From positions 10,270-74,269 of the forward strand of contig CAYMHT010000003.1 of the NCBI GenBank assembly GCA_964390305.1: 64,000 bases of DNA. Direction: 5' to 3'. Shown here piece after piece: positions 1 through 64,000 of this stretch. The notes below the pieces were generated by a model that made no database searches, was not told where the DNA came from, and saw only the letters and a program-made list of their open reading frames with translations. Origin of the DNA: an uncultured Anaerolineales bacterium. Its GTDB lineage: Bacteria; Chloroflexota; Anaerolineae; B4-G1. How positions within the stretch are numbered: the stretch's first letter is position 1; each line of letters begins with the position of its first letter. Made by a program: the position numbers and the translations under genes.

Positions 1-1830
1 GGAATCGCCGCCCTCGTCACGGCGGTGCTGATCATGTTGCCTCGGGCAATCTGGCTCTCCGACCATCGAGTGGACGCTACGATTGAGACCGTCGCAGTGG
101 GCGTGGTTGGGTACCTGGTCCTCCGGATGGTTGAGACTGAGGAGAGGGAGAAATCGCTTCGGCAGGAAGCAGTCGCGCGTATGAGATCATTCAATGCAAT
201 GTGCTCCATCGTCGCCAAATCGTTGGAGCTGGAGCAGGTCCTCAATGAGGCACTCGACAAAGCCCTGGAGGTGACCGATCTTGAAGTAGGCTTGATGTAC
301 TCCTTGGATCCACAGACTGATGAGCTGGTGCTCTGCGCCCACCGTGGTCTGGGAGAGAAGAGCATCCAAGAGCTGGATCGCCTGCGCCTGGGAGAGGGTC
401 TCTGCGGGCGAGTGGCTCAATCTGGGGAGCCGACGGTTCTGGAGGACGCGTCGCAGGACGCACGGGCGACCAGGTCAGCAGGGGAAGGGGAACGATTGGA
501 GTCTCAGATCATCGTGCCACTGACGTCGAAGGGCAAAGTCCAAGGCGTGATGGCCCTCGGTTCGCGGACACGACGACGGTTTCCATCTGCGGACCTTCAG
601 CTCATCACCACCTTCGGGAAGCAGATCGGCGTAGGCGTTGAGAACGCCCAGCTGCACCGCTACGTCGAGAGGCAGCTCCAGATTCAGCAGAGGTTGAATG
701 AGGTCGCTGAGAAGGTTACCTCGGAGCTGGAGCTGGATAGGATCCTGCCCAAGGTTCTGAAGATCGCCGAGGAACTGATAGAGGCCGACTGTGGATTCAT
801 CGCCCTTTTTGATCCGCTGACGAAGCAGCTCACTTATCCGTATTTGCACAACCTCCCGCAGGAGCTGACGAATGTGACGGTGTCGAAGGGCGAAGGGGTA
901 GCAGGGGAGGCAATGGCTACTGTGAGCCCGGTTGCCATCCTGGACTATCAGAGCTACCCGAATGCCGTGCCCGCGTTCGCGGATGCAGGGCTTGCCAGTG
1001 TTGTGGCGGTCCCGATTGTGAGTGGTAATCGAGCGTTCGGTACCCTGGCCGTAGGCAGCCTCCGAGACGCGGCGGAGTTCTCGCCGACTGAGATATCGAC
1101 CCTGGCGGGCGTGGGGCGTCAGGCTGGCATTGCCATCGATAACGCCCGGCTCTACGAGAACATGCGCTACTATGCCCGACAGATCACTCGGGCGCAGGAG
1201 AGCGAGAGGAAACGCATCGCCCGCGAGGCGCACGACGAAACGGCACAGATTCTGGTCGCGCTGTCCCGCCGACTTGACGCCCTCATGGCCTCGCCCGAGT
1301 TGCCTTCTCCCGCTTTCAAGGAGCGCCTGGAAGGAGTGCGAGGACTGACCACCGATGCTCTGCAGAGTGTCCGCCGATTCAGTCGGGACCTACGCCCGCC
1401 GGTCCTGGACGATCTGGGTTTTGTGCCTGCGGTGCGTGGTCTGACGAGGCAGCTGGAGGAGGCCGGAGTTGAGACGGAGCTTCGGGTATCCGGGACACCG
1501 TACCGGCTGTCGCCGGAGGAGGAGTTGGTGCTGTTTCGGATCGCGCAAGAATCTCTCAACAACATCCGGCGGCACGCCGACGCTTCTGAGGTGAAGGTCA
1601 TGGTATCGTTCGGCCGCAAAGAGGTGCGCATGGTCATCGAGGATGATGGAAAGGGCTTTGCTCCACCGGACAAGTTTGTCGACCTGGTCGCCTCGGGAAA
1701 GCTGGGTCTTATCGGGATGCACGAGCGCGCACGTATCCTGGGTGGGACACTCCGGATCGATTCGGAACCAGGCGGAGGCACACAGCTTCTCGTAGACGCT
1801 CCAGTACACAGAAGAGGGCGCGAGAGTTAA
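1..1830 (+). CDS. GAF-domain sensor histidine kinase (HisKA_3 / NarL-type, HATPase_c), 5'-partial
   Basis: Frame is open from nt 1 and the first residues form a TM-like stretch. Two GAF-like regions are followed by a HisKA_3 box (HDETAQILVALSRRL) and an HATPase_c C-terminus (IEDDGKGF, GGTLRIDSEPGGGT). Confidence 0.8.
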   Translation, partial: GIAALVTAVLIMLPRAIWLSDHRVDATIETVAVGVVGYLVLRMVETEEREKSLRQEAVARMRSFNAMCSIVAKSLELEQVLNEALDKALEVTDLEVGLMYSLDPQTDELVLCAHRGLGEKSIQELDRLRLGEGLCGRVAQSGEPTVLEDASQDARATRSAGEGERLESQIIVPLTSKGKVQGVMALGSRTRRRFPSADLQLITTFGKQIGVGVENAQLHRYVERQLQIQQRLNEVAEKVTSELELDRILPKVLKIAEELIEADCGFIALFDPLTKQLTYPYLHNLPQELTNVTVSKGEGVAGEAMATVSPVAILDYQSYPNAVPAFADAGLASVVAVPIVSGNRAFGTLAVGSLRDAAEFSPTEISTLAGVGRQAGIAIDNARLYENMRYYARQITRAQESERKRIAREAHDETAQILVALSRRLDALMASPELPSPAFKERLEGVRGLTTDALQSVRRFSRDLRPPVLDDLGFVPAVRGLTRQLEEAGVETELRVSGTPYRLSPEEELVLFRIAQESLNNIRRHADASEVKVMVSFGRKEVRMVIEDDGKGFAPPDKFVDLVASGKLGLIGMHERARILGGTLRIDSEPGGGTQLLVDAPVHRRGRES

Positions 1831-1894
1831 GGCGTACGCGGGAGTGCTCAGCCTCTCCGCGCAGGGTTCGGAGTGAGTGGTACGCTGGAGGCCC

Positions 1895-2242
1895 TCACTC
1901 CACCTCGATACTGTCCAATCGGAAGTCGTCCCCTCCCACAGCGACGACTCGCCCTTCTCCACACTGCGGACAGACGAAACTCCTGTGATTCAGGGGAAAC
2001 GTGTGTCCGCAAGCCAGACAACGCAAGGTTCCATCAACGCGGTCGAAGTGAAGCTCGGCGCCCTCGGCGATGGTGTCTTCGCTGACGATATCCCAGTAGA
2101 ACTGGACGGATTCGTCGACGATTGAGGATAGCTCGCCGATAACGATGTTGAGCCGAACGATGCGCTCCGCCCCGGCGTCCTCCGCGTGGCGAAGAGCGAT
2201 CTCCAACAGGCTCTCAGTGACCGATAACTCGTGCATGGTCAA
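1895..2242 (-). CDS. hypA: Hydrogenase nickel-incorporation / metallochaperone protein HypA
   Basis: 115 aa. N-terminal MHE(L)S motif and a C-terminal CxxC-X12-CxxC zinc ribbon (CLACGH...CPQCGE), canonical for HypA/HybF. Last gene of the minus-strand operon. Confidence 0.8.
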   Translation of the reverse strand: MTMHELSVTESLLEIALRHAEDAGAERIVRLNIVIGELSSIVDESVQFYWDIVSEDTIAEGAELHFDRVDGTLRCLACGHTFPLNHRSFVCPQCGEGRVVAVGGDDFRLDSIEVE

Positions 2243-2278
2243 TGGTGGGGCGCCCCTTGGCGTACTGTAGCCAGTGCC

Positions 2279-3595
2279 TCACGCTCTTGTGACCACGTTA
2301 AGCGAAGGCAGGAGGATGTAGGGCAAGCGGATGCCTCCGTAGACCCACTCCGATTCGAGACTCAGCGCCTCGATCCGTCTCAAGTCCTGGTAGATGTTCC
2401 CCGCAATCGAGACGTCCTTGACGCGCCCCACGATCTCGCCGCCCTCGATCTTGAAGGCCAGGCTGAGATTGTTGGAGAAGACACCACTGATCACGTTGCC
2501 TTGACCCAGCCCCAGCGGTGCCTCTACCAGCAATCCTTCATCGATTCCGCCAATGATCTCCTCTACGGGTGTCTCGCCACCCGCGACGACCATGTTGGAG
2601 AAGGACGGGGATGGTGGGGAGAAAAGGCTTCGCTCTCCATTACCCGTGGACTCGGTCCCGGCCAAGGCGGCGGTCTTGAGATCGTAGATGAATCCCATGA
2701 GTCGGCCTCGATCGATAAGGACGTTTCGTCGGCGCGGGACGCCCTCATCGTCGTGAGAGCTGCTGCCAGGCCGGCCATCGAGGGTCGGATCGTCCACGAT
2801 CGTCAGTCTCTCATCGAAAATCTGCTCGCCATCGCGGCCTGTCATCGGTGAGATGCCACGGTAAACGTTCTTCCCGTCTAGGCCGTGGATCAGCGGGAGG
2901 CCCAACACGGGAGCGCCGGTGGGTGAGAATAGAACGGGCATCTGTCCGGATGGAAGAGTCGTCGCGCGTCGAGCCAGTCGCAGCTTGTCCGCGATGCGGT
3001 CGGCAAAGGCGCGATACGCGTCGTCGAGGCTGGCGGTGTTGAAGTACTCGAACAGCGTGACCACGTCGTCTCCCCGTACGCGCTCCACCTCTACCATGAT
3101 CGAGAGTGGGGCTCTTCTGACCGCCACCTCGGCCCCTGCGCTATTGCGAACCGTGCTCTCCCGCACGCGGCGCGTCAGATCGATACTGACGTTGGCCTGC
3201 TCGTCGGCCTCCACCAGCGTGTTCACGATCTCCTCGCCCATGTCGATCAGCCGCGCCACCGGGAGCGCGGCCAACTCGGGATCATAGACCTCCACTGAGG
3301 GTCCCGGTCCGGGCTCGGGGAAGCGGAGCGGGATTTCGTCGCCCAGGTGCGCCGACGCCAGCACATTGTCGATGAGCTTGTCGAGGGCGGTGGTGTCGCT
3401 GGAGGCGGCGAACCCCAGACGGCCGTCGACCACCGCTCGGGCGGCCACACCCTGGGTCTCCTCCACCTCGAAGGACTTGAGCCTGTTGGCCTCGAAACCA
3501 ATCTTTGTCGCCTCGCTCTGAATCTCGAATACTTCGGCCTGCTCGGCCTCATGCATCAAGCGTTCTAGCATCATTTCCCCCTCCATATTGAGCAC
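2279..3595 (-). CDS. tldE: TldE/PmbA family protein (peptidase U62, non-catalytic partner)
   Basis: 438 aa with TldD/PmbA-family length and C-terminal core, no HExxxH motif, immediately downstream of TldD. Confidence 0.75.
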   Translation of the reverse strand: MLNMEGEMMLERLMHEAEQAEVFEIQSEATKIGFEANRLKSFEVEETQGVAARAVVDGRLGFAASSDTTALDKLIDNVLASAHLGDEIPLRFPEPGPGPSVEVYDPELAALPVARLIDMGEEIVNTLVEADEQANVSIDLTRRVRESTVRNSAGAEVAVRRAPLSIMVEVERVRGDDVVTLFEYFNTASLDDAYRAFADRIADKLRLARRATTLPSGQMPVLFSPTGAPVLGLPLIHGLDGKNVYRGISPMTGRDGEQIFDERLTIVDDPTLDGRPGSSSHDDEGVPRRRNVLIDRGRLMGFIYDLKTAALAGTESTGNGERSLFSPPSPSFSNMVVAGGETPVEEIIGGIDEGLLVEAPLGLGQGNVISGVFSNNLSLAFKIEGGEIVGRVKDVSIAGNIYQDLRRIEALSLESEWVYGGIRLPYILLPSLNVVTRA

Positions 3596-3667
3596 TCAGT
3601 GGTGTACTGGTCTGCGGAACCAGGGCGGTTGCGCATCGGTCGGGAGACCTCGGGGAGCGTCTGGGGC

Positions 3668-5080
3668 TCACTGGCCGCCGATGAGGACGTCCTGGATGCG
3701 CACGTGAGGCGCGCCCATCGACACGGGTAGCCCGCCCTGCCCTTTCCCGCACCGACCCCACTCGGCCCACTGGAAGTCGTCGCCAACGGCGTCGATGTGC
3801 TTGAGTGTGACGAACAAGTTTCCGCTGAGCACCACGTCGCGGACTAACTCGGCAATCTCGCCGTCTCGAATCATGTACCCGTAGGCAGCGCTGAAGGAGA
3901 AGTTCTCCAGTGCCGTCTGCCCACCAAAGGCGTCGCAGGCGTAGACGCCTCGGTTGATCTGGCTGATCATCTGTTCAAACGCTGTATCGCCACCCTCGAT
4001 GAACGTGTTGGTCATTCGGACGATGGGCGGGTAGCGGTAGCTGGTCGCCCGGGCGTTGCCCGTTGGCTTTTCGTTCATCTTCGCGGCTGTCTCCCGCGAG
4101 TGAAGGCGCCCAACCAGGACGCCGTCCCTGATCAGGTCCGTGCGTCCCGTTGGTGTACCCTCGTCGTCGTACCTGTGGCTCCCGCGCAGGCCGGAGATAG
4201 AGCCATCGTCGGCAATCGTCAGGATGTCGCGACCGAAGCGTCGACCTAATACCATCATCTCCTGCGCCTGCGGGTTCTCGTACACGAAGTCAGCCTCGGA
4301 GAGATGCCCAAACGCCTCGTGAGCGAAAACACCGGCCATTCTGGGATTGCAGACCACTGTGTAGCGTCCGCCTTCTACCGGTGGCGCTGTGAGAAGATCG
4401 ACTGCACGCTGTGCCACCGTCTGCGCCAGATCGTGGTGCCCCCTTACAGCGCCGAAGCCAGCCACTTTCGATACCGCCTCGAATGCGCGCTGGACGTTGT
4501 CGTTCTGGCGGGCGACGGCACTGAAGGCGATGTTGACCATAGGACGTTCTTCCTCGATGTAGGTGCCCTCAGAGCTGGCGAATGTGACCCGGCTGAAGGT
4601 ATCGAGGTATCTCGTGTGGGTGTCCACGATGCGAGGGTCGAAACCAAGGAGAATCTCGTTGTACGCTTGAGCCAGCGATTTCTTCTCCATCACCGGGATG
4701 CCGCGGAAATCGTCCTCCAGTGGAACAACGATGTTGTCCTCGGAGGCGGGGACCGGAGCCAACTCGATAGGCTCAGCCTGAACTGCGCGTGCTCCTTCGT
4801 ACGCCTGGCGGACGCGTTGCTCAAGGTTGCTCACATCGTTGAAGGTTGCCATTCCCCACCCACCGCCCCGCACGAAGCATCGGACGATGCCGCCTCGGTC
4901 AAGGACCACACCCGCGGTCTCCAGGTCTGGGCCACGGAAGGCGACGCGGGTGTCTTCCCTTTCCTCCAGGCGGATTTCTGTGTAGTCTGCTTCACTGTTC
5001 CTGATTGCTGCTTCCACTCTCTCTCGCATAGATCTCCCTGGTCTCTCAGAATGAAGCCCTTGGCGTGTTCCGCGTTCCAA
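3668..5080 (-). CDS. tldD: TldD metalloprotease (peptidase U62)
   Basis: 470 aa with an HExxxH motif (FAHEAFGHLSEAD) and a TldD-like C-terminus; paired with TldE. Confidence 0.8.
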   Translation of the reverse strand: MERGTRQGLHSERPGRSMRERVEAAIRNSEADYTEIRLEEREDTRVAFRGPDLETAGVVLDRGGIVRCFVRGGGWGMATFNDVSNLEQRVRQAYEGARAVQAEPIELAPVPASEDNIVVPLEDDFRGIPVMEKKSLAQAYNEILLGFDPRIVDTHTRYLDTFSRVTFASSEGTYIEEERPMVNIAFSAVARQNDNVQRAFEAVSKVAGFGAVRGHHDLAQTVAQRAVDLLTAPPVEGGRYTVVCNPRMAGVFAHEAFGHLSEADFVYENPQAQEMMVLGRRFGRDILTIADDGSISGLRGSHRYDDEGTPTGRTDLIRDGVLVGRLHSRETAAKMNEKPTGNARATSYRYPPIVRMTNTFIEGGDTAFEQMISQINRGVYACDAFGGQTALENFSFSAAYGYMIRDGEIAELVRDVVLSGNLFVTLKHIDAVGDDFQWAEWGRCGKGQGGLPVSMGAPHVRIQDVLIGGQ

Positions 5081-5111
5081 GCATCGCTGTTAGCTCAGCC
5101 TGCGCAACCCC

Positions 5112-6518
5112 CTACCTGTTCCCGTTGACGCCAAGGCCCAGTCTCCGCATCACCTTCTGCGGCGTGACTCGCCGCGCGCGCTCCCACTGGTGGCTTATCC
5201 ATCGCTTAAGCGCGTTGATCGGCCTACGCCGCTGGCTCTCCGCCATGGCCCACTTGAGAAACTCGTAATCCTGTCCCTTTATCTTGGGTTCGGTGGGATT
5301 ACGGCGATACGAGTCGTAGTCGGTGATGCGGCTCAGATCGTGTTGGATCGTATAGTTATACAGATCCGTTCCGGGGTGGGGCGTGAAGAAGGCCGGGCTA
5401 TAGTAATCGGGGTCGATCGCCTTCATCAGGCGCACCGTGTCCATGACCTCATCTCTGGTCTCGGTCGGCAGCCCCAGCATGTAGTTAGCCCAGATCTTGA
5501 TGTCGTACTTGCGGCAAATGCGCGCCGCTTCCAGGTTCTGCTGCACCGTCGTCCCTTTGCGAATGAAGCTCAGGACACGATCGTTGCCGCTCTCGAAGCC
5601 GATGAAATAGCCGCGAAGGCCCGCTTCGGCCATACGAGCCGCCATGTCTTCGTGCTTCACGATGATGTCGGCGCGGCTCTGGCAGAAGAAGGGCATGTCG
5701 AAGCCCTCCGCGACGTACTTCTCGGTGAACTCGGTGACCCACTCCCGATCCTCGGTCAGACAGTCGTCATGGAACATGAACGAGGCCAGGTTGTGCTTCT
5801 CCACCAACACACCGAGTTCGGCGATGACGTTGTCGACGCTGCGGCGGCGGGTGCGCTTCCCGAACAGGTAGTCTTCCCCTGGTTTGCAGAAAGCGCAGTT
5901 ATAGAGACACCCTCGCCCGGCGATCACGGTCGCGAAAGGTGGGGGAAGCTCGGGTACGAACGGGACCTCCGGGGAGTCCAGGTCATAGCCCCATTTCTTC
6001 CACTCTTCGAGGAAGAGGTCGCGGTCGGCAGCGGGGATCGCGTCCAGGTCGGGTGGGTCGCCGCGGAGCACGCGGTGCGGGGGGGGATCGCCCGCCTCGA
6101 TCAGCTTCAGCAGGCGGGGGAACGTCGTCTCTCCCTCTCGGGTGACCAAATAGTCCACGTGCGGGATCTCGAGGGCGTCCTCGAGCGCGATGGTGACGTG
6201 GGGCCCCCCGATGACGGTGATCAGCTGCGGTTTTACCTCTTTAGCGAGGGCAATGGCCCGGGTGGCTGGGTTGTAGTCGACGCTCATCATCGTGACTCCA
6301 ACGACGTCTGGATCCCGCTCTGCCAGCACCTCGCGGAAGTGGTCCCAGTCAGAGAGGGCTCGGAGATCGATGAAATCGACGTCGAATCCTTCGGCCTTCG
6401 ACGCCGCGCTGAGGCGCGCCAGGCCATGGGAAATCCAGCCGGCCTCCATCCCTTGCTGGAGCGATCTAAATCCTTGGCCGGCGATACCAGGATAGATGAG
6501 GGTCGTCTTAAGTGACAT
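5112..6518 (-). CDS. B12-binding domain / radical SAM protein (class B-like radical SAM enzyme)
   Basis: N-terminal Rossmann-like B12-binding region, then CxxxCxxC (GCLYNCAFC) and a radical SAM core. The 441-aa antisense ORF (5190..6515 +) has no motifs. Confidence 0.75.
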   Translation of the reverse strand: MSLKTTLIYPGIAGQGFRSLQQGMEAGWISHGLARLSAASKAEGFDVDFIDLRALSDWDHFREVLAERDPDVVGVTMMSVDYNPATRAIALAKEVKPQLITVIGGPHVTIALEDALEIPHVDYLVTREGETTFPRLLKLIEAGDPPPHRVLRGDPPDLDAIPAADRDLFLEEWKKWGYDLDSPEVPFVPELPPPFATVIAGRGCLYNCAFCKPGEDYLFGKRTRRRSVDNVIAELGVLVEKHNLASFMFHDDCLTEDREWVTEFTEKYVAEGFDMPFFCQSRADIIVKHEDMAARMAEAGLRGYFIGFESGNDRVLSFIRKGTTVQQNLEAARICRKYDIKIWANYMLGLPTETRDEVMDTVRLMKAIDPDYYSPAFFTPHPGTDLYNYTIQHDLSRITDYDSYRRNPTEPKIKGQDYEFLKWAMAESQRRRPINALKRWISHQWERARRVTPQKVMRRLGLGVNGNR

Positions 6519-6539
6519 ATCGGCGTCTGAAAGGTAGAC

Positions 6540-7157
6540 TCAGGCGGGCTCGATTACGTAGGTGCAGTGGCGCGGAGGGCCGGACGTGCGTCTGATCTCC
6601 TCAGACGATAGGCCGAGGAGCTCTCTAAGCAGCGTCTGATCGATCTTGCACACCTCGCTGTGTCGCCGTGCGACGCTCTCGTAGGGACAGTTGGCGATGT
6701 GGATCAAGTAGTTGCTCTCTTCGGTCTTTTCCCAGTGCGCCATGTATCCTCGCTCGTCCAAGAAGTCGATCGTGACGGCAATACGTTCTTCAAGGTCGGC
6801 GGTGTGAGGGATGGTGATGGTGTCGGCTATACGCCTCCCGATACGTTCCATCATGCTCTCGACTTCGTCGTCCGAGAAGCGCGAGCGCAGTTCTTCAAGC
6901 AGGAGGTCGATCAGTCGTTCATACCGCTTGGGGAAGAAATCGCTCGCCTCTTGGGTCAGGGTGTAGACGTGTTGGGGACGCCCCGGGGCTTTGCGATGGC
7001 GGACAGACGGTGCTGCCACAAGGTCCTCTCTGCGCAAGGTATCGAGATGGTGACGGATGGTGACCGTCGTCAAGCCCAGCATCTCGCTTAACTCCTTCAC
7101 TGTGGCCTGACCGCGTTCCTTCAGGATCCTAAGAATCCGTTCTCGGGTAGCCTGCAT
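6540..7157 (-). CDS. Winged-HTH (ArsR-like) transcriptional regulator with Cys/His-containing C-terminal domain
   Basis: N-terminal wHTH (RILRILKERGQATVKELSEMLGLTTVTIRHHLDTL); the C-terminal half carries CPYE...C...HC residues. First gene of the operon, 22 nt upstream of the rSAM gene. Confidence 0.6.
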   Translation of the reverse strand: MQATRERILRILKERGQATVKELSEMLGLTTVTIRHHLDTLRREDLVAAPSVRHRKAPGRPQHVYTLTQEASDFFPKRYERLIDLLLEELRSRFSDDEVESMMERIGRRIADTITIPHTADLEERIAVTIDFLDERGYMAHWEKTEESNYLIHIANCPYESVARRHSEVCKIDQTLLRELLGLSSEEIRRTSGPPRHCTYVIEPA

Positions 7158-7255
7158 GATCTCACTTCCTTCTTGGCGTATCGCACCTGTCGGTAGAAAG
7201 CTGTCCGGTGGCTCACGACGCCGCGATGCGTCCGAAAAATACTAGCATGCGACCT

Positions 7256-7287
7256 CCAATTTGTCAAATAATCATCATTGTAATTGG
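7256..7287. promoter_or_regulatory. AT-rich divergent promoter/operator region with inverted repeat CCAATT-N20-AATTGG
   Basis: The only strongly AT-rich stretch in the window (7230-7420), between the minus-strand regulator gene and plus-strand ricT. Confidence 0.3.
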
Positions 7288-7719
7288 AATCTTGAGCACA
7301 CGCGTCCTATCGACGTGCGATTGAGTATAACCTTGTTGGGATCCACAAGCAAGCACCAGGAGGCACGTCCAAGCCTGGGGTTTGCCCAATCCCTGAAAGC
7401 ATTGTAGAATAAATTATGGTGCGCGTTGGTAACGACCATAGACTGATTGGTGATGATCTTCCCTCTACATCCCCGACTACGGACCGTGTGCTAGTTGGTC
7501 GCGGCTCTGCTCGGATACGTGGGGCCGTGATGACGCGGATCGCCTCTGCGACGGTGAGAACTGGCTGGCCTTGGCACTACGGAGGAGGATGTTGCGACAT
7601 CGAGACAATCGCATCCTCTGCCTCGCTGCAACCCTGCATGCACCGCGGCTGTAGCTGCCACGCCTGGGCAGGCCACTGGGTGTCGGTCGGCGCCAGGTGA
7701 AGCGGAACGGTAGCGGGCA

Positions 7720-8571
7720 ATGAACGTGTCGCACGGCGAATCGAGACTCTCGGAATTCAGCGATCAGCTGGTCGCGGGTGTCCGCTTTCAGCCCTCGGGA
7801 AAGATCTATCACTTCGACGCGAGTGGAGTCGACGATCTTCGCCCTGGAGACTTCGCGCTTGTCGAGACGGTGCGCGGCATGCAGCTGGGCGAGGTTGTGA
7901 ATGTCCGTCCGCCGCGCCAAGACGAGGACGTGAGGGTGCTGAAGCCAATCAAACAGCGGGCAACCGGCCGCGAGCTGGCGCTCCGCCAACGGTGGCAAAA
8001 GGAGGAGGCGAGGGCGCTGGAGCTTGCCTGTGACGAGGCCGAAAGACTCGGCTTGCCTATCAAGGTCGTGCTCGCCGAGTACACGCTCGATGGGAAGCGG
8101 TTGACGCTGCTTTATGGGAGTGACGAGCGCGACTTGAATCTGGGCGAGTTGGAAAGGCAGCTCCAACGCCAACTTGACACCCGGATCGAGCTGCTGAAGA
8201 TCGGCCCCCGAGACCGGGCCAAGCTCATGGGCGGGTGCGGCGCGTGTGGAGGGCCGCGATGTTGTTCGCACTTCCTTCCAGAGTTCACTTCCATCTCCAT
8301 CAGAATGGCCAAGAAACAAGGGGTGTCCCTTCATCCCTCGGCGATCACGGGTCTATGTGATCGCCTGCGCTGTTGCCTGTCGTATGAGTACGACCACTAC
8401 GTCAAAGCGCTCAGAAGGCTTCCTCCACGTAAGACCCGTGTGAGGACGCCGTATGGCGAGGGGGAAGTCATCGATCTGGTGCCGCTCAAGTCTGCGGTCG
8501 TCGTCAAAGTCGAGGATCGTCGACTTGAGCTTTCGGCGGAGGAAGTGGAAGCAATCTCTAGGCGCCCTTAG
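7720..8571 (+). CDS. ricT: RicT/YaaT-like PSP1 domain protein (regulatory Fe-S complex subunit)
   Basis: Conserved N-terminal core (GVRF...GKIYHFD...LVETVRGMQLGEV) and C-terminal Cys clusters (GGCGACGGPRCCSHF, CDRLRCCLSYEYDHY). Confidence 0.7.
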   Translation: MNVSHGESRLSEFSDQLVAGVRFQPSGKIYHFDASGVDDLRPGDFALVETVRGMQLGEVVNVRPPRQDEDVRVLKPIKQRATGRELALRQRWQKEEARALELACDEAERLGLPIKVVLAEYTLDGKRLTLLYGSDERDLNLGELERQLQRQLDTRIELLKIGPRDRAKLMGGCGACGGPRCCSHFLPEFTSISIRMAKKQGVSLHPSAITGLCDRLRCCLSYEYDHYVKALRRLPPRKTRVRTPYGEGEVIDLVPLKSAVVVKVEDRRLELSAEEVEAISRRP

Positions 8572-8673
8572 TCTTCACGGCAGGTTGTCGTTGCACCCTG
8601 GCGCCGGTCAGCGAGAACACAGAGTGACGTCAGGGAATTAGTACTAACTCACACGACGAAAGGAGACGTGTAA

Positions 8674-9516
8674 ATGGAGACCATTCTGACAGGCACAGAG
8701 GGAACCGTTCGGATCAGCCCCGAGCTCCCCACAGTCATTATCGGTGAGAAGATAAATCCCACCGGGCGCAGCTGGCTAACTGAACAGCTTACGGAGGGGA
8801 ATCTTGACGTTCTTAAGGACGAGGCCGTCAGCCAGCTCGAGGACGGTGCGCACGTGCTGGACGTGAACGTTGGGGCTGCCAGCGTGAACGAGGTGGAGGT
8901 ACTGCCCCGGGCGATCCAAATCATCCAGAATACTGTCGGTGCTCCACTCTGTATCGACACGGCGGACCATGACGCTTTGGAAGCGGCGTTGGAGGTGTAC
9001 CAGGGCAAGCCACTGGTTAACTCAGTGAACGGTGAGGAGAAGAACCTTGAACGCGTCCTGCCGCTGGTTGCGGAGTATGGGGCCGCAGTCATTGGTCTCA
9101 CGATGGACGATGAGGGGATACCAAAGGATCCTCAGAGAAGACTGGAGATCGCCAGGAAGATTGTTGAGCGCGCCGAGTCACTGGGCATCTCGCGAGAGGA
9201 CGTCGTGATCGACTGCCTGGCCCTGACTGTCAGCGCTGAGCCCGATGCCGCCGTCATCACGTTGAACGCCATTGACCTGGTGAGGGAAGAGCTGGGAGTC
9301 AATCAGGCGTTGGGTCATAGCAACGTGTCCTTCGGTCTCCCGGACCGTGCTGTTATCAACCGCGTCGCTTTGGGGATGGTCATTCGAGCTGGGGTGAACG
9401 CTCCCATCGTCGACGCCGCAGAAGTCAAGCAGTCGATCCTGGCGGCCGATCTGCTGCTGGGACGCGATCAGTACGCGATGAACTACATCAAGTACTACCG
9501 CGAGCACAAGCAGTGA
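8674..9516 (+). CDS. Pterin-binding methyltransferase (MtrH/AcsE/MtgA-like; methyl-corrinoid:tetrahydrofolate methyltransferase family)
   Basis: 280-aa TIM-barrel pterin-binding (DHPS-like) family signature: IGEKINPTG..., LDVNVG, SVSFGLP-like NVSFGLPDR. RBS AAAGGAG upstream. Confidence 0.7.
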   Translation: METILTGTEGTVRISPELPTVIIGEKINPTGRSWLTEQLTEGNLDVLKDEAVSQLEDGAHVLDVNVGAASVNEVEVLPRAIQIIQNTVGAPLCIDTADHDALEAALEVYQGKPLVNSVNGEEKNLERVLPLVAEYGAAVIGLTMDDEGIPKDPQRRLEIARKIVERAESLGISREDVVIDCLALTVSAEPDAAVITLNAIDLVREELGVNQALGHSNVSFGLPDRAVINRVALGMVIRAGVNAPIVDAAEVKQSILAADLLLGRDQYAMNYIKYYREHKQ

Positions 9517-9708
9517 TGTCGCTGGCTGGTGCCACTTGCTGAGCCGGTAAGCGTGGGCCGCTTGCCCTTGCCTGGACAGCGGCTCGATCGCGCAGCCAGC
9601 TCACTCGAAAAAGGAGCTGTGAACGATCTGGCTGGAGAGCTTTTCTCAGATGCGAAAGGGAGAGCCTCCAGCCTTTTCGTTGCGCGATAGGGGAATAGGA
9701 GGTTGCGC

Positions 9709-11178
9709 ATGGGAAGCAAGCTGGAAGCTCCCGAGAAAGGATTGGTAGGCGGTCAGTATAAACCCCTGTCCGACGAGGAAGTACAACAGATACACGAGGC
9801 GTCGTTGCAGGTATTGGAGCGAACTGGCGTGCAGGTGGGTCAATCCGAAGCTCTGCAGTTGTTCGAGGACGCCGGGGCAGCCGTCGAGGAGGATCGCGTG
9901 CGGCTTCCGCGTTCGCTGATCGAGGACGCCATCGACAAGGCTGCCTCGACGGTTGTATTGGCCGGTCGCGATCCCGAACACGATCTGATCCTCGAGGACG
10001 CGCGCGTCTACATCGGGACCGGCGGCGCGGCGCTTCAGGTGCTGGATCTGGACACCGGCGAGATCCGTAAGGCGGTATTGGGAGACGTGGGCGACATGGC
10101 CCGCATCGTGGACGCTCTGGACAACATACATTTCTACCTGATCCCCATCTATCCTACCGATCTCCCTGAGGATCAGGTGGAGATCAGTAAGTACTACGCG
10201 GCACTGGCGAATACGACCAAGCACGTGCAGGCCGGCGTCTATACCCTGCGCGGGCTCCGCGACGTGGTGGCAATGTGCGAGGAGATCGCTGGTAGCCCCG
10301 AGGCACTGCGCGCCCGCCCTCTTGTCTCCTTCATCACCAGCTGGATGGTCAGCCCGCTGAAGTTCGCCACGGACGTAACGACGCTGCTCATCGAGACCTG
10401 TCGCCAAGAGATCCCCGTCGTCCTTTCGGCGGCACCGATGGCGGGATCGACCTCCCCGGTCACGCTGGCGGGCACGCTGGTTCAGTTGAACGCTGAGCAG
10501 CTGTCCGGTCTGACGCTGACCCAACTGGTCAACCCGGGGACGCCGGTGATCATGGGTCCGATTCCTGCCACCGCCGATATGCGCAGCGGCAAGTATCTGG
10601 GCGGCTCAGTGGAGTTAGGGATCAGCAACGCGGCCATCACCCAACTGGCTCATCTGTATCAAGTGCCCATCTACAACAGTGCCGGCATGACAGATTCGAA
10701 GGTTCCGGACATCCAGGCCGGGATCGAGAAGGCGCAGTCGGCCATCCAGGTGGCACTGGCGGGTACGAATTTCATCCATCACGCTGCCGGGATGCTGGAA
10801 GATATGTCGACCATCGCCTATGAACAGTTCGTGATCGACAACGAGATGCTGGGCATGGCGATGCGGGCCGTCCGGGGCATCGACGTTGACGACGACACGC
10901 TTGCGGTAGACGTGATCGGCCGGGTCGGCCCCGGTGGGCACTACTTGAGCGACGACCACACGCTGCGCTATATGCGGACCGAACACTACTACCCGTCGGA
11001 TGTCTTCGACCGCCAGGGGCGGGACGAGTGGGAGGCGGACGGCGAGACTGACGCCTGGCTCCGAGCCAAGGAAGCTGCGCGCAAGATCTTGACCGCGCAC
11101 GAGCCGGAGCCACTGGATCCGGAGGTTGATGCCTGGATCAAAGAGGAGTTTGCAGACACTCTAGTGCTACGAGAGTGA
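9709..11178 (+). CDS. MttB-superfamily methyltransferase, non-pyrrolysine (quaternary amine:corrinoid methyltransferase, MtgB-like)
   Basis: ~490 aa uninterrupted ORF with no in-frame amber, TIM-barrel MttB family (COG5598), paralogous to the next gene. ATG at 9709 follows RBS AGGAGG; an alternative TTG lies at 9703. Confidence 0.75.
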   Translation: MGSKLEAPEKGLVGGQYKPLSDEEVQQIHEASLQVLERTGVQVGQSEALQLFEDAGAAVEEDRVRLPRSLIEDAIDKAASTVVLAGRDPEHDLILEDARVYIGTGGAALQVLDLDTGEIRKAVLGDVGDMARIVDALDNIHFYLIPIYPTDLPEDQVEISKYYAALANTTKHVQAGVYTLRGLRDVVAMCEEIAGSPEALRARPLVSFITSWMVSPLKFATDVTTLLIETCRQEIPVVLSAAPMAGSTSPVTLAGTLVQLNAEQLSGLTLTQLVNPGTPVIMGPIPATADMRSGKYLGGSVELGISNAAITQLAHLYQVPIYNSAGMTDSKVPDIQAGIEKAQSAIQVALAGTNFIHHAAGMLEDMSTIAYEQFVIDNEMLGMAMRAVRGIDVDDDTLAVDVIGRVGPGGHYLSDDHTLRYMRTEHYYPSDVFDRQGRDEWEADGETDAWLRAKEAARKILTAHEPEPLDPEVDAWIKEEFADTLVLRE

Positions 11179-11295
11179 GTCGTGGTCAGCTGACGGTGTT
11201 AGGTCTTGGTCGTAGCGTGGGCTAAAGGTCAAGTGGGATTCATATCTCACGTGTCCCCTCGGGCCTCGCTTCCTACGATCTGGAGGTGATTTCTC

Positions 11296-12744
11296 GTGAC
11301 CGAGCAACTGCCGATTTCGACGTTGCACCCGTTCGCACGCGGCCTCTCCGGCGAACAGGTGCGGGAGATTCACTACGCCACGCTGGAGATTCTGTCCAAG
11401 ATCGGCGTGGATATGCAGGACGCGCAGGGGCGTGAGATACTCCTGGAGGCCGGCGCCTGGGAGTCCGGCGGTCGAATCAAGATACCGGAGAATCTGGTCA
11501 CAGATGCCATCGACGAGGCTCCGTCGCGCATACCGATGCACGATCGGCTGGGCAACCTGACCATGCCTTTGGAGCTGGGGAAGGTGTTCTTCGGGACCGG
11601 CTCCGATACGACGTTCACGCTCGACGTGCACACGGGCGAGCGCCGACGTGCGACGGCGCAGGACGTGGAGGACATCGCACGCCTGTCCGACGCGCTGGAC
11701 AACATCGACTTCATCATGTCGATGGGCAACCCGTCCGATGTGCCAGCAGACGATCTCTACATTCACGAGTTTGTGGGGATGATTCGGGGCTCGGTCAAGC
11801 CCAACGTGTACACGGCTAAGGATCGTGACGACGTGGAGGATGTCTATCGCATCGCCGTGGCCGTGGCGGGGAGCGAGCAGGCCCTGCGGGAGAAGCCCTT
11901 CTTCTTGCTCTATGCCGAGCCGATTTCGCCCCTGATGATCATCGAGGAGTCGTTGCAGAAGCTGATCTTCTGTGCCCAGAAAGGCGTCCCATCGGGGTAT
12001 ATCCCCTCGCCGAACACTGGGGGCGGTGGCCCGATCACCCTGGCCGGCGCTCTGGCGCTGGGCAACGCCGAATGCTTGGTCGGGCTGGTGATCGCCGAGT
12101 TGCTCAATCCAGGCACGCCCTACATCTACGGGATGAACACCGCGGCGATGGACATGAAGACCACTATCGTCAGCTATGGCAGCCCTGAGTGGCCGTTGGG
12201 GATGATGGCGCAGATGGATCTGGCGCGCTACTACAACTTGCCGGGATGGTCGGCGGCTGGGGCCACGGACAGCAAGGTCGTGGACGCACAGGCCGGGATC
12301 GAGATGACGTTCTCCATCCTGACCAACTTCCTCGCGCGTGCGACGCTGGTGCACGATGTGGGCTACATTGAGTATGGCTCCACATCCTCTATGGAGGCGG
12401 TGGTGATCGCCGACGAGGTCATCGGCGAGACGCGTTTCCTGGTCGAGGGTGTCGAGGTCAGCCCTCGTACGTTGGCGCTGGACGCCACGGCTCGGGTCCG
12501 GCCGGGCGGGGGCTACCTGTCCGACGATCATACACTTGAGCATTGGAGGTCGGCTCAGTGGCACCCAGACCTTGTCGACCGCGATCGACACGACGAGTGG
12601 GTGGAACGAGGGAGGCAGGATATGTTCACTCGGGCCAACGAGCGCGCAAGGAAAATCCTCGGAGAGCACGAGGTGCCGCCGCTGCCTGAGGAAGCCGAAG
12701 GGGTGATCGAGGAGATTCTGGAGGAGCGGGCGACCGATGGGTAG
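11296..12744 (+). CDS. MttB-superfamily methyltransferase, non-pyrrolysine (second paralog)
   Basis: 482 aa with a GTG start after RBS GGAGGTGA, collinear similarity to the upstream paralog (GGYLSDDHTL, DSKV.D.QAG). The 617-aa antisense ORF is rejected. Confidence 0.75.
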   Translation: MTEQLPISTLHPFARGLSGEQVREIHYATLEILSKIGVDMQDAQGREILLEAGAWESGGRIKIPENLVTDAIDEAPSRIPMHDRLGNLTMPLELGKVFFGTGSDTTFTLDVHTGERRRATAQDVEDIARLSDALDNIDFIMSMGNPSDVPADDLYIHEFVGMIRGSVKPNVYTAKDRDDVEDVYRIAVAVAGSEQALREKPFFLLYAEPISPLMIIEESLQKLIFCAQKGVPSGYIPSPNTGGGGPITLAGALALGNAECLVGLVIAELLNPGTPYIYGMNTAAMDMKTTIVSYGSPEWPLGMMAQMDLARYYNLPGWSAAGATDSKVVDAQAGIEMTFSILTNFLARATLVHDVGYIEYGSTSSMEAVVIADEVIGETRFLVEGVEVSPRTLALDATARVRPGGGYLSDDHTLEHWRSAQWHPDLVDRDRHDEWVERGRQDMFTRANERARKILGEHEVPPLPEEAEGVIEEILEERATDG

Positions 12745-12982
12745 AGATCGGTGTCCTCCTTCATATGCCGGGTCGCGACCAGTATACCTGGCACAGCAGG
12801 CGCAGGCAAGGGAAGCCTGGGCGGAGCGGGGTTCTGGTCGCTGGCGAGAGACGTCGACCAGAGGTTGAACGGCGGCTCCGCCAGGGTGGGCGCCTGTGAC
12901 CGCCAGGAAGGGCGCCCCTGCTGCGTCGCTTTCTCTCGTGGGTTGGCGCACCCATAGTGACACTGGAACGTCCAGGCCAAGC

Positions 12983-13050
12983 TTGACGAAAGGCATGCTT
13001 TGCGCTAGAATATGCTTCACGGGCAGGATATTTCTCCTGCCCGTTTATTG
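12983..13050 (+). promoter_or_regulatory. Promoter (TTGACG-N17-TAGAAT) followed by leader hairpin+U-tract upstream of rplY/ctc
   Basis: -35 at 12983-12988, -10 at 13006-13011. Hairpin GGGCAGGA-tatttc-TCCTGCCC at 13021-13042, then GTTTATTG, before the ATG at 13081. Confidence 0.4.
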
Positions 13051-13080
13051 GGCGAGAGATGTACTTGGGAGGTATAGGGG

Positions 13081-13788
13081 ATGAGTCAGAAGGGCCGAGT
13101 TGAGCTAGAGGCGAAGAAACGATCCGTACTCGGCAGCAAGGTAAAGCGCCTGCGTCGACAGGGGTGGGTGCCCGGGGTCATGTACGGCCACGGTTTTGAG
13201 CCGATCCCTCTCCAGTTCGACAGACACGACTTGAAGGATGTCTTGTCGCAGATCGGCGGCAGTCAGCTGATCAACGTCAAGGTCGATGACGCGGACGAGG
13301 CGGAGTTTGCGCTGCTTCGTGACGTCCAGCGCGACGTCATCACGGGGGATTTGCTGCACGTTGACTTCTATCGCGTCATGATGAGCGAGACGATCACGAC
13401 TGAGATTCCGCTGTTGACCACGGGCGAGTCACCTGTTGCGGAGCGGAAGGAAGGCATTATGCTCCACGGCATCTCGGAGATTGAGGTTGAGTGTCTACCC
13501 GGTGATCTGGTAGATGCCATTGAGGTCGACCTGTCGGAGCTGACGGAGATTGGTCAGGCCATTCTGGTGAGCGACCTGGCGGTTCCGTCCGGGGTCGATA
13601 TTTTGACTGACCCTGATGAAGTGATCGCCCGTCTCGTGCCGCTGGAAGAGGTTGAGCTGGAGCGGCCGGCGGCAGAGGTCGAGGAAGAGCTGATCATGGC
13701 GGAAGAGGGTGAAGAAGTGGAGGTCATCGGTGAGGCTGAGGCTGAAGAGGCCGAGGAACCCGAAGAAGAGGTCAGAGACTACATGTAG
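13081..13788 (+). CDS. rplY: 50S ribosomal protein L25 / general stress protein Ctc (long form with acidic C-terminal tail)
   Basis: 235 aa. bL25/TL5 N-domain (VKRLRRQGWVPGVMYGHG...) plus a C-terminal beta-domain and a Glu-rich tail. Confidence 0.85.
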   Translation: MSQKGRVELEAKKRSVLGSKVKRLRRQGWVPGVMYGHGFEPIPLQFDRHDLKDVLSQIGGSQLINVKVDDADEAEFALLRDVQRDVITGDLLHVDFYRVMMSETITTEIPLLTTGESPVAERKEGIMLHGISEIEVECLPGDLVDAIEVDLSELTEIGQAILVSDLAVPSGVDILTDPDEVIARLVPLEEVELERPAAEVEEELIMAEEGEEVEVIGEAEAEEAEEPEEEVRDYM

Positions 13789-13832
13789 GGCGTCGAAGAC
13801 CAACGTGTGATTGTGGAACGGACGCGGATAAG

Positions 13833-13870
13833 GCGGAGACGGGGCTTCCCTGTCTCCGCTTTCTCGTCTC
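13833..13870 (+). terminator. Intrinsic terminator after rplY/ctc
   Basis: 12-bp GC-rich stem (GCGGAGACGGGG / CCCTGTCTCCGC), 4-nt loop, then TTTCTCGTCTC. Confidence 0.6.
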
Positions 13871-13928
13871 TGGCGGGTGTATCCGCACGTGTGGATGATG
13901 GACGCAGGCGTCGCTGAAGTCCGGCTGC

Positions 13929-13957
13929 TTGACACTGGTAGGCTAAACGTATAGAAT
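13929..13957 (+). promoter_or_regulatory. Sigma-70-type promoter of cbpA-htrA operon (TTGACA-N17-TAGAAT)
   Basis: Consensus -35 at 13929-13934 and -10 at 13952-13957, 25 nt upstream of cbpA. Confidence 0.5.
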
Positions 13958-13981
13958 GATTTCCCAAGGATAGGATGATGG

Positions 13982-14962
13982 ATGAAGTATAAGGACTACT
14001 ACGACACCCTCGGCGTTGGTCGCGACGCAAGTGAGCGAGACATCAAACAGGCCTTTCGACGGCTGGCTCGCCGGTGGCACCCCGACGTCAACCCCGACGA
14101 CAAAGAGGCTGAGGAGAAGTTCAAGGAGATCAACGAAGCCTACGAGGTACTGGGTGATCCAGACAAGCGGGCCAAGTATGACCGCTTGGGCCAGAGCTGG
14201 AAGCAGTGGCAGCGTGGCGGAGGTGATCCCGGGCGATACGACTGGTCCCAGTGGTTCACCGGCATGCCGGGTGGGGCGCGTGTCAAGTGGCGTGGCGATC
14301 TGAGTGATCTCTTTGGGGGCTCGGGCGCTGGAGCGTTCTCCGATTTTTTCAACGCCCTGTTTGGAGGAATGGGCGGGGCGCGGGTCCGGACAGCCGAGGA
14401 CGTTTTCGGACGTGCGCCAGGGGCCCGTGGTTATCGGGGTAGTTCTGGATCCGGGGATGCCGAGGCCAACGTCACGATTAGCCTGGAGGAGGCACTGAAC
14501 GGCACCAGCCGGGTCCTGGAGAAGAGCGGGCGCCGGATTCGTGTGACGATACCTCCTGGTGTGACGACCGGGTCCAAGGTGCGCGTCGCTGGGCAGGGGT
14601 ATCCGCGCGCGGGCGGGGGCCCGACTGGTGATCTCTATCTCAACGTGACCGTAAGTCCTCACGCTGTCTTCGAACGCGAAGGCGACGATCTTCGCTGCAA
14701 TGTCAATGTCGATCTCTACACCGCCGTGTTGGGCGGTCAGGTGCGTGTGCCCACGCTCAACGGCGACGTCTCGCTGAGGGTCCCTCCCGGGACCCAGGGT
14801 GGGCAGACGTTCAGGCTCCGCGGCAGGGGCATGCCGAACTCCCGCGACCCGAGCCGGCGAGGGAACCTTCTGGCGACCGTGGAGGTGCAGATTCCGGAAA
14901 ATCTGAGCGCCCGTGAGCGAGAGCTCTTCGATGAGCTCGTGCGTATTAGGGGAAGGAGATAA
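13982..14962 (+). CDS. cbpA: DnaJ-family co-chaperone lacking the zinc-finger repeat (CbpA-like)
   Basis: J domain (YYDTLGV...HPDVN...[14 protein letters not shown]), a G-rich linker, DnaJ C-terminal domains, and no CxxCxGxG repeats. Confidence 0.8.
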
Positions 14963-14964
14963 GA

Positions 14965-16140
14965 ATGAGAGCAGAGAGGCGTCTCCTGCTTCTCCTGGCA
15001 CTCGTGGTCCTGCCTACACTGGCTTGCAGGGCCCAGCAGCTTGTGTTTGAGCCCACCCCGTTGGCGTCACCTTCGACGCCTTCGTCTTCTGCCGTAGTCC
15101 CCACGGCCACGCCACTCTCGGACGAGGAACTGGCGGAGGTAGATGCGCAGGATGCTTTGCTCATCAATCTTTACGAACGGGTCAACCCTGCTGTGGTCTA
15201 CATTGAGGTTCTTCTGGAGCAGGGGGGTGGTGTGCGGCCGCTGGGTAGTGGGTCCGGTTTCATAGTCGACCGAGAGGGACATATCGTCACAAATAGCCAC
15301 GTGGTCGAGAATGCCGACGCGCTTCAGGTCACCTTCTACGACGGTACAGTGACGCATGGCGCCGAGGTGGTGGGCCGTGACTCCTACTCCGACATCGCGG
15401 TGATCAAGGTCGACGTCCCTTCCGAGCGTCTGCGACCCCTGGAGTTGGGCGATTCGGACGAGCTCAAGGTAGGTCAGCGGGTGGTTGCCATCGGCAACCC
15501 GTTCGGCCTGCAAGGGACGATGACCGCCGGCGTGGTCAGCGCCGTGGGGCGCACACTGACCTCGCAGATTCTGCAGGGCGGGGCGTTCTCCAATCCCGAG
15601 ATCATCCAGACCGACGCGTCGATTAACCCGGGTAACTCTGGCGGGCCTCTGCTCGATTCGCGAGGACGCGTCGTTGGCGTGAACACTGCTATTCGCTCGG
15701 CGACAGGGCTGAACGCCGGGGTTGGATTCGCCGTGCCGGTAAACACCGTCAAGCGGATCATGCCTGACCTGATCGAGAAGGGGGCATACGACTATCCGTA
15801 TCTCGGCATCACCTCCGACCGGAATTTCGCCGTGGCCGAGCTGGCTGAACCGTTGGGGCTGTCCGTGGACCACGGGGTGCTCGTCGCTGAGGTTCAGCCC
15901 GGTACCGCTGCTGCCGAGGCCGGCCTGCAGGGAGGGGATCGCGAGGTCGAGGTCATGGGGCAGTCGCTCGTTGCCGGCGGTGACATTATCATCGCGATCG
16001 ATGGTGAGGAGCTCTGGACCTTCGATGACCTGGTCGCCTATCTCGTGAGCGACACGGAGGTCGGGCAGGAGGTGACGCTGACCGTCATCCGTGGCGAGGA
16101 GCAGATGGAAGTCTCAGTGACGCTGGGAAAGAGGCCTTGA
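14965..16140 (+). CDS. htrA: HtrA/DegP-family serine protease with PDZ domain
   Basis: Signal/TM N-terminus, trypsin-like catalytic motifs (HVVE..., D..., GNSGGPL) and a C-terminal PDZ domain. Starts 3 nt after the cbpA stop. Confidence 0.85.
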   Translation: MRAERRLLLLLALVVLPTLACRAQQLVFEPTPLASPSTPSSSAVVPTATPLSDEELAEVDAQDALLINLYERVNPAVVYIEVLLEQGGGVRPLGSGSGFIVDREGHIVTNSHVVENADALQVTFYDGTVTHGAEVVGRDSYSDIAVIKVDVPSERLRPLELGDSDELKVGQRVVAIGNPFGLQGTMTAGVVSAVGRTLTSQILQGGAFSNPEIIQTDASINPGNSGGPLLDSRGRVVGVNTAIRSATGLNAGVGFAVPVNTVKRIMPDLIEKGAYDYPYLGITSDRNFAVAELAEPLGLSVDHGVLVAEVQPGTAAAEAGLQGGDREVEVMGQSLVAGGDIIIAIDGEELWTFDDLVAYLVSDTEVGQEVTLTVIRGEEQMEVSVTLGKRP

Positions 16141-16210
16141 GCTCCCGTGGAGATCTGGTCATCAACGTGGGACGAACGTTAGCTGACGTCTAACTGAAAG
16201 GGGTGAATGT

Positions 16211-17320
16211 ATGTTGGATCGAGACGACTTGCGCGAGCTTGCAGCATACAGAGCTGAGGCACCGGTGTTGAGCGTCTATCTGAATGTCGACCCTACGGAT
16301 CGCACGCGGGATGAATACAGGCTCGAGTTGCGGCAGATGCTGAAGGAGGCCCAGGGAATGGCTGCTGCCGAGGACGTTGAGGCGGTGGAGGCGTTCTTCG
16401 ACCATGAGTACGATTGGTCAGGCCGCGGAGCGGCCGTGTTCTCGTGTCAGGAGACGGGTTTCTGGCGCGCGTACTCTTTGGCTATGCCGGTCCCCTCCGG
16501 TGTGACGGTGGCTCATCGGCCTTATATCACCCCGCTGGCGGAGCTCGTCGATGCTTACGGGAGCTACGCCGTGGCGATTGTGGATCGACGTCAGGCGCGG
16601 CTGTTCTTGTTTGATCTGGGCGAGTTGCGAGCCAGTGACGAGTTCGTTGGTGAAGATGTGCGTAAGTTGAAGCGGGGGCGGGGGTCCTCCGGTGGGCACG
16701 GTCGCCGGGGCGGTGCTCCGATTTCGAGTCAGCATGAGGAAGAGGTCGTGAGACGAAATATCCGCGATGCGGTTCAGGTGATCGAGTCGTTCTGTCAGGA
16801 CCACGAGCCTCAACGCCTGGTCATCGGGGGTTCTGACCGGATGGTGGTCAGGTTTCAGGAGGCACTGCCCAAGCATCTCCAGGATAGAGTGATCGGCACA
16901 TTTAGCGCCGACATGAATGCACCAGAGCCGGAGATAAGAGAGCGCTCGCTGGAGATTTTGCAGCAGGTCGAGGAGGGGCGCAAGGAGGCCGTTGTAGATG
17001 CCGTGTTCACCGCCGCGGCGAAGGGCAGCAATGGCGTGATTCGCCTGGCGGACACTCTGGGTGCCGCCCACGAGGGCCGGGTTCAGACACTGGTGATCGA
17101 TCGTCACTATCACGAGCCTGGCTATCAGTGCGAGCACTGCGGCTATATCACCGATCATCCTCTGAAGAAGTGTCCTTTCTGCGGAGGCGACTTCATGGAG
17201 ATCCCCGACGCCGCTGAGGCCCTGGTTACGAAAGTGATCGAGGAGGGGGGCGAGGTCGAGGTGGTGGACGATAACCCGAAAGCGAAGGAGTTTGGAGTGG
17301 GGGCGCTGCTGCGGTACTAG
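16211..17320 (+). CDS. eRF1/Pelota-like (baeRF1-type) protein with C-terminal zinc ribbon; function unknown
   Basis: 369 aa. The central segment KRGRGSSGGHGRRGG...EEVVRRNIRDAVQV resembles the eRF1/Pelota central-domain loop (KHGRGGQSA..RF.RLR...VRKVAE), with Gln replaced. C-terminal CEHCGY-X11-CPFCGG treble-clef. Confidence 0.5.
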   Translation: MLDRDDLRELAAYRAEAPVLSVYLNVDPTDRTRDEYRLELRQMLKEAQGMAAAEDVEAVEAFFDHEYDWSGRGAAVFSCQETGFWRAYSLAMPVPSGVTVAHRPYITPLAELVDAYGSYAVAIVDRRQARLFLFDLGELRASDEFVGEDVRKLKRGRGSSGGHGRRGGAPISSQHEEEVVRRNIRDAVQVIESFCQDHEPQRLVIGGSDRMVVRFQEALPKHLQDRVIGTFSADMNAPEPEIRERSLEILQQVEEGRKEAVVDAVFTAAAKGSNGVIRLADTLGAAHEGRVQTLVIDRHYHEPGYQCEHCGYITDHPLKKCPFCGGDFMEIPDAAEALVTKVIEEGGEVEVVDDNPKAKEFGVGALLRY

Positions 17321-17420
17321 CTGTCCTCTCCCCCGTTGAGGGTAGAGAAGGTATGGCGTCGGACGTGTGCTGATCGGTCGGTGGCGCGCACCGCTTGATC
17401 CGGGTGCAGGCAGCAAACCT

Positions 17421-17452
17421 AAAGGGCCGCTAATGCGGCCCTTTACGCGTTT
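17421..17452 (+). terminator. Intrinsic terminator after eRF1-like gene
   Basis: AAAGGGCCGC-taat-GCGGCCCTTT hairpin followed by ACGCGTTTC. Confidence 0.6.
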
Positions 17453-17578
17453 CAGAGGGGCAATCCTCATATAGAAATCCAATGCAACGCTAACGGCGCT
17501 CTAATGGAGACTGGGTATGATCTGAGTGGAAGCATCATGCGTTTGTGTCACGTTCTTATCTTGTCTTGAATATACCGT

Positions 17579-17610
17579 ACTCTGCAAACGATGGGACGTC
17601 TTGCAGAGAG
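17579..17610. promoter_or_regulatory. Inverted repeat (ACTCTGCAA-N13-TTGCAGAG) in clpB upstream region
   Basis: 8-9 bp perfect palindrome arms, 37 nt upstream of the clpB start; candidate operator. Confidence 0.35.
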
Positions 17611-17646
17611 TTTTAGTGTTTCTAGTCTAGTTGGTGGGTGGTTCTT

Positions 17647-20244
17647 ATGAATCTAAACAGGTTCACCCAGAAGGCCCAAGAGGCCGTGATGGAAGCCCAG
17701 TCGTTGGCGGGCAAGTATGACCACGGCCAGATCGAACCGGGGCACCTGCTTCTTGCGCTGCTACGCCAGTCCGAGGGGATCGTGCCGCAGGTTGTCCAGA
17801 AGCTGGAGGCCAACCCCCGGGAGATGGCGCTGTCGCTGGAGGGCGAGCTGAAGAAGAAGCCCAAGATCCGCGGCGCGGCGGCGCAGGTTGGGATGTCGCG
17901 CCAGTTGGGTCGGGTCCTGGAAGAGGCGGAGAACGCCGCCAGGCGAATGCGCGACGAGTACGCCAGCACCGAGCATCTGTTGCTGGCGCTGACCGGTACG
18001 ACAGGCGGCGATGCGGCCCGCTTCCTCGCGGCCTACGGCGTCACGGAGGATGCCGTGCTGCGTGCACTGACCTCGATTCGAGGGAGTCAGCGCGTCACGA
18101 GTCAACATCCAGAGGCGACGTACCAGGCGTTGGAGAAGTACGGTCGCGACATGACTCAGCTGGCTCGGGAAGGGAAGCTGGACCCTGTGATTGGGCGCGA
18201 TGAGGAGATACGGCGTGTGATGCGCATCCTCAATCGTCGCACCAAGAACAACCCGGTTCTGGTTGGAGAGGCTGGCGTGGGTAAGACCGCGATTGCCGAG
18301 GGGCTGGCGCAGCGGATCGCTCGCGGTGATGTACCGGAAGGGTTGAAGAGCAAGCGCATCATTGAGCTCGATATGGGCGCTTTGGTCGCTGGCGCCAAGT
18401 ATCGTGGCGAGTTCGAGGAGCGCCTCAAGGCTGTACTCAAAGAGGTGACGGAGGCTGCGGGTCAGATCATCCTGTTTATCGACGAGTTGCACACCGTGGT
18501 CGGTGCTGGAGCAGCTGAGGGCGCCGTCGACGCGGGCAACATGTTGAAGCCGAAGCTGGCACGCGGTGAGCTTCACGCCATTGGCGCGACGACCCTTGAC
18601 GAGTACCGGAAGTACATTGAGAAGGATGCGGCCCTCGAACGCCGGTTCCAGCCAGTCTACATCGATGAACCATCGGTGGAGGATACAGTCAGCATCCTCC
18701 GCGGGCTCAAGGAGCGCTACGAGGTCCACCACGGCGTACGTATCAAGGATTCGGCCTGCATCGCGGCCGCTACGCTCGGTGATCGGTATATCGCCGATCG
18801 CCAGCTGCCCGACAAGGCAATCGACTTGATCGACGAGGCAGCCTCCCGGCTGCGCATGGAGATCGACTCCAAGCCATCCGAGCTCGATGAGGTTGATCGG
18901 CACATCATGCAGCTCGAGATTGAGCGTGAGGCGCTCAAGAAGGAGGACGAGGAGGCGAGCCGAGAGCGTCTCGAGAACCTGGAGAGGGAACTCGCCAATC
19001 TCGAGGAGAGGCGGAAGGCGCTGCGCGCCCGCTGGGAGGAGGAGAAGAGGGCGATTCAGGCGGTGCGGCAGACGAAAGAAGAGATCGATCGGGTTCGTCA
19101 CCGGATCGAGGAGGCTCAGCGTGCCCACGACTACGAGCGAGCCTCGGAGCTGCAGTACGGTCGTCTGTCTGAGCTGGAGAAGCAACTGAAGACTCACGAG
19201 CAGCGGCTGAACGACCTCCAGGAGGATGGCGCGATGCTGAAGGAGGAGGTGGGCTCGGAGGAGATCGCTGAGGTTGTCTCTGAGTGGACCGGCATCCCTG
19301 TGTCCAAGCTGCTGGAGGGCGAGCGAGAGCGGTTGCTCCGCATGGAAGAGGCGCTGCACCGGCGCGTGGTGGGCCAGGACGAGGCGGTTGAGGCGGTGTC
19401 GAACGCCGTCCGCCGTGCACGGGCTGGCTTGCAGGATCCAGACCGGCCGATTGGCACGTTCATCTTCCTGGGTCCTACCGGGGTGGGGAAGACGGAGCTG
19501 GCACGAGCGCTGGCTGAGTTTCTCTTCGATACGGAGGAGGCGTTGATCCGTATCGACATGAGCGAGTACCAGGAGCGTCACACGGTGTCCCGACTCATCG
19601 GTGCACCGCCCGGATACGTGGGATACGAGGAGGCGGGTCAGCTGACCGAAGCGGTCCGTCGCCGGCCTTACAGCGTGGTGCTGTTCGACGAGATCGAGAA
19701 AGCCCATCCGGAGGTCTTCAATACGCTCTTGCAGCTGCTCGACGAGGGCCGGCTTACGGACGGTCAGGGGCGGACGGTCGACTTCCGCAATACGATCGTC
19801 ATCATGACGAGCAACGTCGGCAGCCGCTGGATAAAGGATCTGGGCATCGAGGAGGCTCGGGATAAGGTGATGGAGGAACTGGATCGCATCTTCCGGCCGG
19901 AGTTCCTGAACCGCATCGACGAGATCATTCTCTTCCGCAGCTTGACCAAGGAGGATCTGCGCAAGATCGTTGATATTCAGATGCGCCGGCTGCGTGCTCT
20001 GCTGGAGGAGCGCAAGATGGCGCTGGAGCTGACGGACGAGGCGCGTCGGCACCTGGCCGAGGCTGGCTATGACCCGGTCTACGGCGCCCGACCGTTGAAG
20101 CGTGTCATCCAGCGTCAGGTGCAGGATCCGCTGGCGCTTTCGCTCTTGCGCGGTGAATTCGACGAGGGCGATACGGTGCGCTTGGAGGCACCCGACGGTG
20201 ACATCAGGTTCGAGAGGGCAGAGGCAGAACCAGTTCCGGCGTAG
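17647..20244 (+). CDS. clpB: ClpB disaggregase (AAA+ chaperone, long M-domain)
   Basis: Clp_N repeats, two AAA+ modules with Walker A GEAGVGKT / GPTGVGKT, and a long coiled-coil M-domain. N-terminus is [11 protein letters not shown]; the in-frame GTG at 17638 is a possible alternative start. Confidence 0.9.
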
Positions 20245-20258
20245 GGTTGACGTCAAAC

Positions 20259-20301
20259 GGCACCGGGGCCGCGAATGCCGCGCTCCGGTGCCTGTTTCTT
20301 T
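20259..20301 (+). terminator. Intrinsic terminator after clpB
   Basis: GGCACCGG...CCGGTGCC stem with a GC-rich inner stem, followed by TGTTTCTTT. Confidence 0.55.
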
Positions 20302-20328
20302 GTCCGATGAGGGGTTCTGGGGTATAAT
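20300..20328 (+). promoter_or_regulatory. Sigma-70-type promoter of clpC-like gene (TTGTCC-N17-TATAAT)
   Basis: -35 at 20300-20305 and perfect -10 TATAAT at 20323-20328, ~80 nt upstream of the start. Confidence 0.45.
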
Positions 20329-20407
20329 CTACACAAAGTCTTCTGGCGGATGCTCCTACCGGGTCAGAAGGCGCACCGAAAGGTAGGCTAGAGGAGAGTA
20401 TTGGCCG

Positions 20408-22909
<2,502 letters not shown>

Positions 22910-22943
22910 CCTCGCTCGCCCACGTCAGGAATCGTGGAGCGGA

Positions 22944-22972
22944 AGGGCCCGAATACTCTCGGGCCTTTTTCT
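22944..22972 (+). terminator. Intrinsic terminator after clpC-like gene
   Basis: GGGCCCGA-atactc-TCGGGCC followed by TTTTTCT. Confidence 0.65.
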
Positions 22973-23140
22973 ATGCCTGTGAAGCACCTGTAAGGGGAGC
23001 TGGGAACGAAGATGCTCGATCGCCTGGTTCGCGACACCCCAAGCGCGGGCACCTGCTGGCTCTCAGTCGCCGCCTCGGAGGGTCTGGAGCTGGACGGGAA
23101 CCCGGGATCGGTCCCGCGTCGCCGCCGAACGCCCATCTGC

Positions 23141-23995
23141 CTATGGGGTAGGGAAAAAGCTGACCCCGACTGTCCCAGGCCCGGAGTGAACAGCGAGCGC
23201 CGGAGAGAGCTCGGTGACGACTGTCTCCAGGCAGTCGAACCGCTCCGTGACCATGGTCTGTAGCTTCCCCAGCTGTTCCTGTGCCGCCACGTGGGTGAAT
23301 GCGACTTTGATGCGCGCTCCCTCTCCGACTCTGTCCTGCATCAGATCGACCATGCGGCGGTAGGCCCTGAGCCGGCTCCGTGTCGTCCCAAGAGCAACGA
23401 TTTCTCCGCCTTCCAGGCCGATGAGGGGCTTGATGTTGAGCAGCGAACCGACGAGATGTTGGGCCTTGCCAATCCGTCCCCCCATGTGGAGGTACCGCAG
23501 CGTGTCCGCTGTCTGAATCATCATTCCCTGTTGGGCGACCTCTCGTGCCCGCCGCAACACATCGTCAAAGCCGCGGCCCTCCGTGGCCGCGCGAGCAGCC
23601 TCGATTGCGGCCCAACCCTGCGACATAGCCACCTGGAGCGTGTCCACGACTTCCACTCGCAGATCGGGCGTATGTTCCCTGAACATCTCGACAGCTGCCC
23701 GGCACGATTGATAAGCCCCACTTCCTTTGGATGTCATCGTGAGGGCGATGATGCCGTGCACCCGGGCGGCCAGATTCTTCAGGCCTTTCAAGTAGTCGCC
23801 CGGGGCAGGATTAGAGGTCGTGGGCAGTCGCTTGGCCTGTGCCAGCCAATCTGCAAACTGCGTCGGCTTGACGTCAACCATGTCACGAAGGGTTATCAAG
23901 CCGCGGTGGATGTAGTAGGGCACAATCTCGATCCGCAACTTCTCCACCAGTCTATTCGGGATGCTGGCTGTTGTATCTGTCAGAATACCGATCAT
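23141..23995 (-). CDS. DegV family (EDD fold) fatty-acid-binding protein
   Basis: DegV-like N-terminus (IGILTDTTASIP...) and overall DegV architecture. The ORF could start 18 nt earlier, at 24013. Confidence 0.75.
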   Translation of the reverse strand: MIGILTDTTASIPNRLVEKLRIEIVPYYIHRGLITLRDMVDVKPTQFADWLAQAKRLPTTSNPAPGDYLKGLKNLAARVHGIIALTMTSKGSGAYQSCRAAVEMFREHTPDLRVEVVDTLQVAMSQGWAAIEAARAATEGRGFDDVLRRAREVAQQGMMIQTADTLRYLHMGGRIGKAQHLVGSLLNIKPLIGLEGGEIVALGTTRSRLRAYRRMVDLMQDRVGEGARIKVAFTHVAAQEQLGKLQTMVTERFDCLETVVTELSPALAVHSGPGTVGVSFFPTP

Positions 23996-24149
23996 GCGTA
24001 TTCTTCCTCCCATTAGTCTCAGAACAGGGGAGCGGGGGCCCTACCACCGGTGACGATCGCAGTGATGACGGCCACGGCGATGACAACGGAGACCCGGCCG
24101 ACGGCGATTCTGACCCCTGGCGCCGAATTTGTCCATCTCCCCTCCTCCT

Positions 24150-25826
24150 TCATCTGAGCGAACAAAGCTGGGGGAGCGTGGATACACGATCCGATCCGTC
24201 CTTGGGGCGCAGAACGTGGTAGTAGAACCCATTCATGCATACGTGCTCCACGGGTTCGTAGTTTTGGCCGATAGCCTCAAGGACAGGCGGCGGATAGAAC
24301 TGGGCACGGAAGATGACCAGATCAAACCTCTGCCGATTCACGTAGTCGATGATCTCAGACGTGTCAAGGAGGCCGTTATTATAGAGGTTAAGCAGCTGGG
24401 TCGGGTTAGTCACCACCGGCTTGTCGGCAAGGATACTGAACATGGCCTCCTCGCTCAGGATTGGACCGTCTGCGGCCTGGACGAGGGCCATGAGTCGGTC
24501 CCCTGCTGCGTGGTCTTCAGGTGTGAGCGGATGCCCAAGCTGCGTGTAACCCATAGCGTCGTGATATTCGACCGGAGCGCAGTGTGTTGAGGCCAGGTTG
24601 TCGCCTTTCCCATACGCGAGTTCATCGTCCACCCCGAGCGCGCGGGACACCGGTCCAAATACAGGGCCGGAGGTGGGGAGATGGAGCATACGCGGGGCCT
24701 GCAACAGGTACAGCACCGGGATCATCACCGCCAACAGCGGCCGAGCCGAAACGTCAAGTCGTCGAATGCGCAGCTCTGATCTCCGTATCGCATGGCGCAA
24801 TTTGCCCAGACAGAGGCCGGAGGTCAGACAGGCAGCGGCGACGGCCGTATTGAAGTAGCCGAACCCTGCTCCCCACTTCCCGCTGAGGGCCCCGACGCCA
24901 AGGGCGAACAAGAACCACACAGAATAGGCTGACAACCGATCCCAGAACAGCTCGTAGACCAAATAGCCGACGGCCAGGATCGCAAACAGGGTGTGCAGAC
25001 GGAACCACTGTCCGAAGAGAAACAGCGATCGTTGGTAGTCGAACGCATTGACGTTAGCCTGGATGATGTTGACCCACCATGCGCCCTCTGTGGCCACATT
25101 GATCAGCCAGAAGACAGAGCCGGCAGCAATAGCTAACCCTGCGCCGCCCACGATGGCTTTCTTGATGTCCCTCAGAAAGACGTACGACAGAGCTGCTGCC
25201 ACCGTAAACACCGCGGTCTGTTTGGTATAGCCGGCACAGAAGAGCATAACCAGGCCCAAGATCAGGTTCCGCCTGCCGTGCCTGGGGTGTTCGAACCCGG
25301 CGATGAAGGCGATAGCCAGTGTCTCGAACATCACCAGCGTCATGTGCATTCGGGACAGCGGGCCAATTTGGTGGACATAGTTGGAGGCGAGGAAGCCGAG
25401 ACCGGAGAGCGTGGGAACCAACCAGGCTGTCATCCAGTCGCGGTCAACGTCTTGGGTATTGCGTCGAACGACGACGAACAGGGTGCCCGCAGTGATAAGG
25501 GTGGCGACAAAGGACAGTAGCCTGCCGGCGATCAGGCGGGGGCCGAAGATGGGGAGTAAAGGGACGATCAACAGATGGAACATGGGCGGGTAGTTGGAGG
25601 CGTAGAAAGGGAAGGCGGCGTTGTCGCGGTAGGGCCACTCGCCCCGCCTGTACAGAATGGCGTCGTAGAGCTCGAATCCTTCCCCTTGATCGTAGTCAAA
25701 GGGCCAACGGAAGAGGTCCACTGCGTACGAGACGTAGATGGCCAGATAGCCTACGTAAGCGGCGATGGCGAGAACAGCGAGCACCGCAGTGAGACCTCTG
25801 AGGATGCGCGATAGGGCTGGGTTCAT
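24150..25826 (-). CDS. Polytopic membrane protein, GT-C-fold glycosyltransferase-like (PMT/ArnT/DUF2079-like)
   Basis: ~11 predicted TM helices followed by a soluble C-terminal domain; first extracytoplasmic loop has the acidic motif DYDQGEGFELYD. Probable start is MNPALS at 25826; the ORF extends to 26111 only through an unlikely Arg/Cys-rich leader. Confidence 0.5.
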   Translation of the reverse strand: MNPALSRILRGLTAVLAVLAIAAYVGYLAIYVSYAVDLFRWPFDYDQGEGFELYDAILYRRGEWPYRDNAAFPFYASNYPPMFHLLIVPLLPIFGPRLIAGRLLSFVATLITAGTLFVVVRRNTQDVDRDWMTAWLVPTLSGLGFLASNYVHQIGPLSRMHMTLVMFETLAIAFIAGFEHPRHGRRNLILGLVMLFCAGYTKQTAVFTVAAALSYVFLRDIKKAIVGGAGLAIAAGSVFWLINVATEGAWWVNIIQANVNAFDYQRSLFLFGQWFRLHTLFAILAVGYLVYELFWDRLSAYSVWFLFALGVGALSGKWGAGFGYFNTAVAAACLTSGLCLGKLRHAIRRSELRIRRLDVSARPLLAVMIPVLYLLQAPRMLHLPTSGPVFGPVSRALGVDDELAYGKGDNLASTHCAPVEYHDAMGYTQLGHPLTPEDHAAGDRLMALVQAADGPILSEEAMFSILADKPVVTNPTQLLNLYNNGLLDTSEIIDYVNRQRFDLVIFRAQFYPPPVLEAIGQNYEPVEHVCMNGFYYHVLRPKDGSDRVSTLPQLCSLR

Positions 25827-25837
25827 CGTGGTCTGTG

Positions 25838-26077
25838 TCAGGCCGGCCGGTCCCCCAAACACACCAAGATCACGCCCACCACAACGGCGCCCAGTCCGAG
25901 ACCGACCCCGATTCGCTGCAAAGGGCCGAATCCGCTCCATTGGCCGGCGTTGAAGGCGTCCACAGCGACAGTACCGAGGATGCTCAGGGTAGCGAGGGTG
26001 ATGACAAAGATGCCGAGCTGACGTTTGGTGACCATGCCTACAGGAGCTTCCGGTCTTCTCATTGGGGCAAACAGCAA
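25838..26077 (-). CDS. Small two-TM membrane protein (hypothetical)
   Basis: 79 aa with two hydrophobic helices; its stop abuts the start of the GT-C-like gene. Confidence 0.35.
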   Translation of the reverse strand: MLFAPMRRPEAPVGMVTKRQLGIFVITLATLSILGTVAVDAFNAGQWSGFGPLQRIGVGLGLGAVVVGVILVCLGDRPA

Positions 26078-26184
26078 TTCTGATTGCCTGGATTATAGCA
26101 TGGGGATACACAGGTGCAACTTAAGGCGTGAAGGCAGACTTGTGTCTTCTACACCGCACAACACCCCGTTGCGTGTTTCGTTAC

Positions 26185-26213
26185 TTGACTCTATAATTGC
26201 CCAGGATTATACT
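26185..26213 (+). promoter_or_regulatory. Sigma-70-type promoter of Ser/Thr kinase gene (TTGACT-N17-TATACT)
   Basis: -35 at 26185-26190 and -10 at 26208-26213; overlaps the second copy of the repeated ATTGCC..GGATTATA motif. Confidence 0.45.
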
Positions 26214-26245
26214 GCCATCGAGTGATCCCACTCCGCTAGATAATC

Positions 26246-28219
26246 ATGACACCCTCAGATTCCTTCGACACGCCCAACACTGAGGGCCTCTGGCCCGGTT
26301 CTGCTGAGCGTGCCGAAGGAACGCAGCGAGATCCCGCGGCAGAGCGCGTTGAGGGGACCAGGTCCGTTCATCAGTCGCTCGATTCGGTTGAAGGGCGCCT
26401 CCCGGAAGCCTATCTCCTCCAACACCGCTACCGCATTCTGGGCGTGTTAGCCATTGGCGGCATGAGCGTGGTCTACAAAGCACAGGACCTCCGGTTCTCT
26501 GGGGTGAAGCGCGTCTGCGCGGTAAAGGAGATGGTCAACAGCGCCAATGACCCGGAGGTGCGAGCGATCATCCTCCGCAATTTCGAGCGTGAGACGAGCA
26601 TACTCGCGGCCCTGAGCCATCCAGGCATTGTCCGAATCTACGATTGCTTCAGCGACGCGAACCGCAGTTACGTGGTGCTTGAGTTCGTGCGCGGCAAGGA
26701 TCTAGAGACGGTTCTCGCCGAGACCAAAGGCCTCCTGCCGGAGGCCAAGGTCGTCAGTTGGGCCATCCAGGTCTGTGAAGTGCTAGACTACCTCCACAGT
26801 CACGAACCTCGCCCGATCGTCTTTCGTGACATCAAGCCATCAAACCTGATGCTCGATGAATACGGGCGGATCAGACTGATCGATTTCGGAATCGCCAAGA
26901 TGTTTCAAGGCGGCAGGAAGGGCACAATGATCGGGACCGAGGGCTACTCGGCGCCGGAGCAGTATCAGGGCGTCGCTGATCCCCGAGTGGACGTCTATGC
27001 TCTGGGGGCCACGATGCACCATCTGCTGAGCAAGCGCGACCCGCGTTTGGAGCCCCCGTTCTCCTTCCAGGAGCGTCCGATCCAGGAGACGAATCCCGCT
27101 GTCTCTGAGGAGTTGGTTGAGGTCGTGAACCGTGCCTTGGAGTACGACTGCAACGACCGGTATCGTTCCGCCGAAGAGATGGAGCGCGCACTGAGGCGCC
27201 TCTGCTCCGCTGGCAGGTCGAGCCCTACGACTGCCTTTGGCACCGCTGCAACTCTGCCTGGCCCGATCTCTCCGCTGTGGCGTTTTGCTTCTGAAGACGA
27301 GATTCGATCCTCACCCGCTGTCCACAACGGGGTAGTGTACGTGGGTGGTTATGACCATAACCTGTACGCCCTTGACGCCGAGGCCGGCGAGTGCTTGTGG
27401 AAGTATCCGGCAGATGGAGGAATCGCCTCTTCGCCCTGTGTGCACGAGGACATTGTTCTCGTCGGGTCGGCAGACTGTGTCCTCTACGCTGTTGACGAGG
27501 ACAGCGGGCGCATCCGCTGGACGTGTCCCACTCAAGGCAAGGTGTGGTCGTCACCCCGGGCTGCGTTTGGTCACGTCTTTTTCGGCTCTGATGATCATCA
27601 TCTGTACGCGGTTAACGTTCAAAACGGTCGCCTTGCCTGGAGGTTCGAGACCGAGGGCAGAGTGCGCTCGTCGCCAGCGATCGGCGATGATGCCATTTAC
27701 ATCGGGTGTGAAGGGGGCACTATCTATGCCGTGAACACGGGTGGCAATGTCCGCTGGAGCTTCCGTGCGCGAAGGGGCGTGACCTCGTCTCCGGCAATTG
27801 CGGACGAGATGGTCTACGTGGGCGGTCAAGATAGGGTCGTCTACGCCCTCGACCGTCGATCGGGGTGGCTGGCGTGGCGGTACCGTACGGATGGTCCCGT
27901 CATCTCGTCGCCCACGGTGAGTGGCAATATGGTTTTTGTCGGTTCTGCCGATGGTCACTTGTACGCATTGGAAGCGGGGGGTGGACGGCTCGTCTGGCGC
28001 CACGCGACGGACGGTCAGGTGACGTCATCCCCGCTTCTGTTCAACGGAGCGGTCTACTTCGGGTCGGTGGACGGTTGTCTGTACAGTCTCGACGCCAGGA
28101 CAGGCGATCTGAGGTGGAGATTTCGGACCGATGGCCCGGTGACGTCCTCGCCCGCCGCTGCGGATGGGGTGATTTACGTCGGCTCCTGTGACTGCCATGT
28201 TTACGCCCTCCCTGCGTGA
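26246..28219 (+). CDS. Ser/Thr protein kinase with C-terminal PQQ-repeat beta-propeller
   Basis: Hanks kinase motifs (VAVK, HRDIKPSNLML, DFG, APE) and ~7 PQQ-like repeats (G.VY.GS.DG.LYAL...). Preceded by a TTGACT-N17-TATACT promoter. Confidence 0.85.
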   Translation: MTPSDSFDTPNTEGLWPGSAERAEGTQRDPAAERVEGTRSVHQSLDSVEGRLPEAYLLQHRYRILGVLAIGGMSVVYKAQDLRFSGVKRVCAVKEMVNSANDPEVRAIILRNFERETSILAALSHPGIVRIYDCFSDANRSYVVLEFVRGKDLETVLAETKGLLPEAKVVSWAIQVCEVLDYLHSHEPRPIVFRDIKPSNLMLDEYGRIRLIDFGIAKMFQGGRKGTMIGTEGYSAPEQYQGVADPRVDVYALGATMHHLLSKRDPRLEPPFSFQERPIQETNPAVSEELVEVVNRALEYDCNDRYRSAEEMERALRRLCSAGRSSPTTAFGTAATLPGPISPLWRFASEDEIRSSPAVHNGVVYVGGYDHNLYALDAEAGECLWKYPADGGIASSPCVHEDIVLVGSADCVLYAVDEDSGRIRWTCPTQGKVWSSPRAAFGHVFFGSDDHHLYAVNVQNGRLAWRFETEGRVRSSPAIGDDAIYIGCEGGTIYAVNTGGNVRWSFRARRGVTSSPAIADEMVYVGGQDRVVYALDRRSGWLAWRYRTDGPVISSPTVSGNMVFVGSADGHLYALEAGGGRLVWRHATDGQVTSSPLLFNGAVYFGSVDGCLYSLDARTGDLRWRFRTDGPVTSSPAAADGVIYVGSCDCHVYALPA

Positions 28220-28243
28220 GAGGAGGCCGGTTCAACAGCGAGT

Positions 28244-29107
28244 ATGGGTTTTCTGCGCGGATTGCTGATGGGGAAGGACGAATCACCCCCGGAGTCAGAC
28301 CCTTCGGTTGCCCGACGGCCCTCGCCTGCGCTCTCCAAGTTTGAGGTGGGATGGGCCACCGATGTGGGCAGGATGCGTGATCACAACGAGGACAGCGCTC
28401 TGCTGATCACAGCTGCGCAGGATGGCGACGACCCGCGACGCTCGTTCGGTCTGTTCGTTGTGGCCGATGGGATGGGAGGGCACCGGGCTGGCGAGGTTGC
28501 GAGCTCTCTGGCGGCCCGGGTAACGGCTCATTACGTCGCGGAACGATGCTATCTGCCCTCCCTGATCGGCACGGAGCGCGACGCTGATGAGCCAGCCCCG
28601 ACAGAGGTTCTCATTGGCGCCGTGCGTGCGGCGAACGACGCTGTGTCTCATCACGTGCCGGGAGCGGGCACGACGCTGACGTGTGCCCTGGTGGTGGGCT
28701 TGCAGGCCTACATCGCTCACGTGGGAGATAGCCGAGCCTACATGCTTAATGAGGCGGGTCTGGAGCAGATTACGAACGATCATTCGTTGGTGGATCGTCT
28801 GGTTGAGACGGGCCAACTCACGCGGGATGAGGCAGCCGTTCATCCGCAGAAGAACGTGTTGTACCGGGCCGTCGGCCAAAGCCGCGCGCTGGAAGTGGAC
28901 ACCCACGTGCGAAGTATCCCACGTGGTGAGCGCCTGTTGCTGTGTAGCGATGGCCTCTGGGGGATGGTGAGTGAGGCGGATATTGCCAATCTGATCAGAG
29001 GAGCCCCCTCTCTTCAGGAAGGGTGTCAGAATCTGGTGGCTGCCGCGAACGAGGCCGGTGGGCGAGATAACGTCACCGTGATCCTCTGGCGGTCCCCGCT
29101 GGGTTAG
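28244..29107 (+). CDS. PP2C-family Ser/Thr phosphatase
   Basis: PP2C motifs: DVGRMRDHNEDS, VADGMGGH, CSDGLWG, GGRDNVTV. Confidence 0.85.
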   Translation: MGFLRGLLMGKDESPPESDPSVARRPSPALSKFEVGWATDVGRMRDHNEDSALLITAAQDGDDPRRSFGLFVVADGMGGHRAGEVASSLAARVTAHYVAERCYLPSLIGTERDADEPAPTEVLIGAVRAANDAVSHHVPGAGTTLTCALVVGLQAYIAHVGDSRAYMLNEAGLEQITNDHSLVDRLVETGQLTRDEAAVHPQKNVLYRAVGQSRALEVDTHVRSIPRGERLLLCSDGLWGMVSEADIANLIRGAPSLQEGCQNLVAAANEAGGRDNVTVILWRSPLG

Positions 29108-29286
29108 GCCCTCGTGGATATGGAACAACCACACCTATGCTGTACCTGGTGCCTCCGCGACGCAAGAGGCGATCCAGCGCGCCCATCACGTGCAGTTCTG
29201 CGCGATGCCCAGAGCCGCCGGGCCAGTGAGCGGACGGCGGACCCGCGCTCGGGTCGAACTCAAGGTCGCGGTCGAAGAGTGAGATT

Positions 29287-29547
29287 TTGAATGGAGAGCT
29301 GGACATGCCGCACACTGTGCTGATTCACATCCTGAATGAGGAATCCGTGGTTGGCGAGATAGAGCGGCTGCCTCAACCGACGGACCAGGTGGTCGTGGTT
29401 CGTAACGTGCGGCACCGCGATGGGGGGGAGGTCCCCTACGTCTTGCCGGAGACGGATGCCGTGGTCTACCCGTGGCGGCGAATCCACTGTATGGAGATTC
29501 TGCCCAGTGAGGCTGAGGAAGAGGTCGTCACGTTTATTCGTGAGTGA
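29287..29547 (+). CDS. Hypothetical small protein (86 aa) upstream of orphan response regulator
   Basis: ORF only, no recognised domain; ends 17 nt before the response-regulator gene. Confidence 0.3.
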   Translation: MNGELDMPHTVLIHILNEESVVGEIERLPQPTDQVVVVRNVRHRDGGEVPYVLPETDAVVYPWRRIHCMEILPSEAEEEVVTFIRE

Positions 29548-29564
29548 TGGAACGGAGGTAGCGC

Positions 29565-30308
29565 GTGACGGACAATGGTAGCGGACTGATCCTGGTTGTC
29601 GATGACGAGCCCCGGATGACCAGATTCATACGTATGAATCTGGAGTTGGAGGGATACCACGTTATCGAAGCACGTGACGGCATCCAGGCGCTCGACAAGG
29701 TCCGCACGGAGCTGCCGGACTTGGTCATCCTTGATGTGATGATGCCGGAGTTGGACGGATTCGAGACGCTGCGGATGTTGAGAGAGATCTCCAATGTGCC
29801 GGTGATCATGCTCACCGTGCGGGACGAAGAGGAAGACAAGGTGCGCGGGTTGGAGCTTGGTGCGGATGATTACGTAACCAAGCCCTTCAGTGCCCGCGAA
29901 CTCGCCAGTCGCGTCAAGGCTGTGCTCCGTCGAGCCCAGCCCCCGGCCGGCCCGGAGGAGTCGATCGTGGAGATTGACGATCGCCTGAGCATCGATTTCA
30001 ACAGACGCGAGGTCATTGTTGAGGGCGAGCATATTCATCTCCGACCCACTGAGTTTCGGCTGCTGTACCACCTGGTGGAGAACGCCGGCTGGGTCGTGCC
30101 GCACGAGACGTTGTTGTCGAAGGTGTGGGGCTATGAGTACGGCGAGGACGAAATCCAGAATCTTCGGCTTTACATCAGCTACCTGCGGAAGAAGATCGAA
30201 CCTGATCCCTCCAACCCGCGTTACATCTTCACCGAAATAGGAACGGGCTATCGCTTTGTTGACTTCGAGCACGGCGAGCCGGAGCGAGAGGAGGAGGCCC
30301 CAGCGTAG
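29565..30308 (+). CDS. OmpR-family response regulator (REC + winged helix)
   Basis: REC domain (LVVDDE, phospho-accepting D in VILDVMMP) and a C-terminal wHTH ([13 protein letters not shown]). GTG start; no cognate kinase adjacent. Confidence 0.85.
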
Positions 30309-30346
30309 GCTATGTGACGCCCCGAGCCAGAAGACCTCCCGGATCT

Positions 30347-30377
30347 GCCCCCCCCGTGTGTGGGGGGCTTCTTGTTC
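30347..30377 (+). terminator. Intrinsic terminator after response-regulator gene
   Basis: GCCCCCCCC-gtgtgt-GGGGGGC hairpin followed by TTCTTGTTC. Confidence 0.6.
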
Positions 30378-30488
30378 TAATGGAGCTCTAAGGGCCTTCT
30401 AACGCCAATCTAATGCGCTCATGGGATGATATCGGTGATTGGGAATTGAGGGCACCATTCAAAGTCAGGAGGACAAGGAGGTGGAGCG

Positions 30489-30929
30489 ATGACACAGTTG
30501 ACGCGTAGGGATCCATTCCGCGATCTGATCAGTCTGCGGGAGGCCATGGATCAGCTCTTCGAGGAGAGCATGGTAAGGCCTGGTACCGCAGCTCTGGCTC
30601 CGCGGGCACTGACCGTGGACATGTACGAAACTGACGAGACTGTCGTGGTCAAGACTGCCATTCCGGGTGTCGATCCCGAAGATATCGACATCAGCATGAC
30701 CGGGGACACCCTGGTGATCAAGGGTGAGATCAAGGCCGAGGAAGAGGTCGAGGAAGAGGACTATGTCTGCCGTGAACGTCGGTACGGTGCGTTCTCGCGT
30801 GCCTTGACGGTCCCTGTGTCGATTAACGTGAACGAAGCAGAAGCTGAGTTTGAGGATGGCATTCTGACCTTGACGCTACCCAAGGCCGAGGAACTCAAGC
30901 CGAAGGCAATCAAGGTCAAGTCGAGATAG
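30489..30929 (+). CDS. Hsp20/alpha-crystallin small heat-shock protein
   Basis: ACD signature (DMYETDE..., AEFEDGILTLTLPK). Confidence 0.85.
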   Translation: MTQLTRRDPFRDLISLREAMDQLFEESMVRPGTAALAPRALTVDMYETDETVVVKTAIPGVDPEDIDISMTGDTLVIKGEIKAEEEVEEEDYVCRERRYGAFSRALTVPVSINVNEAEAEFEDGILTLTLPKAEELKPKAIKVKSR

Positions 30930-30972
30930 CAAGCATACGTGAGGCAATCGGAGATTCTGAGGAGGCTGCGAG

Positions 30973-31416
30973 ATGAGCATCACTAACTTGAATCCTTGGC
31001 GTGAGATGCGCACGTTACGTGAGGCGATGGATGAGCTATTGGAGGAGAGCTACGTGTCCCCCGGTCGGCGGCGCATTGAGCGGCAGGAGCGACGACTGCG
31101 CCTTCCCTTGGACGTGTACACAACCCCAGAGGAGATCGTAATAGTCGCGTCCCTCCCCGGGCTCACTCCGGATGAGGTGGACATCACAATCGACGGTGAT
31201 CGGCTCACCATCCACGGCGAACTGCGACCGCCCCTGGAGAACGTCGACTATGTGTTCCAGGAGCGACCCTACGGCCCCTTCTCCAGGACGCTGACGTTAA
31301 ACGTGCCCGTGAGCGCGGATCAAGCTGAGGCTGTCTTCGAGAATGGCGTGCTGACACTCACGCTGCCGAAGGCGGAGGAAAGCAAGCCCAGGACCATTGA
31401 GGTCAAGAGGAAGTAG
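30973..31416 (+). CDS. Hsp20/alpha-crystallin small heat-shock protein (tandem paralog)
   Basis: ACD signature (AVFENGVLTLTLPKAEE). Confidence 0.85.
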   Translation: MSITNLNPWREMRTLREAMDELLEESYVSPGRRRIERQERRLRLPLDVYTTPEEIVIVASLPGLTPDEVDITIDGDRLTIHGELRPPLENVDYVFQERPYGPFSRTLTLNVPVSADQAEAVFENGVLTLTLPKAEESKPRTIEVKRK

Positions 31417-31438
31417 ACTTGCTGGGAGAGTCTCAAGA

Positions 31439-31478
31439 GCCGGCAGGACCGTGATAAGGTTCTGCCGGCGTCTTTCCT
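31439..31478 (+). terminator. Intrinsic terminator after tandem hsp20 genes
   Basis: GCCGGCAGGACC-gtgataag-GTTCTGCCGGC hairpin followed by GTCTTTCC. Confidence 0.6.
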
Positions 31479-31634
31479 TACCTGCGATACTGGATGCGAC
31501 CCCAAACTGACCGCTGACGGCGGGCGGCTACCCGACGAACGAGAAGAAAACAAGACCGCTGGGCCTACGAAGGGAGTCTGTCCCCTCAGCCCAATGCACC
31601 CTTTGTGACCTATTTGACGCCGCAGGCGACGCAG

Positions 31635-31997
31635 CTACTCCGGTTCCGCCAGTGCCACGTTTGCCGCTTCGGGCCCTTTCTCGGACTCGGTGACCTCAAA
31701 GGTCACCCGCGCGCCTTCGGTGAAGTCTTCTTCATCCCCCTCTGCAATTGCATTGCGGTGGAAGAAGATGTCATCGCCACCCCGCATGGTTATGAACCCG
31801 TATCGCTTCTTTGGCTCGTACCATTTGACGATGCCCTGCTGTCTTCCCGACTCCGGCTCTTTCTCCTCCCGGCACTCCGGGCATAATGTAGGCTCGACCT
31901 CGAAGCCCATCTTGTCCAGTCGTCGTTGCTCTTCTACGGTAAAGATGAACTGCTTCCCACATCGTTCGCACGTGGCCCACGTGTCGCGATAAGGCAT
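31635..31997 (-). CDS. Cold-shock domain protein with N-terminal C4 zinc ribbon
   Basis: N-terminal CERCG...CPEC ribbon, then a CSD with RNP motifs (GIVKWYEPKKRYGFI, DIFFH). Confidence 0.75.
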   Translation of the reverse strand: MPYRDTWATCERCGKQFIFTVEEQRRLDKMGFEVEPTLCPECREEKEPESGRQQGIVKWYEPKKRYGFITMRGGDDIFFHRNAIAEGDEEDFTEGARVTFEVTESEKGPEAANVALAEPE

Positions 31998-32087
31998 AAG
32001 ACCTCCCCGTATAATGGTGGTGCGACAGAAACTGCGAGCTGGGAGCTACGACTCTCCCAGCTGGCTCTTGCACTTGCTGTTGAGACA

Positions 32088-32116
32088 ATACTACGTGATC
32101 GGAGGGGTTTTGTCAA
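32088..32116 (-). promoter_or_regulatory. Sigma-70-type promoter of zinc-ribbon cold-shock gene (TTGACA-N17-TAGTAT on minus strand)
   Basis: On the minus strand, -35 is at plus 32111-32116 and -10 at plus 32088-32093. This gives a ~85-nt 5'UTR containing a perfect 9-bp hairpin (32037-32061). Confidence 0.45.
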
Positions 32117-32493
32117 TCCTGGCCGGGATTGCCAAGTAGGCTTGCCACGGTAGAATCAGTCAACCGAGCCTGGCACGAAGACACCGGCGAAGAACCGTGC
32201 ACCGGCTGGATCTTCCTGTGCTGAGGTGGCCCCAGGTGGCTCAGGCCCCAGTGAACCAGGGGTACCGGTGACTGTAGGCGAGAGGGGCGGCGAATGGTTG
32301 TCAGCGTGGGCGGGGGGAGGTGTCAACGAACTCGCAAAATGCCCCACCGATCCAGCCCCCGGCTGAGGTGCCGGAGCTCCAGGGCGGGAAATGGCTTCCC
32401 CTCCCGAGCGATGGCCTTGTTTGCTCACGATCTATGACGGTTCTTGCGCCGTGAACGAAAGACGCCGCCCTGTGGGGCCTTGGAGGGCATGAC

Positions 32494-33150
32494 GTGGAAC
32501 TCTATCTCATCCGCCATGCGCAGTCGATCAACCAGATTCTGGATGAATCAGATGCCAGGGTCGCTGACCCTGGCTTGACAGACCTGGGCGAGCGCCAGGC
32601 GGCCCTACTTGCGGAGCACCTGGGTGTCGGCAGGGAGCGCACGCCGTTGCCTGACGATGCCATCGATTCGCTCGTCTGCAGCCCGATGTGGCGTGCCTTG
32701 CAGACCGCTCGTCCCTTGGCTGAGGCCTTGGACGTGGCCCCTGAGGTCTGGGTGGACGTTCACGAGCAGGTTCGTGCCGCGGAAACCTACGCTGGCAGCA
32801 CGCGAGAGAGAATCCAGACCGCGTTTCCCAACTATGTGCTGCCTGAGGAGATCACGGAGGCGGGCTGGTGGAATCGAGGTGGGGAGTCCCGATCGGAATG
32901 CATGGAGCGGGCCATCCGTGTGGCAGAAGAGCTTGGTCGACGAGCTGAGTCCAGCGAAGGGCTGGCGATTGTGTCACATGCCGCATTCATCGACTCACTC
33001 CTCAAGACGCTCTTCGGTCGGCTGCCGGGGTCCCGTTACTGGTACCACCACTTCAACACGGGCGTCTCGCGGCTGGGCCTCGGGGGCCAGCGAGTCGACG
33101 TTCGATACTTGAACCGGGTCGATCACCTGCTCCCGGGCCTCGTTTCTTGA
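32494..33150 (+). CDS. Histidine phosphatase family protein (phosphoglycerate mutase-like)
   Basis: LIRHAQS catalytic RHG-type motif at the N-terminus; GTG start. Confidence 0.7.
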   Translation: MELYLIRHAQSINQILDESDARVADPGLTDLGERQAALLAEHLGVGRERTPLPDDAIDSLVCSPMWRALQTARPLAEALDVAPEVWVDVHEQVRAAETYAGSTRERIQTAFPNYVLPEEITEAGWWNRGGESRSECMERAIRVAEELGRRAESSEGLAIVSHAAFIDSLLKTLFGRLPGSRYWYHHFNTGVSRLGLGGQRVDVRYLNRVDHLLPGLVS

Positions 33151-33463
33151 GTCCATCCGGCCGGTCTGAAGATCGTCTATCTCTAGATCTTTGGTTCCAC
33201 GGGCGTGGATGGACGACGTGGGCCCCGAACGTGCATCCAGCGGGACGGCCGCCTCGGCAATCGCACCCGCGCTCAGACCGACGAGTTGACGATTGCCGGG
33301 GCCCAGGTGCAGCGCATCGAGAGAATCGACGCGTTCAACGAGGAGATGATTGAGCGAGGCTAGCTGCGAAGTCGCAAGTTCCCGCACGGCACCGACGGCT
33401 ATATGGCGGGCAAGAAGGTCGCTATCTAGGCCCCACGTCTTCCGGACAGGGAGGACGGCCTGC

Positions 33464-34129
33464 TCAAGGAGCCACGATGTCGCGGAGGCTGGTGAAGGAC
33501 AGGAGGAGCAGACCGATCACACACACGATCAGGCCCCAACCGGGCAGGCTGCGCGCTCCGTACACCCCGGCGATGAGCGGACGCAACACCACGTACTGCC
33601 ACACCGCCGGGATCCCTCCTGCGAGCGTCACCAGCAGGAACAACGTGCCTCTCACAGGCCTGGAGAGCTGGCCTGTCAGAGGTGTCAAGCCTGTCAGCAG
33701 CAATCCCGCCGCGACCAGGGTCAGCTGGAGTCGGTAGGCGGGTTCAAAGAGCGCCTGATATGGGGGTAGCGCGGATAGGCCGAGCAGCACGGCCAGCGCC
33801 GTCACGCTGAGTCGAACGAGGGAGCGCGCCTTTGATCGCTGAACGACCAGCGCCAGGGAGATCACACCGCCGAACAGCGCAGTGACGAAGAGACCCCGCC
33901 TCACCGGAGCCGTCCCTGCCTGCACCTGTGGGAAAAACTTGGCAAACTCAGACAACTCGTATCCCGTCACCGTGAGAGCGGCGGTCCTGTGTGCTACCCA
34001 GGGAGAGAAAAAACCCACAACGATGAGCACTGACGCTGCGAACCGTAGGCTGCACAGGGCGGGCTCCCTCCTTGCCCGCGTGGTGAACACCGATCTCATT
34101 GACCTGTCCTTCCGTTCTGCGTCGATCAT
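33464..34129 (-). CDS. Integral membrane protein (hypothetical), last gene of glycan operon
   Basis: ~6 TM helices; its ATG overlaps the GT4 stop (ATGA). Confidence 0.5.
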   Translation of the reverse strand: MIDAERKDRSMRSVFTTRARREPALCSLRFAASVLIVVGFFSPWVAHRTAALTVTGYELSEFAKFFPQVQAGTAPVRRGLFVTALFGGVISLALVVQRSKARSLVRLSVTALAVLLGLSALPPYQALFEPAYRLQLTLVAAGLLLTGLTPLTGQLSRPVRGTLFLLVTLAGGIPAVWQYVVLRPLIAGVYGARSLPGWGLIVCVIGLLLLSFTSLRDIVAP

Positions 34130-35268
34130 CAGCCCTCTTCAAGGCCGTCGACCACGCTCAACAGCTGGCGCGCTGATCGCTCCCAGGTGAACGTGGCGGC
34201 CCGAGCGAGGCCGCGATCGACCATCTTCTTCCGCAGTCTGTCGTCGTCGAGAACCCGAGCGATGGCCTCCGTTAACGCGTCGGTGTCCAGTGGATCGACC
34301 ATCATGGCCGCATCGCCCGCAACCTCCGGCAGAGATGAGGTGTTTGAACAGACCGCCGGTACGCCACAGGCCATTGCCTCCAGCACTGGCAGGCCGAAGC
34401 CTTCGTACAGCGAGGTGAGAGCGAAGAGGGAGGCACCCCGATAGAGCGCTGGAAGATCCTCATCCTCAACGAACCCCAGCAGCCGAACGCTGTCGTGCCT
34501 ACTCGCCTCAGCAATGATCTCGTCGTACAGCCAGCCGCGCCCGCCGGCAATTAGCAGTCTTGGCTTTGCCTCTCCGTCTTGCGGGAGCTGGACAAACCCC
34601 TCGATGAGGCGTACGTAGTTCTTGCGCGGCTGCAATGTGCCCACGCTGAGGACGTAAGGCTCATCGCCAATTCCGTATCGCTCGCCCAGCCGCTCCCGCT
34701 CGCCAGGCTTCGGATCCGGCCGGAAGCGGGAGCCCACGCCTGGGTAGATCACCGTCACGTCCTCGGGCGGAACGTCGAAAAGGCTGATGAGGTCAGAACG
34801 TGTACGAGTTGAATCAGCCAGCACTACGTCAGCCCGCTCGATGGAGTGAGGCACGACTTTCTCCAGATATCGTCGCAACGGCGGCACGAAGGCGTCGGGA
34901 TAGTAGACGAACGACAGGTCATGCACGGTCAGCACGGTCTTCGTCCGCCGGGTCGTGGGTGGCAGCGCGAAGTCAGGGGAGTAGAAGACGTCGAGACGCC
35001 CGGTGATGACCTCGACGGGAATGGGGAGGCGAACACGATGCCATAACCGGGCGAGCCAATCATCACTGACTGGGATGGAACGGACGCGGACCCCCTCGCG
35101 TTGAATCCCCCGGCTCCAGTTATCGCCTTTCAGTCCTCCAACGGCGGCAAAGAGTGTGTACTCGTTGAGACTCTCCAACGACAGAAGTGCGCCGATCAAC
35201 TCCCGGGTGTAGCGACCGATGCCGGCGCGTTGGCGCGCGGCAGAGGTATAATCGACACCAATGCGCAT
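34129..35268 (-). CDS. Glycosyltransferase family 1 (GT4)
   Basis: GT-B C-terminal signature EGFGLPVLEAMACGVPAV. Confidence 0.85.
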   Translation of the reverse strand: MRIGVDYTSAARQRAGIGRYTRELIGALLSLESLNEYTLFAAVGGLKGDNWSRGIQREGVRVRSIPVSDDWLARLWHRVRLPIPVEVITGRLDVFYSPDFALPPTTRRTKTVLTVHDLSFVYYPDAFVPPLRRYLEKVVPHSIERADVVLADSTRTRSDLISLFDVPPEDVTVIYPGVGSRFRPDPKPGERERLGERYGIGDEPYVLSVGTLQPRKNYVRLIEGFVQLPQDGEAKPRLLIAGGRGWLYDEIIAEASRHDSVRLLGFVEDEDLPALYRGASLFALTSLYEGFGLPVLEAMACGVPAVCSNTSSLPEVAGDAAMMVDPLDTDALTEAIARVLDDDRLRKKMVDRGLARAATFTWERSARQLLSVVDGLEEG

Positions 35269-35371
35269 CGTCTATCAGACCCGACCTTTCCTCATGAGGA
35301 CGAGGTGCGCCAACCTTCGCCTGAGTCGAAGGCGCATCCGGGCCTCGAGCCTGGCAAGTCGAGCGTCCTCG

Positions 35372-35866
35372 TCATTCCACGTGACCGAACGTCCAGATTC
35401 GGTTGGCATAGAAGTTCCAGAACAAGACCAGGACGGTGGAGAGCATCTTGGCGGCATTGTATGCGAAGTCGAAGTGGGACATCCCCACGCTGGACGCCAG
35501 CGCGCCGGTGGGCCCGGCGAGAAGCCCTGCTTCGCCAAGGATCCAGCGGTCAGAACCGTAGAAGATCGCAGTATTGAGTACGAGGCCGGCCAGATTCACG
35601 AGGAAGAACTGCGTGAACTGCCCCCTCAGCGGCTCCCCGCGCGTCTCTGGATAGACCCACAGCCGGTTCCAGATGAAGTTGCTGATCACTGCCACGGTAA
35701 AGGAGATGGTGTTGGCCAGCACCTTGGGGGTTCCTGCGAGTTGCACCAGGAGATTGAGGGTGCCAAAGTCGATCACGGCGCCCACCGTCCCGACGACGGA
35801 GAACTTGACAAACCGGAGGGCCTCTTTTCGATTGTTCTGTGCGAAGGCGTTTACCTCACCGATCAT
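35372..35866 (-). CDS. GtrA-family membrane protein (polyprenyl-phosphate sugar flippase-like)
   Basis: GtrA signature RFVKFSVVGTVGAVIDFG and 4 TM helices. Start set at MIGEV (35866) to avoid overlap with the upstream Wzy_C gene. Confidence 0.7.
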   Translation of the reverse strand: MIGEVNAFAQNNRKEALRFVKFSVVGTVGAVIDFGTLNLLVQLAGTPKVLANTISFTVAVISNFIWNRLWVYPETRGEPLRGQFTQFFLVNLAGLVLNTAIFYGSDRWILGEAGLLAGPTGALASSVGMSHFDFAYNAAKMLSTVLVLFWNFYANRIWTFGHVE

Positions 35867-37430
35867 GAAGTGGCCTTGTCCCATTCGTGCGCTCCACGAT
35901 GAAAGCCAGTACTCCCAGCAAGACGCCGATGTGTAGATGGACGTTGTTGACGTAAAGGTTGTCAAGGAGGTGGTGCACGCTGATGTGCGTCCACGTCCCT
36001 AGCAGTCCGAGGGCGAGACCACGCGTCAGTCCCTCCGCGCGCCGGGTTACACGCCATGTCTGCCAGAAGATCACACCCCAGAGAACCCCATAGGCGATCA
36101 GACCGATCAGCCCCGTCTCGGCGGCCAGGTTTAGGTAGTAATTGTGCGCATGCCCCAAGGCATTCGGCCAGTTGATCAGAGCAAAGCGATCATAAGCCGC
36201 TTCGTAGCAGCCGAAGCCAATCCCGGACCAGACGTTGTGGCGGAACATGGACGTCGCCGTTTGCCAGTGGGCCAGGCGTTCGATGACGGCGTAGTTGGCG
36301 TCGTTGATGGCTACCCCCCGCACGTCCTCCAGTCGTATGTCCCGCACGAAGCTGGTCAAGCGAGCGACAAACGATGGGGGCAGCCGTCCGGACATGAAGA
36401 GCATACGTCCCCCGATGATCAGCAGTGCGACAAGGGCTACTCCCCACCTGGTCTTCCGCGGCAGAGCGACGGCCATCGTCAGCGCGGCGGCCCCGAAGCC
36501 AACCCAGGCCCCACGGCTCCACGATGCAGCTAGGGCGAAGAGCATCGCAACGCAGGCACCTCCGGCGAACGCGTAGACCAGCGGGCTGACGGACTGGGTA
36601 GCTCGGAGATGCGTGGATCGGTGACTGTCGTCTTCCTTTCCTGTCCGGGCCGTATGCCAGGATGCCAGCCTGCTCCATATTCCATCGGCGACCATGCCCA
36701 GCGCCAGAGCGACCGTCAGCCCCAAGTACCCGGCGTAGGGGTTCGGCTGCTCGAAGGTGCCGTAGGCGCGGAAGAAGTCACCGCCTGGGATGGCAAAGTG
36801 CTCTGGGCCTTCGCCGCGCAAGCCGAATTGCCAGATGCCCACGCCCGCCTGAAAGAGCCCTGCCCCCAGCACGACGAGGACCAGCCAGACCAGGCGCCGC
36901 GACTCAAGGGCGGCTCCAGCCCGTCCTGACCTGGCCTCGACACCGGCCGTGAGGTGATGGCTGACGAAGACGAAGAGGAGTGAGATCTCCACCCACTTGA
37001 TCAACTCCGGTGTACCGAAGGCCACCAGCCCCGTCGCATCCCACAATGAAAGCAGTACGGCGCCGACGAAGATGAGTAGCGGAAGGAGCAGCGGCGACTG
37101 GCGGATGCGGATCTCGCGCTGAGATAGCCCCCGCGCCAGCCAAGAGCCCAGCGCCAGGGCGATGAAAAGGTGTCCAATTTGCGGGGGGATTCGCGCCACC
37201 TCAGCGCCCAGGTACGCTTTTAGCGGCCCCAGGAAGAGCGCAGTCCCCAATCCGACGAACGGCTCGATCATCGTTCCGAGGAAGAGGGCAAGGAGCCCGA
37301 CGAGCGCCACTGCCTGGTAGGGTGAGAGCTGAATCAGGAGCAGCCCGGCGAGGATCGCCACCCCCAGGATCACCGTCGTGCTTCGCCGGCTGCTCCAGTC
37401 GAGAAGGTATCCAGATGGCGGCAGCCTCAC
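35856..37430 (-). CDS. Wzy_C domain membrane protein (O-antigen ligase / O-oligosaccharyltransferase-like)
   Basis: ~12 TM helices and an O-antigen-ligase-like loop. The ORF extends to 37532, but a GTG at 37430 overlaps the UXS stop (GTGA), suggesting a coupled start. Confidence 0.6.
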
Positions 37431-38368
37431 ATTCGCTCCCGGAAGTACTCGACCGTCCACTTCAGACCTTGCTCCAGCGGCACTTTCGGGGTCCACCCGA
37501 GCACCTGCCGCGCCTTTGTGATGTCCGGACACCGCACCTGAGGATCATCGGCCGTGCGAGCGTCGGCAGGCTCGACGAAAGTGATTCTGGAGCCGCTGCC
37601 AGTCACCTCCAGCACCTTCCGGGCGAACTCGAGAATCGTCATCTCATCGGGGTTCCCGATGTTCACTGGCTGAACTTCGTCGGAGAACAGCAGCCGCACC
37701 AGCCCATCGACCTGGTCGCTGATGTAACAGAAGGAGCGCGTGCGTTTCCCCTCGTCGTAGACGGTGAGCGGGTCGCCCCGCAGCGCCTGACAGACGAAAT
37801 TCGGGACTACACGACCGTCGTCCATCCGCATTCGGGGTCCGTAGGTGTTGAAGATGCGGGCGATCCGCGTGTCCACCCCGTGGTAACGATGATAGGCCAT
37901 CGCCAGTGCCTCCGCGAAGCGCTTGCTCTCGTCGTAGACGCCGCGCGGGCCGATGGGATTGACGTTACCCCAGTAATCCTCAGCCTGAGGATGCTCCAGT
38001 GGATCGCCGTAGACCTCGGACGTGGAGGCAAGCAGGTAGCGGGCACCCTTTGCCATCGCCAGACCCAGGGTCTTGTGCGTGCCGAGCGCCCCCACTTTCA
38101 GCGTCTGGATGGGGTAGTTCAGGTAGTCGACCGGGCTGGGCAGGCTGGCCAGGTGAAGCACAGCGTCGAGCGGTCCTTCAACGAAAATGTAACTCGTCAC
38201 GTCATGCTTCGTGAAGTGGAAGCGCTCGCTCCCGGAGAGGTGAGCGATGTTATCCACCGCACCGGTCGCCAGGTTGTCCATGGCGATGACTTCATGCCCC
38301 TCGTCCAGCAGTCGATCGCAGAGGTGAGAGCCAATAAAACCAGCTCCACCGGTGATGAGGATGCGCAT
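37427..38368 (-). CDS. UDP-glucuronate decarboxylase / UDP-xylose synthase-like NAD-dependent epimerase/dehydratase
   Basis: GGAGFIGSH Rossmann motif, a YxxxK catalytic region, ~313 aa UXS-like. Confidence 0.8.
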
Positions 38369-38441
38369 CTATCGCTCCTTATCCAGCAAGTACGAGTTGA
38401 GGGATTGCACCACGGCCTGTGAGCGGCGTAGAGTGGATGGG

Positions 38442-39011
38442 TTACTCAGTGTGGGCTTGGAGCTCTTCCGCGAAGGCATCGAACGCAGATTGACCATAAA
38501 GGCAGAATACGATGCGCTTCAATCCCGTGCCGCCCCTTACGTAGGCGATAGCCGCCTTCAGCATCACCTCAGCTGCTTCATGCATCGGGTAGCCGTAGAT
38601 ACCGGTGCTGATAGCGGGCAGAGCGACAGACCTGAGATCGTGTTCATCGGCCATTTGAAGAGCGGATTTCACCGCCGACGCCAGTAGCTCCGCCGCCTTC
38701 GATTTCGACATCGCGTCATAGACGGGACCTACGGCATGAACCACGTAGTCGGCGTTCAAATCTCCGCCTGACGTGATGGCCGCCGAGCCGGTGGGCACTC
38801 GCCCCCGCTCACGCACCCATTCATCGCTCTCCTTCTGGATCGCCGGCCCGCCAGCCCGAGCGATCGCACCAGCCACGCCACCGCCGTGGGCCAGACGCTC
38901 GTTCGCTGCGTTGACGATGGCTCCTGCGTCGACCTTGGTGATATCGCCCTTGACCAACTCAAGCGTCGTGTCACCGATCTGAGTTCGGACCATGTCTCCT
39001 CCCAGAACCAA
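38442..39011 (-). CDS. Macro domain protein (O-acetyl-ADP-ribose deacetylase, MacroD/YmdB-like)
   Basis: GDITK...AIVNAANERL...GGGVAGAI signature. Start could instead be the internal Met at 38993. Confidence 0.8.
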   Translation of the reverse strand: MVLGGDMVRTQIGDTTLELVKGDITKVDAGAIVNAANERLAHGGGVAGAIARAGGPAIQKESDEWVRERGRVPTGSAAITSGGDLNADYVVHAVGPVYDAMSKSKAAELLASAVKSALQMADEHDLRSVALPAISTGIYGYPMHEAAEVMLKAAIAYVRGGTGLKRIVFCLYGQSAFDAFAEELQAHTE

Positions 39012-39019
39012 GACGTGAG

Positions 39020-39673
39020 CTAGTAGCTGACATGAACCTCGCTGAATCCAAGTGTCAGGATAAGGTGTCGGATATAGGATTCAGCATTTCTCTGAGCCAT
39101 GTCCAGGATGCCGTCCTCCAGTGCCGCGCTCAGGATCTCCTCCTCGGCAGCGCGCCGTGCTGCTGTCTCCAGTTCCACATTCATCCCGATCACGCCGGTG
39201 TCGCGGTTGAAGACGTACGACTGTTCGTTGTCCAGAACAGTGACGAACACCTCGGCCTCGGGCAGCGCGACGTGGACGACGCCTTCTCCTTCGATAGTGA
39301 TGTCGCTCTCGTCTAGCTTCTCCAGATCGACGCCGGCGATCACCTGACCGTGCGCCACGAAGATCAGACGATCACCCACGAGAAAGGCGAAGGGGCCTTG
39401 TCGGCTCTCGGCAGTGATGATCTTCTCGACCGTGTAGGCAGCCGTCTCGAGGCGGCTGAGGCTGCGCACCTCTCGTACGATAGTGACTGGGTCCGGCTCG
39501 ATGGTCGGGGTAGGGTTTGTAATCTGCTCAAACTGTCTCTGAAGCGCTCGCTCTGCCTCTGCCAGAGGCTGCGTTACCTGTCGAACCGACCAGACGACAG
39601 CCACGCCGCCCGCCACGAGGACGACCAGGATCAGAACGAGAATGATGGTGTTCAGGTTAAGCTTTCTGTCCAC
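39020..39673 (-). CDS. DUF4230-like membrane-anchored protein
   Basis: Single N-terminal TM helix, then a soluble domain typical of DUF4230. Confidence 0.45.
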   Translation of the reverse strand: MDRKLNLNTIILVLILVVLVAGGVAVVWSVRQVTQPLAEAERALQRQFEQITNPTPTIEPDPVTIVREVRSLSRLETAAYTVEKIITAESRQGPFAFLVGDRLIFVAHGQVIAGVDLEKLDESDITIEGEGVVHVALPEAEVFVTVLDNEQSYVFNRDTGVIGMNVELETAARRAAEEEILSAALEDGILDMAQRNAESYIRHLILTLGFSEVHVSY

Positions 39674-41672
39674 GAATATTCCTCCTCAACAGCCATTCTA
39701 CCAGACCTAGCCCCAGAAGGAAAGCAAAGGCCAGGTCGACGAAGAAGAACGAGGCATCGATCATACCGTGAGCCAGGGTGTAGGCCATCGATCCGATCAA
39801 GCCGAGTGTCAGCGCCCGATGACTGTGACTTGCGCTGCTGGTGAGCGTGTGTGCGCGTCGCCAGAAGAGAACCTGGAGCAAGACGCCGGCTGCCAGGCCC
39901 AGAAGGCCCAGTCGGGTTGCATAAGTGAGCAGAACGTTGTGCGCGTGCGAGAGATGTGGTTCCTGCCAGGCGGTAGGTAGGATGTATCGCCCTCGATATT
40001 GATAGAGGAAGTTGTCCGGACCGACCCCGAGCCAGGGATGGTCGACGAACATCTTCCACGATGAGCGCCACAGCTGAAGCCGAAAGAACAGCGTGCCGGT
40101 GGTAGGGTCCAGAAGTCCGGCGAAGCGGGGCGTGCTCAACAAGGGGATGATGACCACCGCGGCTGAGGCCAGGAGAGCCACCAGGATCCAGCGCCACCGC
40201 TTGCGTGCGAATACCGCCAGCGCCACCAGCGACACCGGGATCCCCACAAGAATCGCCCCCCGTGAGAAGCTGAGCAACACGGCCAGCGCCACCGGCGCCG
40301 CCAGGATGCCGTAGGCGAGGCGTTGGCGATTTCCGGTGCCGAAGACTGTCATGGCTGCCAGCACTGGCAGTGTTCGGCCCAGATAGAGGGCGGCATTGTT
40401 CGGGGACCCGTACACGGAACGGAGACGCCGGAAGCCCTGCTCAGCCGTGATCACGTTGATGTCCAGAGCGTACTGGGAGAGCCCGATCAAGGCGACTGTC
40501 ACGCCTCCTCCCACGAAGGCTCCCACGATGCGCCGTACGTCGGTCTCATCCAGTCTCGACGTGCGCAGCATGAGGTAGAAGGCAGCCGGCTCCAAAATGA
40601 CGACTCGCAGCTCACGCAGCGCGACGTGCCGGTGGTCGGCGAAAAGCGTGGAGACGGCGGCCGACAGCACCAGCAACAGGACAGCGAGATCCATGAGTGA
40701 CACATGTTGGAGACATGATGCCACAGAGCCACGAATAGGCGTCCGGATCTGCCTGATTCCCCACGATACCATGCACAGCAGAGTCGTGATCTCTGCCATT
40801 GAGAACGACTTGTGGAGTACCGTGCGGGGACGCAGGTAGAACGGCGCACTGAATGCAATCAGTGCCAAACCGAGATCGGGTCGCATTATGATGGCTGCAG
40901 CCAGCACCACGCCACTGGCCCATGTGAGGGCCGACCAAGGCGAGACATAGAAAACGGCAGCAGCGATACCGAGAGAGACCGGAGATCGAAGGAGCGAGAA
41001 AGGGAAGCGCAGATTGGGGCTCGCAGATGGCGGGCTTGAGATGCGGGCTTCGTTTCTTGCGGTGCTCGTCTCCCTTGCCCATCTTGCTCCGCAGCCGATC
41101 GCGCCGACGAGAAAGGCCACGGCGATCCCCCCCAGCGCCCTCACACTCTCATCGTGTTGCCGCGTATCTGGCCCCCGCTGGACACGCCAGCCGACCAGCG
41201 GCCACTGATTCCATCCCCGGTCCGCGACTACCTCCGCGAAATGAGCTCCGTCGTCGAGATCACCGGCGACGGGAATGGTCGTTACCTGCGGCTCGTAGTC
41301 CGGTGAGCTGAGTACGAGGTAGGCGCCACGCTCCGTGCGAGGCAACCGATTCGCTGGCTCACCGTCGACGCTGACCCAGAGGTGGGCTCGGTAGTCTCCC
41401 CGTCGTACCACGAGAGCGAGCTGGGTGCCGGTGAATGGGATGGTGACCCGATCGGTTCCCGCGAGGCTGCCAGCCTGACTGGGATCAGCCCCCTGCTCGG
41501 AGAGCTTCCAATCGCCCTCCCACTGTGCGTCGCCGGTCAGCGGCGTGTACGACTGGGCGGTTTCCTGACCGGAGATGTGTTGCCTGAGCGTGAGCACCGC
41601 ACAGATCAGAAGCACGCTTGCCGCCAGGCCGATCAAGCAGACGAGGAAAGACGTTCGCGGGCTTCGGTTCAT
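39657..41672 (-). CDS. Large Wzy_C domain membrane protein (second O-antigen ligase-like protein) with N-terminal extracytoplasmic domain
   Basis: Signal anchor, a ~200-aa soluble region, then ≥10 TM helices with an O-antigen-ligase-like loop. Confidence 0.6.
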   Translation of the reverse strand: MNRSPRTSFLVCLIGLAASVLLICAVLTLRQHISGQETAQSYTPLTGDAQWEGDWKLSEQGADPSQAGSLAGTDRVTIPFTGTQLALVVRRGDYRAHLWVSVDGEPANRLPRTERGAYLVLSSPDYEPQVTTIPVAGDLDDGAHFAEVVADRGWNQWPLVGWRVQRGPDTRQHDESVRALGGIAVAFLVGAIGCGARWARETSTARNEARISSPPSASPNLRFPFSLLRSPVSLGIAAAVFYVSPWSALTWASGVVLAAAIIMRPDLGLALIAFSAPFYLRPRTVLHKSFSMAEITTLLCMVSWGIRQIRTPIRGSVASCLQHVSLMDLAVLLLVLSAAVSTLFADHRHVALRELRVVILEPAAFYLMLRTSRLDETDVRRIVGAFVGGGVTVALIGLSQYALDINVITAEQGFRRLRSVYGSPNNAALYLGRTLPVLAAMTVFGTGNRQRLAYGILAAPVALAVLLSFSRGAILVGIPVSLVALAVFARKRWRWILVALLASAAVVIIPLLSTPRFAGLLDPTTGTLFFRLQLWRSSWKMFVDHPWLGVGPDNFLYQYRGRYILPTAWQEPHLSHAHNVLLTYATRLGLLGLAAGVLLQVLFWRRAHTLTSSASHSHRALTLGLIGSMAYTLAHGMIDASFFFVDLAFAFLLGLGLVEWLLRRNIRGQKA

Positions 41673-41690
41673 CGGTCCGTTAGCGCCTCG

Positions 41691-43250
41691 TCAGCGCCAT
41701 TGAACAGCGGTCACCCCGCCGCCGTCGTTGAGCTGATACGCCCCGTCCCCCGGGACTTCGATAAGGTAGAGGTTCTCTCGGTAGATGGCGACGAAGCGGT
41801 CGCCCGCCGGCCCCCAGGCTATCTCGGGATATTGTACCCCTATCTCCCGATCCGGCGGAAAGACAGGCTGTTGGTCCGACCCATCACGATCCATTACGTA
41901 GAGGTCGTAGTTGCTGGTCTGGCTGGCGCGGGAGTCGCGGGCGCGGCCAAAGGCGATGAGCTCGGTCTCTGGCGCGAACGCTGGGGCCGACCACATGCCC
42001 GCCTCGCTGGCGAGCTTCGCGCTGGTCATCCCATCAGCGGCTAGCGTCCAGACGTCGAAGACGGGACTGTCCTCCGGCGTCTCTCCCGTCGGGGCGGGCC
42101 CGTGCAACGTGGTGACGATGAATTCGCCCTCAGGTGACCACCCGACGCTGGGCACCCAGACCCACGGGGCGTAAGTACGGAACGGGGCGAACTGAGCCAG
42201 CTGGGTCCGATGTCCATCGTAGGCGCGGATGACGCCGACTTCGTCGGCTTGGGCATAGGCCAGGCGCTGTCCGTTGGGGGACCAGGCGTAGGTCGTGCCC
42301 CACCAGCCATAGGATCCTCCACCAGAAGGCTCCACAACCTCTCGCCTGCCCACGACCTCGCCCGCGCCTGGGCGAGCGCGACCGATCCACAGGTCGTTGT
42401 TCGCCCGCCACCCCGGATTCCCGTCGGCCGGTGTACCGGTGGCGAAAGCGATTCGACAGCCTATGCTCGTGCGGGTGACGTCGCAGTCGGGTTCCCACTC
42501 CGCCCAAAGGACGTTATTGACTTCCAGCTGGGCTGGTTCCGCGTCGACCGTGGAGGTATCGACGATCCAAAGCGTGTTGACCACCGAGCTGTCCTCGGTC
42601 TCGGTTGGCAACCTGGTGAAGAGCAGCTGAGACCCATCGGCAGAGAGAGCAAAGACCCGGCCATCCAGGTCGCCTTCATGGGTAAGCCGGCCCTGATTGG
42701 AGCTGGTTCTGCGCATCACCCAGGCATTGTGATTGGCGATATAGGCGATGGTGCCCGTGATGGAAATCGGCCTCTGGTTTGGCCGTCTTCCGACCAGGAC
42801 GACCTCAGTCCGCGGTTCACGGACTGTGACTTGCTCTACGACACGGCGATCAACCTCTACGCCGTCCTCGAGGGTGATCTGATACGTGACTTCCTCAACC
42901 CCAGTGCGGCCGGGCTCCAGGAGCTTCGTGTCGCCCTCCGGAATCGACGTGTCGCGTACCGTTCGGCGATCGAAGGGTATCTCGTGCCTTTCTTTCTCGC
43001 TATGCGTCTCGACCCGCACAATGCGGATCGTCATGCCGTCCTGGATCAGGGTCGGCTCCGCCGGGCTTACGCGGTCCTCAGCGCTGAGTGTGACGTCAGC
43101 CTCGGCCAGCAAGTCCCGAACAGTCAGGACTTCCGTCACGATGGTGCGGCTTCTGCCGTCGGTGACCAGGGTGACCGTACAGCCGTCAGGGGAGGAAGCA
43201 CACGCCACCAGGGCGAGGAGCAGAAGGGGGGCAATCCAGCGGTTCCTCAT
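41691..43250 (-). CDS. Lipoprotein with DUF348/G5 region and TolB-like (WD40-like) beta-propeller
   Basis: Lipobox LLALVAC. G5-like segment (GVEEVTYQITLEDGVEV...VREPRTEVVLVG), then PD40/TolB-like repeats. The ORF continues upstream to 43301. Confidence 0.6.
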   Translation of the reverse strand: MRNRWIAPLLLLALVACASSPDGCTVTLVTDGRSRTIVTEVLTVRDLLAEADVTLSAEDRVSPAEPTLIQDGMTIRIVRVETHSEKERHEIPFDRRTVRDTSIPEGDTKLLEPGRTGVEEVTYQITLEDGVEVDRRVVEQVTVREPRTEVVLVGRRPNQRPISITGTIAYIANHNAWVMRRTSSNQGRLTHEGDLDGRVFALSADGSQLLFTRLPTETEDSSVVNTLWIVDTSTVDAEPAQLEVNNVLWAEWEPDCDVTRTSIGCRIAFATGTPADGNPGWRANNDLWIGRARPGAGEVVGRREVVEPSGGGSYGWWGTTYAWSPNGQRLAYAQADEVGVIRAYDGHRTQLAQFAPFRTYAPWVWVPSVGWSPEGEFIVTTLHGPAPTGETPEDSPVFDVWTLAADGMTSAKLASEAGMWSAPAFAPETELIAFGRARDSRASQTSNYDLYVMDRDGSDQQPVFPPDREIGVQYPEIAWGPAGDRFVAIYRENLYLIEVPGDGAYQLNDGGGVTAVQWR

Positions 43251-43371
43251 AGAGCCGATTATACCATTGCGGAGCCGGTGGGGCAACGGACGCACACCCA
43301 TCGGTCTCGGCTGCTGCTGAGGGATTGCCAGGGACAGGGGATGTGCTACAATTCCGGGTGGGAGGTATTGT

Positions 43372-43749
43372 ATGGCTACAGCTGAAGAGAGAATGGAAAT
43401 CTTGAAGATGGTTCAGAGCGGCCAGATAAGCGCTGAGGAAGGCGCGACGCTCCTGAAGGCTCTGAAGGAGGAAGAGGAACCCCGTCCTGGTCCAGAAGGC
43501 GTTGCTCGCATGCAACAGCCCCGCCGCCTCCGTATCCGCGTGTCCGAGCTGGAGACTGGTCGCCGCAAGGTGAACATCGACTTGCCCTGGAATCTGATCA
43601 ACGTGGGCATGCATATGGGCGCCCGCTTTGCTCCTGAAGGGATCAACCTCGAGGAAGTCATGCGGGCTCTCCAGGCCGGTACCGAGGGTAAGATCGTCGA
43701 CGTCGAGGACGCGGAGGATAACGAGAGGGTGGAGATCTTCGTCGAGTAG
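43372..43749 (+). CDS. Hypothetical protein (125 aa)
   Basis: High GC3. The N-terminal helix EILKMVQSGQISAEEGATLLKAL resembles SHOCT/LiaG-N-like helices; no firm assignment. Confidence 0.45.
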   Translation: MATAEERMEILKMVQSGQISAEEGATLLKALKEEEEPRPGPEGVARMQQPRRLRIRVSELETGRRKVNIDLPWNLINVGMHMGARFAPEGINLEEVMRALQAGTEGKIVDVEDAEDNERVEIFVE

Positions 43750-43862
43750 GGCAACGATCTCGTTGGGCACCGCCCAGACCGCCGAAGCTCGTCCGGCGTC
43801 CTGGATCTCAGTAGACGGCTGTTACGGTAGGGAGACCCCCATGACCTCGCCGTTGGGGGTCT

Positions 43863-46800
43863 TCACGCTTCTTGTCGGCGGACGACCATCAGGGTGAGAT
43901 CGTCTGAGGGGGGACTGTCGCCGACGAACGCTGCAACACTGTCGAGGACAGCATTCAGAACCGCCTCGGCCGAACGGTCTCTGCTGGGGGCCTGGATGAC
44001 ATCTCGAAGTCGCTCCTCGCCGTAGAACGCCCTTTGAGGAGAGACGGCCTCTGTGATGCCGTCGGTGTAAAGAACCATGTAGTCGCCAGGTGCCAGAACG
44101 GTCTCGTGTTCGTGGAACTGGGCGCCCTCCACCACCCCCAGCGCGATCTCTCCTCTCTCCAGCTGTTCGATACTGCCCGCGCCGTACCGCACGACAAGCG
44201 GCGGATGATGTCCCGCGCTGGCATAGACCAGCCTGCCCGTCTCCGGGGACAGGATCGCATAGAGCGCGGTGACGAACATGCCGTGTCGAGCATCGGGCAC
44301 CAGCAAATCATTTACGCGCCTCAAAGCGCTCGAAGGCGACCGCCTCTCAGCGGCGGCGGCGCGCATCAACGTTCGAGTGAGTGCCATGAAGAGCGCAGCG
44401 GGCATACCCTTGTCGGCCACGTCCGCGATGACCAGGCCCAGCTTCCTCTCAGGCAACTCGAAAACATCGTAGAAGTCGCCGGCCACCTGTCGAGCCGCGC
44501 GCCACGCGACGGCCAACTCCCAGCCCGGGATGTGCGGTAGATGCTCCGGCATGAACGTCTCTTGAATCTCGTGGGCCAGTTGAAGCTCTCGCTCCAGGCG
44601 TTCCCGCTCGGCCATTTCCTGTTGAAGAAGGTCATTCTGCACGGCCAGAGCGGTCTGTTGGGCGATGCCCGTGATGATCTCCAGCCTCCGCTCGCCAAAC
44701 CTATGGGATCGACCGCTCTCCCCGACCACCATCGCCCCGAGCACATTCCCCTTCACCGATAGGGGCGCTGCCAGAAGGGCAGTCCGCTCCCCAGGTGCCT
44801 CGGCTGCCAGTTCCCCGATCAACTCGTCTGGGACGAGGTCCCCGATCTCGTCAGGACCGTCCAGGGTGATCAGTTCGTTCTGCTCGCGGACGAGGTCGAG
44901 CAGCGGGAACTCCCCGGTCGCGAATGCGCCGTCTGGCAGGGAACCACCGTATGTCTGCGCGGGTCGGAAAAGCTCCTCGTCATCGCTCCACACGAAGACG
45001 GCGCATCGTTCGACGCCGATGAGCATAGGGGTGATGCGGACAATCGCCTCCAGAATCTCGTCGAGATCGTTGAGGCTGACCACGGCCTGTGCGACCTGAA
45101 GCAGGGCGGCCGACACGTAGGCTTCTTCCTGGCGTTCCTCCAGCAACCGGGCGTTCTCGGCAGCCGCAGCTGCTTGGTACGCGATGCCACGCATGATCGC
45201 CACGCGCTCCTCGCGCAGTCCCTCTGGCTCGCGGACGTCTTGCTCGGGCTGGTAGTCGACGAGCATCGCCCCCAACACCTCACCGTGGGCAAGGAGCGGC
45301 AGAAGGAGAGGGGATTCGAACCCTTCGAGAGGTGGGGGCAGGGGACTCGAAGCCTCGTGCGGCGAGCGCTCAATGAATACCGGTTCCTTGAGGATGCGCG
45401 TTCTGTCGAACGCTGGGATGTCACCAGGGGCGACCTCCAGGCGGTCGAACGCGCGCTCCTGCTCTTCGCTGAGGCCGCAGGCGCCGGCCGGGAGGAACAA
45501 CGCGTCGACCTCGTCCCACAGGAATAGCGCGCAGCGCTCCATTCCGACGAGCATAGGAATCAGGCGCACGACTGTATCGAGTACCTCGTCCAGGGTGACC
45601 AGCGACTGGGTTGCCTCGGCGACTTGGAGCAGGACCGTCGAGATGTACGCTTGCTCTTGGGCTCTCTGGTAGAGACGGGTGTTTTCGATCGCAACGGCGG
45701 CGTAGCTGGCAAAGGCAGCGGTCATACGGCGCGATTCGGTGCCGTACCGCTCTGGTGTCCGGTGGGCGAGAGTCAGCAGGCCGAGCTGTCGGTCGCCCGC
45801 CCGGAGCGGGGCAGCAATGGCGGAATAGTCAGATGGGAAACCGAGGCTCGCTCCCAGAGGCTCGCGTGGCGCTGTCGGCGAGCGAACGAGAGGGCGGTCG
45901 GCACGAAGCGCTTGCCGCAGCCATGAGTCGGCGTCGAGGAGCGAATCGCTCACGCATGCACGCTCCGTGGTGCCATGAACCGCCGACAGACAGAGTGTGT
46001 CGTCCTGTAGTAGCCAGATGGCCGATGCATCGCAAGGCAACAGATCTTCCAGTCTCGTCAAGATCGCGTCCAACACCTCCTCGAGCGCGATGCCGGACGA
46101 CAGCAGTCCGGCCACGTCTCGCATGCTGTCGGCAACCTGTCGTCGCCATCGTTCCGATTGATACAGATTTGCATTACGGATAGCAATGGCCACGCTGTCT
46201 GCCAGGGCTTCGAATACAAAGCGGTCATCGTCGCCGAAGGCATCCCGTCGGTCGCTCTGTACGTCAAGTACGCCGAGCACCTCTCCGCCAAAGACAAGGG
46301 GCACCGCCAGTTCAGCGCGCGCATCGACACCAGGTACCGCCAGGGGGCGATAGCGGGGATCGTCGCGGACGTCGTTGGAGAGCACTGTTTCGCCGTGGCA
46401 AGCGACCCAGGCTACGATTCCTTCCGTGTCCACCAGGCTACACACCGGCTCGCTGTCGTCGAACGCGTCGGGGTCGCCAGGAGGCCACCCTGCCCGGTAG
46501 ACAATCTTCTGTCGAGCGGGATCCACGGTGAAAAGATGGACAAAAGGGTAGCCAAACTGCTCATGGATCAGGGCGACTACCTTACTGAGTAGCTCGTCGA
46601 GGTCAAGGATAGAAGCGACTGCTCGGCTAACCTCAGTCACAGCGGAAAGCTGATCGGCGTGCCGACGCAAGGCACTGTAGAGACGTGCGTCTTCCACAGC
46701 GATAGCGATCTGATCCGCCAAGGCGCCCAGCACGAGGACGTCAGTCTCATCGAAGCGGTCCGGGCGATTGCTCTGGACGTCAAGCACGCCCAGCACCCGT

Positions 46801-47612
46801 TCCTCAATCTTGAGCGGCAGGGCTGCCTCAGACTCGGTCTCCGGGAGTACGTCAACGTAACGGTAGTGGGGCTCACGACTTACGTCTCCCGCCAGAATCT
46901 CCTCACCCGTCTGTGCCACGTGCCCGACGATTCCCTGACCGAGCCGCACAGACGGTGTGGGGGAACGCCGATGCTCATCACTGGATCCGGGTTGGGTAGG
47001 CCCGGCACTCGCGCGGCAGACGAGCGTCTCTTCGTCAGGCTCGAGAGTAAAAAGGGCTACGTAATAGTATCCGAAGGTGCGGAGGACAAGCGTTACCACG
47101 CGACGAGCAAGCTCATCCAGATCGAGGACGCTTGCGACCTCGGCGCTGACCGTGCGCACGAGGGCGAGCTGGCCCAGCCGCCAGCGCTCAGCGGCGACCC
47201 GGCGATCTGCTCGCAGCGCCGTGGCCGCCTGAGTCGCAAGCCCTTGGAGGAGCTCTATCTCCGCGTCACTGAAGTGGGCACCCTCCTGACGTTTCACCTC
47301 TAAGACGCCCAGCGTACCCTCAGGCGTGCGGAGAGGCGCGGCCGCGGTGCCGTCCTCGACCACCAGGCTTGTGCTCCTGAGAGCGCGACGCATCGTCGTC
47401 GACGACGGCTCAGAAGGTGGCGCAGGGCCCTCCACTGACGGGCGCCCGCGCAGTTCCTGGCTTAGCCAGAGTGTGGCTTCTCCTTCTAGCAGGTCTTCTG
47501 CCGCCTGCAGGATCAGCTCTTGCTGAGTGGCGACTCTGGGCTCGTTCAGCAACTGCTCGCCCAGCTCGAGAAGCCGGTGCCACCTACGGGGTGTCGGAGG
47601 GCCGCTGGTCAT
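43863..47612 (-). CDS. Multi-GAF (≈5-6 GAF domains) PP2C/SpoIIE-type phosphatase (RsbU/RsbP-like partner-switching phosphatase)
   Basis: 1249 aa with repeated GAF-like blocks and a C-terminal SpoIIE/PP2C domain (DFYDVF..., GLVIADVADKGMPAALFMALT, DGITEA). Overlaps rsbW by 29 nt. Confidence 0.8.
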   Translation of the reverse strand: MTSGPPTPRRWHRLLELGEQLLNEPRVATQQELILQAAEDLLEGEATLWLSQELRGRPSVEGPAPPSEPSSTTMRRALRSTSLVVEDGTAAAPLRTPEGTLGVLEVKRQEGAHFSDAEIELLQGLATQAATALRADRRVAAERWRLGQLALVRTVSAEVASVLDLDELARRVVTLVLRTFGYYYVALFTLEPDEETLVCRASAGPTQPGSSDEHRRSPTPSVRLGQGIVGHVAQTGEEILAGDVSREPHYRYVDVLPETESEAALPLKIEERVLGVLDVQSNRPDRFDETDVLVLGALADQIAIAVEDARLYSALRRHADQLSAVTEVSRAVASILDLDELLSKVVALIHEQFGYPFVHLFTVDPARQKIVYRAGWPPGDPDAFDDSEPVCSLVDTEGIVAWVACHGETVLSNDVRDDPRYRPLAVPGVDARAELAVPLVFGGEVLGVLDVQSDRRDAFGDDDRFVFEALADSVAIAIRNANLYQSERWRRQVADSMRDVAGLLSSGIALEEVLDAILTRLEDLLPCDASAIWLLQDDTLCLSAVHGTTERACVSDSLLDADSWLRQALRADRPLVRSPTAPREPLGASLGFPSDYSAIAAPLRAGDRQLGLLTLAHRTPERYGTESRRMTAAFASYAAVAIENTRLYQRAQEQAYISTVLLQVAEATQSLVTLDEVLDTVVRLIPMLVGMERCALFLWDEVDALFLPAGACGLSEEQERAFDRLEVAPGDIPAFDRTRILKEPVFIERSPHEASSPLPPPLEGFESPLLLPLLAHGEVLGAMLVDYQPEQDVREPEGLREERVAIMRGIAYQAAAAAENARLLEERQEEAYVSAALLQVAQAVVSLNDLDEILEAIVRITPMLIGVERCAVFVWSDDEELFRPAQTYGGSLPDGAFATGEFPLLDLVREQNELITLDGPDEIGDLVPDELIGELAAEAPGERTALLAAPLSVKGNVLGAMVVGESGRSHRFGERRLEIITGIAQQTALAVQNDLLQQEMAERERLERELQLAHEIQETFMPEHLPHIPGWELAVAWRAARQVAGDFYDVFELPERKLGLVIADVADKGMPAALFMALTRTLMRAAAAERRSPSSALRRVNDLLVPDARHGMFVTALYAILSPETGRLVYASAGHHPPLVVRYGAGSIEQLERGEIALGVVEGAQFHEHETVLAPGDYMVLYTDGITEAVSPQRAFYGEERLRDVIQAPSRDRSAEAVLNAVLDSVAAFVGDSPPSDDLTLMVVRRQEA

Positions 47613-48027
47613 CCTTACGTTTCACCATGGTCAGCACGTTGCCAGCCTCAGACTCGAAGTCGAAATCTACCTCATCCATAATCCGACGGATAAGGTAGAG
47701 CCCAAGGCCCCCGCCTGTTCGCTCCTCAAGGCCGCAGGTCAGGTCTGGCTCGGGTACCGTCTCGGGATCGAAGGGCCGGCCGGTGTCCCGAAGGGTCACA
47801 GTCAGTTCGTCGTGCTGGGTACGATAGGTGCATTTGATGACGCCGGCTCCTTCACCGCCGTAGGCATGCTCGATGATGTTGGAGCATGCTTCGTCCACTG
47901 CGAGTTGTACCTGATAGACGGTACACTCATCGAAGCCCGCCTGCTCGGCGGCGGCGGCGATGAACTGACTGATCGCTGCCAGGCTCTCGTATCGGGCGGG
48001 GAAGATCTTCGTCTGGGTCTTGCACAT
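47584..48027 (-). CDS. Anti-sigma factor / Ser kinase of RsbW-SpoIIAB type (HATPase_c)
   Basis: 147 aa with an N-box (VDEACSNIIEHAY) and a GxG ATP lid. Confidence 0.8.
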   Translation of the reverse strand: MCKTQTKIFPARYESLAAISQFIAAAAEQAGFDECTVYQVQLAVDEACSNIIEHAYGGEGAGVIKCTYRTQHDELTVTLRDTGRPFDPETVPEPDLTCGLEERTGGGLGLYLIRRIMDEVDFDFESEAGNVLTMVKRKDDQRPSDTP

Positions 48028-48112
48028 GAGCCCTGTAAGGGACGCGGAGACGTCCCAGATTTGCGGAGGACTGGCCTACGCCTTGCGCCTGAGGTGAGGG
48101 AAGGACTTGCCG

Positions 48113-48448
48113 CTAGAAGCTGGCCACAGCCTCTACAACCTCATCGTAGAAGTCGAACAGGGCCACGAAACCAGCCAGATCGAAAGCCTCGTAGATAGGC
48201 TCGGGCACGTTCGCCAACACCAGTTCTCCGCGGTTCAGACGGTGGCACGTCTTCTGCGTATTGATGAGGACCCGTAGACCCGCACTCGAGATGAAGTCGA
48301 CATCGCCCATGTCGAGCACGAGGTTGCACTGTCCTTCGTCGGTGAAGTCCGTCAATGTTCCTGCCAGCTGCGGTGCTGTGGCACTGTCGATCCGGCCCGA
48401 CACCTCGATCACCGCACAGCGCTTGAACTCCCTCGCAGCGATTTCCAT
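48113..48448 (-). CDS. STAS-domain anti-sigma-factor antagonist (RsbV/SpoIIAA-like)
   Basis: 111 aa with the STAS motif DMGDVDFISSAGLRVL and a phosphorylatable Ser. Confidence 0.8.
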   Translation of the reverse strand: MEIAAREFKRCAVIEVSGRIDSATAPQLAGTLTDFTDEGQCNLVLDMGDVDFISSAGLRVLINTQKTCHRLNRGELVLANVPEPIYEAFDLAGFVALFDFYDEVVEAVASF

Positions 48449-48625
48449 CTCATCCTCCTTATAGCATGCCGACTGTGACGTTTGTGAGCTTGAGGAACAG
48501 GGATTATATCACGATGCCCGTTGTCGAACAAGAGCATCGTGTCCGAGGTCTTCGGATCACCCATCCGTTCTTGCCGTCTGACGTGCTGCCCACCGCCAGA
48601 GCATAAGGCCGCTTGACTTCCAATC

Positions 48626-49141
48626 GTGACGTCCTATAATGCGTGCACAATGTTCTCGTCCGGAGGGAGAAAGAGCAGGCTTCTGTTTCGGTCACTGGGG
48701 CGCAAGGTGTCCATCGAGGCGCTGCCCCACGTGGAGCCGATTTTGCTGCTCCAAACCCTGGTCGGGGTTTCCCAGGCCCTGAATGGTAGCGCGGCGCACG
48801 CGGAGTCCCTGGCCCGGGTGCTCATTGCTGATGGTCGGCGGCGGCTCAGCGGGCTGCGCGATGCGGTTCCGCATCTCAGCCTGTCGCTCGATCAGCTGTC
48901 AAGACTGGCCCGGTCCGACGAGAGGAAAGACGAGGATCTCTCGGCCGAGGAAAGTGCGGCCCGGGCATTGCTTGAGGTCTGTCTGGGGTTGGTGCTCCGC
49001 TGGTTGTCGAAGAGACATCCTGACGCACACGCCACGGTGTGGCCTGAACCATCTACACTCTTTCTCTCCATTGGCATTCCTTCTCTCGTTACCCCCCTTC
49101 TTCTGATTCTTCCGCTCAGAGCCAGAGCCTGTCCAATCTAG
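48626..49141 (+). CDS. Possible small hypothetical protein (start uncertain)
   Basis: The core of the ORF (≈48707-49040) has GC3 >75%, typical of real genes here; no homology recognised. Confidence 0.25.
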   Translation: MTSYNACTMFSSGGRKSRLLFRSLGRKVSIEALPHVEPILLLQTLVGVSQALNGSAAHAESLARVLIADGRRRLSGLRDAVPHLSLSLDQLSRLARSDERKDEDLSAEESAARALLEVCLGLVLRWLSKRHPDAHATVWPEPSTLFLSIGIPSLVTPLLLILPLRARACPI

Positions 49142-49419
49142 CGGTCTCAGGATGCGTCCAAGAACAACCTCTCATTCACAATGACGCACATGGAGGCGAG
49201 TCTGCCTCCGAAGGATGAGGGTCTTCTTGAACGTAGCCTGACTGGTTGCTGAAAGTACCTGGTCGCTCGAGTCGCGCCGCCATGTTCGTTGGCGTACGAT
49301 TCTCCAGGTAACGAAGCGTTACCTCTCTGGAGTCTGAACTGGGTTCGACCACCCGTGGAGCCAGTCCAGGGAGGAGACAAGGCTCTTTGGTTTCTGACAG
49401 ACACGCGGAGGAGGATGTC

Positions 49420-51015
49420 GTGAAGATCCGACTGATCGAGCCCAAAGCTCCTGGGCTCAACGTTTTTGACCGGGCGCTTCTGCCGCGCCTGGGGTTACCG
49501 TTGATGGGACGCGTGCTGGTCGATCACGGTCACGACGTGCGTATCTACGTGGAGACGTTGGCGCCGGTCGATTGGGACGATATTGCGGAGGCCGACCTGA
49601 TCGGTTTCTCCACCACCACAGCGACGACGCCGACCGCTTATAGGATGGCGGGGCGGGTACGTGATCTGGGTATCCCGACCGTCATCGGAGGCCCCCACGT
49701 CACATTCCTGTCCGACGAGGGATTGGAGCACTGTGACTTCGTCGTCCGTCGAGAGGGGCAGGAAACGATGCTAGAGCTGGTTGATGCGCTGGAGGGAGAG
49801 GGTGATCTGGGCAACATCGCCGGCCTCTCGTATCACGATGCGACAGGGCGGCAGATCCACAACCCTGACCGTCCACCCTGCCCGCCGGAGGAGTTCGAGA
49901 CACTTCCGGCTCCGGCGCTGGATCTGATCGTCGGTCATGAGCAGATGACGAACATCCCCATCATGACGCAGTGGGGCTGCCCTTTCAACTGCGACTTCTG
50001 CTCGGTGATCCATATGTTTGGGCGGCGCGTACGCGCCCGCGCTATCGAGAATGTGCTCGAGGAGTTGGAGAGCTATCGCGATCGCGGGCCTGTCTTCTTC
50101 TACGATGACAACTTCGTGGTGGACAAGCGGCGCACCAAGGCGTTGCTGAGGGGGATGGTGGAACGGGACTTGACGCCTCCGTGGTCGGCTCAGATGCGGG
50201 CCGAGGCGGTCTACAAAGATAAGCGAACCCGAGAGCTGGACCACGAGTTACTCAGGCTGATGCGAGATTCGGGTTGCACGATGGTCTACTGCGGTTTCGA
50301 ATCCGTGAGCCAGGCAACCCTGGAGGCCTACAACAAACATCAGGACGTACGTGACGTCCGAGATAGCGTGCAGGCCTTTCACGCCTACGGCATTCACGTG
50401 CACGGGATGTTTGTCCTGGGCGCCGATACCGACGACAAGAGCATCTTCGGGCGGACGGTTGACTTCGCGCTCGAGCAGGAGATCGATACAGTCCAATTCC
50501 TGATGCTCACGCCCTGTCCGGGCACCCCTTTCTATGAGCGGGTAGTGGAGCAAGGTCGCCTTCTGACCGACGATCTCAGCCTGTACGACGGCCACCACTG
50601 TGTCGTCCAGCCGAAGCAGATGAGCGCCTACGAGTTGCAAATGGGCGTCATAGGCGCCATGGCCCGTTTCTACTCTGTGCGGCATGTGCTGAGCCTCTTC
50701 CTATCCAACGTGACGAGAAATCTACCGTTCTTGGTTGGCCTCCTTTGGCGGGAGAGAAAGCTCCGACTGCAGCTCCCCCGATTGGCGTTCTTCTCCCTCC
50801 TGCCTTCACGCTGGCCCGACCTGTTGGGTGTCCTGAGGGACGCGCTGTCGCGTGAATCGTGGAATCGGCTGCAGGACATCTTAGTGGTGCCCATGCTCCG
50901 TCTCTACGGCTACAGGCACGTCAAGGACTGGCTTAGTCAGTCCAGGTCGCAGGCCTACATCAACCGACTCCGCCAGCTCGTGGAACCAAGACGGCGGGCG
51001 GCCGGCGCGTCGTAG
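49420..51015 (+). CDS. B12-binding domain / radical SAM protein (second class B-like rSAM)
   Basis: B12-binding N-domain, CxxxCxxC (GCPFNCDFC) and a radical SAM core. GTG at 49420 sits 6 nt after RBS GGAGGAGG; the ORF track start at 49387 is TTG. Confidence 0.75.
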   Translation: MKIRLIEPKAPGLNVFDRALLPRLGLPLMGRVLVDHGHDVRIYVETLAPVDWDDIAEADLIGFSTTTATTPTAYRMAGRVRDLGIPTVIGGPHVTFLSDEGLEHCDFVVRREGQETMLELVDALEGEGDLGNIAGLSYHDATGRQIHNPDRPPCPPEEFETLPAPALDLIVGHEQMTNIPIMTQWGCPFNCDFCSVIHMFGRRVRARAIENVLEELESYRDRGPVFFYDDNFVVDKRRTKALLRGMVERDLTPPWSAQMRAEAVYKDKRTRELDHELLRLMRDSGCTMVYCGFESVSQATLEAYNKHQDVRDVRDSVQAFHAYGIHVHGMFVLGADTDDKSIFGRTVDFALEQEIDTVQFLMLTPCPGTPFYERVVEQGRLLTDDLSLYDGHHCVVQPKQMSAYELQMGVIGAMARFYSVRHVLSLFLSNVTRNLPFLVGLLWRERKLRLQLPRLAFFSLLPSRWPDLLGVLRDALSRESWNRLQDILVVPMLRLYGYRHVKDWLSQSRSQAYINRLRQLVEPRRRAAGAS

Positions 51016-51360
51016 GCTGGGCCTGGTCGAAGGAGGGTTCTGAGAGACTCTCTCGCATCGTCCAAACCGGCTCTCGGGGTCGATCGATCTGTTCGCACGC
51101 TCGTGACGCCTCAGACGTAGAGCGGACCGAAAGGTCGCGTAAGAGAAGTGGGGAGGCCCGGTGTAGAGGCCTTTCCACTTCTGCTTTTCGTGGGATCGAT
51201 GGTGCGGGACTCTGCAGTGGGGCGTAGGCCACGGGTTCTAATGCCGTTCTTATGATGTGTTAACGTGTTTCCTATACGGACCGACCATAATTTAGGGCAC
51301 GTACGCATGATGTGCTATGCGAAACAGCGATGCTTGCTGTCTCAATTTCGAGGTGCCTAT

Positions 51361-53829
51361 ATGCTGCAATCGTTGATTCAAAGAAAGGACGACGAACGGG
51401 TCCTGAGCGGTGACCTGCCGCACGAAGTGCCGGTGTTGCCTCTGCGCAATGTGGTGGCTTTCCCTCATACGGTGTTGCCACTGGCAATCGGCATCCCCCG
51501 TTCTGTCGAGTTATTGGAGGATGCGCTCGATGGCGAACGGCTGATCATGCTGACGGCGATGACCGATCCCTCAGTCGAGGAGCCTGGTCCGGGCGGTGTC
51601 CATGAGATAGGGACGCTGGCTCAGGTGGAGCGAGTCGTTCGTCTAGAGGATGACGAGAGCGCGCAGTATCAGATCATCGTACAGGGTCTGCTCCGTGTGC
51701 AGGTCGCTGAGTGGGTTGCCGAAGAGCCGTACCTGAAAGCGTGGGTCGACCCCATCCCCGAGCAGATAGGGGATGAGACGAAGACGGAAGCGCTCCGGCG
51801 TGAGTTGCTGAAACTGGCGCGCCGGATGGTCTCCTATTTCCCCCAGGTGCCCGAAGAGGCCATTGAAATGCTCAACCAGGTGCCCGAGCCAGACGTGCTG
51901 CTCTACGTCCTCGCATCTAACCTCCAGTTGAATGTAGAGCAAGCGCAGGAGGTCCTGTCTGGTGAGGACCTGGTCGCCCAGATGCGCTCCTTGCTCCGCA
52001 TTATGAAGCACGAGCTGGAGGTCCTGGAGGTCAGCGAGGAAATTCGCGAGGAAGCCCAGACCGAGATGGAGAAGACGCAGCGCGAGTACTACCTCCGTCA
52101 GCAGCTCAAGGCCATTCAGAAGGAGCTGGGTGAAAGCGAAGAGGGGTCGGAAGCCGAGGTCTATCGGCAGAAGCTCGAGGAAGCCGACCTGCCAGAGGAG
52201 GCGCGGAAGGAAGCTGAGCGAGAGCTGGCTCGTCTGGCCCAGCTCCATCCCCAGTCGGCCGAGGTGGGTGTGATCAAGACTTACCTCGACTGGCTGCTGG
52301 AGCTTCCCTGGAACGAACTCTCCGTCGACAATCTTGATCTGGTCCACGCGGAGAATGTGCTGGACGAGGATCACTACGGTCTGGAGAAGGTCAAGGAGCG
52401 CATCCTCGAGTTCCTGGCCGTGCGCAAGCTCCATCGGGAGCGAGACGTGGAGGAACCGGAGGAGTACGCTTCGACGATTCTCTGTTTCGTCGGTCCGCCA
52501 GGCGTGGGCAAGACCAGTCTGGGCCGATCGATTGCGAGAGCACTGGGACGGAAGTTCACGCGGATGAGTCTGGGAGGGCTGCGCGATGAGGCCGAGATCC
52601 GAGGTCACCGGCGGACGTACATCGGCGCCATGCCTGGTCGGATTATTCAGGCCTTGAAGCGCGTGGGCACGCGCAACCCGGTGTTCATGCTCGACGAGGT
52701 CGATAAGGTCAGCTCGAGCTGGCGCGGCGATCCTGCCAGCGCCCTGCTTGAGGTCCTGGACCCACAGCAGAACCACGCGTTCCGCGACCATTATCTGGAC
52801 CTGGATTTCGACTTGAGCGATGTGTTCTTCATCACCACCGCGAACACGTTGAGTACGATCCCACCGGCGCTGCAAGACCGCATGGAGGTCATCGAGATCG
52901 ACGGCTACACCGAGTACGACAAGGTCCAGATCGCGGAAGGGTATCTGATTCCGCGTCAGATCAAGGTCAACGGTCTGGAGGCCGATGAGGTGGTGTTCAC
53001 CGAAGGTGGCTTGCGCACCATCATCCGCGATTACACGCGGGAAGCCGGTGTGCGCAACCTGGAGCGCGAGATCGGCCGGGCGTTGCGCAAGGTGGCGATT
53101 CGCGTTGCCAAACGCTCCGCTGATGATGCTGGATGGACCGAGGTTGTCGACGAGGAGAAGGTCCGTGAGTTCCTGGGTAAGCCGCGCTATCGGGACGAGG
53201 CCCAGTTGCGCACGGAGCTGCCGGGTGTGGCTACTGGCCTGGCGTGGACGCCAAGCGGCGGCAAGGTGCTGTTCGTAGAGGCGCGCTCGATGGAAGGCAA
53301 GGACAAGCTTCTATTGACGGGCCAGCTTGGCGACGTGATGAAAGAGTCGGCTCAAATCGCACTCAGCTTCGTGCAGGGCGAGTTGGAGCGTCTTGGGCTT
53401 CCCAAAGACGCGCTGGAGGACAAGACCGTCCACCTGCACGTGCCAGCTGGAGCCATCCCCAAGGACGGTCCGTCGGCGGGCGTGACGCTGGTGACAACCC
53501 TGGTCTCCGTGCTGACTGGACGCCCTGTCCGCGAGGACGTCGGGATGACGGGCGAAGTGACGCTTCAGGGCCGAGTGTTGCCCGTTGGCGGCGTCAAGCA
53601 GAAGGTCCTGGCAGCTCATCGTCGTGGCTTGAAGACCGTGATCCTGCCCATGGCGAACGAGGTGGATCTGGAGGAGGTTCCGCAGGAGGTTCGGGACGAG
53701 CTCAAGTTCGAGCTGGTCGACCACGTTGATGAAGTGCTTCAGCTGGCCTTTGAATCTGAACCAGAGATCGAGTCCGCCCCAATCGGGGGTAACGGTCGCG
53801 AGAAGGAACCTCTGGAGGCGTTGGCTTAG
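51361..53829 (+). CDS. lon: ATP-dependent Lon protease
   Basis: LON N-domain (LPVLPLRNVVAFPHTVLPL), AAA+ Walker A GPPGVGKTS, and a proteolytic domain with catalytic KDGPSAGVT. Start chosen at MLQSLIQ; the ORF extends upstream to 51265. Confidence 0.9.
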   Translation: MLQSLIQRKDDERVLSGDLPHEVPVLPLRNVVAFPHTVLPLAIGIPRSVELLEDALDGERLIMLTAMTDPSVEEPGPGGVHEIGTLAQVERVVRLEDDESAQYQIIVQGLLRVQVAEWVAEEPYLKAWVDPIPEQIGDETKTEALRRELLKLARRMVSYFPQVPEEAIEMLNQVPEPDVLLYVLASNLQLNVEQAQEVLSGEDLVAQMRSLLRIMKHELEVLEVSEEIREEAQTEMEKTQREYYLRQQLKAIQKELGESEEGSEAEVYRQKLEEADLPEEARKEAERELARLAQLHPQSAEVGVIKTYLDWLLELPWNELSVDNLDLVHAENVLDEDHYGLEKVKERILEFLAVRKLHRERDVEEPEEYASTILCFVGPPGVGKTSLGRSIARALGRKFTRMSLGGLRDEAEIRGHRRTYIGAMPGRIIQALKRVGTRNPVFMLDEVDKVSSSWRGDPASALLEVLDPQQNHAFRDHYLDLDFDLSDVFFITTANTLSTIPPALQDRMEVIEIDGYTEYDKVQIAEGYLIPRQIKVNGLEADEVVFTEGGLRTIIRDYTREAGVRNLEREIGRALRKVAIRVAKRSADDAGWTEVVDEEKVREFLGKPRYRDEAQLRTELPGVATGLAWTPSGGKVLFVEARSMEGKDKLLLTGQLGDVMKESAQIALSFVQGELERLGLPKDALEDKTVHLHVPAGAIPKDGPSAGVTLVTTLVSVLTGRPVREDVGMTGEVTLQGRVLPVGGVKQKVLAAHRRGLKTVILPMANEVDLEEVPQEVRDELKFELVDHVDEVLQLAFESEPEIESAPIGGNGREKEPLEALA

Positions 53830-53964
53830 GCCCTGTCACCGATAACCCGAGCCCCATGGGATGCCCCTGGGGCTTTTCGTTTTGACCGGCCATTCTGAGT
53901 GTGCTATCATAGCCCCAGCGTGGACCGATTCAGACGGAGGCACGTGGTGAGGGAATTGACCCTG

Positions 53965-54762
53965 ATGGCCGTGTTTGCGCACCCGGACGACGAGGCCTTC
54001 GGGACCGGCGGCACGCTGAGCAAGTACGCCGCCCAGGGTTGCGATGTCTACCTGGTTACCGCTACACGCGGTGAGGCAGGTGAGATCGCCGAGGCGGATC
54101 TCGCAACCAGCGCTGATCTGCCGCTGGTGCGAGAGCAGGAGTTGCGCTGCGCCTGTGAGGTCTACGGCATCCAGCCCCCGCGCTTCCTGGATTATCCCGA
54201 CGGGCTGCTTCCTCTCATCCATCAGGGACAGGCGGTGGGGAAGGTGGTGCGCCTCATCCGGGACCTCCGACCACAGGTCGTTGTCACCTTCGGTCCTGAA
54301 GGGATCTACGGGCATTATGATCACATCGCAGTGCATCGCTGGACGACCATTGCGGTGGATATGGCCGCGGACCCTGGCTGTTTCCCGCATCACCTGAGTG
54401 ATAGCTGTGAGCCCCACCAGGTCAGCAAGCTTTACTTCCGCGTGATGCCGCGGGAGCACATCGAGGGTCGGAGGGAGAGCGGCCGGCCGACGGCGATGAT
54501 GATGGACGGCGTGCCGTTCCGATTCGTGGGCCGCCCGCTGGACGACATCACCACCGTTGTCGACGTGGGCGAGTACGTGGAACAGAAGTTGGGTGGCATC
54601 CAGTGTCACGCGACGCAGGTCGGGCGGCAGCATCGGTTCGCCGGTGCACGGGAGGAGCTTCTGCACGAACCCGAATTCCGGGAGGAGCACTTTGTCTTGG
54701 CACGCTCGAGCGTCGGCCGACCGGATGACGTAGAGACAGACCTGTTCGCCGGCCTTCGGTAG
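53965..54762 (+). CDS. PIG-L/LmbE family N-acetylglucosaminyl deacetylase
   Basis: AHPDDE motif near the N-terminus plus HxDH-type zinc ligands. The ORF extends upstream to 53899. Confidence 0.75.
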   Translation: MAVFAHPDDEAFGTGGTLSKYAAQGCDVYLVTATRGEAGEIAEADLATSADLPLVREQELRCACEVYGIQPPRFLDYPDGLLPLIHQGQAVGKVVRLIRDLRPQVVVTFGPEGIYGHYDHIAVHRWTTIAVDMAADPGCFPHHLSDSCEPHQVSKLYFRVMPREHIEGRRESGRPTAMMMDGVPFRFVGRPLDDITTVVDVGEYVEQKLGGIQCHATQVGRQHRFAGAREELLHEPEFREEHFVLARSSVGRPDDVETDLFAGLR

Positions 54763-54884
54763 TCGCACGGCGACAGGGAAAGACGACGTAAGGACCATCA
54801 GCGCGCCTCCTGATGGCATCACCGAGTTCGTCGGACGAGATGGGCTGTGACCTGCAGGATGGAATGTTGCGGTAGTGGGGCAAG

Positions 54885-55379
54885 ATGAGCAGAGACCAAG
54901 AGGGGGGTCTGCCTGTGTTTAGCCTGGGAACACTGAGCCAGTTGGTCTCGAGCGTCGACTCCGTGCTGGAGACGATCAACGCGTGGGTCAGGGGAACCAG
55001 GGGGTGGAAGCGGAGGCTGCAGCTCGAGCTGCTGAGCAACATTGAGCTCGTTTTCTCATACGCCAAGTACGACCTGCCCGTCGACGACGTGATTGCCAAC
55101 CTGCAGACCGAGAATATGAAGGCCGCGTTGGAGTCGGGCTTCAACTTCAACTCGCTGAAGAGGGGCAAGCTGAAAGGCGACGTGGCGGGCGATCAACCTC
55201 AATATCAGCAGTACGTGGGCTGGTCCACCGAGAGGTTGTTCTCCAATATCTACGTGAAGATCAAGGATCTGCAGACGATCGTCAGAATGGATCCCGACAA
55301 TGAGAAGATTCGCAAGGGGGTTCGGCTGACGAATATCCTCAAACTGATGCTGCTGCTGATGAAGCACATCAACGCATAG
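54885..55379 (+). CDS. Hypothetical protein (164 aa), compositionally atypical
   Basis: ATG start; the 3' half is ~49% GC versus ~64% for the window; no recognisable domain. Confidence 0.4.
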   Translation: MSRDQEGGLPVFSLGTLSQLVSSVDSVLETINAWVRGTRGWKRRLQLELLSNIELVFSYAKYDLPVDDVIANLQTENMKAALESGFNFNSLKRGKLKGDVAGDQPQYQQYVGWSTERLFSNIYVKIKDLQTIVRMDPDNEKIRKGVRLTNILKLMLLLMKHINA

Positions 55380-55441
55380 CGGCTCTTCGGTCCCAGGAGT
55401 TCCTCCGTCATCGGCGCCACGCAGTCTGAACCACCGAACGT

Positions 55442-56596
55442 CTAGTCCGGCCAGAGGCGAAGCTGGCGGGGGGGACGGCGTCCGTCAAGGAGCACAAAGG
55501 GAGCAGCGCGCTTGCTGGCGATTCCCAGACTGCCCAGGTCGCTCAGATCCCGCAGCCTGCCGCGACGGCGGGCTTCCGCGATCCTGTCGGCGCTCTTTGG
55601 CCCGATCCCGGGTACGCGCAGCAGCTCCCGCCGGCTGGCGGTGTTGATCTCGACCGGAGCCTCTGCAAGGCTACGCCGTGCCCAGGCGAGCTTCGGATCC
55701 ACCTCCAGGGGGAGATTCCCACCGCGGTTGAAAGGCAGCTCCTCCGCACTGAAGCCGTAGTCACGGATGAGGAATGACGCCTGATAGAGCCGGTGCTCCC
55801 GCTCAGGCGGCGCCGGGGGATGATCCTCCAGCGGGGTGTCTGGAACCGGCGTGAAGGCCATGAAGTAGGTCCGCGCCAGACCGGCCTCCCGATGCAGGAA
55901 CTCCGTCGTCGTCAGGAGCTCGACGTCGCTCTCGTCGCCGGCTCCGACGACGAACTGGGTCGTGGAGCTCGGCCAACGCCCCGGTCTCTGCTGCCGGATC
56001 TCCTCGATCCAGCGCAGCCGTTGCAGTAGCTCGATGTCGAATGTCTTGTGGGGCGCAAGCGAGCTGAGACGTCTGGTGTTAGGCGCTTCCAGATTGACGG
56101 ACACGCGATCCGCCAGGCGCATCGCCGTCTCGACCTGATCCCGCTCGGCGCCGGGCATGATCTTCAGATGGATATAGCCGCGGAACTCGTACCTCTGGCG
56201 CAGCATCTTGGCGGTCGCGATGAGGCGGTCCTCGGTGTTGGGTCCGCCGCCGGCGATGGCAGAGCTGAGGAATATGCCCTGGGCCATACCGCTCTGATGC
56301 ATGTGCATGAAGAGGCGCGCCAGTTCGTCCGGAGAGAAGGCGGCTCGCCGGAAGTCGCGTCCCTGACGGAAGGCGCAGTAGTGGCAGTCGCGTTCACAGG
56401 CGGAGGTGAGAAGCGTCTTAAGCAGGGCGATGCGCTTGCCACCGGGCATCACTGCGTTGTGAACGCATCTGGTGACGTCATCGACGCGTGGATGGATCGG
56501 GGATGGGCGCCCGAACGCCACCTCCTCGGCTGGTTCGAAGCAGGCGGCCGGTCCCAGCAGCTTCAGTTTCTCGACAGCGTCCATCGCCTCCTCCAC
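55442..56596 (-). CDS. Radical SAM DNA modification/repair protein with C-terminal helix-hairpin-helix (TIGR03916-like)
   Basis: CxxxCxxC (CERDCHYC) radical SAM core and a C-terminal ComEA-like HhH (NTASRRELLRVPGIGPKSADRIAEARR). A Cheo box overlaps the start region; the start codon is GTG. Confidence 0.75.
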   Translation of the reverse strand: MEEAMDAVEKLKLLGPAACFEPAEEVAFGRPSPIHPRVDDVTRCVHNAVMPGGKRIALLKTLLTSACERDCHYCAFRQGRDFRRAAFSPDELARLFMHMHQSGMAQGIFLSSAIAGGGPNTEDRLIATAKMLRQRYEFRGYIHLKIMPGAERDQVETAMRLADRVSVNLEAPNTRRLSSLAPHKTFDIELLQRLRWIEEIRQQRPGRWPSSTTQFVVGAGDESDVELLTTTEFLHREAGLARTYFMAFTPVPDTPLEDHPPAPPEREHRLYQASFLIRDYGFSAEELPFNRGGNLPLEVDPKLAWARRSLAEAPVEINTASRRELLRVPGIGPKSADRIAEARRRGRLRDLSDLGSLGIASKRAAPFVLLDGRRPPRQLRLWPD

Positions 56597-56608
56597 CAGC
56601 GATTATAC

Positions 56609-56622
56609 GAACAGGTGTTCGG
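56609..56622. promoter_or_regulatory. LexA operator of Gram-positive/Cheo-box type (CGAACAGGTGTTCG)
   Basis: Perfect GAAC-N4-GTTC palindrome with flanking C/G, 13 nt upstream of the GTG start and RBS of the radical-SAM/HhH repair gene. Confidence 0.6.
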
Positions 56623-56912
56623 ATTGTCAAGCAAGCGTGGGAGAGTGTTGAATAAGTCGCGGCTGGCTCAACCGGTGGGGCACGCACGCCGTACAACTGG
56701 GCACTATCCTTATGCGCTCCCTATTTGAGGCCCGTCTTAATCCAACAGTGGGGCGTCTGCCCTGTGCGATCGGTCATTCAAGGTGTTTTTCAAGACTCTC
56801 CGTGGTACGCGCGCGGCGAGACGCTCTCGGGCTGAGGTGACATTCTGCGCGGGGCGTGGGTTGCGGATGCGCTGACTTGGGAGAAGAGTCAACGCAGGAC
56901 AGGGCTCGGCAC

Positions 56913-57128
56913 TCAACGATGCTCTGTCGTCGCCTGGTGCTTATCGTCCTCCAGGGGGGTGAAGCGGCGGATGAAGGCTAGCAACCCATCCACGTCCAGG
57001 AACGCGGCGCTCTCGCCGCTCTGCACGTGGTCGACGCGACCGCGCCACCGGACGCCTCCCGCCGACCACTCGGACCAGAGCCGGACGACGAAGGTATTGG
57101 CGGGGTCGACTCTGGAGGGCTCAGCCAT
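56913..57128 (-). CDS. Small hypothetical protein (71 aa)
   Basis: GC3 ~85%, consistent with a coding ORF; no domain recognised. Confidence 0.4.
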   Translation of the reverse strand: MAEPSRVDPANTFVVRLWSEWSAGGVRWRGRVDHVQSGESAAFLDVDGLLAFIRRFTPLEDDKHQATTEHR

Positions 57129-57248
57129 GCGAGGTCCTCTCGGTGTCCAAGGCCTTCAGGTTGTGAGAAGCGGAAGGAGGTGTGGGTGGCAGCGAGGGCC
57201 GGGAGAAGACCCGTCAGGCCCCCGCTGCTGGACGATTGACGTTCTCCA

Positions 57249-57821
57249 CTACCTGGCACGACCGTGGGCCCGGCGCAGTCCCAGGGCTACGAGAAGCAGC
57301 CCGGTGATGCTCAACCACGGCAGGAGCACCGCCGCGCGAGGGGTTCCACCGGTCGCCGGCAAGGCTGCCATGGCGGCCTCAAACTCTGCCAGCGATGCAT
57401 CGGTCATCTCTTCCGTGTACGATTGGATCTTGCCCTCCTGCACGACACCCTCGCCCGTATACTCAACCGGTGCGATGCCGAGCGCCTCAAAGTCATCCAT
57501 CCAGACCTTGTTGGACCAGGTGACCTTGTCGCCGTCGACCTCGAGGTCGCTGGGCTCCACGTAGATGTTCTGCGCCACCAGCCCCTCGTACCAGGCTCGG
57601 ATCTGGTCCTTCCCCTGAATGGGCCCGCTGCCCGTGAGATCCGGTACAAACGTGAGGACGGCGTCATCGGCAACCAGCTCCACGGCGGCATCGACGTCGC
57701 CTGCGTTCAAGGCGTCTGCTAGACTGGAAAGCACTCCCGCAGGGTCCGTCTCCTGTGCGTATGCGACTGTGGGCGCTGCAATCCCAGCGACCAGCGCCAA
57801 CACGACGAGAAACTTCTTCAT
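57249..57821 (-). CDS. Secreted SnoaL/NTF2-like protein with C-terminal LPXTG-type sortase sorting signal
   Basis: Signal peptide MKKFLVVLALVAGIAAPTVAYA. C-terminus has LPATGG, a hydrophobic helix and a basic tail (RRAHGRAR). Confidence 0.65.
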   Translation of the reverse strand: MKKFLVVLALVAGIAAPTVAYAQETDPAGVLSSLADALNAGDVDAAVELVADDAVLTFVPDLTGSGPIQGKDQIRAWYEGLVAQNIYVEPSDLEVDGDKVTWSNKVWMDDFEALGIAPVEYTGEGVVQEGKIQSYTEEMTDASLAEFEAAMAALPATGGTPRAAVLLPWLSITGLLLVALGLRRAHGRAR

Positions 57822-58006
57822 GTTTACCTCCTACAGTATTGAATCTACCTTCATGCTGGGCGCTCCCTTCCTCAACCTACTGCCTTCTCCCGACAAGAGT
57901 GTACTACGCGACTCTCAAAACAGTCGCAAAAGCTGTCGCTGGCAACAAGAAAACCCGGTCTCTCGAAGGGACCGGGTTTTCACGCTGCGACCTTCACCTG
58001 AGGCTG

Positions 58007-61000
58007 TCAATGTGGTTCGATGATCACGTCCTTCCAGAATCTGTCGCTGATTGGTGATATGGGCAGGCTTCTCACCCACGGCTTCACCAGTAGGTGCGAT
58101 CGCATGTAGGCCAGGGGCAGGATGGGTCCTTCCTCGACCAGAATTCTGTCTGCTTCCCGGTATAGCTGTATCCGCTCCTTCTGGTCGGTGAGTCGCCGGG
58201 CTTGCTCCACGAGGTTCTGGTACTCCTTGTCTTCCCATCCGGTATAGGGGAGCACGTGGCCCATGCCCACGCGCAAGAGGTTGTCGGGATCGGGATAGTC
58301 GGCCACAAACCCCCAAAGGACGGCATGGGGCGGCGCCGTCTGGAGCCTGGCGAAGAACTGCTCCCAGTCCACGGCCTCCAACCGGGTCTCAACCCCCAGC
58401 ACGCTGCGCCACTGCTCCTGCAGGTACCTGGCTGCCACCGGAGAGAGAGGATCAAGGTGCATCATCAACGTCACCACAGGCAAGTCTCGACCACCTGGGA
58501 ACCCGGCGTCGGCCAGAAGCTGTCGCGCCTTTCGAGGATCGTATGAGCGACCCATCGCTGGCGTATGTCCTGGCATGTGCGGCGGTACCAACCCGCCAGT
58601 CGCCGGCGAACAGATCCCACGAAGGGCTACACCCGCCAGACTCTTCCGATCCGTGGCCTGCGCAAAAGCCTGGCGGACCCGCAGATCGTCGAAGGGGGCG
58701 CGGCGGAGGGAGAACGCGGCGTAAGAAGGGTAGAGCCGGGGACTGGAAACGTATTCGTCAGCGTGTCGCCGGCGCCCGCGGTCTATCTCTGCTGGTGGGT
58801 AGAACCCCATGTCCAGGAGATCCAGCCGGTCGGCCTCGTACGCCCTCAACCCGGTCGCTGGATCGTCTCCCAGCACGGTGAGTTCAATCCGTCGCAGGTT
58901 GCCCCTGACTGGTCCGTGATATCGGGGGTTGTTCGTCAGTATCATGACCTTCCCCCGCCGCCACGTGTCCGGCTTGAACGGGCCATTGGTGACAATATTC
59001 GCCACCCTCGTCCAGGCCTCACCGTGTTCCTCTACCACGTGCTGGGCCACAGGACACGTAGCGCTGTGCGCCAGCAGATGGAGGAAGTAGCCGGCGGGCT
59101 CGTCCAGCTCCACGACCAGCGTAGCCCCGTCGCGAGCTCGCACCGCGACGCAGTCCGGATCCGCCGACTCTCCCAGGTGGTAGGCTCTGGCTCCCTTGAT
59201 GTCGTACAGCAGCGTAGCGTTGGGGGAGCCGGCCGCCGGATCCAACACCCGCTTCCAGGCGTACTCGAAGTCCGTTGCCAGTACCGGCGTTCCGTCGCTC
59301 CAGTGAACGTCGTCTCGCAGATGGAACACGTACCGAAGTCCCTGATCCAGAATCTCCCAGCTCCGAGCCAGGTCGGGCACCACATTCATCTTGGGACCGT
59401 GCTCTACCAGCCCGCTGAAGAGTTGTTCCAACACGAGAACAGAAAACACGTCGCCGCCCGCAGCTGGGTCCAGGCTCATCGTGCGATCCTGCCAAGACAT
59501 TCGGAGAGTATGAACGGCGGGTGGCGAGACCGCTTCTTCCGTCGTCGTCGCCCGCTGCCAGAAGGCGAACCCTTGCTCGTAAGCTCTTTGGGCTGCAGCG
59601 AACCTGAAGCAGTTGTGATAGGTCAGTCCCATCTTCATCAGCGTCCGTGCCGCGCGCCTGTACCGCCCCTGCTCCTTGAGCAGAGCCAGCCCCCGTTGGT
59701 AGTAGTCGATCGCCTCCTGGCAGGCGTACACCTGGCGGGCCTGATCTCCTGCCAGCGACAGGTAATGGATCGCCTTGTCCGTCAGCGTGTCGTCCAGTTG
59801 CCGCCCGTGTTCGAAGTGGAAGGCCAATGCGCCGGCCTGGGCTTCGGCCTCTCGGTCGTACAACCTTTCCATCGTCCTTCCAACCAAGCCGTGCACGTGT
59901 TGCCGCCGCCGTCGTTCCATCCCGGCGTAGACCACCTCCCGGATCTTGTGATGGGTGAATGCGTAATCGCAGCCCATCGCCCCGTGGCTCTCTTCGAGCA
60001 ATCGATGTCGCAGCAACTCATCGAGGGCCTCGAGCGTCGCCTCGACGCCCCGGCCCCAGATCGCATCGAGCAGATCGAAACTGAACTCGGTCCCCAGCAC
60101 GGCTGCCATCCGCAGCGCGTCGCTCGACTCCTCCCTCAGGGGCTCCACGCGAGCCTCTACGACCTCGCGCACACCGGCAGGCAACGGAAGTGGACGTGCA
60201 CTGATGCGGGCGAAATCGCCCTGCCAGGCACCTCCCTCCAGCCGCAGTTCGCCCGCCTGGAAGAGCGCCCGGATCGTCTCTATCAGGAACAGAGGGTTGC
60301 CCAACGTCTCTCGGTGGAGCTGGCGCGCCAACGGTGCGATCGCCTGGCCCGCTCCTGACACGTCCTGCAGGAGCACTTCGGTCGCCTCCAGCGAGAGGCG
60401 CGATAGACGCAGCTGGTCGATCAGGTCCTCCTGGGCTAGCTGCCGCCGCAGGCCCAAGAGCGGGTGACTGGGTCTGGTTGCCTCGGATCGGAAAGTACCG
60501 ACTGCTAGAATCGGGTGACCGGGCAGGCGGCGGGCCAGGTAGTGGACCAGCGCCAGGGTCGACTCGGGAGCCCAGTGAAGGTCCTCCAAGGTAACTAGAA
60601 GAGGGCCGTGGGACGCTAGCTCGGTCAAGAGAACCGTCATCGCGTCAAAGAGACGGGCCTGCTCCTGCCCTGCCGGTGCGGCCGAGACCGCATGCCCCGC
60701 ATCCCTTTCAGGCCTCTGTTTCGATCCCAGGCGTTCTTTGCTCGAGACAGCCTTGTCCGACATCTCCGGCACCAGGCGGGCCACCGCCTCCAGGGTCCAG
60801 ACAGGGAGGTCCCTCAATTCAGCTCCGTTCAGGGCCGGGAGGACGCTTCGCAGTGCCTCCGTAAAGGGCTGGTATGGGAGCTCCCGCTCGAACTCATAGC
60901 AGCGTCCCCGCAGCACCCGTGCGCCTTTCCAGCGCGCTCGGCGTGAGAACGCCTCGACAAGACGGGTCTTACCCACGCCGGCCTCGCCTCTGATGAGCAC

Positions 61001-61930
61001 AAGCCCGCCTGATCCTGCCCTGGCCCGTTGCCAGCGCTTGCGGAAGAAGTCCAACTCTCTTTCCCTGCCTACCAGCGGCGTGGAAAGGGCGGCGTCGAGA
61101 GGGTTGCGTCCTGGAGTGATCACGGTCTCTCCCACCGACTCCTCGATGGAGGCAACGTCGCGTTCAGGACCGAGCGGAAAGCGACCATCCCGGATCTCGT
61201 GGTACAGCTCGGTGGTCTCCGCCGTGGGATCCACGCCCAGCGCCTGCTGCAGATTCTCCTGACAGCGGGCGTACTGCTCCAGTGCGGCGTTGCGACGGCC
61301 CAGCCGGCAGTAGGCCCGCATCGCGGCGCGGTGCGCCCCCTCCCGCAGCGGGTCCTGGTGAAGCAGCCGCATGGCCGTGGTCAGCATGGCTGCATAGTCT
61401 CCTCTGCCTCCGCGATGCGCCATCACCCGCTCAAGGATCTCCGCAAAGCGAGCCTCCAACCGGTACCGTTCGTTGATGATCCAGTCGTCGTAGAAGCCGT
61501 CCAGGAAATCCCCGCGGTAGAGCGCTATGGCTGACTCCAGGCTCCCTATCTCCTCACCCGAGGCCTGATTCTCAAATTCCTCCACATCAAGCCACAGATC
61601 CGCCTGAGGATCAAACTGAACAGTGTGTAGATCGCTGACGATGAGTTCTTCGTCGGGGAGGCAGCGGCGGATGTGCCATAGGGCCGTCGAGAGGGAGCTT
61701 CGCGCCTTCTGTTCTGGTCGGTCGCCCCAGAACATCCCTGCCAGGCGCTCGCGGGGTTGCGGTTGATCACGTTGGAGAACCAGGTAGGCCAGCAGCGACT
61801 GCGACTTGAGCGTGGGGGGCTTGGGCAGCTGACGGTCGCCGGAGCGGATGTCCAGCGGCCCGAAGAGACGGATCTGCAGGATGGTCACGGCTTCCCTCCA
61901 TTGCCGCAGGTGCGACGCGGCACCGTCCAC
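58007..61930 (-). CDS. SARP/AfsR-family regulator (wHTH+BTAD) fused to NB-ARC/AAA ATPase, TPR repeats and a C-terminal family-5 solute-binding domain (SBP_bac_5)
   Basis: N-terminus has the SARP signature (LQIRLFGPLDI..., LLAYLVL, ALYRGDFLDG) and a P-loop ([10 protein letters not shown]). TPR region follows, then a ~500-aa DppA/OppA-like SBP_bac_5 domain (HWSDGTPVLATDFEYAWKRVLDP, NGPFKPDTWRRGKVMILTNNPRYHG, RVRQAFAQATDR). No signal peptide. Confidence 0.75.
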   Translation of the reverse strand: MDGAASHLRQWREAVTILQIRLFGPLDIRSGDRQLPKPPTLKSQSLLAYLVLQRDQPQPRERLAGMFWGDRPEQKARSSLSTALWHIRRCLPDEELIVSDLHTVQFDPQADLWLDVEEFENQASGEEIGSLESAIALYRGDFLDGFYDDWIINERYRLEARFAEILERVMAHRGGRGDYAAMLTTAMRLLHQDPLREGAHRAAMRAYCRLGRRNAALEQYARCQENLQQALGVDPTAETTELYHEIRDGRFPLGPERDVASIEESVGETVITPGRNPLDAALSTPLVGRERELDFFRKRWQRARAGSGGLVLIRGEAGVGKTRLVEAFSRRARWKGARVLRGRCYEFERELPYQPFTEALRSVLPALNGAELRDLPVWTLEAVARLVPEMSDKAVSSKERLGSKQRPERDAGHAVSAAPAGQEQARLFDAMTVLLTELASHGPLLVTLEDLHWAPESTLALVHYLARRLPGHPILAVGTFRSEATRPSHPLLGLRRQLAQEDLIDQLRLSRLSLEATEVLLQDVSGAGQAIAPLARQLHRETLGNPLFLIETIRALFQAGELRLEGGAWQGDFARISARPLPLPAGVREVVEARVEPLREESSDALRMAAVLGTEFSFDLLDAIWGRGVEATLEALDELLRHRLLEESHGAMGCDYAFTHHKIREVVYAGMERRRRQHVHGLVGRTMERLYDREAEAQAGALAFHFEHGRQLDDTLTDKAIHYLSLAGDQARQVYACQEAIDYYQRGLALLKEQGRYRRAARTLMKMGLTYHNCFRFAAAQRAYEQGFAFWQRATTTEEAVSPPAVHTLRMSWQDRTMSLDPAAGGDVFSVLVLEQLFSGLVEHGPKMNVVPDLARSWEILDQGLRYVFHLRDDVHWSDGTPVLATDFEYAWKRVLDPAAGSPNATLLYDIKGARAYHLGESADPDCVAVRARDGATLVVELDEPAGYFLHLLAHSATCPVAQHVVEEHGEAWTRVANIVTNGPFKPDTWRRGKVMILTNNPRYHGPVRGNLRRIELTVLGDDPATGLRAYEADRLDLLDMGFYPPAEIDRGRRRHADEYVSSPRLYPSYAAFSLRRAPFDDLRVRQAFAQATDRKSLAGVALRGICSPATGGLVPPHMPGHTPAMGRSYDPRKARQLLADAGFPGGRDLPVVTLMMHLDPLSPVAARYLQEQWRSVLGVETRLEAVDWEQFFARLQTAPPHAVLWGFVADYPDPDNLLRVGMGHVLPYTGWEDKEYQNLVEQARRLTDQKERIQLYREADRILVEEGPILPLAYMRSHLLVKPWVRSLPISPISDRFWKDVIIEPH

Positions 61931-62120
61931 ATTCGCATTCTATCATGCCGCATGGGCAGCGTCAAGGCTCGGTTCGTCGAAGCCCTCGAGCCCGTTGACG
62001 TATCGGGGCGTCGCTGACCGGATTCCTGGAAGCCGATTCGCGGCGATTCAGCGCGAGGTCACGGAGAGGGTCTTTGACTGGCCGATAGTGCGTGCCCCAG
62101 GGTGCCTTTGCGCGAGCCCG

Positions 62121-63563
62121 CTACTGTCGCACCAGCACATACCGTCCGCGGGTGGTCTGCGAGGTGGCGGTATAGAGGTAGGTTGCCGGGCCGACGAAGA
62201 CGAGGTCTCCGTGGCCGATGCCCCAGTTGTTTGACACGTCCATGATCACTGGGTTGCCCGGATATTTCTCCCAAGGGCCGTCGATAGCCGGTCCCACGCT
62301 GCGGGCGAAGCCGAGCGCAAACTGATCGTCCACGACGGTTGGCTCGCTGGGGCCGCGCACTCCTTCGTACGTCATGTAGTAACGTTCGCCCAGGCGCACC
62401 ACGTCGGCTGAGGAGATGGTGCGGAACTCGAAGTAGGGGTTGGCGTCGGCTCCTCGCGCGTCGAGCGGACCGTACCCGTTCTCCGCACCGAACAGGGGGT
62501 TGGAGGCGCACTTGCGCAGGCCCGCCGCCCCGTCAGCTTTGCTCCCAACGTAGCAGCCCATGTGGCCCGGATCTCGGCCCAGGCCGACGAATACGTACAG
62601 GAGATCCCCCTCCACGATGACTCCCGGTGGTGCGCCGACCAGGCAGTCGCCGAACTCGGTCTCGGCGTAGATATTGGGGTGATCCCCGATCGATTCGTCC
62701 TCTGTGCACGGTCTCGTCGCGGACTCCCACTGCCCGGTGCCCGGCACGTGCGTCTCAGCTCCCCAGTGGATGCCGTCAGGCGAGGTGCGAAGATAGACAC
62801 CGGCGCCCCATTCGTACACGATGTAGGCACGAGCGGTATCGAAGAAGACGCGGGGATACTGCTGCTGTCCTGTGTGATCACGCTCTTGACGGCACGGGCA
62901 GCTGCTGCACGGAAAAAGACAGACCGGCCTCTCCAGCGAGAAATGGACCCCGCCGTCGTGACTCTTCCACAGTGTGACGCATCCCGGGAAAGGGGCCGGA
63001 TTCCCGCACGAATCAACGACCCCTGCCGACCTGTAACTGGCGTGGAGGTACGACCAAAACTCGCCCCCGCCTCGATAGACCGTGTCGGATTCACCGACCG
63101 GCAGGCCCACGTCGTGTGTCTCCACCACCCACTCAGCGGCCCCTGCCCAGAACTCGTCGAGCGTCGCAAAGCTGCGCCCGGGCGGTGGAACGGGCACGAA
63201 GGCCTGGGCGGTGGGAGTCGGCGGCATCGTGGGCGGTGGGGGTGGCTCCGTCGGCGAAGGTGTCACGAGCGCCGGGGTGACAGTTGGCGCCACTCGAGTG
63301 GGCATCAGCGTGGCTGTTGGTGTTGGTGCGGGCGTCGGTGTACTCGCGGGCGGGGGGCTGGGCTTCGGCAGAGGAGACGCTGTTGCAAGTGGTACGTGGG
63401 TCGCGGTGGCAGGGGGCAGGGCCGTAGTCGTCGCCTGGACTGTCGGACCCACTCCTGAACCTGCTGTGGGCCCGCGGGGTGGGTTCGAGCCACAACTGGC
63501 CGGAGCGAGCAAGGCGAGCATCAACAGAACGGTAACCGGCATAACACGGCGTCGATCTCCCAT
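62121..63563 (-). CDS. Secreted/lipoprotein with Pro/Thr-rich linker and beta-propeller-like C-terminal domain (hypothetical)
   Basis: Signal peptide with a lipobox-like LLAPASCGS, a ~110-aa PT-rich linker, then a ~330-aa globular domain with GH43/sialidase-like propeller character (weak). Confidence 0.5.
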   Translation of the reverse strand: MGDRRRVMPVTVLLMLALLAPASCGSNPPRGPTAGSGVGPTVQATTTALPPATATHVPLATASPLPKPSPPPASTPTPAPTPTATLMPTRVAPTVTPALVTPSPTEPPPPPTMPPTPTAQAFVPVPPPGRSFATLDEFWAGAAEWVVETHDVGLPVGESDTVYRGGGEFWSYLHASYRSAGVVDSCGNPAPFPGCVTLWKSHDGGVHFSLERPVCLFPCSSCPCRQERDHTGQQQYPRVFFDTARAYIVYEWGAGVYLRTSPDGIHWGAETHVPGTGQWESATRPCTEDESIGDHPNIYAETEFGDCLVGAPPGVIVEGDLLYVFVGLGRDPGHMGCYVGSKADGAAGLRKCASNPLFGAENGYGPLDARGADANPYFEFRTISSADVVRLGERYYMTYEGVRGPSEPTVVDDQFALGFARSVGPAIDGPWEKYPGNPVIMDVSNNWGIGHGDLVFVGPATYLYTATSQTTRGRYVLVRQ

Positions 63564-63660
63564 GTTGGCTCAGGAGTCTAGCCCATGAAGGGCGGAAGGG
63601 CAAGCACTGATGGTGCGGCCGATCTGCGGATTCGTCGTGCCCTCAGCGCACTGCCCGGTA

Positions 63661-63691
63661 ACAACAAAAAGGGAGCCAACGAGTGGCTCCC
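63661..63691 (-). terminator. Intrinsic terminator downstream of rplT
   Basis: Minus strand reads GGGAGCCACTCGTTGGCTCCC followed by TTTTTGTTGTT. Confidence 0.65.
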
Positions 63692-63715
63692 TATGCGCCG
63701 CTTGCATGTCCGAAG

Positions 63716-64000
63716 TTAGGCGATCGCGTCCTTCGCCACGTGAACGATCTCCGCGAACGCGTCACGGTCCCGGACAGCGAGATCGGCCAGAATCTTCCGA
63801 TCCAGGGCCACGTTTGCTTCCTTCAGCCCGTGGATGAAACGGCTGTAGGGCATTCCGTTCTGTCGGGCCGCTGCGTTGATGCGTGTGATCCACAGCCGCC
63901 GGAGATCGCGCCGGCGCTGTCGTCGGTCACGGTAGGCATACCACTGGGACTTCATCCAGGCTTCGTTGGCCCGGCGGAAAAGATCATGCCGCGTTCCCCA
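63716..64000 (-). CDS. rplT: 50S ribosomal protein L20 (3' portion; start lies beyond window end)
   Basis: [26 protein letters not shown] signature; the frame is open to nt 64000. Confidence 0.85.

What the first reader, a model, noticed from the sequence alone, without database searches (positions are those of the whole stretch)
16211..17320. Uncharacterised eRF1/Pelota-like protein (GGQ replaced by GGHG) with C-terminal zinc ribbon, last gene of a cbpA-htrA operon beside clpB/clpC
The 369-aa ORF has a central segment (VGEDVRKLKRGRGSSGGHGRRGG...HEEEVVRRNIRDAVQVIE) that matches the loop architecture of the eRF1/Pelota central domain (KHGRGGQSALRFARLR...VRKVAE). The catalytic Gln is not conserved (GGH/GG instead of GGQ). 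A treble-clef CxxC-X11-CxxC zinc ribbon sits in the C-terminal domain. This places it in the little-studied bacterial eRF1-like (baeRF1) radiation, for which no function has been demonstrated. It ends an apparent DnaJ-like/HtrA operon and sits one terminator away from tandem clpB and clpC. That context suggests a ribosome-rescue or nascent-chain quality-control factor that hands clients to proteases and disaggregases. The sequence similarity is seen directly; the function is inference.
Basis: partly seen in the sequence, partly recalled or inferred. Interest (0 to 1): 0.78.

Follow-up and report, generated by a model that had tools for sequence, protein, structure and literature searches.

The report
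Balon-type ribosome hibernation factor gene
The ORF is a real eRF1-like protein without a catalytic GGQ, but it belongs to the Balon family, whose members were shown in 2024 to park in the ribosomal A site and put ribosomes to sleep, so it is a new Chloroflexota member of a known family and not an uncharacterised rescue factor.

Summary
The 369-aa ORF at 16211-17320 (+) is real. It has more than 1,300 homologues.

What it is:
- It belongs to Pfam baeRF_family10 (E 4e-30). Mycobacterium smegmatis Msmeg1130, a Balon factor solved by cryo-EM on the ribosome, is in the same Pfam family.
- Its AlphaFold model (pLDDT 95) superposes on ribosome-bound Msmeg1130 at TM 0.83. The TM-score is about 0.5 for aRF1/eRF1 and 0.41 or less for Pelota/Dom34.
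- GGQ and NIKS are absent.

- The GGQ-equivalent residues are G156-R157-G158, not 'GGH'.
- H163 is the one hypervariable position in a clade-specific Gly/Arg loop (GRGSSGGxGRRGG) that is otherwise nearly invariant.
- The zinc ribbon is CxxC-X10-CxxC. It is the ancestral aRF1 zinc ribbon and sits where Msmeg1130 and Rv2629 carry a cysteine-free insert.

Context:
- The order dnaJ-like, htrA, Balon-like is conserved in 39 of 43 Chloroflexota loci, behind a conserved sigma-70-type promoter.
- The HtrA is a secreted lipoprotein, so a direct ribosome-to-protease hand-off is unlikely.
- clpB/clpC adjacency holds only in close relatives.

Most likely function: a non-catalytic A-site hibernation factor co-expressed with proteostasis genes.

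Verdict: new member of a known kind, with modest interest.

The parts
13827..13865 (+). Hairpin after the bL25/Ctc gene (13081-13788). Likely terminator that separates bL25 from the operon.
   Evidence: 18-nt arms, 83% complementary, followed by TTTCTCGTCT.
13929..13957 (+). Sigma-70-type promoter of the dnaJ-like/htrA/Balon-like operon (TTGACA-N17-TAGAAT).
   Evidence: 11 of 12 consensus matches. The same TTGACA-N17-TATAGAAT/TATAAAAT element is found upstream of the dnaJ-like gene in 21 of 25 related loci.
13982..14962 (+). Class B J-domain co-chaperone (CbpA/DnaJ-like, no Zn-finger domain). First gene of the operon.
   Evidence: Pfam DnaJ 2.4e-28 and DnaJ_C 1.9e-46, with no DnaJ_CXXCXGXG hit. 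Below all NCBIfam equivalog cutoffs.
14965..16140 (+). HtrA/DegP-family serine protease with PDZ domain, signal peptide and lipobox Cys (extracytoplasmic). Second gene, 2 nt after dnaJ-like.
   Evidence: Trypsin_2 2.9e-36 and PDZ_2. N-terminus is MRAERRLLLLLALVVLPTLAC. Most of the 23 orthologue N-termini examined show the same signal peptide ending in a lipobox-type Cys (..LAC..TAC..AGC..PGC or ..MSC); two mis-called starts (L023, L031) were uninformative.
16211..17320 (+). Balon-family (baeRF-1 family 10) aeRF1-like protein, 369 aa. Third and last gene, 70 nt after htrA, RBS GGGG(T)GA.
16211..16525 (+). N-terminal domain (res 1-105), aRF1-like but without NIKS.
   Evidence: In the profile alignment to aRF1 4af1, the aRF1 'SNIKS' falls opposite the non-conserved family segment 'eeele'. 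No NIKS/NIKL string occurs. P. urativorans Balon 'REHPAND' aligns to the window's 'VDPTDR'.
16526..16957 (+). Middle (RNase-H-like release-factor) domain (res 106-249).
   Evidence: PF18854 covers residues 104-249. AF2 secondary structure.
16658..16735 (+). GGQ-equivalent loop (res 150-175): VRKLKRGRGSSGGHGRRGGAPISSQH. G156-R157-G158 (16676-16684) occupies the GGQ/GGW position. Residues 162-170 are a clade-specific insertion.
   Evidence: Family and aRF1 alignments. Mean identity 0.88 across 118 close relatives, with R151, K154, G156, R157, G158, G164, R165 and R166 invariant, S159, G167 and G168 at 117 of 118, and H163 hypervariable. It is the only lower-confidence stretch of the model, with 10-residue block means of pLDDT 71 and 62.
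16958..17317 (+). C-terminal (Pelota/eRF1_3-type) domain (res 250-369), ending in the conserved GVGALLRY.
   Evidence: Aligns to the C domains of Msmeg1130, Rv2629, aRF1 and eRF1.
17120..17203 (+). Zinc ribbon insert (res 304-331): C307-x2-C310-x10-C321-x2-C324.
   Evidence: All four Cys are invariant in 118 close relatives. The motif is present in 109 of 122 full-length 50%-cluster representatives. It aligns with the ZnR of aRF1 4af1 and with the cysteine-free insert of Msmeg1130 and Rv2629. Beta-strands at 304-307 and 327-331.
17420..17445 (+). Perfect 11-bp hairpin (TAAAGGGCCGC/GCGGCCCTTTA) about 100 nt after the stop codon. Likely operon terminator, with a weak T tract.
   Evidence: The terminator scan did not flag it, because the tail has fewer than 5 T in 8 nt.
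17638..20244 (+). ClpB disaggregase. A separate transcription unit downstream.
   Evidence: TIGR03346, 1377.8 bits, above the cutoff of 1232.1.
20408..22909 (+). ClpC-like class-I Hsp100 AAA+ protein with its own promoter-like site at 20300-20328.
   Evidence: Pfam Clp_N, AAA, AAA_lid_9, AAA_2 and ClpB_D2-small. Below all NCBIfam equivalog cutoffs. Promoter-like site.

Best explanation
The ORF encodes a Balon-type ribosome hibernation factor. It is an aeRF1-derived, catalytically dead A-site ligand of the 70S ribosome.

By homology with the solved Balon complexes, the domains are inferred to act as follows:
- The N domain contacts the decoding centre without reading mRNA (no NIKS).
- The middle domain places its conserved Gly/Arg-rich loop (GRGSSGGxGRRGG, the descendant of the GGQ loop) against 23S rRNA beside the peptidyl-transferase centre. 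It does not hydrolyse peptidyl-tRNA.
- The C domain faces the factor-binding site. There its intact zinc ribbon occupies the insertion site at which Msmeg1130 and Rv2629 carry a cysteine-free insert. That insert is inferred, not shown, to be the EF-Tu(GDP)-contacting beta-loop described for Balon.

The gene is co-transcribed from a conserved sigma-70-type promoter with a class-B J-domain co-chaperone and a secreted HtrA lipoprotein. In close relatives it lies next to clpB/clpC. So it is probably made together with the proteostasis machinery and silences and protects ribosomes when protein folding is under stress.

Shown here: fold, family membership, loss of GGQ and NIKS, conservation of the loop and zinc ribbon, operon conservation.

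Inferred: ribosome binding, EF-Tu contact, stress induction.
For: - Family: Pfam baeRF_family10 4.1e-30. Msmeg1130, a cryo-EM-validated Balon, scores 124.7 bits in the same Pfam family.
- NCBIfam: the best hits are the three 'ribosome hibernation factor' families. MSMEG_1130 family 7.8e-32 over the full length (2-369 against 3-387/387), Rv2629 family 1.1e-22, AOC03_06830 family 2.2e-13.
- PDB sequence search: single sequence, 8v9j_z Balon 4e-7. Profile of 123 homologues: Msmeg1130 3e-40, then aRF1 4af1 3.7e-30, Rv2629 1e-23, eRF1 about 3e-20, P. urativorans Balon 4e-13, Pelota 3.6e-11.
- Structure: AF2 model pLDDT 95.2, pTM 0.88. Foldseek gives Msmeg1130 on the ribosome TM 0.83 at 3.8 A, Rv2629 0.76, P. 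urativorans Balon 0.68-0.71, aRF1/eRF1 about 0.5, Pelota/Dom34 0.21-0.41.
- Motifs: GGQ is replaced by GRG (family GGW; Rv2629 has AGW at that position). NIKS is absent. The loop is the best-conserved segment of the protein.
- Context: dnaJ-like, htrA, Balon-like order in 39 of 43 Chloroflexota loci, down to 28-47% identity, with a conserved promoter.
- Literature: Balon genes are reported in stress operons that include DnaJ, DnaK and Hsp20 (PMC10901736). A 30%-identical cyanobacterial homologue is also seen natively on hibernating ribosomes (bioRxiv 10.64898/2026.07.03.736309).
Against: - No experiment exists on this protein or on any Chloroflexota homologue.
- It scores far below the NCBIfam equivalog cutoffs (110.7 against 480 bits), so it is not an orthologue of any validated Balon. 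Identity to Msmeg1130 is only about 20%.
- The 'HP motif' of Balon could not be located with certainty. The position that aligns with P. urativorans 'EHPAND' is D27-P28 here (weak alignment, E about 1).
- The zinc ribbon and the Gly/Arg insertion are absent from all solved Balons, so EF-Tu and PTC contacts may differ.
- The promoter is housekeeping-type. No CIRCE element was found, so stress induction is inferred from gene content only.
- No RaiA/HPF gene is adjacent, whereas RaiA is the most frequent Balon neighbour in the literature.
Confidence: 0.7

Rival explanations
1. Pelota/Dom34-like rescue or nascent-chain quality-control factor. It would recognise stalled ribosomes non-catalytically, promote their clearance, and couple the nascent chain to the co-encoded J-protein, HtrA and the neighbouring ClpB/ClpC.
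For: - The operon link with a J-domain co-chaperone is strongly conserved (39 of 43 loci).
- ClpB and a ClpC-like protein lie downstream in 18 of 43 loci.
- Balon itself can bind ribosomes that still carry peptidyl-tRNA (PMC10901736), so a link to nascent chains is conceivable.
- Burroughs & Aravind 2019 proposed Dom34-like roles for baeRF-1 (PMC6514570).
Against: - HtrA is an extracytoplasmic lipoprotein, so it cannot receive cytosolic nascent chains.
- The clpB/clpC adjacency disappears in relatives below about 67% identity.
- Distant family-10 members in other phyla have unrelated neighbours.
- The fold is much closer to Balon (TM 0.83) than to Pelota/Dom34 (0.41 or less).
- No ABCE1-like splitting partner is known in bacteria (general knowledge).
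- Validated members of the same Pfam family stabilise ribosomes; they do not clear them.
Confidence: 0.15
2. Catalytically active peptidyl-tRNA hydrolase or alternative release factor. RefSeq names the Thermoflexus homologues 'Vms1/Ankzf1 family peptidyl-tRNA hydrolase', and Burroughs & Aravind flagged family 10 as possibly active.
For: - RefSeq name of the 48%-identical Thermoflexus protein.
- The family-10 consensus loop HKQGGWSQ resembles the GGxSQ motif of the aVLRF-1/acVLRF-1 families, and the 2019 paper notes a conserved Gln in family 10.
- The loop is under strong constraint.
Against: - In the window protein and all 118 close relatives the loop is GRGSS, with no Gln at the GGQ, the preceding KQ or the following SQ positions. 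The only loop Gln, Q174, alternates with Arg (R67/Q50).
- The Pfam acVLRF1 model does not hit this protein at E of 0.01 or better.
- TIGR03676 aRF1 scores 31 bits against a cutoff of 234.7.
- NIKS is absent.
- Msmeg1130, from the same Pfam family, inhibits translation on the ribosome without releasing peptide (PMC10901736).
Confidence: 0.05
3. Non-ribosomal protein, for example the 'host attachment protein' (PF10116) or 'rubrerythrin' annotations given by some sources.
For: PF10116 Host_attach 1.6e-8. Source names 'host attachment protein' and 'rubrerythrin'.
Against: - PF10116 overlaps the same middle domain and scores far lower than PF18854 (35.7 against 105.4 bits).
- The rubredoxin-like hit is only the 21-aa zinc knuckle and lies below cutoff (19.8 against 26.5 bits).
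- The full-length three-domain fold matches A-site factors.
Confidence: 0.03

Closest known systems
Balon, Msmeg1130 type (M. smegmatis MSMEG_1130; PDB 8V9J/8V9L; NCBIfam NF052288; Pfam PF18854 baeRF_family10)
   Same: - Same Pfam family.
- Full-length three-domain alignment.
- Best structural match, TM 0.83 to the ribosome-bound conformation.
- No GGQ and no NIKS.
- Conserved C-terminal G-x-G/A-A-L/V-LR-Y/W motif.
   Different: - About 20% identity, and 110.7 bits against the 480-bit equivalog cutoff.
- Msmeg1130 has a cysteine-free insert where this protein has a four-Cys zinc ribbon.
- The Msmeg1130 loop (FGQAPQERAGQMREQRQ) has no Gly/Arg-rich GRGSSGGxGRRGG motif.
- Genomic context differs: hypoxia-induced gene (Msmeg1130; PMC10901736) against the dnaJ-htrA operon (here).
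Balon of Psychrobacter urativorans (AOC03_06830; PDB 8RD8/8RDV/8RDW) and Rv2629 of M. tuberculosis (PDB 8V9K; Pfam baeRF_family2)
   Same: - Same superfamily and fold (TM 0.68-0.76).
- A-site-factor architecture lacking GGQ and NIKS.
- Rv2629 shares the loop framework HK..(A/G)GW....QH..EE with this protein's wider family.
   Different: - Different Pfam/NCBIfam subfamilies.
- Neither has a zinc ribbon.
- P. urativorans Balon has 'EHP' where this protein has 'VDP'.
- They typically neighbour RaiA, according to the paper.
Archaeal class-I release factor aRF1 (e.g. Halobacterium 4AF1; TIGR03676)
   Same: - Homologous over all three domains (profile E 3.7e-30).
- The zinc ribbon sits at the same insertion point in the C domain.
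- The family loop PkrHKQGGWSQ aligns residue for residue with aRF1 PGKHKMGGQSQ.
   Different: - GGQ becomes GRG (family GGW), and NIKS is lost.
- TIGR03676 scores 31 bits against a cutoff of 234.7.
- TM only about 0.5, because the domain arrangement differs.
- Bacterial host that has its own RF1/RF2 (general knowledge).
Pelota/Dom34 and Vms1/ANKZF1 (VLRF-1)
   Same: Same aeRF1 superfamily middle and C domains. Pelota is likewise non-catalytic.
   Different: - Weaker sequence match (3.6e-11) and structure match (TM 0.41 or less).
- The N domain is aRF1-like, not the Sm-like Pelota N domain.
- No VLRF1 Pfam hit and no GxxQ/GGxSQ Gln.

Membership tests
Balon / baeRF-1 ribosome hibernation factors | aeRF1-like three-domain fold closest to solved Balon structures | tested here: met
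   AF2 pLDDT 95.2. Foldseek top six hits are all Balon chains, TM 0.68-0.83, against about 0.5 for aRF1/eRF1.
Balon / baeRF-1 ribosome hibernation factors | Sequence-family membership shared with an experimentally validated Balon | tested here: met
   PF18854 gives 105.4 bits for the ORF and 124.7 bits for Msmeg1130. Profile against PDB gives Msmeg1130 at 3e-40.
Balon / baeRF-1 ribosome hibernation factors | Orthology to a validated Balon (NCBIfam equivalog cutoffs NF052288 / NF052289 / NF052287) | tested here: not met
   110.7 against 480, 80.8 against 320, and 50.5 against 330 bits. It is a distinct subfamily, not an equivalog.
Balon / baeRF-1 ribosome hibernation factors | Absence of the GGQ motif in the middle domain | tested here: met
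   The GGQ-equivalent is G156-R157-G158. No conserved Gln occurs in the loop across 118 close relatives.
Balon / baeRF-1 ribosome hibernation factors | Absence of the NIKS stop-codon motif in the N domain | tested here: met
   No NIKS/NIKL in the sequence. aRF1 'SNIKS' aligns to a non-conserved helix-loop segment.
Balon / baeRF-1 ribosome hibernation factors | HP motif in an N-terminal insertion that contacts A1492/A1913 | tested here: inconclusive
   P. urativorans 'THREHPANDQDP' aligns weakly (E about 1) with the window's 'NVDPTDRTRDE'. That gives D27-P28 here (invariant in the 118 close relatives; in the 123-sequence family alignment D27 is 86 of 123 and P28 is 57 of 123), and Msmeg1130 also has 'ADP'. 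The paper gives no residue numbers in the text held.
Balon / baeRF-1 ribosome hibernation factors | Lasso loop and bL27 trap in the middle domain | not testable with these tools
   A conserved basic Gly/Arg loop is present at the GGQ-loop position. Whether it wraps A2602 or traps bL27 needs a ribosome complex.
Balon / baeRF-1 ribosome hibernation factors | Beta-hairpin/beta-loop insertion in the C domain that contacts EF-Tu(GDP) | tested here: inconclusive
   An insert is present at the same site but as an intact CxxC-X10-CxxC zinc ribbon. It aligns with the cysteine-free inserts of Msmeg1130 and Rv2629. Burroughs & Aravind regard the two-strand insert as a degenerate ZnR. Whether that insert is the EF-Tu-contacting beta-loop of the Balon paper is assumed, and EF-Tu contact was not tested.
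Balon / baeRF-1 ribosome hibernation factors | Binds the ribosomal A site and inhibits translation | not testable with these tools
   Needs biochemistry or cryo-EM.
Class-I release factor aRF1/eRF1 | GGQ catalytic motif, NIKS/YxCxxxF codon-recognition motifs, TIGR03676 cutoff | tested here: not met
   GRG instead of GGQ, no NIKS, and 31.2 bits against a cutoff of 234.7.
Pelota/Dom34 | Sm-like N domain with loop A, and best fold match to Pelota | tested here: not met
   Pelota profile hits cover only the middle and C domains (query positions 160-299). TM 0.21-0.41.
Vms1/ANKZF1 (VLRF-1) peptidyl-tRNA hydrolases | VLRF1 domain with a conserved catalytic Gln (GxxQ / GGxSQ) | tested here: not met
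   No PF18859 hit for the window protein at E of 0.01 or better. The loop is GRGSS with no Gln.

The most novel reading that the evidence does not exclude
The Chloroflexota clade would be a mechanistically distinct Balon variant. Its intact zinc ribbon (in place of the cysteine-free insert of solved Balons, presumed to be the EF-Tu-contacting beta-loop) and its invariant RGG-like loop would give it a different mode of engaging the factor-binding site and the peptidyl-transferase centre, possibly zinc- or redox-sensitive. Its obligatory operon link to a class-B J-protein would reflect a physical coupling between pausing of translating ribosomes and chaperoning of the nascent chain during proteotoxic stress.
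Probability: 0.12. Interest if true: 0.6.

Novelty: new member of a known kind. Interest (0 to 1): 0.3.

Why it matters
It corrects a likely annotation error. Public records call these proteins 'host attachment protein', 'rubrerythrin', 'eRF1' or 'Vms1/Ankzf1 family peptidyl-tRNA hydrolase'.

It also extends the Balon hibernation-factor family into Anaerolineae and Thermoflexia, with three features worth noting for people who study ribosome hibernation:
- A retained ancestral zinc ribbon at the site presumed to contact EF-Tu.
- A strictly conserved Gly/Arg loop replacing the GGQ/GGW loop.
- A phylum-specific, deeply conserved dnaJ-htrA-balon operon.

None of this changes the current picture of what the family does.

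Tried and rejected
1. 'GGH replaces GGQ'. Rejected after aligning 123 family representatives and intermediates (P0130, P0139, P0136, P0128, P0122, then the window). The first K(Q/R)GG stays in register and the second RGG arises inside an insertion. H163 is hypervariable.
2. 'G-rich loop is a low-complexity linker'. Rejected, because it is the most conserved segment.
3. HrcA/CIRCE control. No CIRCE match in the window with up to 3 mismatches.
4. Inverted repeat CTCTGCAA-N13-TTGCAGAG upstream of clpB as a conserved operator. No exact match in any of the 47 fetched loci, so it was dropped.
5. Generality of the dnaJ/htrA link beyond Chloroflexota. Two distant family-10 members have unrelated neighbours: P0214, next to a SurA-like PPIase and a PRTase, and P0200 from Calditrichota, next to SNO/SNZ and NUDIX.
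6. Looking for Chloroflexi entries in the Balon paper's supplementary datasets. The two files held as text had no occurrences of the search terms.
7. Exact look-up of the window protein's contig. Not on record.
8. Literature search for zinc-ribbon Balon variants. None found.
9. The antisense ORFs (16418-17482, 354 aa; 11167-13020, 617 aa) were treated as GC-rich shadow ORFs. The 617-aa one has no Pfam hit, and the opposite strand there encodes a conserved MttB paralogue.
Full report
**Observation.** The ORF at 16211-17320 (+) exists and encodes 369 aa. It is a real gene. A word-indexed search found 1,367 proteins at E of 1e-5 or better. The best 120 are almost all 369 aa, 67-100% identical, and where a source names the organism it is an Anaerolineae/Chloroflexota MAG. 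An exhaustive HMMER scan of 1.84 billion cluster representatives found 3,346 at E of 1e-3 or better and 252 at 1e-30 or better. The antisense ORF 16418-17482 is treated as a GC-rich shadow ORF.

**What it is.**
- Pfam places residues 104-249 in baeRF_family10 (PF18854, 4.1e-30).
- The best NCBIfam hits are the three 'ribosome hibernation factor' families built around Balon. MSMEG_1130 family scores 7.8e-32 and aligns end to end, Rv2629 family 1.1e-22, and AOC03_06830 (P. urativorans Balon) 2.2e-13. All are far below the equivalog cutoffs. aRF1 TIGR03676 scores only 31 bits.
- Against PDB sequences, the single protein hits only the two mycobacterial Balon chains.
- A profile of 123 homologues (alignment A1) hits Msmeg1130 at 3e-40, then aRF1 4af1 at 3.7e-30, Rv2629 at 1e-23, eRF1 at about 3e-20, P. 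urativorans Balon at 4e-13 and Pelota at 3.6e-11.
- I rebuilt the Msmeg1130 sequence from that alignment. It is itself a member of PF18854 (124.7 bits), while Rv2629 is family 2. So the window protein shares its Pfam family with a factor whose ribosome-bound structure is solved.

**Structure.** AlphaFold2 with A1 gives pLDDT 95.2 and pTM 0.88. Only the 150-170 loop is less confident. In Foldseek against the PDB, the six best hits are all Balon chains:
- Msmeg1130 on the 70S: TM 0.83 (8v9l) and 0.81 (8v9j), rmsd 3.7-3.8 A.
- Rv2629: TM 0.76.
- P. urativorans Balon: TM 0.68-0.71.
- aRF1/eRF1: about 0.5.
- Pelota/Dom34: 0.21-0.41.

**The loop.** The family consensus P-k-r-H-K-Q-G-G-W-S-Q-a-r-l-Q-R-H-i-E-E aligns residue for residue with aRF1 PGKHKMGGQSQRRYERIIEQ. 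The GGQ Gln is therefore a Trp in most of the family (72 of 123), and Rv2629 has AGW at that position.

In the window protein those three positions are G156-R157-G158. A 9-residue insertion (GHGRRGGAP, 162-170) follows and is found only in its own clade. A series of intermediate sequences keeps the first K(Q/R)GG in register and grows the second RGG inside the insertion.

Across 118 close relatives the loop is the best-conserved part of the protein, with mean identity 0.88 against 0.71-0.80 for the domains. The only loop Gln, Q174, alternates with Arg. So this is a constrained, strongly basic RNA-binding-type loop. It is not a linker, and it has no candidate catalytic Gln.

**The zinc ribbon.** The motif is C307-x2-C310-x10-C321-x2-C324, which is X10 and not X11. 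All four Cys are invariant in the close clade, and the motif is present in 109 of 122 full-length representatives down to about 26% identity. It aligns with the Cys/His zinc ribbon of Halobacterium aRF1 (4af1) and with the cysteine-free inserts of Msmeg1130 and Rv2629.

Burroughs & Aravind (PMC6514570) already described this. The aeRF-1 Pelota domain carries a ZnR insert, which many baeRF-1 families replace with a two-strand insert, 'conceivably a degenerate ZnR'. The Balon paper describes a unique beta-hairpin/beta-loop in the C domain as part of the EF-Tu(GDP) contact. That this beta-loop is the same element as the two-strand insert, and that the window's zinc ribbon plays that role, are inferences.

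**Context.**
- Layout: bL25/Ctc (13081-13788), then a hairpin (13827-13865), then the promoter TTGACA-N17-TAGAAT (13929-13957, 11 of 12 matches). Next come the class-B J-protein (13982-14962), a 2-nt gap, HtrA (14965-16140), a 70-nt gap, and the Balon-like gene. A perfect 11-bp hairpin follows (17420-17445), then clpB (17638-20244) and a ClpC-like gene (20408-22909).
- Synteny: in 43 genome loci from Anaerolineales, Thermoflexales and other Chloroflexota MAGs, tblastn finds the order dnaJ-like, htrA, Balon-like in 39. This includes loci where the Balon-like protein is only 28-47% identical. bL25 upstream and clpB/clpC downstream are seen only among the closer relatives, with clpB in 18 of 43.
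- Promoter: the promoter element is conserved in 21 of 25 loci examined.
- Limits of the link: two distant family-10 members from other phyla have unrelated neighbours, so the link is specific to Chloroflexota.
- HtrA location: the HtrA has a signal peptide ending in a lipobox-type Cys in the window and in most of the orthologues examined, so it acts outside the cytoplasm. That argues against a direct hand-off from the ribosome to this protease.
- Regulation: no CIRCE element was found. Stress regulation is therefore inferred from gene content and from the literature statement that Balon genes sit in stress operons, including ones with DnaJ, DnaK and Hsp20.

**Mechanism (inference from homology).** The protein most likely binds the A site of 70S ribosomes independently of mRNA, as Balon does. 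It would keep the peptidyl-transferase centre inert with its basic loop and contact EF-Tu(GDP) or the stalk region through the C domain and zinc ribbon. This would preserve ribosomes while the co-expressed chaperone and protease deal with misfolded proteins. Balon homologues as divergent as 30% identity keep this role in Actinobacteria, Gammaproteobacteria and Cyanobacteria (PMC10901736; bioRxiv 10.64898/2026.07.03.736309).

Rivals are a Pelota-like rescue factor, an active hydrolase (as the RefSeq name 'Vms1/Ankzf1 family peptidyl-tRNA hydrolase' for the Thermoflexus homologue implies), and a non-ribosomal protein. All are less well supported, for the reasons given in the rivals section.

**Novelty and score.** The family was catalogued in 2019, and its function was established in 2024 for members of the same Pfam family. 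What is new here is a Chloroflexota subfamily with an intact zinc ribbon, a distinctive invariant Gly/Arg loop, and a deeply conserved dnaJ-htrA-balon operon. It is a new member of a known kind, of modest interest (0.3).

Noticed in passing
window 10687-10786 (+), inside ORF 9703-11178: Rfam PYLIS_3 (pyrrolysine insertion sequence of mttB) scores 41.5 bits, above the gathering score of 38. It lies inside an MttB-family gene that is an uninterrupted 491-aa ORF with no in-frame TAG. A second MttB paralogue lies at 11296-12744. This is probably a non-Pyl MttB homologue whose coding sequence resembles the PYLIS region.
   Followed up: partly
L043 8001-8744, L041 5225-6019, L042 8001-8696: Anaerolinea-type MAGs carry a 247-aa two-domain version of the Balon-like protein (N and middle domains only, no C domain or zinc ribbon). 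It sits in the same dnaJ-htrA operon and is followed directly by a convergent gene. The presumed EF-Tu-facing domain therefore seems dispensable in that lineage.
   Followed up: partly
P0271-P0276 (Thermoflexus sp., 48% identical homologues): RefSeq names these proteins 'Vms1/Ankzf1 family peptidyl-tRNA hydrolase'. Other sources call close relatives 'host attachment protein', 'rubrerythrin', 'rRNA maturation endonuclease Nob1' or 'eRF1'. None reflects the Balon relationship, and the hydrolase name is probably an over-annotation.
   Followed up: partly
window 13929-13960 and upstream of the dnaJ-like gene in L001-L034: A near-consensus promoter with an unusually conserved extended -10 region (..TTA(C/G)(C/G)GTATAGAATGA) is retained across loci whose proteins are only about 47-87% identical. 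This suggests selection on more than the two hexamers, possibly an overlapping operator.
   Followed up: no
window 17580-17608 and 13881-13896: A perfect 8-bp inverted repeat, CTCTGCAA-N13-TTGCAGAG, lies just upstream of clpB. A palindrome, ATCCGCACGTGTGGAT, lies upstream of the dnaJ-like promoter. The first has no exact counterpart in the 47 fetched loci.
   Followed up: partly
window 13081-13788 (+): The gene directly upstream is the long bL25/Ctc 'general stress protein' form of ribosomal protein L25, with an acidic C-terminal tail. It is adjacent to the operon in 22 of the 43 fetched loci, all among the closer relatives (L001-L031).
   Followed up: no
window 16658-16735 (loop residues 150-175): From memory, the basic Gly-rich loop (LKRGRGSSGGHGRRGG; family HKQGGWSQ) resembles the N-terminal tail of ribosomal protein bL27 (AHKKAGGSTRNGRDS in E. 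coli), which reaches the peptidyl-transferase centre and is sequestered by Balon's 'bL27 trap'. This is an untested resemblance and may simply reflect PTC-binding composition.
   Followed up: no

What the first reader, a model, noticed from the sequence alone, without database searches (positions are those of the whole stretch)
58007..61930. 1307-aa SARP-AAA-TPR regulator fused to a periplasmic-type family-5 solute-binding domain
The N-terminal 250 aa are a classic SARP/AfsR wHTH+BTAD module. This is followed by a P-loop NTPase ([10 protein letters not shown]), TPR repeats and then a complete DppA/OppA-like SBP_bac_5 domain (~500 aa). There is no signal peptide, so the SBP domain would be cytoplasmic. 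It may act as a ligand sensor (peptide, nickel or opine-like) that gates a STAND-type transcriptional switch. This domain combination is, to my knowledge, not functionally characterised. Neighbours are secreted or anchored proteins: an LPXTG SnoaL-like protein and a PT-linker propeller protein.
Basis: partly seen in the sequence, partly recalled or inferred. Interest (0 to 1): 0.65.

Follow-up and report, generated by a model that had tools for sequence, protein, structure and literature searches.

The report
Cytoplasmic SARP switch with OppA-like sensor
This is a real, conserved 1293-residue cytoplasmic transcription activator of Anaerolineae bacteria in which an oligopeptide-binding-protein fold replaces the usual sensor of an AfsR-type ATP switch, and it appears to turn on the operon just downstream, which ends in a conserved, unannotated 71-residue protein.

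Summary
The ORF is intact and carries wHTH+BTAD (SARP), an AAA_16 P-loop NOD, a short helical-repeat arm and a complete OppA/MppA/DppE-like SBP_bac_5 fold. It has no signal peptide or TM segment. The true start is most likely GTG 61888 (1293 aa), not 61930.

It is not a fusion artefact. More than 120 protein clusters share the full length at 51-72% identity, almost all from Chloroflexota/Anaerolineae MAGs.

New findings:
- Right after the regulator's terminator lies a canonical SARP promoter: two 11-bp-spaced TTTTG(C/A)GA(C/G) repeats, 8 bp, then a -10. It is unique in the window and recurs behind 21 of 24 SBP-type homologues.
- It drives an LPXTG SnoaL-like gene and then a conserved 71-aa protein with no Pfam family. 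The layout resembles AfsR→afsS.
- Repeat variants co-vary with a recognition-helix residue.
- SBP and long-TPR sensors have been swapped repeatedly on the same chassis.
- Pocket-equivalent residues are conserved among close relatives and divergent between paralogues. The α-amino-anchoring Asp is kept, and the carboxylate anchors are lost.

Most likely this is a ligand-gated STAND activator. The ligand is unknown.

Verdict: a new variant of a known kind, uncharacterised, of moderate-to-good interest.

The parts
58007..61888 (-). Regulator CDS, 1293 aa plus stop. The ORF extends to an upstream GTG at 61930, which is probably not used.
   Evidence: P0001, 100% identity, 1293 aa; promoter position.
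61937..61965 (-). The regulator's own sigma70-like promoter: TTGACG, 17 nt, TG-TAGAAT.
   Evidence: 10 of 12 matches; 2 sites found versus 0.5 expected in shuffles.
61190..61888 (-). SARP module, residues 1-233: OmpR-type wHTH plus BTAD. The recognition helix is KARSSLSTALWHIRR (residues 61-75).
   Evidence: (AfsR 8k60 and 8hvr, EmbR 2fez).
60506..61078 (-). AAA_16 P-loop NOD, residues 271-461. Walker A GEAGVGKT is at 301-308 and Walker B LVTLEDLHW at 431-439.
   Evidence: (invariant G304, G306, K307).
59507..60505 (-). Helical and winged-helix part of the NOD (invariant FTHHKI motif at 644-649) plus a short helical-repeat (TPR-like) arm, residues ~462-794.
   Evidence: FTHHKI used as family pattern; helices; TPR_12 in homologues.
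58010..59506 (-). Complete OppA/MppA/DppE-like SBP_bac_5 fold, residues ~795-1293. It has no signal peptide. D1197 corresponds to OppA D419.
57950..57980 (-). Terminator-like hairpin after the regulator stop codon: aaaacccggtc...gaccgggtttt.
   Evidence: Read directly from the sequence.
57898..57931 (-). SARP-box promoter TTTTGCGACTG TTTTGAGAGTC GCGTAG TACACT. It has two direct repeats at an 11-bp period. The conserved core of the 3' repeat ends 8 bp before the -10 (TACACT).
   Evidence: 31.8 bits, versus 10.4 for the next best hit in the whole window on both strands. Also. The geometry rule is from PMC10936776.
57249..57821 (-). First gene of the target operon: secreted SnoaL_2/NTF2-like protein, 190 aa, with an LPATGG sortase-type anchor.
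   Evidence: SnoaL-like genes recur at this position in other loci.
57189..57228 (-). GC-rich hairpin between the SnoaL gene and the small ORF.
   Evidence: -30.5 kcal/mol, z = -3.5. A comparable hairpin is present in 19 of 43 loci.
56913..57128 (-). Conserved small protein, 71 aa: MAEPSRVDPANTFVVRLWSEWSAGGVRWRGRVDHVQSGESAAFLDVDGLLAFIRRF... It is the invariant output of the cassette.
   Evidence: (E = 3e-25).

Best explanation
The gene encodes a soluble cytoplasmic STAND-type transcription activator of the 'large SARP' kind.

Shown by sequence or computation:
- An N-terminal wHTH+BTAD effector.
- An AAA_16 P-loop NOD.
- A short helical arm.
- A C-terminal OppA-like clamshell in the position where sister paralogues carry a ~400-residue TPR sensor.

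Inferred mechanism. In the resting state the sensor and arm hold the ADP-bound NOD closed. When a cytoplasmic ligand binds in the SBP cleft, autoinhibition is released. The ligand is probably a peptide-like molecule with a free amino group, because the Asp equivalent to OppA D419 and the aromatic pocket residues are kept while the C-terminal carboxylate anchors are lost. The NOD then exchanges nucleotide and oligomerises. Two SARP domains bind side by side to the two 11-bp-spaced TTTTG(C/A)GA(C/G) repeats that replace the -35 element of the promoter immediately downstream of the gene. RNA polymerase is recruited.

This activates an operon made of a variable 'cargo' followed by a conserved 71-aa beta3-alpha protein. 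Here the cargo is an LPXTG-anchored SnoaL-like surface protein. By analogy with AfsS, the small protein may act back on the regulator or pass the signal on.

Paralogous cassettes in one genome use different repeat variants and different pocket residues. They therefore look like insulated sensor-promoter-output units.
For: Architecture: AF2 pLDDT 87.9, pTM 0.79; TM 0.8-0.9 to OppA, MppA and DppE.

The family is real and conserved.

Cytoplasmic location: no TM segment; Opp permease genes near only 1 of 76 loci.

The sensor position is modular:
- Paralogues 55-60% identical over residues 1-738 carry a TPR domain instead.
- The two types are intermixed on the N-terminal-module tree, with at least 8 switches.

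Target promoter:
- It is unique in the window: 31.8 bits versus 10.4 for the next best hit.
- 55 of 64 strong sites in 1.83 Mb lie on the regulator's strand, most of them 2-350 nt after its stop.
- It is present behind 21 of 24 SBP-type regulators that have enough flank.
- Its geometry matches the published SARP rule: 11-bp period, with the 3' repeat 8 bp from the -10 (PMC10936776).

Cognate recognition. Residue 67 of the recognition helix co-varies with the half-site. T67 goes with TTTGGCAC in 7 of 7 cases versus 1 of 24 others, and the change arose in separate clades.

The pocket looks functional and diversified:
- D1197, W1175, F1194 and Y1056 are kept.
- Pocket-equivalent positions are at least as conserved as the rest among close relatives (0.91 vs 0.72). 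They are much less conserved among distant pairs (0.27-0.34 vs 0.48-0.63).

Small-protein output.

Precedent in AfsR/AfsS: PMC10832544.
Against: - No ligand is known, and nothing here shows binding.
- Pocket positions were mapped from E. coli OppA by sequence alignment, using a contact list recalled from the OppA literature.
- The carboxylate-anchoring residues of OppA (R413, H371, K307) are replaced by L, S and L.
- The alpha-amino Asp is present in only 46 of 69 family members.
- Pocket hypervariability (entropy 2.40 vs 1.46 bits) could also mean relaxed constraint.
- The AF2 model resembles open, unliganded forms, which says nothing about competence.
- AfsR itself responds to ATP and phosphorylation rather than to a defined sensor ligand, so a ligand is not obligatory.
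- Promoter activity and regulator binding are inferred from sequence only.
- Co-variation statistics are not corrected for phylogeny.
- All relatives come from uncultured MAGs.
Confidence: 0.5

Rival explanations
1. The SBP fold is a ligand-less scaffold. It has been kept only as an autoinhibitory lid or oligomerisation surface. The switch is driven by something else, such as ATP level, phosphorylation or a partner protein, as in AfsR.
For: - The carboxylate anchors are lost and the pocket-equivalent positions are the most variable part of the domain.
- The model is in an open form.
Against: - Pocket positions are conserved at least as well as the rest among close relatives: 0.91 vs 0.72, 0.78 vs 0.65 and 0.61 vs 0.57. 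Decay would not produce this.
- The whole 500-residue two-lobe fold and its hinge are retained at high predicted confidence.
- The alpha-amino Asp and the aromatic residues are kept here.
Confidence: 0.2
2. The SBP cleft (and the TPR domain in sister paralogues) binds a protein tail rather than a metabolite. The most attractive candidate is a terminus of the co-transcribed 71-aa protein. That would give AfsS-like feedback on the regulator.
For: - The small gene is the invariant partner of both sensor types.
- AfsS binds AfsR and enhances its promoter binding (PMC10832544).
- Both OppA-like and TPR domains are peptide binders.
- The small proteins have a conserved M-[AT]-E-[PS]-S N-terminal tail outside the folded core.
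Against: - The same N-terminal tail motif occurs next to SBP-type and TPR-type regulators, and next to SBP paralogues with different pockets. So no tail-pocket co-variation is visible.
- No complex prediction could be run.
- The small protein has none of the internal repeats that AfsS needs for binding.
Confidence: 0.15
3. The ORF is an assembly or frameshift artefact that joins a SARP-AAA regulator gene to an adjacent oppA-like transporter gene. Alternatively, the SBP part is really an exported transport component.
For: Some sources name homologues 'ABC transporter substrate-binding protein'.
Against: - More than 120 independent clusters and ~30 genome loci have the same uninterrupted 1270-1300-aa architecture.
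- The junction is conserved.
- There is no signal peptide, lipobox or TM segment.
- Opp permease or ATPase genes lie near only 1 of 76 loci.
- NCBIfam OppA and DppA scores are far below the equivalog cut-offs.
Confidence: 0.02

Closest known systems
AfsR / AfsS of Streptomyces (large SARP of the STAND class and its downstream small-protein target)
   Same: - N-terminal wHTH+BTAD effector, central P-loop NOD and C-terminal sensor.
- Target promoter with two 11-bp direct repeats that overlap the -35 and end 8 bp from the -10.
- The main target is a small gene immediately downstream on the same strand.
   Different: - The NOD matches AAA_16 rather than the NB-ARC clade.
- NCBIfam AfsR score is 47 bits against a cut-off of 1430.
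- The sensor is an OppA-like SBP fold instead of TPR.
- The small protein is a folded beta3-alpha domain without AfsS-type repeats.
- The phylum is Chloroflexota, not Actinomycetota.
- Many paralogous cassettes occur per genome, each with distinct box variants.
MalT and other STAND transcription factors with helical-repeat sensors (e.g. PH0952, the LAL family)
   Same: An AAA_16-type NOD is followed by an arm and a sensor that binds the inducer and relieves autoinhibition. General model: PMC6468293 and PMC10427625, listed.
   Different: The effector is a SARP at the N-terminus rather than a C-terminal LuxR HTH. The sensor is a two-lobe clamshell rather than a superhelix.
Periplasmic cluster-C peptide-binding proteins: OppA, MppA, DppE (B. 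subtilis), DppA
   Same: - Complete three-domain SBP_bac_5 fold.
- E = 1e-55 to 1e-60 to PDB chains and TM 0.8-0.9.
- It keeps the Asp that anchors the peptide alpha-amino group and the flanking aromatic residues.
   Different: - Not exported and not next to a transporter.
- The carboxylate anchors R413, H371 and K307 are replaced.
- Covalently attached to a transcription switch.
Cytoplasmic regulators built on periplasmic-binding-protein folds (LacI/GalR with Peripla_BP, LysR-type effector domains)
   Same: The principle is the same: an SBP-type clamshell is re-used inside the cell as the effector-binding domain of a transcription factor. This rests on my own knowledge. The Peripla_BP_3 sensor role is mentioned in PMC10443332.
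   Different: Those use class I/II PBP folds of ~250-300 residues coupled directly to an HTH. Here a ~500-residue family-5 (cluster C) SBP is coupled through an ATP-driven STAND module.

Membership tests
SARP (Streptomyces antibiotic regulatory protein) effector | OmpR-type winged HTH followed by a BTAD domain at the N-terminus. | tested here: met
   BTAD E = 5.5e-28. Trans_reg_C is weak (E = 0.0028, below cut-off). PDB sequence hits are AfsR 8k60 (2.4e-8), AfsR 8hvr and EmbR 2fez.
SARP (Streptomyces antibiotic regulatory protein) effector | Target promoters carry direct repeats at an 11- or 22-bp period, with the 3' repeat 8 bp from the -10 element. | tested here: met
   The site at 57898..57931 has two repeats 11 bp apart, and the conserved core ends 8 bp before TACACT. 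The rule is quoted from PMC10936776. Actual binding is not testable here.
AfsR orthologue / classical 'large SARP' (SARP-NB-ARC-TPR) | Full-length similarity to AfsR (NCBIfam equivalog NF053617). | tested here: not met
   47.2 bits against a cut-off of 1430, and only residues 16-333 align.
AfsR orthologue / classical 'large SARP' (SARP-NB-ARC-TPR) | C-terminal TPR sensor domain. | tested here: not met
   Only ~5 helices (~125 residues) lie between the NOD and the SBP, and no TPR model passes threshold there. Sister paralogues do carry a ~400-aa TPR domain.
STAND NTPases | P-loop NOD with Walker A and Walker B, followed by a helical/winged-helix part and a sensor domain. | tested here: met
   AAA_16 E = 1.3e-30. 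GEAGVGKT and LVTLEDLHW are conserved. Residues 276-754 align with the NOD-TPR part of the TOMM kinase/cyclase STAND model (E = 1.9e-57).
STAND NTPases | ADP/ATP-dependent closed-to-open switch and inducer-triggered multimerisation. | not testable with these tools
   Needs ATPase, SEC-MALS or cryo-EM experiments.
SBP_bac_5 / cluster-C solute-binding proteins of ABC importers | Family-5 SBP fold. | tested here: met
   Pfam E = 3.1e-74, covering 357 of 368 model positions. Foldseek TMt is 0.80-0.90 to OppA, MppA and DppE.
SBP_bac_5 / cluster-C solute-binding proteins of ABC importers | Export signal (signal peptide or lipobox) and extracytoplasmic location. | tested here: not met
   The domain starts at residue ~795 of a protein whose N-terminus is a DNA-binding domain. 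There is no hydrophobic segment (max KD19 1.37).
SBP_bac_5 / cluster-C solute-binding proteins of ABC importers | Genetic linkage to ABC permease and ATPase genes. | tested here: not met
   OppB/C-like genes lie near only 1 of 76 loci, and none are in the window region.
OppA/DppA-type peptide binders | Asp that anchors the peptide alpha-amino group, and basic residues that anchor the C-terminal carboxylate. | tested here: inconclusive
   D419 maps to D1197, which is kept here and in 46 of 69 relatives. R413, H371 and K307 map to L, S and L. The mapping is by sequence alignment only. NCBIfam OppA and DppA scores are 200 and 124 bits against cut-offs of 947 and 1005.
AfsS-like small modulators | Small gene immediately downstream of the large SARP, transcribed from a SARP-box promoter. 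| tested here: met
   In this window one cargo gene lies between the promoter and the small gene.
AfsS-like small modulators | Two to five internal sequence repeats, which are needed for AfsR binding (PMC10832544). | tested here: not met
   The alignment shows a single conserved core with no repeats. AF2 predicts a beta-hairpin, a strand and a helix. Direct sequence comparison with AfsS was not done.
RRNPP-type peptide quorum sensing (regulator plus downstream propeptide gene) | The small downstream gene encodes a secreted propeptide with a signal sequence. The regulator is a TPR-HTH protein without an NTPase. | tested here: not met
   The small protein has no hydrophobic N-terminus and has a conserved folded core. 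The regulator has a NOD.

The most novel reading that the evidence does not exclude
Anaerolineae carry a previously undescribed, highly paralogous family of self-contained regulatory cassettes. Each cassette has four parts:
- a SARP-STAND switch with an exchangeable sensor, either an OppA-like clamshell or a TPR superhelix;
- its own private variant of a tandem-repeat promoter;
- variable, mostly secreted or cell-surface cargo genes;
- an invariant ~70-aa beta3-alpha protein from a family of thousands with no annotation.

In this reading the OppA-like sensors detect different intracellular peptides, for example cell-wall recycling peptides, given the MppA/DppE resemblance and the envelope cargo. 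The small protein would then be the functional counterpart of AfsS, closing a feedback loop on the switch. That would be the first cluster-C SBP shown to work as a cytoplasmic inducer-binding domain of an NLR-like ATPase.
Probability: 0.3. Interest if true: 0.75.

Novelty: new variant of a known kind. Interest (0 to 1): 0.6.

Why it matters
Large SARP/STAND regulators such as AfsR are being engineered to awaken silent gene clusters, yet their natural input signals are largely unknown. A natural version whose sensor is a well-understood peptide-binding clamshell offers three things:
- A tractable handle for ligand screening.
- A test of how a clamshell closure is transmitted to an NLR-type nucleotide switch.
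- A ready-made modular biosensor design (sensor, switch, private promoter).

It also assigns a first genomic context and a regulatory link to a very large small-protein family. That family has 7,532 clusters at 50% identity and no Pfam or NCBIfam model. The finding further shows that AfsR→AfsS-like wiring exists outside Actinomycetota.

Tried and rejected
- **Frameshift or fusion artefact.** Rejected on conservation.
- **Transport role.** Rejected: no export signal and no linked permeases.
- **RRNPP-like propeptide reading of the small ORF.** Rejected: there is no signal sequence and the core is folded.
- **Function of the small protein.** Pfam and NCBIfam gave nothing. Foldseek against the PDB gave only insignificant hits with E ≥ 0.8, dsRBD/S5-like.
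- **Rfam scan of 55000-64000.** No hits. The hairpin upstream of the small ORF is not a known RNA family.
- **First literature search.** Badly chosen terms returned only noise. Later targeted searches found no paper on BTAD+SBP_bac_5.
- **The look-up of encoding contigs for P0001.** Nothing found, so the source record and organism name are unknown. Placement in Anaerolineales rests on the nearest relatives.
- **Conserved metabolic pathway among cargo genes.** None found. Cargo is heterogeneous.

Full report

Yes. The minus-strand ORF 58007..61930 is open throughout. Pfam finds the following:
- BTAD, E = 5.5e-28.
- AAA_16, E = 1.3e-30.
- SBP_bac_5, E = 3.1e-74, covering 357 of 368 model positions.
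- A sub-threshold OmpR-type wHTH.

NCBIfam aligns residues ~817-1297 end to end with OppA-, YejA-like-, DppA-, GsiB-, SapA- and NikA-type models. All scores are far below their equivalog cut-offs. The central 276-754 aligns with the NOD-TPR part of a STAND model.

By sequence, the closest solved structures are as follows:
- For the C-terminal 500 residues: B. subtilis OppA and DppE, and E. coli/Salmonella OppA and MppA (E = 1e-55 to 1e-60).
- For the N-terminus: AfsR and EmbR.

There is no signal peptide or hydrophobic segment; the maximum 19-residue Kyte-Doolittle mean is 1.37.

The start needs one correction. A sigma70-like promoter, TTGACG-17-TG-TAGAAT, lies at 61965..61937. A GGAGGGA Shine-Dalgarno sequence precedes GTG 61888. 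The identical database protein is 1293 aa. The first GTG at 61930 is therefore probably not translated.

The 'TPR' part is short. It consists of about five helices between the NOD and the SBP in the AF2 model. Pfam TPR hits are seen only in homologues.

**2. Not an artefact, and not rare**

A search of 5.8 billion proteins returned at least 120 clusters that cover 100% of the query at 51-72% identity. All are 1265-1325 aa with the same Pfam set. Those that carry organism names are from Chloroflexi/Anaerolineae MAGs, and the annotations are generic ('ABC transporter substrate-binding protein', 'AAA family ATPase', 'SARP family').

A 29-sequence alignment is conserved across the domain junction and has an invariant Walker A.

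In one-genome-per-species GTDB contigs, 76 loci were recovered:
- Almost all are Anaerolineales, Ardenticatenales, Caldilineales or Thermoflexales.
- Several genomes hold two or three paralogues.
- About 30 loci have the SBP-type protein.
- About 30 have a sister type that is up to 59% identical over residues 1-738 but ends in a ~400-residue (or longer) TPR domain.

On a neighbour-joining tree of the N-terminal module, the two types are intermixed. At least eight state changes are needed. The SBP clamshell and the TPR superhelix are therefore exchangeable modules in the sensor position of one switch chassis. The tree has no support values, so the number is indicative only.

**3. What the regulator controls**

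Reading the DNA after the stop codons of all homologues revealed a conserved element. It has two direct repeats of TTTGACAC (variants TTTGAGAC, TTTGGCAC, TTTGATAC, TTTGGCGC) at an 11-bp period. These are followed after 8 bp by an extended -10 (TG-n-TAnnCT).

This is exactly the published signature of SARP-dependent promoters: 11- or 22-bp spacing, with the 3' repeat 8 bp from the -10 (PMC10936776).

A 34-nt weight matrix built from 23 sites gave these results:
- In the window, the site at 57898..57931 (-) scores 31.8 bits. The next best hit on both strands of the 64 kb scores 10.4.
- In 1.83 Mb of related loci there are 64 sites of at least 15 bits, and 55 are on the regulator's strand.
- Most of these lie 2-350 nt after the regulator's stop. 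The rest lie further into the downstream genes or on divergent promoters.
- Of the SBP-type regulators with at least 1.5 kb of downstream sequence, 21 of 24 have the box within 750 nt.

The two repeats of a site normally carry the same variant. Paralogues in one genome carry different variants: in MAG N9_380 they are GGCGC, GAGAC and GACAC.

The variant tracks residue 67 of the recognition helix (KARxSL[S/T/A/R]TALWHIRR). T67 goes with TTTGGCAC in 7 of 7 pairs and 1 of 24 others. The 7 include a distant TPR-type protein. A member nested in the T67 clade has switched both residue and box. This is uncorrected for phylogeny, but it points to direct, cognate recognition.

**4. The operon and the small protein**

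In the window the order on the minus strand is as follows:
- Regulator.
- Terminator hairpin (57980..57950).
- SARP box and -10 (57931..57898).
- A 190-aa secreted SnoaL_2 protein with an LPATGG anchor (57821..57249).
- A GC-rich hairpin.
- A 71-aa ORF (57128..56913).

Longest-ORF callers miss the 71-aa ORF because an antisense ORF (56959..57564, +) is longer.

An HMM of this small protein finds it on the same strand in ~48 of the 76 loci, nearly always downstream of the regulator. The gap ranges from 1 nt to ~6 kb. Among SBP-type loci with sufficient flank, 18 of 24 have it.

Key properties of the small protein:
- It has no Pfam or NCBIfam family.
- A full HMMER pass over 1.84 billion representatives finds 7,532 hits with E ≤ 1e-3 and 535 with E ≤ 1e-10.
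- Nearly all of the 150 best hits listed are stand-alone proteins of 60-100 residues.
- AF2 predicts a confident beta-hairpin, strand and helix core with disordered tails.
- No significant PDB neighbour was found.

The genes between the box and the small ORF ('cargo') vary. They include SnoaL-like proteins (recurrent), NmrA/epimerase-like proteins, secreted beta-helix/BNR proteins, DUF6064 membrane proteins, a transglutaminase-like protein, a thioesterase, OsmC and DinB. The small protein is therefore the constant output and the cargo looks like add-ons.

The layout mirrors AfsR→afsS. There, a small gene immediately downstream is the direct target, and its product binds AfsR and enhances promoter binding (PMC10832544). 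AfsS, however, is a repeat protein, and this one is not.

**5. The SBP domain as sensor**

The AF2 model of residues 95-1293 is confident (pLDDT 87.9, pTM 0.79). Its C-terminal part superposes on OppA, MppA and DppE with TM 0.80-0.90. The best matches are unliganded open forms such as apo-DppE 8azb.

Mapping E. coli OppA ligand-contact residues by alignment gives this picture:
- The Asp that anchors the peptide alpha-amino group is kept (D419→D1197). It is Asp in 46 of 69 relatives.
- Three aromatic residues are kept: W397→W1175, W416→F1194 and Y274→Y1056.
- The residues that cap the peptide C-terminus are replaced by L, S and L (R413, H371, K307).

Across the family the pocket-equivalent positions are the variable part of an otherwise conserved domain (entropy 2.40 vs 1.46 bits). 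The variation is structured, though:
- Among close relatives these positions are at least as conserved as the rest. For the window versus its three closest homologues the values are 0.91 vs 0.72, 0.78 vs 0.65 and 0.61 vs 0.57.
- Among pairs at 40-60% identity they drop to 0.27-0.34, against 0.48-0.63 for the rest.

That is the pattern of specificity-determining residues, not of decay.

Opp-type permease genes are near only 1 of 76 loci. Together with the sensor-swap evidence, this makes a cytoplasmic, diversified ligand sensor the best reading.

The ligand is unknown. A peptide-like molecule with a free amino group is the most economical guess. Murein-derived peptides are one candidate, given the MppA/DppE resemblance and the envelope cargo. 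That is speculation.

**6. Mechanism proposed**

The domain order, the conservation, the promoter, the operon and the co-variation are shown here. The following steps are inferred from established STAND and SARP knowledge (PMC6468293, PMC10936776):
- Autoinhibited ADP form.
- Ligand-induced clamshell change.
- Nucleotide exchange and multimerisation.
- Side-by-side SARP dimer on the two repeats, substituting for the -35.

The rivals are a ligand-less scaffold (0.2), a protein-tail sensor with small-protein feedback (0.15) and an artefact or transport role (0.02).

**7. Comparison and novelty**

The protein works like a large SARP/STAND regulator, but it is not an AfsR orthologue:
- AfsR model: 47 bits against a cut-off of 1430.
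- The NOD is AAA_16-type.
- There is no TPR sensor.

It has the OppA fold but fails the defining contextual features of a transport SBP.

Clamshell folds as cytoplasmic effector domains are well known in LacI- and LysR-type regulators. A ~500-residue family-5 SBP feeding an NLR-like ATPase is not described in the searchable literature. A 2026 survey of AfsR-like regulators lists only TPR and LuxR subgroups.

I therefore rate it a new variant of a known kind. It is common in Anaerolineae databases but uncharacterised. It also brings an unexpectedly clean, testable cassette architecture and a large unannotated small-protein family.

Interest: 0.6.

Noticed in passing
window 56913..57128 (-); also e.g. 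L022:6172-6447, L032:1029-1295: A ~70-aa protein family with the core motif TFVVRFWxEWS..RWRGRIEHVQSG..F.D...LL.F. It has no Pfam or NCBIfam model. It gives 7,532 hits among 1.84 billion cluster representatives. It lies on the same strand downstream of SARP-STAND regulators.
   Followed up: yes
window 56959..57564 (+): A 201-aa antisense ORF with high GC3 overlaps both the small ORF and the SnoaL gene. Similar 'MRPRQR' antisense ORFs clustered across loci (cluster 4). It looks like a high-GC artefact that hides the real small gene from longest-ORF callers.
   Followed up: partly
window 57189..57228 (-); L002, L016, L031-L034, L038, L046, L048 upstream of their small ORFs: Perfect GC-rich hairpins with 10-18 bp stems and differing sequences sit 20-90 nt upstream of the small ORF in 19 of 43 loci (z < -2). 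In L038 and L023 the hairpin lies inside the 5' leader, with no cargo gene before it. It may be an attenuator or an mRNA-stability element. There is no Rfam match.
   Followed up: partly
L069:2906-3937: A single reading frame joins a SARP domain (residues 1-~250, 64% identical) directly to a small-protein sequence, with the NOD and sensor missing. It is either a deletion derivative or a natural fusion. As a 'Rosetta stone' it hints that the SARP module and the small protein work together.
   Followed up: no
L002:11997-15449, L039:13052-14491, L065:11708-13141 and 13169-15910 (cargo proteins): Large secreted beta-helix/BNR cargo proteins end in, or contain, a shared motif (Y/F)LPL(I/V/A)(L/V)RN, e.g. 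RIFLPLALRNFGP, LYLYLPLVVRNGS and VFLPLIVRN. This may be a Chloroflexota C-terminal sorting signal.
   Followed up: no
L020:~11830-11900 and L023:~11830-11880 (just after the regulator stop): Short tandem repeats (GGTGACAG/GGTGACAA x8; CAACAGTCGACAGTCAACGGTCAACAGTCAACG) lie between the stop codon and the SARP box in two related loci.
   Followed up: no
L002 and L032 (same contig CAYMKL010000021.1, 13.7-55.2 kb): Three cassettes lie in the same orientation within ~40 kb of one contig: one SBP-type and two TPR-type, each with its own box and small ORF. This looks like a local array of paralogous sensor cassettes.
   Followed up: partly
window 43863..48448 (-): A 1249-aa protein with six GAF domains and a SpoIIE/PP2C phosphatase domain is followed by two small ORFs (147 and 111 aa). 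These look like anti-sigma factor and antagonist partners, suggesting a partner-switching module. Only the large protein was checked by Pfam.
   Followed up: partly
window 49387..51015 (+) and 55442..56596 (-): Two radical-SAM proteins flank a Lon protease gene: one with a B12-binding domain, and one with a C-terminal helix-hairpin-helix. No link to the regulator was found, and no SARP box lies near them.
   Followed up: no
window 62121..63563 (-): The upstream neighbour is a lipoprotein-like 480-aa protein with a long Pro/Thr-rich linker and only weak SoxD and GH43 hits. It is syntenic in the closest relative L001 but not in other loci, so it is probably not part of the cassette.
   Followed up: partly
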